Counted from the first letter of the stretch, positions 1 through 35,376 are shown. The stretch is 35,376 nucleotides of DNA from Phyllosticta citribraziliensis (GCF_038025025.1 NW_027117356.1:1-35376); one strand, 5' to 3'. Notes: generated by a model not told the origin, from the sequence alone. Numbers and translations: made by a program.

Positions 1-3000
1 TAGGTGTATTATAAGAGATAAGTAGTAGGGAAAAGAATAGCTAGGTAGTATCTTATTATATACTATATAAGTAAGCTAATAATCTTACTATAAAGCTATT
101 AATAGTCTAGGTCGTTCTTACTATTATACGCGCGTAATTTATAGGAATCTATTAGTATAAGGACGCGCATAGTATTACTTATACTAAACTATATAAGAAC
201 GTTTTAAATATATCTACCTTAGAATAGTATAATTATACTATTTATATATTAATTAATATAAAGACTAAGGAAGTAATATAGTTAGCCTATATCTTTAAAG
301 TAGAACTTAGTATTAAGTAGTAAGATAATTTTATTAACTTTAGACTTAGTTTTAGTAGTAATATAGAGATTATTAATATAGATAAGGATAAATATAAGCT
401 TATCCTAGTATCTTATAATATAGGGTTCTAAAGGGAGAGAGTAGAAACCTAAGTAGTATAAGAAATTATAGAGGCACTAAAACTAAGTAAGTAGTAACTA
501 GTATAAGCTATATAAGGCTCTTTAGAGATGCTAAACTTATTATAGGACCTAGTATCTAGGAGGTATATAGGTATAGACTAGGTCTTTTAGTAGTATATTA
601 AGGAAGGCTATCTTAATATCCCCTTACTTATAAAATAGGTAATAATAGATGTTAATTACTAAAAATAGTATAAAAGTAGGAAATATAATAACTAGTAATA
701 ATACTTTAGATATATTAAATCCCTTATATTAAAGATTACCTAAAACTATAATATAGCTCTTATAGATAACCTTCTTATCTAGCTTATTAAGCTTATAGAC
801 CTAGACCTATTATAGTAGTAGTACCTAAGAGCTATCTAATAGATAGTTAGTCTCTTTAAAGGTACTAGTATTAGTTAACTCCTATATCTACTTATCTATA
901 AAGGGTCTCTAATAGATAGATTTTAGCCCTATAAGGGCCTTATACTATAAGTAAGGTAGAACCTTATTAGTAGGGATGGCATCTTATTAGTAATAAGTAG
1001 TATTTTTTATAGTAATAAAGGCGCGCACGTAGTAAGTAGATAGTTAAGGAGGTTAAGTATTATCTAAACTATATTTCTTATTAAAGAATTATATCTTAGT
1101 ATAAATCTACTAAGGGTATTATAATAGTACTATTAGTAGTAGAGTAGGTATAGGTAATAGAGATAGTAAGGGTAGTAGTAGGGTTAAAGTTAGGTTAGTA
1201 AGTACTAAATTATTAGATCTAGTATATTTATTAGCTAGAGAGATATTAATCTAATCTATTTTATCTACTAATAGTATAATATCTATAAACGCGTCCTCCT
1301 TACCTCTACTACTAATATTTATACTACCTATATTAGACCTCTCTACTACTTTAATTACTTATTCTACTATATTATAGATTACTTTAGTATTGCCTTTAAG
1401 AGCGTCTTAAACTATTTTTAATATAAGATATATAATAAGTATCTTATTATTACTATTCTTAACTTTTCTATCTTCTATATTATTTATAGTAGCTATTAAG
1501 TCTAGCTACTAAGGAGGTCTAAAATATATATCCTAAGTATAGATAACCTAGTTTATTTAAAGAAGATATACCTAGAAGATATACTTATAGTTATAGCTAA
1601 TAAACTATCCTTTTTCTACTCTTATATTAAATTTAGTGCTCTTAAGATACTTCTTAGCTAGGATATAAGTATATATAGTAATACTAAAGACTAGTACTAG
1701 TAACTAGATATCCTTATACCTACTAATAGTATTATTAAAAATATTAACTAGTATCTTACTATTAAGTATATAAGTAGGAAGATAGTTAAGAAGATATACT
1801 ATATATTAATAGGCTTCTATCTATAATAATTAAGGCATATTTAACGCGATACTTATAGAGCAGGCTATACTAGTAATAAGGTATATAGATAACTTACTAA
1901 TACTATTTTACTTAGATAAGTATAGTACTATCTTTTTAACCTTAATACCCTCTATCTTTACCTATACTAGTAGCTTTTAGCTACTAAACTCTATACTATT
2001 ATCTATTTAGAGGGCTTAGATCTTATATTAGAACTAGGTTTTAGTCTATTTACTAAAGTTTTAAATACTATTAAAGGCGTCGCCCTTAGTCTTTATAACT
2101 AATAAGTATTATAGATATAAGTAGTTATCTATAAATACTACCCCCTAATAGTAGCTATTATAGCTAACTATAAGTAGTCTAAATATATTAATATAGATAT
2201 ATCTAAAGGGCGCGTCTACTTAAGGTATTAGTTTATATAATACTATCTAGTAGGACTTAGCTATATAGTAGGATTTATAATAGAAGTCTTAGTTACTAGT
2301 AATAATAAGTTATCCCTAGTACTAGAGCTTATTAAGCGCGCTAGTATAGACATGCCCTAATTACTAGTACTATATCTTATATATTACTATAGGAGGAGTT
2401 ACTATAGTAAATACTTATACTATATAATTATTATTAATAACTATTAGAATATTTACCCCTAAACTATTAGGGCAAGCTATAATAGCCGTTCTATAGTTTT
2501 ATATTTATAATATAGAGATAAGCTAATCTAGGTATAGTCCCTTCTACTTAAGTTTTAAAGCTAAGATAAGACTAACTATTAGTACTAGAATATATAGAAC
2601 ACCCTCTATTATAAGAGTATTAACTATACTATTTATAGGATAGTAGAGTATAGTATTACTATAGCTAATAGCTATTACTATACCTAAACTATATACCTAG
2701 ACTAGCTATATAAACTATAAGTAGTTTATTAGCTTAGTTAAATTTAGTATATAGTAGGTATTAGCCCTAGTATTAATAATCTATTCATCCTTTATTAAAG
2801 CTAGATATAGGTATAGGGTAGTAAAGTAGTTTATACCTTATACTAAAGGGTTAGTTATTAATATTATTATTACTATTACTACTATTAGTAGTTTAGAGAC
2901 TTAATTATCTAGTATATAGAATACCCCTAATACTAGCTTCTAATAGGTAGGATGGTATTTAAGGTAAAGATAGCTATACTTAGCCTTAATATACCCCTTC

Positions 3001-3982
3001 TTTCTATAGTAATTATAGGTAGCACAGTTAGACTTAGACTACTTAGTAGACTACTAACTAGTATAAATAGTAAGAGCTATAGTACTATTCTTACTAGTAT
3101 ATTTAATCTTATTAGTTATAGTATAGAAGAGATCCTTAAACTTAGGTATCTCCTTCTTATTATACTAATTTATATACTAAGTTATATACTAGATAGGAAT
3201 ATTATCCTATAAGTTTTTTAAGAGTAGAATATAAAGAATCTAGTCCTTAACTTACTATTAGATATAGCTAATATAGGCTTACCTTTATTTATATAGGGTA
3301 TTATAGAATTCCTTTACTATTATAAAATTACTATATTAATAGAAGATAAAGTCCTTAATAATATTAGCCTTAGAGAGGATACTCTTAGTATTATATATAT
3401 TATAAAGCTTCTACTATATAGAGTAAGCTAAACTAGTATGCCCCTATAGTGCTATTATAATAGGAAGTATAATAATTATTATAAACTAGTAGATAATATA
3501 TATATCCTTCTTATAATTAGTAGTATTTTTTAGCTTATCCTTAAGTAGATAGGTATAATAGAATAGACTAAGCCTTATCTTAACTATTATCTTAAAGGTT
3601 ACCTAGTTAGTAGGGCCTTTAAGTAGCTAGATGTTCTTTAAAGAGATACTAAACTTGCTATTATTTATAATTAGGTCTACCTCTTCTTTAGCCTTAGCCT
3701 GCTTAGCTAGTATAGAAGATGAGGCGGTAGTAAAGCCTAAACTACTAGATAATAAGGGAGAAAGGGAAGGTAAAGTTATAGTAAAGGTAATAACTATTAG
3801 TATATTACTTAGAGTTATAGAGATAGATAATACTAATAAATTTACTAAAGAGTAGGAATTATATAAGATAATAAGGGATAAAATAATAAAATAATAAAAT
3901 AACTATTAGTAATAATTATATAGATGGTATTATAGTATAATACTAAAATAAGCTAGATAAGTAATTTATATATATAATATAA

Positions 3983-3994
3983 GGGCTTATAACC
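3983..3994 (-). promoter_or_regulatory. Primer-binding site for the anticodon-arm half of initiator tRNA-Met
   Basis: Minus strand reads ...TATCA|GGTTATAAGCCC. This is one RIP G>A change from GGTTATGAGCCC, which is complementary to the tRNA-iMet anticodon arm (copia/Ty5-style priming). Confidence 0.8.
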
Positions 3995-4261
3995 TGATAA
4001 AGTAAGATGAGAGAACTAAAGACTCTATTTAAGGCTACTCTAAGAGCTATCTATATACTGCTAAAACTGCTAGGGGGAGTAGTAGCTGGTGTTAACTACT
4101 AATAAGTCCTGAACTTATTGAGATATGTAAAGCTAATAGATAAGTGTATCTTGACTAAAGTAGTGAGTTATTATCTGGATAAGCTGTAGTTATCTAGGTG
4201 AACTGCAGCTAAGACGACGCGACGGGAGACTGCTTGGTGTTGTTATACAGGACCACCAACA
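3995..4261 (-). repeat. Putative 5' LTR of the copia element (~267 bp, TGTTG...TATCA on minus strand)
   Basis: The inner boundary is fixed by CA directly abutting the PBS at 3994. The outer boundary is inferred from CAACA at 4257-4261 and the end of the AT-rich composition. The second LTR is outside the window, so the outer end cannot be confirmed. Confidence 0.6.
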
Positions 4262-5042
4262 AGGGCCAAGGCTATTCGATTGGCCTGTTTCATATTCCAA
4301 GAGAACATAATCGGCTCGCCGACCGATTGGCAAAACGAGCTGCCAGGAATGATCAAGGCGAATGAGTTGACGTTGTTGGTTCATGTGACTGCAGATAGCA
4401 GGAAGGCAGGTGGTAGGGAAGCTTCCGAACGGCTTTTGATTGTTCTGCCAGTCTCTTCTGCAGTCACTTGAGAGAGCAACACCCATTGTCCGGACAGATT
4501 TTGCTCTAACTTTTATCAGTCGACTCATTGGGTTTTAGTCCACTCGAGATCTGGCAAATTTCAAAGAGCGAAACCCAACACTGGACAGAGTAGAAGAGAG
4601 CGCGGTATCAAATGAAAGCAATTTGAAGTTCTGATTTTTTCGTGCTGCAGGACCTTGGAAGTGCTTCTTTATGAAGATTCGGTGTAATGGGCCGCAGATC
4701 GCTCCGGAGCCACCAGACTGGTGCCGCTGAGCTGCTCGAACTCTCCAGATCTTCCACTTCCAACGACGTGTTTCCCGCGGAATCTGTTGTCAGACAACCA
4801 CGGCTGGCAGCCGAATCTGACATGGACGCGGACGCGGAGGCATGTCCTTGGCAAGAGTCACCCAAAACCCAATCTTGCCGTCTGCTCGATCTACTGCATC
4901 ACTCCCCGCTTCTCCCCAACGCTTAATCACTGCGTCTCCCATCTTCTTCGTCCGCAGACACATTTCGACGCGCCCACGCTCAATGCGGCTGGAGGACGAC
5001 AACAATCCAAGCATCAAAACCCTGGTGACCAACCCACAGGCC

Positions 5043-5506
5043 ATGGCTTCAACGACCAACGCGAACGGGCCCTTCCGGGCGAGCTGCAAAACAAAATCTT
5101 CCAGTACTTAGACGGACGTTCTCGTCTGTTCCTTGGAGCCACGAATCACTACTTCCGCCGCGTAGCTGACCTGACGAGGGACGAGAAGATCACCTTACTC
5201 TTCTCCGGCGAGCGCCCCAATGCAGTCTATGGCTGCACCATGTGCTTTCGACTGAAGCCATACGAGGACTTCGGGATCGCTCAAGTTACCAAAAAGCGTG
5301 GCCAGGGCCAGGTGGAAATGAGAAAAAGTTTTTGTCTCGAATGCGGGCGCTCAGAACGAATATATAAGCCTGGGACCGTGGTGAAAACATTTCTCGATGA
5401 ATAATGTATTGGTAAGCCGAAATCTGCTTTTGTTTGTGGCACTCCTACCAAGGTGCTGACCTGAATAGACGACATTTTCTTCGTCATTGGACACGGGCGG
5501 CTGTAG
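5043..5506 (+). pseudogene. F-box/zinc-finger paralog 1, frameshifted and with a premature stop
   Basis: ATG 5043 reads MASTTNANGPF (paralogs: NKNGLF, KNGHF) but is out of frame with LPGELQNKIFQYLD..FLGATNHYFRR..CTMC..CLEC, consistent with a ~10-nt deletion near 5072. The long ORF starting at 4721 has no ATG before the F-box. TAA at 5402-5404 precedes an intron at 5412-5468 (GTAAGC..GCTGAC..TAG) that lies in the same position as the intron of paralog 7. Confidence 0.75.
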
Positions 5507-5532
5507 TACTTACCAGGTATACGCCCAGTTTT

Positions 5533-5790
5533 TGATACTCGAACATCTTCATTCGATTCTATCAACGTCAACCTTCTTGGACCTGGTATCAGAGCATGAA
5601 GCTGCATCCCGATACGGCGATGTCCGCTCACTTAGGTTTCTACCCCTGCAGCTTCCGCTCCTCAAGCTTTGAGTTACTCTGACCAGTGCGTGAAGCTGAA
5701 TGCGTCAATGCCCAAACGCCCGATGGCGATGAATACCCGCGCAGCTTAAGATCTCCACTCCTCCCGCTGTCGTTCACGTTTCAAGCGTCC
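5533..5790 (+). promoter_or_regulatory. Conserved upstream block of F-box paralog 2
   Basis: CGTCAACCTTCTTGG at 5566-5580 is identical to the reverse complement of 14220-14234. Bases ~5708-5770 (TGCCCAAACGCCCGATGGCGATG..GCTTAAGATCTCCACT) align with the reverse complement of ~14135-14195. Confidence 0.55.
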
Positions 5791-5877
5791 CTCAGTTTAT
5801 TACTTCTAGCTCTCCATTTCCACCTCTCAGTGCGAAAAACAGCCGCATCACTACCAAGTGGCAAACAACTACTCATC

Positions 5878-6327
5878 ATGTCTGTGGCCGTCAACAAGAA
5901 CGGTCTCTTCGCGAAACTGCCCGGGGAGCTTCAGAACCGCATATTTTCCTATCTGGACTATCCATCTGCCATCTTCCTCGCAAGGACAAATCAATACTTC
6001 CGACGCGTCGTCAGACTTTCGACGACCCCAACAAACGCGGAGAGACTTGCAATTGTCCAGATCCTCGAGCTGAGTTTCGGAAGCTTTCTCTTTAGGTTGT
6101 TCGCTTGCACCACGTGTTTTCGACTGAAACCTCGCGAGGAATTCGGCGTGGCGCAAATAAAGAAGCACGGAAAAGGCACTCCAGAGAATCCGCGATCTTG
6201 CCATCGATTTTGCCTCGATTGTGGCATCGACGAGGGATATTACGGCGCTGACGGCGCCTCCAGGGAAGTGAAGGTTTTTGAAGAGTACAACAATCCGCGT
6301 AGGTTACAGTATCACTTCTGCTTGTAA
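5878..6327 (+). CDS. F-box/zinc-finger protein, paralog 2 (149 aa as read; C-terminus uncertain)
   Basis: MSVAVNKNGLFAKLPGELQNRIFSYLDYPSAIFLARTNQYFRR is an F-box, followed by CTTCFRLKPREEFGVAQ..CHRFCLDCG. The stop overlaps GTAAGC, and a shifted frame continues CKP.. to 6511 (paralog 6 has CRCKP), so a frameshift or short intron is possible. Confidence 0.8.
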   Translation: MSVAVNKNGLFAKLPGELQNRIFSYLDYPSAIFLARTNQYFRRVVRLSTTPTNAERLAIVQILELSFGSFLFRLFACTTCFRLKPREEFGVAQIKKHGKGTPENPRSCHRFCLDCGIDEGYYGADGASREVKVFEEYNNPRRLQYHFCL

Positions 6328-7982
6328 GCCCCACCTGCTAATGAGCACGTCTAGAGAAACAACATTTAGTCGAGTATGTGAGAGGGGAGCGGTACCTGTT
6401 GGCCCGTCAAAGCGCACCAAAGCCAATTTGATCGTACCACCAACGGTATCATCGTGTGAAACCGTCGAGGTTTTTCCAATTGGGATCACGCCATTACGTC
6501 CGAAGGACTAATGATGCGAATGTCATTCTGCCAACCTCCCTCGAGAAGCTTGGTCAGCGGGTATTTGGATCAATTTTTCCTCAGCTTACCGTAGAAGGAC
6601 TGTGCGAGAATTCAGGATGATGCTAGTTGAGCCGAACAGGTCAACTCAATCTCCCACATAGTTTCTTGACTGATAACGAATCTGCCAACCTCAACCTGCG
6701 CGGAACGAGCAGAACTCACGACTGTCGCCATAAAAACATATGCCCATGCGCGGGTGGAGTTCTACATTCCGTGCAGAATTCTCTACTACCGCAATTTCGT
6801 CAAAAAGCACCACCAAAAACGAGAAAGACAACCCACGACCCAGCACTCCAAAATCCACCAGCCCAAACAGCAGCAACGCCTTTCCCTCGACGCGCTTGAT
6901 TCGCCATGCATGCTCATCCCACCGGGCCCTCTGCTTCTCCACTTCCCCCACATAAAACGCGATCGATCGCTGATCACCGGGTAAACACTCCGCCGCCCCC
7001 TGCCAGCCAGACTGCCAGACTGCCTGGCGCATAAACATGCAGGCAAGCCGTGACGAAACGCGCAAACCGGGTGATCGACGCCCTGGATGTCTGCGTGCCG
7101 TTTCCCTGCACAGGAACTGTGGTACCGAGCGGCCGTGAAGAAGGGGCGCAGAAACGTGGATCCCGGGTTTGAATTTATGGTGGTTGGGTTGCTTTGCCTG
7201 TCTTGATCGACTGTGCGTACGCACGCATGAAGAGCTGGGTCTTAATTGACGAGATATTCGTGACCAGGCGGTTTGAGACGAGTTGGATGGTTCAGCGTTG
7301 CTGTTGGTCGGTACCCGCATTCTCCTCCACCACCTCCACCTCCTCTTCCTCAACTGCAACTCACAACCCACCATCTTGCCCTTCCATTCCTTTCTCACCT
7401 GCACAGCGCCCTTGTACACAATCCCCGTCCCATCCCGCCCCGTTCTCTGCATCCCCCGCACGCCGCACCCCACATTGCGCACTCCGTACGGGTAAACACT
7501 CATCAGGCACGCCCCAGATCGCCCGCACATGCCGGAACAGGCAGCGTAAGCGAGGCGCAGGACCCAACGGGCGCGCGCCCTAGACAGGGAACGTGTAAAT
7601 TGTGGCGCTGAGGTTGTTTGGACGACATGTCGTTGATGAAGTGGATGAGATGGGTTGAAGGGGGTGGATTTGGGTTGTTTTTGAAGAGAGGATGTGGGGG
7701 AATTATGGATTATCGTTGTTGGGGTGGGGGTATCTAGATGTCTGTCTACTTCTACTTTATGCTGCGTGGTGGCGCGTGTTTTGCGCCGCCGTTTTGCGGC
7801 CGCCTCTGCTCTGCTTGCTTCCCTTCTCTTCAATTGCGTCTGCCATGCACAGACAAGTCAGAATGTGTGCCATGCGATGCGATGCAAAGCCCATCCAAGA
7901 AAATGCTTATCCACGTCATTCAACCAGCAAGCCGAAAGATTCCAAACGCCAAAGAAACATCATCACGAATCGTGCCCTCTCT

Positions 7983-9799
7983 TCATCCCTCACAGGGATA
8001 CTGGCTCTTACTCCGCAGATGCGAGCCCCAGCGCATAAAGCACCACGGGATAACCGCCATAGCGACCGTGACGAAGCCCAGCAAACTCGTCGCCCAGCCC
8101 GTCCCCAAGTTCTCATACATCTGCAGGATGAAAAGCGGGAACACGGCGCCGAGGATGTATCGTAGTAGAGAGCAAGCCGCCATGGCGCTGGCACCGTACT
8201 GAGGGCCGTACGTGTTCATCAGATATGCGGTGCACGCCATGAAGATGAGCAGGTTGGCCGTGCCGAACAGCGCCTCGCCGATGATGGGCACGATCCAATG
8301 CACGCGGTACTGTGCCGTCCAGCCGAAGAGGAAGAGCGCGATGGGCAGCATCACGGTTCCGGGGTAGGCGATGTAGAGCGTGAATTCGGGCGGCGGGTTA
8401 TAGCCTGTCCGGAGTGGTTGTGCGTGCGCGGACTCGACAACACCGGATTCGAGGGCGCGTGGGTCGGCGGGCGCGTCGACTTGCGTTGATGAGGTGCGGT
8501 TGCTGGCGTTTTGCAGTGCGGCCTGCTGCTCTTGCTGGGCGCGCCAGCGGGCGACGCGCGGCTTGTCGAAGAGGATGCTATTCGCGGTGATGGTTGTGAA
8601 GCCAATGAGGCAGCCGGCGGCGAGACCGAGGAACGTGAGACCTTGGGAACCAAGAGAGAAGCCGTAGAATGTTTCGAAGACGTAGGCCGACGACTCGAAG
8701 AAGGCGTATTGAACGCCGAAGATGAAGGCGACGTAGAGACTGAAAAGGCCGATGATGGGCTCGGTAAAGAGCATGTGGACGGGACGACCAAGGGTGTTCA
8801 TAAGCACGACTTGGATTCCTTGCGCTGCTTTCGAGGCGCGCGAAGCCGCGGTTTCGGTGCGTTGTAGTTCTGCACCGCGGCCCTGTTGTTTCTTTGCACG
8901 AGTCTTTAGAATCTGCTTCTTGTACGTCTCGCTCATGAAGAACGCGGGCGTCAAGAAGGCAACGACGAAGAAAAGAATGACCCATTGCGTCCACCGCCAG
9001 TCTTTTCCTTCGACAACAAAACCTCCGAGCAGAGGCCTGTCTTGGTCAGCAGAAGCGCAAGACAAATATGGATGATGCTTACCCAAAAGCAGGTCCCAGG
9101 AATGGCCCGCATACAATCAACGCTGTTGGCACTGCACGTTCATGGGGTGCCCAAACATCGGATATGCTGCCGTTTCCTACACTGAGTGCAGGGCTACCAA
9201 AGCAGCCAGCAAAGAAACGACAGACAATCAAAGCAGTCATGCTTTGTGAGAATCCGGCACCCAGCGTGAAGAGTGCAAAAATAGGGGTACATGCAAAATA
9301 CACTGCGCGCCGACCAAAGTTTTCGCTGCACGGTGAAGCAATAAGAGGTCCAAATGCGAGTCCGAGGGTATAAAAGGAGAAAGGTAGGATGGCCACGGTC
9401 GAAGAGACGCCAAACTCGTTCATGACTTGGGTGCGACCAGGCGTGTATATGGAGGAGGACAGGGTGCTGCTTCGTGTCAGTCGGCTCCCTCCATCGACTG
9501 TGCATCGACGTACGTGATAAAAGCAATGCTTGCTACTTCTTGTCAGCACAGGTCGATTAGGATAGATGAGAATGTAGAGTCCTACTTGGGATGAACGTAT
9601 GGAGACATCTTTTGGCAAATGTCCAGTTGTGCGGGTTGGCAGGGTCGTCGGCCCAGTCAATCTTTTCGAGCACCATATTGTCCTCGATGTTGTCGTCTTC
9701 ATGGGGTCCAAGGTCCCCGGGGTCCGGAAGACTTGCCTGGGGAGCTGAGCCATTATCAGGAGTGGGCTCGCGAAGACTGGTACGCTTTTCGTCATCCAT
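7983..9799 (-). CDS. MFS drug:H+ antiporter (DHA1 family, TPO1/FLR1-like)
   Basis: Motifs DW.DDP.NP.NW, GLAFGPLIASPCSENFGRR, CRFFAGCFGS, GPFLGP..GP, WRWTQW, RPVHMLFTEPI, PPEF.L and YGASAMA..LRY are present. Introns lie at ~9533-9585, 9467-9513 and 9037-9082, with a 19-nt microexon at 9514-9532; splicing keeps the frame. Confidence 0.93.
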
Positions 9800-10932
9800 A
9801 GCCTGGAACCGCGCTAGGAAATAAAAAGTTGCAACGCTGGAAACCACCAAGGATCATCAGGGTCGCGCCGTCATTAAGTATACCAGTTTCTTCAGCGGTC
9901 AGCCAGGCCCAGGTTGCCACTTTTGCAAAGGCGCAGCTTGAGCAGCGCGGCCCAAGGTCCACTCTCCAGGCATGCGAGCAACAGACGGGGCAACTTGTAT
10001 CGCACGGGACGCTGCATTTTGGACGTAGGGCTCCCGGGTTCAGGGATTTCATGCCAGTTCGGACCAGCGATGGTGTTTTCAAGCGTCGGGAGCCAATCAA
10101 TTTTTTCCTTCTGTTTGCAGCTCGTTTCGCGTATCTACATGTTGTGCTGGACTTGGCCGTAGCTCGACCCACCGTCACGCCAGTCGGGCTTCGGGAACGA
10201 AACACGGGAAGTAGAGGTGATTGACCAAAGCACGCAAGTCCGGAGGCCCGCCGCCGCGAAGTTGGAGGAAATTTCGGTCGCAGGTCAAAGGCTGTCAACT
10301 TGACATCACTGCCAGACTGGCTTGCAGTCCCTCCCTCGTCGTCGTTTCGATGATTGCTCCGTGGAAATGGGCTCGCGGAATAGCACCGTCAACGTCTCTC
10401 GCGTCTCTTATCGTCCAGGGTGCTGACGTGCTGCAGCATTTCCGCGCCGCAGTGGATGTCGGTGTTCGAGCGGCTGCAAGGAGAGACAGAAAGCCGATGT
10501 CGCAGGCGACGGGGGTTTGTTGACTTGGTCATGTTGGAGATGTTGCAGTTTTGGACTCGTCGGGAGCGCAAACAGGCAGTTGATGATTGCCGCAGGGATC
10601 GGCAGAGCCTGGCCGGCCCGATGCCGCCCGGCTGCCGGGGACGGCAGTCAACACCACAACACCATCATGACGACTGCACTGTGTACATGTACAACCGTCA
10701 GATTGATTTTCGCTCGGCTGATTCTGGTAGTAAACATCACTGGCTGAAACCTCTTCATCCCAGATATCATGGTCCAAGACAAACACCGCTGACGTCACCA
10801 ATCCAAAAGCGGCAAACGAGCGAAAAACAATGAATTTTCGAGAGCGGTCGCAAGCACTTTGCTTCGCTCGACCTCTACAATCTTCCTACTTGATATTCCC
10901 TCTCTTTTCCTTCTTCTGTCTATCTCAGCCTT

Positions 10933-11188
10933 TCAATCTGATTCCAGAACGTTCTCCGCGTTCCCTGAGAAATCCACCTCTTGAGCCGCGGCATCCCAAG
11001 GCAACCTAACCTGCGAAAGAGATTCGCTAGACAATGAAATCTTCCCCAAAGAGAAAAGAGTGATGAAACCCATGGTTAAGACACTCCCGTCGCCGGCGCG
11101 CCGGCATTAAGGCCGCTTGACACTCGCGGCAGAGCTCTCCAGGCAGTGCGTCAATCTGGCCGTTCTTCTCTTCTGCTGCTCCTCTCAT
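10933..11188 (-). pseudogene. Degenerate, internally deleted F-box paralog 3
   Basis: ATG 11188 reads MRGAAEEKNGQIDALPGELCREC.. (53 aa, stop ~11027). A neighbouring frame ends ..LPWDAAAQEVDFSGNAENVLESD* at 10933, resembling the tails of paralog 6 (LTWDDHEDQERF..YDSD) and paralog 5 (GESD*). Confidence 0.6.
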
Positions 11189-11189
11189 A

Positions 11190-11335
11190 AACAAACTTGC
11201 AGGTTCTGCAGTCGCGGTTCATCACACCGCGGGAAGTGGCTGGCAAGAGATCCAGGTACTTGGACTTTTCGTTTTGAAGTTCGCCGGGATAGCATAGATC
11301 CGTTCGTTCTTCTCATTCGCTGTTTTCGAAGGCAT
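11190..11335 (-). pseudogene. Degenerate frameshifted F-box paralog 4
   Basis: ATG 11335 reads MPSKTANEKN, followed by a GAAC duplication and a frameshift. The shifted frame PGELQNEKSKYLDLLPATSRGVMNRDCR aligns without gaps to PGELQNRIFSYLDYPSAIFLARTNQYFR. Confidence 0.7.
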
Positions 11336-11618
11336 GGCTGATGGAGAGCATGGAAAATAGCGATGTCGTCGTTGGAAGCGTGTTGGGAAATGGAAGTGTT
11401 GCTGAGGGAGGAGGGGGAGATGTTTCTCGGAATGACAGGCTCCCGTTGAGTGATTGTGACAAAGGCAAACCACCACATTATCGAGCGATTGTTGTAGCAG
11501 TAGGGTCTACTCAACGTCTTGGTCGTAGCTTGGAGTGACTTTCGAATTCTCCGTCGTCTGCGTTGAATAAATACGTCGATTGCGAGTGCGGTATTTGCTC
11601 ATCGAGGCGGTGGTCATT

Positions 11619-12296
11619 TTAGTCTGATTCGCCTCGGGCTATGCCTTTGCTGCTAGCCCAAGACTTCTCGTCTTCTTCCCTGAGCATTTCCCACTCATTG
11701 TATTTGACGTCTCGACAGAATTGATCCAAACCAAATTCGTGCCATGGCCCAAAATCATCGCATTGGTCCACTTCGTCTACATTGCACGGTCCGAGCTCGT
11801 CGCATACGCCACAGTTTGGATGACAGCGTCCGTTTCGCTTGCAGTACGCACACTTTTGGCATCTTTGGCAGAACGCTCCCTCCGTGGTCGTAGAACCGCA
11901 GCAAAAAATCCACTCATCTCCATATGTGCACATTTCAGCCATGTCTTCGGGAGAGTATGCCCCGGTCTTCATACCACAGTCGACACAGAACTGTAAGCGT
12001 GTTTTCATAGGTGCATCCCTCCTCAGGAAAAGGACAACTTTGCTCTGAAATTCCCAAGCTGGTTTCATTTGGAAGCATATGATGCAGCCGTACATGGGCG
12101 GCTTTTCACGATTCTTAGGTAGGCCCCCAAGAGAAACCAGAAATTCGATTCTCTCCTCTTTCATGAGGTCGGCGATGCGGTGGAAGTAGTGGTTCGTGGC
12201 CGCGAGAAAAATGGAAGAGCGCTCGTCGAGGTATCCGATGATCATGTTGTGCAGTTCGGGAGGCAGCCGATCGAAATGGCCATTTTTGGCCGCCAT
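11619..12296 (-). CDS. F-box/Cys-rich protein, paralog 5 (225 aa)
   Basis: MAAKNGHFDRLPPELHNMIIGYLDERSSIFLAATNHYFHR, then CIIC..CVDC, an extra Cys cluster CC..CQRCQKCAYC..CHPNCGVC, and an acidic tail. Confidence 0.88.
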   Translation of the reverse strand: MAAKNGHFDRLPPELHNMIIGYLDERSSIFLAATNHYFHRIADLMKEERIEFLVSLGGLPKNREKPPMYGCIICFQMKPAWEFQSKVVLFLRRDAPMKTRLQFCVDCGMKTGAYSPEDMAEMCTYGDEWIFCCGSTTTEGAFCQRCQKCAYCKRNGRCHPNCGVCDELGPCNVDEVDQCDDFGPWHEFGLDQFCRDVKYNEWEMLREEDEKSWASSKGIARGESD

Positions 12297-12489
12297 GGCC
12301 AAGAGACTGCAAAGCCAGATGTTGCAGTCTCGCGTTCGCAGTGTGGAACTCTTATGAGTGTTCGCAGTTGTTCGTGTGAAGTGTCCACTGTTGGCAAGTG
12401 TCGAAGGAAGGCTCCGAGCGAGATGTAGTATGTTGCGGGAGCTCGCGGATTTTTATGTAGAAGCCGCATTGACACGGCCGGATTGAGAA

Positions 12490-12570
12490 TCATCAAGAGG
12501 GTTGACCAAAAGTTTGGCAGACGTGGCTTGGCTAGTTTCTCGAGTATCCAAATGGTCGGGAGCCAATCGC
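12490..12570 (-). promoter_or_regulatory. Conserved upstream block of paralog 5 (contains CCAAT on the + strand)
   Basis: 12539-12570 CTCGAGTATCCAAATGGTCGGGAGCCAATCGC matches 14271-14302 at 29/32 positions. Confidence 0.55.
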
Positions 12571-13133
12571 AGGCGTGAGAACGGGGATCCAGGAGCGAAA
12601 CCTTAAGTGGCCAGGGCGCTGGACCGGGCAACGCAGGTGAACACATGGGTCATTGGAAGATGCAGCGGGCGATGAAGCGTTAAAGTGCTTCAAGGGTAGG
12701 GAGTTCCCAGTCAAATCAAGGTTGCGGATGCTCTATTGTCGAGAGGGACAGCCACAGTGTCCAAGTGGCGATGATTCATCTTCGGATTCAAAGGTCTAGA
12801 GCAAAATTCAGCGAAAGAGTGCGATTGTTTCACCAGCCGCGCAAGTTGTAAAGTCAAAGCGTGGCAAGATCTTTGATAGTCGAGGCTTTAAAAGTAACTA
12901 CGCCACGTGTACATCACCAGTCATTCGCTCCCTTATTTGCAAGCAGTGCGTGAATTCTGAACAATCTTTCCTTTCTTAGGCGCTTGACTCCGAAAGAATG
13001 GCCTGGGCCTGCGGAAAGTGGCAAGATAATCATCCGCGGTGTTGTGGACGAGAAGGATCGTTGAGGAAGGAGTAGACAGCGGTTTGAAAGGCGAGATCCT
13101 CGCTGGAACAAGGGCAAGCAAATTGAACGGTCC

Positions 13134-14045
13134 TCAAAAAAGCGATGACATGTCGCTGTCGTAGCCATGGTCAACCGATCTCCTGAAACGTTCCTGGTCT
13201 TCGTGATCGTCCCACGTCAAGACCGGAGCCTCAGAAGTTTCGGCTCTTCTGGAAGGGCCTTCCGCATTTCTGGCACGTAGAGAACGAGGGTCCGGGTATT
13301 TGTCGCATTTACAGCACATTTGCCCCCATGTCCCCCTTTGGCGAACACCCCATTTTCCACAGAACTCGCAGAGAGAGCAAACCTCACATCGTGGCCCACG
13401 TTGTAGTGGTTTGCAGCGGCACCGCCACCAATAGAAATCTTGCCGTTTTCCGTCCATGCCTCTTATCTTGACTTGGGCCCCTGGCGGGTATTTTTCTCCT
13501 TTCAGGGCGCATTCGATGCAGAGACGTAGGTGTGCTTCGGAATGGCCCTTGGAGCGCTTCTTCATGACGTACGTCTCCCCGAATTCAGGACAATCCTTCA
13601 ATCGAAGGCACGAGGAGCAGGCGTATCTGTAAGCATTTTCCTTACGTTTCTCGAGATAGAGGAGGAATTCAAGCTTCTCGGTGTCTGTAGGTGGCGACGA
13701 AACTTTGACGACTCGTCGGAAATGTCGGTTCGTCCTAGCCAGGAGGACAGCGGACAGGTAGTCCAGATTTTCGAAGATTTGGTTCTGGAGTTCGCCAGGC
13801 AGCTTGCTGAAGAGATCTTCCCCTCCATTCCCGTCTAAGCTTTGAAGAGCATTGGCGGGGACGTTTCTCAAGTGGAATTCGGTCGGTGATTGGGTCGGTG
13901 AATAACTTGAAAAAGTGAGTACCGTTCTCGGTACTGAAATCGCAAGTGACCTGGTTTGGGCTGGCGGAATAATCTTGCTAGGCTCGATTCTCGAGTGGGA
14001 TTGTGGCCTTGGAGGGTATATATGATTTCTCCTTGCTAGAGACAT
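13134..14045 (-). CDS. F-box/Cys-rich protein, paralog 6 (303 aa)
   Basis: N-terminal extension, then LFSKLPGELQNQIFENLDYLSAVLLARTNRHFRR, CSSC..CIEC, and CRC..CEVCSLCEFC..CCKC. Confidence 0.9.
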   Translation of the reverse strand: MSLARRNHIYPPRPQSHSRIEPSKIIPPAQTRSLAISVPRTVLTFSSYSPTQSPTEFHLRNVPANALQSLDGNGGEDLFSKLPGELQNQIFENLDYLSAVLLARTNRHFRRVVKVSSPPTDTEKLEFLLYLEKRKENAYRYACSSCLRLKDCPEFGETYVMKKRSKGHSEAHLRLCIECALKGEKYPPGAQVKIRGMDGKRQDFYWWRCRCKPLQRGPRCEVCSLCEFCGKWGVRQRGTWGQMCCKCDKYPDPRSLRARNAEGPSRRAETSEAPVLTWDDHEDQERFRRSVDHGYDSDMSSLF

Positions 14046-14134
14046 GTTTCTTCAAGGAATATCGATAGGAAAGAGTGGTTAATCGCGTTGGGTGTAACGT
14101 ATTTGCAGGTTGGAAGAATGAAGTAAAATCAGCA

Positions 14135-14302
14135 GCGTAGGCAGCGGAGAACTTAAGCCACACAAGTACAAGTCACCAGTTGGGCTTTTGGGCAGTGATG
14201 CATCCAGGGCGCTGATAAACCAAGAAGGTTGACGTCCACATAGAGTTCGAAGACGAGATTGGGCGAGGTGCTCGAGTAACCAAATGGACGGAAGCCAATC
14301 GC
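14135..14302 (-). promoter_or_regulatory. Conserved upstream block of paralog 6
   Basis: Shares segments with 12490-12570 and, inverted, with 5533-5790. Confidence 0.55.
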
Positions 14303-14947
14303 GACAACCGGAACTGCAAACGACCAGCGGAACTTCAACCTTCTGATCGCTTGCACGCACGAGGTGGTAAGCGATTCGACACGCACCCTCGCGATGTCTC
14401 ACCTGCACGTCTTGTCTTGTCCGCGGTGAATCGTGCGGTCTGAGACCGCTCTTGTATGGTCCAGGCTTCCCCAACCTCGCGCATTTGCTCGCTTTGTTAG
14501 TTGACCACGAATTACAAATTGTGAGAAGAATCAGTATCAGTGCAATTCCGATGCCGTCTCCGACCGATGAAGGGTGGACGTCGCCCCGAGAAAACATGCA
14601 TGACTGAAGAAACAAGAACAGGAAATAGAAACAAGATCTGTCGGAAGGAAAGCGCCAACGAAATCCAGTCCAGCATCAAAGTACACGTAGCAATGAACAA
14701 CGCCCGCGAAAGGCCTGCCTTTGCTGGCTTCGGGGCCAATCCAACATCCCAAGCCACTGTGGTGTTGTCATTTCGTTTTCTCGCCTCCCTCCAGCATGCT
14801 GTTCAAGGTCATGAGGGAGGCCCTCTGCCCTGCCACAAAGCATTTCACGCCGCTCATCGCGAAGTCGTAGTCGTGTGCAACCCGTCGTCAATCTGGTCAG
14901 CAGAAAGTCATGTTGTCGAACTGAGAGACGTTGATGGGCGGTGGTGT

Positions 14948-15667
14948 TTACGCAGGGATGATCTGATAATCATCGAAGTCCGAGGGAGGAGGCGGTGCAG
15001 GCGGTGGGCAAGACAGCGAGAACCCGCGCCGTTTGCAGTACTCTTTAGACCAGTCAATCGCGGAGCCTGGTTCGTAAGGCACAGCGAACTTGACGCCATC
15101 TACGCATAGCGCCGTTAGCCAGACATTCATTCTCTTCAAGAGCACAGTCCATCCACATCAAATCTCATAGCAGCAGCATCATCCCGCCACAAACTTACCA
15201 ATCACAACCCCATCCACAAAATACGCCCTCACACTATTGCCCCCCGTGTAAATCCTCCGCGCCACCCCACAGCGAATGCAAAACCGCCGCGCCGCCTCCG
15301 CGCCGCCGTGGTCGCGCTTCTTGAACGTCTGCGCGCACCCGAAGCCTTCGAGCGGCAGCAGCCGCACGCACAGCGTGCAGCCGTACATGTTCCCGCGCTC
15401 GACAGACAGCAGCAGCGCCACTCTGTCTTTTTGCGAGACGCTGATGATGTGCTGGTAGTAGTGGTTTGTGGCGCCGAGGTGCATGCGGGAGCAAGTGGTG
15501 AGGTGGCTGATGATGAGGTTTTGTAGTTCGCCGGGGAGGGCGCCGATGAGGCCGTTGGGGTTGGCGTTGGCGTTGTTATGCGGTGGTGTTGAGGTGATGT
15601 TGGCTTTGCTGTTCTTGACGCCGTCTGCCGGTTTGGCTCTCTTGCGACTGCGTTTGCCGCGTGCCAT
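14948..15667 (-). CDS. F-box/zinc-finger protein, paralog 7 (two exons, ~206 aa)
   Basis: Basic NLS-like start MARGKRSRKRAK, then NGLIGALPGELQNLIISHL..LGATNHYY and CTLC..CIRC. The intron at 15100-15198 (GTAAGT..GCTAAC..TAG) joins in frame to DGVKFAVPY..PPPAPPPPSDFDDYQIIPA*. Confidence 0.87.
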
Positions 15668-16719
15668 TGTGCGGGGCTTAAAGGATGCTCTGTAGTTGGT
15701 CCGTCGCCGTGTACTTGCACTCGATATCCGACATCTCCAAGCTTTGATCACTTTGTTCCAATGAGCGTGGGGAGTCGAAGCCGTTTGTAGTAGTGGTTTG
15801 TCGCGGCGAGGGCCAACGCAGCCGGAGAGTCGAGGTGCGCGAGAATCCGAGAGAAGAGCTCCCACAGCAGCGCGCCTCAAGCGCCGTTCTTGTCGCCGAG
15901 CACGGCGAAGCGGTTGCAGTCGTAGCCGAAAACACGAACTATATCCTCCGGCGCTGGCAGGCTGTGCGAAAAGGGACGGGCTTTGAAGGCGTCATGGAAC
16001 AAAGGTAGGTGGAACGGGGAGATAAAGTCTTGTCGCCGTCTCTGAAGTCACCTCACCGTAGCAACGGGCGCACGAGTTGCCAGGAGATGTCGAGTAGCTC
16101 GGCATTCACCCAAGCATGGAAAGGCCGTGCGACTTCTGCGTGTATCGATGGATGATGAATGATGGATGCTCTAGAGACAACTGGGTGAATGTTAGCAGAG
16201 TGTCGTGCCGCACCGTACGCAAAAAGTGCAGGAGAAGCACGGATGGCTGGACGTGATGGACGACATACTTACCACACGCTTTTCTGACTCTCCTCACCAC
16301 CACACTTGCACACTGCACGGCCCCAGCAGTGCAACAAGACCAACCATCTCCCATCTCCCACCAATCCCCAATCCCCTATCACCAGTCCCTCAAAGACAAA
16401 AACGACAACAAGAGAGCGCAAAATTTGTGATAAAGGATGGGCAGGCATATGAAACCCCCACCCATCCAAATTTCGATTTTTTCCATTCTATAACATTTTT
16501 TTCCCGATTTTCCCGTCCCCGACATCTTCTTTTGTACTTTTTGCAAAAAACACGTTGTTCCATCCATCCAACGCCGCCAAACCGCCAGAAGGAGATAAAG
16601 AGATGAAGAGATGAGAGTTAAGGAGACAGTGAAATATGAAATAGGAAAGGAAACACCAGCAAGTCCATCTCTTCGTCCCTCGTCCTTTCCCACATCTCAT
16701 CTTTTCCAATTTGCGTGAA

Positions 16720-16846
16720 TTCTTTTTCTTTTTGTCTTTTTCTTTTTGTCTTTTTCTTTGTGGTTTGCGATTGCGGTCGTGGATGGGTAGACGGGCAAGC
16801 AAGCCCAACGACCGACCGACCAATCAATCAATCAATCAATCAATAA
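16720..16846. repeat. Low-complexity T-rich tract and (ACCG)n/(CAAT)6 microsatellite
   Basis: TTTTTC/TTTTTGTC repeats at ~16720-16760 and CAAT x6 at 16821-16844. Confidence 0.8.
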
Positions 16847-18017
16847 ACCGATGGTGGTGCGATCGATTATTGCGGTGCCCCTTTTCGCCGTGCCGCCGCG
16901 TTGCGTTGCGTCGCGTCCGAATACGCTGTCGACTGGCGTCTGCGCTGCCGAGCGGACAAGACAAGACAAGAGGAGAAGCAGCCGTGAGCGTGCGGAGACA
17001 GACGGTCGTGCGGTCGATGATCGCTTGCGCCGTTTGCAGCTCTCGTCCGCCAGCCGGCAGAGACAAGGTGGAAAGGTGGAAAAGGAAAGGGGACAAAGCA
17101 AAGACGGTAACAGGGGGAGTAAATAAAAGATGAATGCCGCGCTGATTCCTTCAGCCGGCGGCAAGATGGATCGAGCTGTTGCAACAGTAGTGAAAAGGTT
17201 GGTGAAGGAAAAGACATGATGACTTGCTCCGTCGTGGCTCGACCTCGAACTGAGACCGAGACCGACGTGGTTCTCGTCAGTCGTGGACATTTCGGGTTGG
17301 AAAACGATGCGAGCCTTGAGCTTCCTGACACCTGTCGCGTGGTCTCAAGGACAAAAATGAGAAAAAGTCCGTTCGTCTTGCAGTCGGGCAGCATCCCAAA
17401 CAGGGAACAGTCAGAGTCTCGTCGTGGAAAATCCCAGTCAGTGCACACTCATGTGTGGAGTCTCCATCCGTTCTCCCACCTCGTCTCATTCCCGGCGGAT
17501 CCAAAAGCGGGCAGGCAAAGCAGGAGAGTCGGCACGAATGCTCCTCAGCTGCTCTCCTCCCGTGCAAAATCGGTTTCGTGACAACAACAGCGGCGACAGC
17601 CGTGACAACAAACAAGACCGACGACCGCATCCGCCCATCCACGGTCATCGCTTGAGAGAGACCACAGAGATATAAAGGCGTCCAGGTGCAATGTCCAGAC
17701 TTCTGTGGTCTCCCTCCGTCCAATCGTGGCAAAGGTCGTCCAGAACAGGGCGACGCGAGTCTGTACGCCTTGCTTTTTTCATACAACAGCCGTGATTCTT
17801 TTTCCTTCCTTTCAAATCGAAATCGTTTCAAACTTCCATCGGCTCGAGCTCCCTTGGAACAAATCTGTCGGCGAGACGGGCTCGTATCTCTCTCTTGGTT
17901 TTGAATGGCTTAATGAGGCCTTCATGCGAAGGCGGAACAACAAAAAAAGGAAAACGTCGAGCGTCCATGTCCCTGGTCAGGTGGACTGAACGATCGTGTC
18001 AAACATGCGTCAATGTC

Positions 18018-21000
18018 CTACAAGTAGAACATGGAGTCCTTCAGCCTGTCGTGGACGCCGCCACGCCAGTGCCTCCTCGGATCGTACTGCATGTTCGTGT
18101 TTTCCTTGAGGAAGGAATGCAGGTAAGAGCGACCGCGTTCGCAAACCAAGTCGGCGTAGTACGCCGGCGGGCAAACGGAGACGGCTCTGGTTGCGCGGCC
18201 GTACACGTAACACAGGTTGTGCGTGATGCGCTGAAGCTGGTCCGCTCCCAGCTTGTTTTCATCGCGCAGGCAAATGTAGTGCGCAGGGCGCGACGTACCC
18301 TGCAGACCGGCGTGGGCGACGAGGAAGAAGTCGAACAGGCGCTCGCCAGTGATGCCGCGGTCGACAACGGTACCGGGCCTGACGTTCATGGCGCGACCTT
18401 CTGCGTCTTCAGGCTTCGCGGGGTAGAAGCGCGTGTGTCCGCGCTTGGTGCAGATGATCAAGCTGGACTTGGGGTAGTTCTTCTCGGCGCCGTAAAGCTG
18501 CTTGTATGCCTCGACAAAGCTGGGCCATTCCTCGCGAAGGACAACAGGGAATTGCCCCTCGGAGACACCATCACGGTAGATGATGACCTTGTTGGGCAGT
18601 GTATTGTTGTTGCGCGCGCGCCACAGCTTGAAGCGCTCCATGATCATTTCTGTGAGGTCGCTTCTGTCGACCATCTCCTGGCGAGCCGTCTGCGTGCGAA
18701 TCGACGCCGGGTAGTTGTTGAAGTTTGCGTCGACTGATCCGACGACACCAGTGATGGAAGGACCACCGGTGGCGCTGCCGGGCGGCGGGTGCGAAACGTC
18801 AATGCCGATGAGGATTGTCTTGTTGTCCAGAGGAGCAAGCTGCTGGATCCGCATGTCGTGGTTGACACCACCGCACTTCAGGTTGAACTTCAGGCCCACG
18901 TTGGCCATGTATTGCGGTTGGCCCTTGGGATTCATAATCTTTCTGCTGATGCTGCAGACAGTGCCGATACCGTACTTGACATCCCCCATGAATTTGATCG
19001 TGTCGTAAAGCATGGTGTTGTCCGAAGGCAGCAGGACAAGCAGCATACCGATGCGGTTTTGCACCATCTGCTTCATTTTCGACTCAACAAGTTCCGTAAT
19101 CTCCGACTGATTATACGGAAAACTGATCTGGATCTTTGCTGGAGGGGTCGGGTTGCCCATGCGAACGCCGTACGATTTGAGAGCGTCCCCGAACGTCTTG
19201 ACCAAGTTCAACGCCTGGTCCTGACTCTGGAATGTTGACCGGTTCTTTTCCTCGACGACAAGGCATCCCCAAGTCGGAATTGTCGCGGGCTTTGAGTACT
19301 GAACTCTCGCAAGGTTCCACTTGCCATCATTCGGCACCTGTGTCTTGCCTGCATACTGCAACTGAGGTACGGGCAGGATGCGGGCCTGGACGGTGAGCAT
19401 GCTACCGCCGATTTGGACGCCAAAGGCACCGAGCGTGGGGTTGTTCCCACGCACTTGCATCACATCAAGGCCAGACTGTGTGATGCTGTTGGCATTGGCG
19501 TTGGGAGGACGAGCCGCAAACTCAATCATGAGACGAGTCTGGTTGCTCGTGAGCATCCTGCCTGCAACTTGACCGGGCAGGACACTGCAAAGCTCTGCCG
19601 GGATCCACGTCGGATGGTCTCTGGTGCCAACGTTGACGACAGGTGCAGTTGGAGTCTTAAGCGTGATGGAGTATGTCTTGGCAAAGTACTCTGCGACAGA
19701 GATCGGCGTCGGCTTGCCATTGCTGGAGCTGCCACTACTGCTGCCGTTGGGGTCGTCGAACAGAAACTTGACCTGTTGCGCAGAAGCGCCGTGGCCCCAG
19801 GTCATGAGAGGATCGTTGTTGGCGCGGGCAAGACCGCAAAGGGTCTTGACTTTCCTGATGCGGCGGCCACTTCCATCTCTGGCCGTCATGTAATTGGTTT
19901 CAACACGCAGCAACCTGATGAAAGAGTCCAAGCGCATCATGTGCTGGGGACTGCGGTTGGTAGGGCCGAGGTAGTCCTGCATGAGCTCAAGCAAACTTCC
20001 GGCTTTGTAGAACGCGGCCGTCGAGACGTTGATGTTGACCAAAAGACGGCTGATGCTGGTCCTAGCACTGGCAAAGTATCCGCGGAGAGCCTGAAGACCT
20101 TCGCTCAAGTTGTGTCGCTCGGCATGTCGGTTTCCGTTGATAGGAAAGTACTTGTTCTGTCCAACAGCTGCCATATCGTGCGCAGTTTGGGGAGCCTTGG
20201 ACAAGATGATGTTGAGGGCCTGGATGGCTTCCTCCTTCAGGGGATATTGAACTCCCATGTTGTCGGACTTGAGGGAGTTCAACAGCTCCGGCAGAGAGAC
20301 AGTTCCCAGCTCCTCGACAAGGACTGTCTTGGTGTTCTTCATCCGAGCCCTTTCGCGCGCTTCCGACTCTTCTTGTCCTTCCACCCTGTCGGGAATCGGC
20401 TCGCCATCCGCAGGATACCATTGTACTTGAAAAGCGCGGCGGTTGTGGGGGCCCTCTGCAAGCGTGACCTTCTTGTTCGTAATCACAATCTGCGAGTAAT
20501 CGGTCGCACAAATGGCGCTACTCCAGACCGGGTCGTCGAGAAGAATTTCCAGGATTCGCCTCTTCTTTCTCTTCTGTTGCTCTTCGGGCTGGATCGAGAC
20601 GGCGTATCGGTAGATGTCCGGAGCGTTTTTGAGCGAAAGGGGAAAGTAGTTGGTGTAAACTGTGGTTTCCCTACCCATGGTACCGTAGTCCGGTCTCCTG
20701 GCCAACTGGTCCTCAAGACCCAAGGAGGACACCGCACCAACCAAGCTCTTGACAACTTGGTTCTCCGTTTTGGTCACGATTGGGTCCGGCTGGGGAATCT
20801 GCGACGGGTTGCCAAAGATGGCCGCAGGGGTGGATTGAGCTCTGGGTCCATGGGGACCGCCGCGATGCGGAGAGGTTCCACGAGAGGACGAGCCCCTGCC
20901 AGTGGAGCCGCTTGAAGAATCGCCAAAGGGCCTGCGTCCCCTGAACGAGCCACCACGACTGCCAGAGCCCGATCCCGAGCTGCTGTCGCCGCGACCACCT

Positions 21001-21050
21001 CCGCCACCTCTTCCGCGTCCACCACCACGACCGCCCCTTGGTGCAGACAT
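18018..21050 (-). CDS. qde-2: Argonaute, QDE-2-like (1010 aa, single uninterrupted ORF)
   Basis: RGG-rich N-terminus; N domain (RPDYGTMGR..YTNYF); L1 (GLQALRGYFASAR..LLVNIN); PAZ (ISVAEYF..WIPAELC); MID (QYMANVGLKFNLKCGGVNH); PIWI (GIDVSHP, RQEMV, YRDGVSEGQF, HTRFYP, QGTSRPAHY, PPAYYADLVCER) ending in SMFYL. Confidence 0.97.
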   Translation of the reverse strand: MSAPRGGRGGGRGRGGGGGRGDSSSGSGSGSRGGSFRGRRPFGDSSSGSTGRGSSSRGTSPHRGGPHGPRAQSTPAAIFGNPSQIPQPDPIVTKTENQVVKSLVGAVSSLGLEDQLARRPDYGTMGRETTVYTNYFPLSLKNAPDIYRYAVSIQPEEQQKRKKRRILEILLDDPVWSSAICATDYSQIVITNKKVTLAEGPHNRRAFQVQWYPADGEPIPDRVEGQEESEARERARMKNTKTVLVEELGTVSLPELLNSLKSDNMGVQYPLKEEAIQALNIILSKAPQTAHDMAAVGQNKYFPINGNRHAERHNLSEGLQALRGYFASARTSISRLLVNINVSTAAFYKAGSLLELMQDYLGPTNRSPQHMMRLDSFIRLLRVETNYMTARDGSGRRIRKVKTLCGLARANNDPLMTWGHGASAQQVKFLFDDPNGSSSGSSSNGKPTPISVAEYFAKTYSITLKTPTAPVVNVGTRDHPTWIPAELCSVLPGQVAGRMLTSNQTRLMIEFAARPPNANANSITQSGLDVMQVRGNNPTLGAFGVQIGGSMLTVQARILPVPQLQYAGKTQVPNDGKWNLARVQYSKPATIPTWGCLVVEEKNRSTFQSQDQALNLVKTFGDALKSYGVRMGNPTPPAKIQISFPYNQSEITELVESKMKQMVQNRIGMLLVLLPSDNTMLYDTIKFMGDVKYGIGTVCSISRKIMNPKGQPQYMANVGLKFNLKCGGVNHDMRIQQLAPLDNKTILIGIDVSHPPPGSATGGPSITGVVGSVDANFNNYPASIRTQTARQEMVDRSDLTEMIMERFKLWRARNNNTLPNKVIIYRDGVSEGQFPVVLREEWPSFVEAYKQLYGAEKNYPKSSLIICTKRGHTRFYPAKPEDAEGRAMNVRPGTVVDRGITGERLFDFFLVAHAGLQGTSRPAHYICLRDENKLGADQLQRITHNLCYVYGRATRAVSVCPPAYYADLVCERGRSYLHSFLKENTNMQYDPRRHWRGGVHDRLKDSMFYL

Positions 21051-23229
21051 TTTGTGTGTAGAGCTAGAAGGCTACAGGAAAGCTCGATGCTTGTCGATTG
21101 TCTAGATGCACGTAGTATTCTGATGTCTGAAGATGGGAGGGCTGTCAGTAAATGAAAAAAAAGCTTAAACGAGGCGAATGTATGGTAGGGCTGTCCCGTC
21201 CCTTAACCATTCGACTTTTCTAAGAAGCAGACCCTGAGCCAGAGCAGAGCAAACGGAGTTCAAGCTGTTTGAGCTGCTTTGCCGCTGGACAAAGCCCGCA
21301 GGACAAAAATTGTCGACAACGCCACTGTGACCTCCAATTGCCTGCTCGCGCGAGCGCTAGAGGAAACAAGCCGCCACAGTGACGCCAGCCCACTCCCAGC
21401 CACCAACACGGATGACGAACGACAAAGAAACAGATGGAAGAACTCACCTCAGCTGCCAATCTGGTCGAGGTCGATGGAGGCAGGGAGCGATCCGCAACGC
21501 GGAGGACAGAGCCGCCACGAAGGTCGTCGTCGTCGCCCGCCCGTTGATGCGAGGGCGGCACGCAGCGCCGTCAAGTAGTGGGTTGGCAGTTATTTGCCCT
21601 AACCAAGAAGGGTCAGGAAATGCTTGGCGCCAGATAACCCCAACGGAGCCCTCAAGCAAACAAACTCACTATTGGTGACTCTGTCAAAGTCAGATCCGCC
21701 ACAGAACCCCACGAACGGCCAGGTGCAGGTGGCTGGAGGAGAGGTCTAGTCGAACCACAGGCCGCGGAGACGCAACCGACCGACAGACTGGCCGACCGAC
21801 CGAGCAAACGCCTCAAACACGCAGGCGAGGCGCCACGAAGACCACCAGGTCGTTTGTTGACACTTGGGACAACTGCGGAACAGGGTCCAACCAACCGCGT
21901 CTGACAGGCGTGTTCAAGAAGACAGCGGGACGGAGTGACGAAGGAGGTCAATGAACCAAGGGCGAGGGATTGGGAAGGGATGGATAACAATAATGCCAAC
22001 GAATAGATGGAAAGGGGTGTAGTTGTCGCTGGCACAGGCGAGTGGCAACGAAGAAGCAAGAAACAACAATGAAGCAGAGAGAGAGTGTGGTGATGTGATG
22101 GATGGCTCTGATTTGCAGGCGGTGAAGCGGCGAATCGTGGCCGGTGGGGGTGGAGGGACCGCACTGCAGCCACGCCACCCGAAGTCGCGTCGCGAAGTCA
22201 GCTGAGTGGCAATTTTCCCAAATGTGTGTGCTCGCCCGTCATTGGCTCGCTTGTGGGCCTTAGGTCTTCAACCGCTGCCATCTCCTACTACTCACCATCT
22301 CAACGTTCGAATAGCTATCCTAGGTATGGTTGGCTGAATTGCGTGTAGCTCGTCGCAAGCCCGCAGGCTTCCGTCCCAACGATGGGCGCAAGCAGCGCAC
22401 AGCAAGCACCCGCTGCGCATCTCATCCGACGTGTCGCAAACAGCTCGACACCACAGTGGGTCGAGTAGCAACGAACGAACGCTCCCGACATCCGGGCATG
22501 GTCAATTCAAGGACGGGAAGATTGGGTGTCAGTACGAGTCCACATCAATCGACAAGTCACGAAACAGGAACACCGAAACAACAAAGCGATAGAAGTGCTT
22601 CGCAGCGCGACATGTATACAGCTAATCATATATCAGAATCGAACCGGCAGGTAAGCTATCATAGCAATACCACCAACCAACCCGAATCAAAGAGACATTA
22701 AGGAGAGGATAGAAAGAATAACGCGAGACCGAAAGAGGGCGAGGAGACGGAAGTTCAGTCCGTCTCCATCCCTCAACCAAAGAACGAAAAAAAAGAAAGA
22801 AATCCCCAGGCCCTGATCCAGTACCCAGGTCCGTTGTACCCTGTACCTTTCTCTTCTTTTCCAGGAAACGAACCGGACCGGACCGAACCAACCAGAGACC
22901 AAGCAGAGCGAGAGAGACTAAAAAAGAAGCAAAGTTTGACGACCTCGCCGGATCTGACCTATCCGTGCTAAGCTCTCGTTCTCGTGTGCGTGCGCCGGGA
23001 GATGTGCAAACCCAAAAAACCCAAGAAAAGGGAAAGCCAAATCCAATAATGCCTTCCCGTGCCGAACCCCAAAGTATACCTACCTTAAGAATGGTCCCCA
23101 AGAAAAAAGAGCGCGAGCAACAAATCCAAGAAAACGCCGCGGCCGTCCGCCCGTCATCTATGTATGTACAGGCTCGTCGCATTCATATCGTCACAAACCA
23201 TCGCCGACGTCGTCACCACGGCACGCTGC

Positions 23230-26200
23230 TCACGATGCGCCGCCCAGCGCCGCGAACATCGCCAGGTACCACGTGCGGCTGGCGCCGCTGTCGAGCAGGC
23301 TGGTGTCGAAGTCGTCGGGCGCAAAGTAGTTGTAGGCGGCCGACGCGTTGACCAGGCCCGTGTTGGCGTACAGCAGGCCGCGCCACCCGCCCGTCGCCTG
23401 GTCAATGCGCCCGTCGCTCATGTACACGTCGTACTCTTCTTGCACGAACTTCTTGGTGCGGATGTAGGGCGACGGCACGTGGACGGGGAGCATGTGAATG
23501 CTGCAAAGGGCAGGGCGTTAGCAAGCGATCCACGGTTGGGTTTGAGGAAGAAGGAGACTCACCCTTGCTTGTAGAACCACTCGTCGCCAAAATACGTAGT
23601 CCAGTCGACCTTGTTCTCAAACAGGATGCCCGTGACCTTGTTATTGATGATTTGCGGCGGCTGGTTCGGGTTGTCCGACTCCATCAGGAAGTAGTTCTGG
23701 AAGCTGCGTGCCTGGATCGCCAGCATGAGGTTACCTACGCCCAGCGTCAGTATATTTTCATCTCACATTACATCATCGATGCGGCTTGTGACACGGGGAA
23801 CTGAGAGACTCACCCCTGGCCTCCATGTTGGCGTCACCAGTCGTCTTGCCCCACATCTTGATGGCGTACGACGCGAACATATCCTACAAGCAAACCCACG
23901 GGTCAGCATCCGCAATATTTTTAGATTGTTCTTCAGCTCTGCGCCCCAGACATACCTCGGACGACGACTCCTGATCTTTGCCGTCACCAGACTCAAACAG
24001 GCCCTTGGCCCAACTGTGTCCGCTGTGTAACATTAGTCTCGGCTACCGACAGAGAGCTGCTCCGCTATTGAATCACTTACTGGAACCAGTCGAATCCCCG
24101 GCTGAACGGAAAGTGCGAATCCATCACCGGGTTGGCAAAGTCGCGCACCAACATGTCGGCCCATGCCTTGTTGGTTCCCGATTTGAGCCAACTTGGGTCC
24201 AGAGAACCTATCACGGCGGCAGTGTAGACGCTGTTTCAGGGTCAGCAAATCAAAATTCCAGAAATTCAAAGACTGTCTTACTGGTATCCATAATGGAAGT
24301 GATGGTCGTTGTAGTAAGTGTTTCCAAAGTCGGCGCCAGAATCCTTGTAACCAGCGCTGGAAACAACGCCCTTCCAAGTAGGGTCGTAATTGAGCGGGTT
24401 AATCTGGTTGTTGCTGATGAACTTTGCAAACTCTCCCTGGAGCAGCTTGAGCCCGGATGCGGCAAGCGTCGTGTTGCCGCCCAGCTGATGCGTGGCCCAG
24501 ACGATCGAGGCAAACTTGGCAAACGCCTTGCCGCTAAAGTACATGGAGTTGATGTAAGCCTGCGCCGTGATGTTTTGCGCGAGCTCGGATTGCGCGGCGC
24601 TCACAATCTTGGATTGCACTTGCGCCGACACCGAGTTGATGGAGCCTTTTTCCGGAGACCAGGGCGCGAAGCCCATGCACGCTGGCAGGTTGCTTTCAAC
24701 CATGGTCCACGAGTCTTTAACCACCGCAGTGGCGTTTCCCTTGGTTGTTGTAACCAAGGTAATGTCCGTCTTGCACCCAGCTGTTGCTGAGTCGAAGCTT
24801 TCCACGTGGTGAGGCAGTGCAAACATCAGCAGTGTCTTCGAGATCAATCCACACTTTGTGTAGCTGTAGGTGTAGCTGCCCGTGTTGCCGTTGGCGGTGG
24901 CCGAGATCTTGAGGTTAGAGGGATAGACGCCCGCAGAAGCATCAAAGATGTCCTCTCCATCTTCTCCGAGGTTGTTCTTGGCGATGCTGATGGTTCCCGA
25001 CCATTTTGAGGGCGCCACGAGGTGCGTGGTTGTAGTAAGGTTGAACTGGGGATAGTCTGATCCGTTTGCGGGAACAGCGTAGGCAAGCCAGGTGGTACCG
25101 TCGTCAAGCTCGAGGCGATACTTGTAAGTGTTGTCGTCAATCTGGAAAGGACCAACAACAGCCTTGAAACAGACACCGCTGCTGATTTGCGGAGTGCCAC
25201 CATTGTAGATTCCAGTCACATATCCCATGCCCTGGACCAGAGGCACCGTAAGCAGTGGCTTGGAGCCATTGGCCGTTGCAAAATTGGCGTTGACGGAAAA
25301 GGCATCAAGCGAATCCACCGTCATGGAAGTGCTTGGGCCCAGCTCCGTCGCGGACAGCACCAGAGATTGGATGCCGGCAGGATTGATGTAGTACCTGACG
25401 CTCTCATGGTCGGTTTCGGGTCCGAATGTTAGCTGCGAGCGCTCGTTGTGTGCTATCGCAAGTCCGTAGCTTTTGGAGTTTCCGCTTCCTTTGGGCCACC
25501 AGACTGAGTAAGGATGCGTCCAGGCAGGTGCAGTAGCGTTGCCCAAAAATAGGTTGGCATAGAATTTATTTGTCTGGTACGGGCTTGATCTCGAGTCGGA
25601 TATCAGGGCTGGCGATACTGGATGCTTTGGGCCCATGGGAATTTGGCTGGGCGGAGCATTATCGGCTCCCGCAACGGGTTGGAATATGTTGGAGCTAGAC
25701 GACATTCCGCACGTGGCGTCGGTGGTATTGGTTAGGGTAACGTTGACCCCGGTTGTCGGAAGAGCCGAGGCCACGCTCACCGAGAGCACCGAAGCCGACG
25801 GCCAGAGGGTAACCTGCGGGTAGAGCTGCAACGATGTGAGTACGGTTCCTGTCGTTTCGGGTACTGCGGTCGTCGGCGCCGTCGACTGGATCGTAACAGA
25901 AACTGTGCCTGTCTTCAACGAAATTCTTGTTGTTGACGAGGGGAATGCGGCTTGTGTCGTGCTCGGCCCCGCTATGCCGGGATCTAACGATGCAGGTAAC
26001 TCCTGGTCAGTATCTGATGTTGAGAACGATGGCGAATCGCAATGCGTTGTTGAGAAACAAGGGACAATCGAGCTTGAGCTTGTTTGGTGTTTAATCGAAA
26101 AATAAGCCGTTGCGCGCGCAATGCTGCTGGGGAAGCCTGCCGATTCTGTGCGTGGCCCCGCCGTAAAGGCGGGTGCGGCCAGCTCGGAACCGAGAACGGA

Positions 26201-26584
26201 AGAGGAAGGCGAGGAATAGTAAACAATGCTCAACGAAACAGCGGAAGAACAAGAAAAAGAAATCGGGGTTGTAAATGTTGGAATTTCAGATGCGCAAACG
26301 GTTGGCAAAAGGGAATTCACCGAGGACGTGGACGACGTAGAAGAAAATGCCTGTCCGGAGGAGAGAATTGCAGCATATACCGTCTGCGTAGTCGTGAAGA
26401 CTTCACTCTGGCATGTTTCTTCGACGTTGCCCACCTCCCCACGTGATTGGACTGCTGGTAGTCGGTTCAAAGGGTACATACTTGCGGCCTTTTGTCCGGG
26501 AGCGAGCGGGTGTCCCTCTGTACAGCCCTCCCACAGGGAGACTGCCAGGGAAAAAAGGAAAATTCGAGAAAGTACAGGAGCCAT
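23230..26584 (-). CDS. Secreted GH81 endo-1,3(4)-beta-glucanase with a long Ser/Thr-rich N-terminal region
   Basis: Signal peptide; motifs [74 protein letters not shown] and GIHMLP. Introns at ~24231-24281, 24023-24080, 23884-23955, 23735-23813 and 23501-23562. Confidence 0.95.
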
Positions 26585-28212
26585 GGTCCTGGCGTAAGAG
26601 AGGGTCTACACAACAAAAGGAGAGTGTCGGTATAAGGTTATAAGGAGAGTAGTCAAGGAAAGTTATAATATAGAAAAAGAAAAGGTTGTCGAGCGGCTTG
26701 AACGGTTTCCCGAGCGGGCGAAGAGTTCATATATTCCCGGCCTGTTGATCAGAAAGAGGGTCGTGGCTGGGTCGAGGCAAGTCTCGCCGAATGGTTTGCT
26801 AACTAGGGTAAGCGGACGGGTCGGCCAACTGAGTTTATAAAATAGTCATTGGCGAGGATGAGGTGGATAAATATAGCAACAGCTGATGTAGCGCGTGTGC
26901 AGCAGCGTCAGAAGACTAGAGCGAGGCCAGGGACAGTGGACGCTTGATTCACTTTGTGAAGAAACCCCCGTTGCTGTTTCTGCAAAGGCCTCTCAAGGTG
27001 GGACGATGGGGCTAAGACGCGTACGTTACCAGGTTGAGCACTGCTTAGCAGTGCTTACATGAACGATCCTTTCTTTTCTTCTCATTGTACATTCTGGGGT
27101 TAACCGCGACGAGCTTAGCTGCAAAAGGCCCCTGCGCGCAACCTCCAACGCTGAACGGCTGACGAAAGGAACTAGAGCAAAGTAAATGGCGAATAATAGG
27201 TGCTGTCAACCTGTGTGTCCCTTTCTTGGCCTTTCTTGGAGGGCTATAGCGGGTCGGGACTTGATGTTTGAGACCCTAAAACGCCGAATATAGTCGACCA
27301 ATCCGGTTAGCGGAGCAACATAAACTTTGGTAATTAAGATGGCTTGAACGCTTTCCCGGTCCCGGGACGGGAGGCTGCAAAGTACAAATGTTGTCAAGGG
27401 TAACGATGTGGCGACAATGCTGCGCTGGAGATGCCCACGTTGCCATTCTGCATCCACGGCTTGCCGTTGCAGCGAGTTGGAATGAAGTTCTGTACGCTCC
27501 AGCAAGTCGACCATGGCCATGCTGGCCACGTCATGAGGGCGGCGGACAGCCCCGCATTGGCAAGCCTTCGCCATCACAAGAGAGGCAGGCGTTTACACAA
27601 TCGTACAGGTTAGTATTCCTTAGCCGCTTCGATGGTGGTGACTGGTTCAGCGGTCCAAGTGCCGAGACCCAGGAACCCCGGCGCTGCAGTTCGGACGGCC
27701 CTCATGACAGTCCGGCTGGATCACGCCGCTCAAAATGTTCGGCAGGGCGGTTCGGTCGCAGCGCTTCGGTCCGCTCGGCGCACGCCGTCACTTGATCGGA
27801 AATAGTCCAACCACGAAGCTCCAGGTGATCAGGCTGACGAGGGTGGGCTGGATGAATCCTTCAAGGATTCGCAGGCATCGTTGGCAGCGGCGGCGAGAAA
27901 GCCATCGAGATGAACCCCTGCCACTGATCGGACGTCACCGAAACATCAAACTGACAAGAGGAAGCGATGAGCCTTGCGGGTCAGCAATCAGGATGAAAGA
28001 AGGTAGTCTCTCGTCAGACGACGTCGGGAGCTGCACGCTCGATCCCGTACCACCGTGGCTCACGAAAAGAGCGTCTGTGTGCCGGAAGCGGTGCCACTCG
28101 TTTCACCGGCCGCCACAAGCGCTGGTACCTTGCCGATGGTCTTCATACCTGGATTACTCTATTTAGACGTGCTCTGCGACAGGTTCTACAATACGCTCCA
28201 ATCCTTTGCAGC

Positions 28213-31116
28213 CTACACAAGCGGCTTCGCCAGGGGCTTGATGACGACGCCAGGTTTGACCATGACTCTCGGCTTCGTCCCGTCCTGGAAAATCTCCTTC
28301 GTGTTGAATTCGGGGCCCAGAGGTCGTCGCAGCGTGGATTCGTAGACTTGCTTGGACTCGTGCGGGAACGGCAACGCAGATGCCAGGTACTTGGAGTTCT
28401 TCTTGACCCGTTTCTCGTTGATCACCACGTTCTTCAATTTGGCGTCCTTGCGATCTTCCTTCTTGACTCCCTTTTGAGTGGTGAGGAAGCGCCCGCTGTT
28501 ACGCTCACGCGATCTTTTGCTCAGGCCCGAGCCAGCCCAACTGCCCCAGCCCGGAAGGGTGTTGTCAATGACTTTGTCGCCCTCGTCCTGTTCAATGGTG
28601 CGCTTCTCAGCCTCAAACACATCGGCCACTTCGTCACCAGCGAAAGCCTTCTCGACCAAGGATTCTTTCTTGAGTGTGAATGGGTTGGCAGGTTCCTTGT
28701 CCGACTCTTCATCGTCCGATGTCTCTTTGTTGTCATAGGTGACGACGGTCCAGCCATCAGATTCAGCTGGCGCAGATGATTCAGTTGCCTTTGCCTTTGC
28801 TGGCTTCGCCGTTCTGGGCTTGTTCTCTGCCAGGTCCAGAACTGGGCCAGCATCGGCAGATGCTCCATGGCGTGACTTGGATTTCGAGTTGGGCCTCTTT
28901 GAAAGTGCTGCTGCCAAGGCATTGTCCTCAGGGTCCTCCGAAGGCTCCCGAACGACGGTGCCACCAGTTTTGCGGCTCCTCTGCTCCGCAACATTCCTCT
29001 GCTTACGCGACTGGTGCTCGCGAGGTTGGTCTCGATCCTGGGAATCGGTCTTGATCGGGTCAGGCTCCTCTTCGTCGTCTGAGCCTGGTTGCTCTTCGAA
29101 TTCATTTCTTGGTTGCTTTTTGGTAGGCTTGGTCTGTTTTTCAGAAGATGGACCAAAGACACGGCGACCGATGGACTGTTGGGCGGCCTTGTTGTCATCC
29201 TCATCCGAGACGCCGTGTCCGTCAGCCTCCGCTAGCTCTCTGCGGATCCTCTTGACATCTTCGTCATTTTGGGCTTTGAGGGCGGCGTCGGCGCGCAGCA
29301 TGAATTTCATGGAGGCGAGCTTGGAAAGACCACCAGCTTCTGCCGAGTCGGTGCCAGAAACACGATTCAGCTGTCGCTGAAGCCTCCGGACGTCGCCAGA
29401 CTCGGAATTGTCGTCATCATCCTCGCTGTTCATGTCGGACATCTCGTCTTCGCCCTGTACGTCCTTGCCTTCGATCCTGCGGCGCAGCTCCTCATTCTTG
29501 CGAGCCATTTCATTGACTCCCTCACGAGCATCCTCGTCCCAGGCAGCCCTTCCTGTCGCCTTGATTCCCTTGGCCCACTTGCTCTCTCGGTGCTTGGCTC
29601 CCATCCGTTCTTCTGCCCTGCGACGATCCTGTCGCTCCTGCTCATCCTCAGACATTTCGATACCGGCAGCCGCCATTGCATCTCTCTCTTGCTCCTCGAG
29701 GCGCTCCCTTTCCTTCCTGTGGACCCGGCGAAACGACTTTGACTTGATCTTCTTGACTCGTTTCGCGCGCATTTCTTCTCTAAAGAGCAGGTCGCGAGCC
29801 TTGCGCAGCTCTGCGCGACGCGCAACAACTTCCTCAAGAGGCATTTTGTTGGTTTGCAATTCTTCAAACTCGCGAATCTGTTCCTCCTCGTTCTTGCCTG
29901 TGGCTAGGCCACTTTCTTCCATGATGGCCTGAATCGTGCTCTCGAGCTCGTTGGTCGGTTTGGCGTTGTTGAGAGGGACAAGATGCTTGACACCAGCTGG
30001 TTCCTGCGCGTCTGGATCCTTGATGGGGAATGAAATATGTTCGGCACGTCGGTTTTGCTTCACCGTGTCCACCCAGCGGTCAAGTTGTTCCTTGGCCTTT
30101 TCGTTCGCCGCCTGACGTTCGATCTTGTCCTGTAATCTTTTGGGTAGAGGCGCATCGAGCTTCCCAGGAATGCCGTTGCGCTTGGAAGATTTCTTGTCCT
30201 TGAGCATCTTGACCATTTTCTTTGCATTCGGATCGTTTGTCCCAGCCAGCAAGTCGCCAATGTCCAATTTTTGTGAAGAACCAACGCCAAACTCCGACGG
30301 TGCGGCGCTCTCGTGGGCGTTGGTAGGCCGATCCTTTTTCCTCTTGCCATCTGCATCCTGTGATATGCTCGATATGAAATTCTGGAGCTCCGAGATTTTG
30401 TTTGGGTCGTTGTCGTCCTCGTCGACGTCCGACATGTCGTAGTCCGATGCCTCATCATCACCAGCGGATTCAGAGTCTTCGGATTCAGATTGGCTCTCTT
30501 GCTGGCGTGATTTCTTGCCCTTGGACTTTTCCTGCTCTTCCTCTTCCTCGTAATCATCGAGCATCTGGGCAAGGTCCACGGCATCCGACCCAAGAGACTC
30601 ATCGTCACTGTCCTCTGCGCTTTCGTCGTCGCCCTCTTCCAAGTTGAGATCTCCGTCCTCATCCTCGGTCCGGGGCGCCTTCTTTTTCTTCTTGCTCTTG
30701 GGCGCGGAGCTTCCGCGGAACGTGAAGTCGGCAAACCGTTCTTCATCGCTTTCTCCAAAGGCTTCGTCACTGTCGATGTCGCTATCGTCGTCGTCGTCGA
30801 CGCGTCCTGTATGCCAGGTGTTTCCCTCCGAATCGCTGCCTTCGCTAACGTCGAGGTCGTCGGCACCGCCTCTGGTCTGCTTTTTTTGTCTTGGACCTTC
30901 GTCCTCGTCGTCATCCTCGTCGCTATCGGCTCTTTGACGTTTCCGGCGTGAACCATCGTCTTCAAGCTCACCGAGACGAGACTTGCGGACCTTGGGGTTG
31001 TCGTTCACTTCGCGCTCGGCGATGGCGTAGGCGTCTAAGTTGCGCTTTTGGGCTTTTTTGCGTGCATTCTTCGGTTTTCCGGCGGAGACAGTGCTCCGTG
31101 CAATCCTTCGAGGCAT
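28213..31116 (-). CDS. UTP14: U3 snoRNA-associated SSU processome protein Utp14
   Basis: Highly charged 967-aa protein with PLPKR..R.AA..K..L.RW..TVK.NRRAEH, KRVKKIKSKSFRRVH, RAEERM..KH..SKWAK, LPGWGSWAG and LPFPHES..YE..LR.PLGPE.NT. Confidence 0.96.
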   Translation of the reverse strand: MPRRIARSTVSAGKPKNARKKAQKRNLDAYAIAEREVNDNPKVRKSRLGELEDDGSRRKRQRADSDEDDDEDEGPRQKKQTRGGADDLDVSEGSDSEGNTWHTGRVDDDDDSDIDSDEAFGESDEERFADFTFRGSSAPKSKKKKKAPRTEDEDGDLNLEEGDDESAEDSDDESLGSDAVDLAQMLDDYEEEEEQEKSKGKKSRQQESQSESEDSESAGDDEASDYDMSDVDEDDNDPNKISELQNFISSISQDADGKRKKDRPTNAHESAAPSEFGVGSSQKLDIGDLLAGTNDPNAKKMVKMLKDKKSSKRNGIPGKLDAPLPKRLQDKIERQAANEKAKEQLDRWVDTVKQNRRAEHISFPIKDPDAQEPAGVKHLVPLNNAKPTNELESTIQAIMEESGLATGKNEEEQIREFEELQTNKMPLEEVVARRAELRKARDLLFREEMRAKRVKKIKSKSFRRVHRKERERLEEQERDAMAAAGIEMSEDEQERQDRRRAEERMGAKHRESKWAKGIKATGRAAWDEDAREGVNEMARKNEELRRRIEGKDVQGEDEMSDMNSEDDDDNSESGDVRRLQRQLNRVSGTDSAEAGGLSKLASMKFMLRADAALKAQNDEDVKRIRRELAEADGHGVSDEDDNKAAQQSIGRRVFGPSSEKQTKPTKKQPRNEFEEQPGSDDEEEPDPIKTDSQDRDQPREHQSRKQRNVAEQRSRKTGGTVVREPSEDPEDNALAAALSKRPNSKSKSRHGASADAGPVLDLAENKPRTAKPAKAKATESSAPAESDGWTVVTYDNKETSDDEESDKEPANPFTLKKESLVEKAFAGDEVADVFEAEKRTIEQDEGDKVIDNTLPGWGSWAGSGLSKRSRERNSGRFLTTQKGVKKEDRKDAKLKNVVINEKRVKKNSKYLASALPFPHESKQVYESTLRRPLGPEFNTKEIFQDGTKPRVMVKPGVVIKPLAKPLV

Positions 31117-31339
31117 TTTGACAAAGATGGGCGAGCGAGACGTTGCGTTGTAGAAGCGCGCTCAGCAAAGATTGAGCGGAGGCACGAAATTCTGGAGTTG
31201 GTGGTCTGTGCGCTGGATTTTTTTGGCGCCCCTACTTGCCAACGCCGATTCGCCGACGCGACTTGCAAGCCAACCCAGAAGATCCGTCCTCTGCCTTTGC
31301 GATTCGTCTTCAAAGTCCAACTCTAACGCCAACGCCAAC

Positions 31340-31702
31340 ATGCAGCCAACTCAGGTGCTTCAGCGCAGCATCAGGCGCTTGAAGCTCACCACCAAGCAGA
31401 CCAACAAGGGCTACTACAAGGGTACTGGCTCGGGAGCTATGGGTCGACACACCTCACGCGGAAAGTACATTGTCGAATACCACAAGGTCCGAACATATGT
31501 CTGCCCAAACCTGACGGGATTTGATGTAAATGGGCCAACTGTCGTGGACTTGAGCATTTCACTAATCAGTCAATAGCTCACACCATTCGTCACGAAACGC
31601 CTCGACCCTAAGGAGACCAAGACAAAGTACGAGAACAAGGAGGGCCCGCTCAGCGGCAAACTGTACCTCGAGAAGTGGAAAGAGGAGAATGGCAGAGATT
31701 GA
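31340..31702 (+). CDS. MRPL27: Mitochondrial ribosomal protein mL41 (yeast MRPL27), ~103 aa
   Basis: RRLKLTTKQTNKGYYKGTGSGAMGRHT..KVRTYVCP, an intron at 31526-31576, and exon 2 LTPFV..GPLSGKLYLEKWK. It lies divergent from UTP14 across ~220 bp. Confidence 0.93.
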
Positions 31703-31867
31703 AGCTGTATCAAGGCAAAATATAAACCACGAAGACAATTGTCGTGTGAAAGGAGCTACAGGGAATTGGGCATACCACGGCGTTTGAGGTGTCTCCATTG
31801 GTAACCGGGAAGTCTGCTGAAAACTTCAGGCTGTGAAAAATTACAAGAGATTGAGGAGTCTTTACGG

Positions 31868-32700
31868 TCATACTTTTCTCGAAACAACTACCGTAGGTGG
31901 TGACGAACGTTCTGGAGGCATGGTACAGTGTTCGCCGCTGGAGCAATGCGATACCGGTGCGTCCTCGTTGGCCAGCTTGAACAGCCCGAATCTGTGATGC
32001 GGCAGTCTGTCCCGATACCTGTTTTCAAGCTTATCCATTGACCTTGAAATTTCGCTCAAACAAGGCCGTGTTCGGATGCTCCCACTCGCTTTGCAAACAA
32101 GCTATTCCTAGGGAGTCTTCAACACCAGCTCCTTGCTGTGCGTCGTTCCATACAAGATCAAGAACAGACCACCATTTCTCCCAAGTAGTTCGCATTCCTA
32201 GGCCTGTCGAATTCGCCATCCATGGAGCTGTCACGTTATACTGCCAGAAATGTCCAACCGAAAATATAGTGCCGTTCATGTCAGCCACGTCGGGCCACCT
32301 TACTCTTCGGATCTCGGTCAGAATTGTTGCATTTCAACCAGGCGAGCCTCCGGGCCATAATGCCCCGCAAAGACCGATTGCGGGGTACTGAACGAGCCGA
32401 CGGGGTGAATAATCAGTTGCCGAAACCAAACGTTGGAGAACGCGGAAGAGGACGTTAGCGTCTTCACACCCGAGCCCTTGGAGCTTTCGTTCAAATTGTC
32501 TTGACTCCGTAAGTGTGTCTTCGATGCTCAGAAAATCGATCAAGATTGAATCCAGCCTACTCAACTTGTTCCAACTCTACATCATGGTCCTACGGGATTT
32601 GGGGGCTACAACCACTTCAGCTTCCCCTGATTCAATGTTCTCGGAGGTGAATATACCGAAGACTCGCTGGCGTGAAAACTGCCTTCCCGATGGACATGGT
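31868..32700 (-). pseudogene. Probable degenerate gene of unknown family
   Basis: ORFs 32334..32564 and 32031..32288 are in the same frame, separated by a single TGA (GSPG*NATIL). One TAG lies just upstream in that frame, and a possible frameshifted tail runs to 31868. No family was recognised. Confidence 0.4.
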
Positions 32701-33117
32701 TGACGTACCTCGGTGGCGCTGAGGCCATCTACTTGCGTAATGGCCGATACTCGGTAATCAAGCCTACGACGCAGCCAAGAACCCTTTCAGCACTGCTTTG
32801 GCCTTGGGAGAACTTCATTAATACCATCAGTGGCGCAAGCTTACTGCGTCGGTCTCCTCTTCAAGCAGTCCTCCTGAGCTTGCTTCTTGGAAGCCAACCA
32901 CGATCTACGCATGGATTCTCCACAGTCCCGGAGCTGGGCTTCGGCTCCACAACCAGCCTCACACTGGCCGCGGCCGTATGTTGCCCTTTGCTAGGCAACC
33001 AAAGAGGGCCAGGTCCGTGTGGATATTTGTCCATGAAGGGGAGTGTTATATCCACCGGTGCCGTCGCCAGGCGGATGCCCGCTCAACTTCACCCCACAAG
33101 TCACAGTCAACGTCGCC

Positions 33118-35376
33118 ATGTTCAGCGCCAGGCGTTCGCTCTGGTCTACAATACACCTGGTCCTTTTGGCAGGTCTCTCTTCATCTGTTGAAGTAGATAA
33201 CGATCAAGTCATGTGAGTGCTTCTGCTTTGTCTTTTGATTTTTTTCAGCCACGATTCATGCACTGCAACAGGGCTTCGTCGTGGAACAGAGTAGACTCTG
33301 TGCCATCGACTCAAGCAACTCAGACTCAGTGGCTCAATTTTCAATATCTGGCCTTTGTTTTCAGTGCCACAAGCGGGCAACGGATCTGACAGCAATCAGC
33401 GCGAAGGACATCCATCCGACTAGCGTTCAAACAAACTCGACCTCTGGTTCCCTACCTTATTCAGATTCATCGACTGTCTCTCTGAGTAGATCAAATTCGT
33501 CAATCGTGCTTGACTATGGCACCGAAAGTGCCGGCTTCCCCTTCTTTGAGGTGTCAAACGTTTCATCTGCCGGTGTTCAAATCGAGTTGAGGTACTCGGA
33601 GGCCAAGGTCTACCTTGACCAACCCCACGCAGACGGACCATGGACCTTTTCAAATGGATTGAGCAACTCGTTCCGAGTCGAGACTTTCAACGTCACCACC
33701 CCAGGTCGAGTGCAGTCGTTTTTCATCCAAGGCGGCTTGAGGTGGCAAGGTATCAAAGTCTTGACCGACGGCAGCATCTCAATCTCGCGTGTCGGTCTTG
33801 CTTCAACTAGCGACAATACGCCGCTCGAAGATCTCCCCGGCTATTTCGAATCATCCAACGAGACTTTGAACCAAATCTGGGGCCTGGGTGCTCGGGCATC
33901 TCAGCAAGCGTGCATTGCCAACGGCTCCGCACCATCGACGTGGGAAATCACCGACCAAGGAGCATTCGTTCGCGGCCAAGCGCCGGCCCAATCTGCTCTT
34001 GGACCGAACTTCAGCAACTACACCCTCTCTTTCATTACCAAGATTGTTCGCGGCGGCACGGGATGGCGCGTTGCTTCTGGCGTGAATGGCTACGGTCCCT
34101 ATTTGGTTCTGACGAGCGAGTACCCGGATGGGACGTTTGTCAACACTAATCGCACTCTCCTGCCACCTAATACGCTTGTTACTGGGTTTGGCTACTCCAT
34201 TGTCAATCAAACCACCCTGACAACTGGTCCAGTCGTCCAGTATCCGGTGAATTTGGATGTCAAGGAAAACCAGTGGTATCGTATTTCTACCACAATCAAT
34301 GCCACTGGGTATTCAGTCACCATCAATGGAAGCAGTCCAGTATTCGTTTCAAACGCCAACACCCTCTCTGACTGGACAACGACTCTCGGAGCCACTGGAG
34401 ATCCAACGCTGGGAACATGGGGCTTTGGGCCGTTTCAAGACCAAGAAGCATATGTGCGAGACGTTGCTGTCACGGCAAGCAACGGCACGACTCTCTACCA
34501 GAATGCAATGACGGATGAAGCGACCCTGCTAGAGTACGGCGTTGGTCACAACACGCACTCTGTCTGTCTCGATGGCGCAAAACGCGACCGCTTGGTGTGG
34601 TCAGGCGACTTTCTCCACACGGCCTTCATTCTCGGCCACTCGACCAACCGCACCGACTTCCTGTCCGAGAGCCTGTCCTTCCTGCTGGACTGGCGAGGAC
34701 CCGCGGGCTCGCCCTACGCCAATCTCGCCGGCATGTCGCCCAAGCTGGGCTCGTCGCCCGAGTACATCGACGCCTTTGCAGACGCCTACGCCCTGCTGGA
34801 CTACCAGTTCTTGTTCCTCGCCGCGGCGGGAGAGTACTACCAGCACTACGGCGACGCGGCGCTCCCCGCGCTGCGCTCGCACTGGGCCGAGCTGAAGGAT
34901 CTGGTTGCTGCCATCCTGCCTCTCGTCAACGATGCGACCGGCCTCATCAGCACGTCGGCCTCGCTGCCAGGCGCCTTCTTCCTCGGCGCCTCCAACGGCA
35001 CCGCGCCCTCGGCCGCCTTCGTCTACGCGCTGCGCAGCATCTCCGCCGTCGCGGCCGCTGTCGGCGACGAAGACAGCGCAATGAGTTGGACAGCCACCGC
35101 GTCTACCGTCGCTGATGCCATCAACTCGCTGCTCTGGGACCCCGTGCGCGGCACCTACGCTATAGACATCACCAGCCGGTCCAACTCGTCGTCCGTCTCG
35201 GGCACCGCCTTCGCCATCCTCTCTGGCACTGCGAACGAGACACAAGCGGCGTCCGCCGTCGCCGCGCTGCCCGCCCTGCGCTGCGGCGTCGGCTTCAAAG
35301 ACTCGTCCGCGACCGAGTGCACGAGCACGACGCAGATCTCGCCCAACACCAACGGCTTCCTGTTGGTGGTCCTGTG
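33118..35376 (+). CDS. Secreted GH78 alpha-L-rhamnosidase-like protein (partial, runs off the window end)
   Basis: Exon 1 at 33118-33212 encodes a signal peptide (MFSARRSLWSTIHLVLLAGLSSS). The intron is 33213-33399 (GTGAGT..CTGAC..CAG). The following open frame has LDYGTE.AGFP, QGG.RWQ, GYFESSNETLNQIW, WGFGPFQDQ, CLDGAKRDRLVWSGD and ISPNTNGF. Confidence 0.9.

Follow-up and report, generated by a model that had tools for sequence, protein, structure and literature searches.

A cluster of F-box zinc-finger genes next to a QDE-2-like Argonaute gene in Phyllosticta citribraziliensis

The polerovirus protein P0 is an F-box protein that destabilises Argonaute. We know of no account of what sets Argonaute levels in filamentous fungi, and our literature search turned up no F-box protein of a fungus with a link to QDE-2. 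In plants, one report describes Arabidopsis FBW2 as an F-box protein that destabilises Argonaute (PMC2914764). The likeness of the genes described here to FBW2 and P0 would be conceptual only, that of an F-box adaptor acting on Argonaute, and sequence kinship is not expected. A second system for comparison is S. pombe Stc1 (PF12898, structure 2luy), which links Ago1 to CLRC. According to PMC2875855, both the LIM-like fingers of Stc1 and its residue K100 are needed for association with Ago1; passages citing He et al. (2013) say that the fingers bind Ago1 directly, and citing passages have the Cul4 complex recruited via a disordered tail. Stc1 itself is without an F-box and recruits the Cul4 complex rather than acting via Skp1, and no paper treating the Stc1 domain together with an F-box was found in our literature search. 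The third comparison is with the F-box receptors of SCF ubiquitin ligases (PF00646/PF12937; FBXO4, FBXW7, Skp2, Cdc4). The family described here has the same N-terminal three-helix F-box with its LPxEL...I...L pattern, but differs in its substrate part, which is a small Cys-rich zinc module and not a WD40, LRR or Kelch domain, and its proteins are only about 160-300 aa long.

P. citribraziliensis, the species to which identical NCBI gene models assign the window, is a citrus-associated fungus and carries a small F-box zinc-finger cluster adjoining an Argonaute gene. The window, that is, the whole stretch of DNA analyzed, comprises 35,376 nt, and the following features are referred to below.

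1-4000, no strand: AT-rich, RIP-mutated repeat flank edging the cluster, GC about 0.25
4688-5404, plus strand: p1, ORF encoding an F-box and the first zinc finger (CTMCFRLKPYEDFGIAQ...CLEC); tblastn match 4988-5401
5878-6431, plus strand: p2, F-box and zinc-finger gene with exons 5878-6298 and 6355-6431; tblastn match 5890-6324
7481-10505, minus strand: MFS transporter gene splitting the cluster; Pfam MFS_1 2.6e-18 and 2.2e-8 on two ORF pieces
about 11205-11288, minus strand: degenerate F-box scrap (YPGELQNEKSKYLD); tblastn E 0.14-0.2, not significant alone
11619-12296, minus strand: p3, starting with the ATG at 12296 and encoding an F-box, the first zinc finger and the second Cys-rich cluster; tblastn match 11622-12302
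13134-14045, minus strand: p4, full-length member of 303 aa with F-box, C4 finger and second Cys cluster; tblastn match 13137-13850
14948-15667, minus strand: p5, F-box and zinc-finger gene with intron 15100-15198; tblastn match 15182-15700
15778-15900, minus strand: relic upstream of p5 that retains only an F-box, matched by tblastn at E 1e-5 to 3.5e-7
16181-18017, minus strand: transcribed spacer between the Argonaute gene and p5, spliced intron 16181-16272
18018-21050, minus strand: QDE-2-like Argonaute ORF, 1010 aa
24278-26584, minus strand: GH81 glucanase, conserved neighbor on the other side of the Argonaute gene; Pfam Glyco_hydro_81 3.8e-113

The window contains five full, diverged paralogs and two F-box relics. 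All five copies that had been described as an F-box followed by a C4 finger motif were recovered by tblastn and alignment, with 29-48% identity when each paralog was compared with the window and mutual E-values of 9e-15 to 1.65e-32 (1.16e-30 for p1 versus p5), and the translated window contains both quoted strings, CTMCFRLKPYEDFGIAQ and CTTCFRLKPREEFGVAQ. The four finger cysteines and the F of the motif are invariant in p1-p5 (alignment A1), and the substitution of K or Q in three of the five copies was borne out (Q is replaced by V in p3 and by Y in p4, and K by L in p5). In p4 the finger consists of C78, C81, C111 and C114, as numbered in a 238-aa piece; the full-length members p3 and p4 have an extra second cysteine cluster. 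The spliced translations of p2 (165 aa) and p5 (206 aa) are identical to the NCBI models P0005 and P0153, respectively. For p1, the start at 5043 given in the original prediction does not hold, as this ATG sits in another frame and yields a 22-codon ORF; the F-box of p1 is preceded by no in-frame ATG, and from its sequence p1 is probably a 5′-frameshifted pseudogene.

The missing start codon of p1 is one of the observations that would fit a cluster consisting of decaying duplicate DNA without current function beside a repeat-rich flank. The two relics point the same way, the one at 15778-15900 having a stop codon just upstream of the matched stretch and a frame that runs into a stop, and so does the RIP-mutated flank bordering the cluster (TpA/ApT 1.79 and (CpA+TpG)/(ApC+GpT) 0.07 in 1-4000, compared with 0.53 and 1.23 in 4001-21100). 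On the other hand, the frames of p2, p4 and p5 are open, the zinc ligands are invariant, and orthologs exist in other species, with 74% identity across 100% of the length between p4 and P0001 of P. citrichinensis and 64% over 130 tree columns for p2. In addition, spliced, RNA-derived contigs from public runs cover p2, p4 and p5; here the contig sets X1 and X3 are taken as RNA-derived only from their canonical intron joints, as no listed run is recorded as RNA. The genes for p4, p5 and Argonaute are covered by X1 contigs whose intron joints are canonical on the minus strand, the p5 joint at 15099/15199 having CT..AC ends that correspond to GTAAGT..TAG on the minus strand, and an X1 contig over p2 spans 5694-6298 and stops at the exon border. 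Cover of p3 and most of p1 is scant or zero in X1 and X3 and is uninformative on expression. Decay of p2, p4 and p5 is already unlikely, and for the cluster as a whole we regard a lack of current function as very improbable.

The assignment of an F-box to these paralogs was upheld by Pfam, by a profile of the family and by predicted fold. In Pfam, p4 scored 25.8 bits, over the F-box cut-off of 20.5. The four other window paralogs fell under the Pfam F-box cut-offs (p2 at 20.3 bits, p1 and p3 lower, p1 with an F-box-like E-value of 0.003, and p5 with no match), which weighs against a plain cluster of SCF receptors. Among 116 family members, 95 and 86 matched F-box and F-box-like, respectively (PF00646 at E<=1: 95/116). 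When compared with the PDB, the family profile found solved F-box proteins, namely FBXO4 (1.9e-4), FBXW7, FBXO31 and Skp2. In the AlphaFold2 model of p4, residues 10-54 align with F-boxes solved with Skp1 (AnkB, Z 5.7, rmsd 1.9, 45 residues; FBXW7, Z 5.2; FBXL2, Z 5.0), and these were the top matches among 48,161 chains. With neither model did a Foldseek search of the PDB yield a match at E<=0.001, and no Skp1 gene lies within the window.

Taking these results together with the duplication and synteny described below, we favor, with a probability of about 0.6, the reading that the genes encode SCF substrate receptors of an ordinary kind, that their cluster arose by local duplication and is conserved in the genus, and that its adjacency to Argonaute comes from inherited gene order. 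The N-terminal F-box would dock onto Skp1 in SCF ubiquitin ligases, followed by a linker helix and a compact four-cysteine zinc finger predicted to pack against F-box and linker, and the zinc module would bind the target. The paralogs would then be interchangeable substrate receptors, different paralogs recognizing different targets, and their place beside the Argonaute gene would be most simply accounted for by gene order inherited within Phyllosticta. Alternatively, the proteins may not be SCF receptors at all, the F-box-like helices and the finger forming one unit with another use, such as binding nucleic acids or serving in a non-cullin Skp1 complex. The single confident block into which F-box, linker and first finger fold (pLDDT > 90, residues 10-130 of the p4 model) would suit such a unit, as would the low Pfam F-box scores of most window copies and the weak fold neighbors of the finger, which include ribosomal zinc ribbons, the nuclease Hpy99I and PHD fingers. 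However, the pattern LPxEL...I...L...L..TN..F is almost invariant in the family and the profile matches are true Skp1-bound F-boxes, and we consider a use outside SCF ligases unlikely.

The paralogs p1-p5 belong to a large Pezizomycotina family, with 1060 representatives (50%-identity clusters) at E<=1e-3 and 355 at E<=1e-10, whose matches extend over both F-box and finger and whose named members come from Talaromyces, Paecilomyces, Cercophora, Usnea and Apiospora. The four cysteines of the zinc module are present in 116/116 members, the F in 114 and the R in 112, and the cysteines of the second cluster are kept in 82-111 of the 116. Scans of the window paralogs and of the 116 members yielded no Pfam model for this module, and what is defined here is a widespread, uncharacterized architecture of F-box plus zinc module without a Pfam model. 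Should its finger prove not to bind Argonaute, this architecture would still stand, and the cluster would be an ordinary lineage-specific expansion of adaptor genes. In the family tree, all 11 Phyllosticta rows group in one part, with 4 label changes compared with 10.6 in shuffles (0/500 shuffles as low), and ortholog pairs are formed by p4 with P0001 (99) and by p2 with P0003/P0298 (98), a pattern that speaks for local, lineage-specific duplication. Word-indexed homolog searches gave 3 and 9 proteins, none of them a Botryosphaeriaceae member with locus tags to set against those of the Argonautes, a metagenome scan with the five-paralog alignment found one locus (L001) with the F-box only, and the matches in the ESM Atlas were all F-box clusters of the family itself, none scoring higher than 0.79.

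It had been proposed that the finger is Stc1-like. The part of this proposal that stands is a set of weak, mutually consistent matches, all of them under threshold. With the family's finger C-x2-C-x3-K-x4-F-x3-Q...R-x-C-x2-C, 5/116 members matched Pfam Stc1 at E<=1, the best being P0011 (19.7 bits, E 0.0013, its residues 74-111 aligning with positions 46-83 of the 84 in the profile), followed by P0098 (16.1 bits), the other match range covering profile positions 50-72 of 84. In structure comparison, the predicted finger aligned with residues 88-126 of 2luy (Z 2.0, rmsd 1.7 Å, 39 residues, 18% identity), the 11th of only 12 chains with Z>=2 among 48,161 and the one with the lowest rmsd among the matches listed. 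The start of this alignment (model residue 6 on chain residue 88) would set the family's C-x2-C-x3-K on C93...K100 of Stc1, a putative register read off the aligned ranges that would place the motif K on the residue described in PMC2875855 as needed for Ago1 association. Both the lowest-rmsd match to an Argonaute-binding domain and this putative register count against a plain cluster of SCF receptors. On these weak signals, the family's first finger may be distantly related to finger two of the tandem Stc1/LIM-like pair.

If the relationship extended to function, the paralogs could be SCF adaptors whose Stc1-like finger binds the neighboring Argonaute or its cargo and either controls its turnover or bridges it to a cullin ligase, comparable to Stc1-Ago1-Cul4-CLRC. 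The sub-threshold Pfam matches and the place of 2luy among so few chains speak for such adaptors, as do the published statements on Stc1, in which its fingers are required for, and said to mediate directly, the contact with Ago1. However, none of the five window paralogs matched Pfam Stc1 at E<=1, no member reached the 24.8-bit cut-off, and in sequence searches of the PDB at E<=10 the Stc1 chain was missed by the family profile (A3) as well as by A1 and P0011. The matches reach only the second of the two Stc1 fingers, and the family's second Cys cluster follows that finger toward the C terminus and is itself unmatched to Stc1. Unrelated zinc fingers, namely ribosomal zinc ribbons, ZZ and PHD fingers, reach the same Z of 2.0, and the motif residues replaced in three of the five copies vary in the family as well, the K position being occupied by K in 47 of the 116 members, by L in 33 and by R in 30. 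We consider Argonaute-directed adaptors quite improbable. The odds are equally low for the broader form of this idea, in which the family joins an F-box to a zinc module that has diverged from an Argonaute-binding finger of the Stc1 type but still binds Argonaute, and the Phyllosticta cluster encodes SCF receptors ubiquitylating Argonaute or riders on Argonaute. If this were true, the cluster would parallel, in a fungus, plant FBW2 and viral P0, using the finger that couples fission yeast Ago1 to a cullin ligase, and a large unnamed family would tie RNA silencing to SCF ligases across Pezizomycotina.

Six Pfam domains were found in the neighboring Argonaute, with Piwi at 8.3e-80, ArgoN, ArgoL1, ArgoL2 and PAZ over their cut-offs and ArgoMid, at 22 bits, just under its 27.5-bit cut-off; against the PDB it matches human AGO1-4 over the full length (AGO1, 5.3e-103) and the N. 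crassa QDE-2 MID-PIWI structure 2yhb (9.7e-89). One homolog carries the source label Qde2, and the gene may belong to the QDE-2 clade as opposed to SMS-2. The P. citrichinensis Argonaute is 97% identical. The distance from its stop codon to the p5 ATG is 2351 nt, in agreement with the roughly 2.3 kb given earlier. Of the five copies placed on its strand, five pieces are indeed there, though only three are full copies and two are fragments.

Linkage in related genomes was compared within the genus. By GenBank accession order, five Phyllosticta species have family members at a distance of 1-5 entries from their Argonaute. This conserved adjacency favors Argonaute-directed adaptors over a plain cluster of SCF receptors, and a single X1 contig running across p4, p5 and the Argonaute gene likewise fits Argonaute-directed adaptors. 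Since the Argonautes of these species are 88-97% identical, the adjacency reflects shared ancestry, and synteny among congeners is no independent evidence. Furthermore, the P. capitalensis member P0009 is at least 634 accessions from any listed Argonaute of that species, and 1060 clusters cannot all adjoin the one to three Argonautes of each genome. A family of this size is far larger than an Argonaute partnership needs, and the idea of a diversifying genome-defence module found no direct support; no result shows a functional tie of the cluster to RNA silencing. Ordinary SCF receptors with inherited gene order remain our preferred reading.

The Argonaute gene marks the edge of a conserved block (GH81, Utp14). 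On its other side is a variable stretch ending in the RIP-mutated repeat, as seen from the RIP indices, the relic fragments and the interrupting MFS gene. The cluster is not one unbroken array, being split by the MFS transporter gene at about 7.5-10.5 kb, over which a spliced X1 contig spans 7481-10505 with a joint at 9035/9082. The spacer between Argonaute and p5 has an X1 joint at 16180/16273 with intron ends GTAAGT..CAG and is spanned from 16455 to 17924 by an X3 contig at a depth of 181; its ORFs (16181-18017) had no Pfam match, and no Rfam match was found anywhere in the window. X6 contigs, from organism C, cover only 16757-20946 and are uninformative on the presence of the remainder. In the related organism B, a contig spans 10874-12209, the p3 region, with 97 differing letters. 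In Venturia inaequalis, the gene model P0270 joins Argonaute and GH81 domains in one protein.

Each of the five predicted F-box plus zinc-finger paralogs (p1 and p2 on the plus strand; p3, p4 and p5 on the minus strand) was recovered when the paralogs were searched against the window with tblastn, and pairs of them matched one another with E-values of 9e-15 to 1.65e-32 and identities of 29-48%. Their alignment has an invariant block, L-P-x-E-L...N-x-I...L...S...L..TN followed by C-x2-C ... F ... C-x2-C, and the strings that had been quoted for an F-box followed by a finger motif were found in them. The original prediction had also described substitution of the motif K or Q in three copies, which we saw in p3, p4 and p5, and a gap of about 2.3 kb to the Argonaute stop codon, which lies 2351 nt from the p5 start codon. 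The five copies said to share the strand of the Argonaute correspond to three full copies and both fragments. A second Cys cluster is present in p3 and p4; p1, p2 and p5 end after the first finger. The locus is laid out as follows:

1-4000: AT-rich flank with strong RIP signatures, GC about 0.25
about 4.7 to 15.7 kb: five paralogous genes, p1-p5
about 7.5-10.5 kb: MFS transporter gene, breaking up the row of paralogs
near 11250, minus strand: F-box scrap (tblastn, not significant)
15778-15900, minus strand: F-box-only relic (tblastn)
18018-21050, minus strand: Argonaute gene
past the Argonaute: GH81 glucanase gene, then Utp14, then another glycosidase

The flank at 1-4000, which adjoins the F-box/zinc-finger cluster, is heavily RIP-mutated (TpA/ApT of 1.79; (CpA+TpG)/(ApC+GpT) of 0.07).

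The cluster is transcribed. In Logan contigs from sequencing run X1, 15100-15198 and 16181-16272 are left out, and there is a further joint at 9035/9082. The pieces left out end in CT..AC and are thus canonical GT..AG introns of the minus strand, the first two being GTAAGT...TAG and GTAAGT...CAG, which argues that the X1 contigs are RNA-derived, though the run record is silent on this. One X1 contig of 8104 nt extends from 12887 to past 21100 and spans p4, p5 and the Argonaute, a contig across several genes being no proof of a single transcript, and another covers p2 as far as the exon border at 6298. Contigs from X4, a related organism whose sequence is ~90-93% alike, extend over p3, p4, the Argonaute and part of p2. 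The window is fungal: the gene models of p2 (exons 5878-6298 and 6355-6431) and p5 are identical to P. citribraziliensis proteins at NCBI (P0005 and P0153, respectively); p5 gives P0153 exactly, at 206 aa, once spliced at the observed joint. Because p1 has no in-frame ATG 5′ of its F-box, and because the 22-codon frame opened by the ATG at 5043 begins much as p2 and p3 do at their N-termini, p1 looks like an otherwise open copy with a 5′ frameshift. The probable ancestral p1 start (MASTTNANG..., 5043-5111) is out of frame with the F-box in 4688-5404.

The paralogs belong to a very large ascomycete family. A profile built from the five was matched by 1060 of 1.84 billion representative proteins at E<=1e-3, including 355 at E<=1e-10, and the aligned regions extend over F-box and finger alike. 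Named members come from Phyllosticta species, Talaromyces marneffei, Paecilomyces variotii, Cercophora, Usnea and Apiospora and are labeled only "hypothetical" or "F-box domain-containing". In an alignment of 116 members, the four finger cysteines are present in all, F in 114 and the R ahead of the second CxxC in 112. At the motif K position 47 members have K, 33 have L and 30 have R, and the motif Q is kept in 77. Most members have a second cluster, C-x-C ... C-x2-C-x2-C-x2-C ... C, each cysteine of which is found in 82-111 of the 116. In 21 of the best 150 representatives (P0021, P0035, P0048 and others), one predicted protein contains two or three units of F-box plus zinc finger; these may be genuine multi-unit proteins, or gene models in other fungi that fuse tandem paralogs. 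Tandem copies, or models that fuse them, are thus common outside this cluster as well. A literature search on surveys of fungal F-box families with zinc fingers turned up no account of this combination of F-box and zinc module. Filed under Quercus suber are a family member (P0100) and a fungal-type Argonaute (P0258, 39% identical to that of the window), both probably fungal DNA within the oak assembly.

At E<=1, the Pfam F-box model matched 95 of the 116 members and F-box-like 86, and p4 was the only window copy to pass the F-box cut-off. The family profile matched solved F-box proteins (FBXO4 at 1.9e-4, FBXW7, FBXO31, Skp2 and Cdc4). In an AlphaFold2 model of p4 made with the family alignment, pLDDT was >90 over residues 10-130, and residues 10-54 superposed on F-boxes solved with Skp1 (VIA-align Z of 5.7, 5.2 and 5.0). 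With Pfam, profile and predicted fold all bearing out the F-box originally proposed, we accept this predicted identity for the paralogs. The cluster proteins would be putative SCF substrate receptors, with the zinc module picking the target.

The zinc module had been likened to the finger of Stc1. The spacing given for that finger does occur in the family member P0011, whose residues 74-111 read C-x2-C-x3-K-x4-F-S-x2-Q...R-F-C, but none of the five window proteins matched Pfam Stc1 (PF12898) at E<=1. Searched against the PDB, neither the family profile nor P0011 brought up the chain of Stc1 at E<=10; Foldseek of the predicted models gave no significant match, and a search of the ESM Atlas gave none pointing to Stc1. 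PF12898 matched 5 of 116 members at E<=1 and 2 of 132 at E<=0.02. The P0011 stretch aligned to profile positions 46-83 of 84 with 19.7 bits, short of the cut-off of 24.8, and another member, P0098, aligned to positions 50-72 with 16.1 bits. We also modeled the zinc module of p4 on its own (pLDDT 79.1) and compared it with 48,161 PDB chains, of which 12 reached Z>=2. Among these was 2luy, the tandem zinc finger of Stc1, which superposed with a Z of 2.0 and an rmsd of 1.7 A across 39 aligned residues (6-53 of the model, 88-126 of the chain); the others were ribosomal zinc ribbons, ZZ and PHD fingers and the finger of a nuclease, with Z of 2-3 and rmsd of 2.2-6.7 A. Bayne et al. (2010; PMC2875855) report Stc1 C83 and C93 as core zinc ligands and K100 and R116 as needed for Ago1 association. 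Taken from the aligned ranges, in which model residue 6 starts on chain residue 88, and not from a printed alignment, the register would place C11, the first family cysteine, on C93 and the motif lysine K18 on K100, and would bring the near-invariant family arginine to within one or two residues of R116. Two independent weak signals, one from profiles and one from a model, thus appear to converge on a single half of the Stc1 domain, a lead rather than membership; of the two fingers of Stc1, just one is matched. A kinship of the first finger with the second finger of Stc1 is weakly suggested. Our search of the literature on the Stc1 domain and PF12898 turned up Mucor work alone.

We considered linkage to the QDE-2-like Argonaute, using GenBank protein accessions, which follow gene order in these Phyllosticta assemblies, as a proxy for distance; in P. 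citribraziliensis this order (Argonaute ...062, p5 ...064, p2 ...067) agrees with the window map. Family members lie 1-5 entries from the Argonaute in five Phyllosticta species.

Argonaute and neighboring family members by GenBank accession
P. citribraziliensis: Argonaute KAK8179062; family KAK8179064 (p5), KAK8179067 (p2)
P. citrichinensis assembly 1: Argonaute KAK8169311; family KAK8169312, KAK8169316
P. citrichinensis assembly 2: Argonaute KAK8170825; family KAK8170828, KAK8170832
P. citriasiana assembly 1: Argonaute KAK7524884; family KAK7524883
P. citriasiana assembly 2: Argonaute KAK7515286; family KAK7515285
P. citricarpa: Argonaute KAK7546333; family KAK7546332, KAK7546330
P. paracitricarpa: Argonaute KAK8217685; family KAK8217686, KAK8217688

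The P. citrichinensis p4 ortholog and Argonaute are each on a contig of 2,952,579 bases. One member, P0009 of P. capitalensis, is separated by 634 or more accessions from every Argonaute listed for that species. All 11 Phyllosticta rows fall in one part of the family tree and form ortholog pairs across species, which indicates that the cluster arose by local duplication before the species split. As the Argonautes of these species are 88-97% identical, the linkage counts as one inherited arrangement, not as several independent observations. For the far side of the Argonaute, a Venturia inaequalis model of 1632 aa (P0270) joins Argonaute and GH81 domains in one fused protein; the GH81 side of the neighborhood is thus conserved much more widely, and the Argonaute-GH81 adjacency seen at 18018-26584 is probably conserved across Dothideomycetes.

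The cluster is conserved in the genus, and the tie to the Argonaute that is shown here is one of position. We favor, with a probability of roughly 0.6, the reading that the paralogs would be ordinary SCF adaptors and their adjacency to the Argonaute coincidental. Polerovirus P0, an F-box protein that destabilizes Argonaute, offers a conceptual parallel for an Argonaute-directed role of the cluster proteins, as does, again outside fungi, the F-box/Argonaute case of Arabidopsis FBW2 (PMC2914764). The size of the family counts against a dedicated Argonaute partnership, as does the repeat-adjacent, relic-bearing setting of the cluster, and we consider such a role improbable. A literature search joining F-box, Argonaute, QDE-2 and fungi found no fungal F-box/Argonaute case.

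The spacer between the Argonaute and p5 (16455-17924) is represented by a 1516-nt X3 contig with a depth of 181 and adapter letters at both ends; X3 depth is ~1-12 over most of the Argonaute and 42 in the bin overlapping this contig. ORFs of the spacer had no Pfam match and the spacer no Rfam match. A separate, abundant transcript, either non-coding or encoding a small protein, may come from here. The accession slot KAK8179063 falls between those of the Argonaute and p5. The minus-strand intron at 16181-16272, spliced out in an X1 contig, lies ~500 nt 5′ of the p5 start codon, indicating either a long intron-bearing 5′ UTR of p5 or another transcript there. Finally, contigs from X1, X3 and X4 match the 35 nt at 13771-13805, in the p4 F-box core, and there only, before diverging into unrelated sequence with identical flanking letters in all three, which suggests that another locus has the same F-box-coding stretch.
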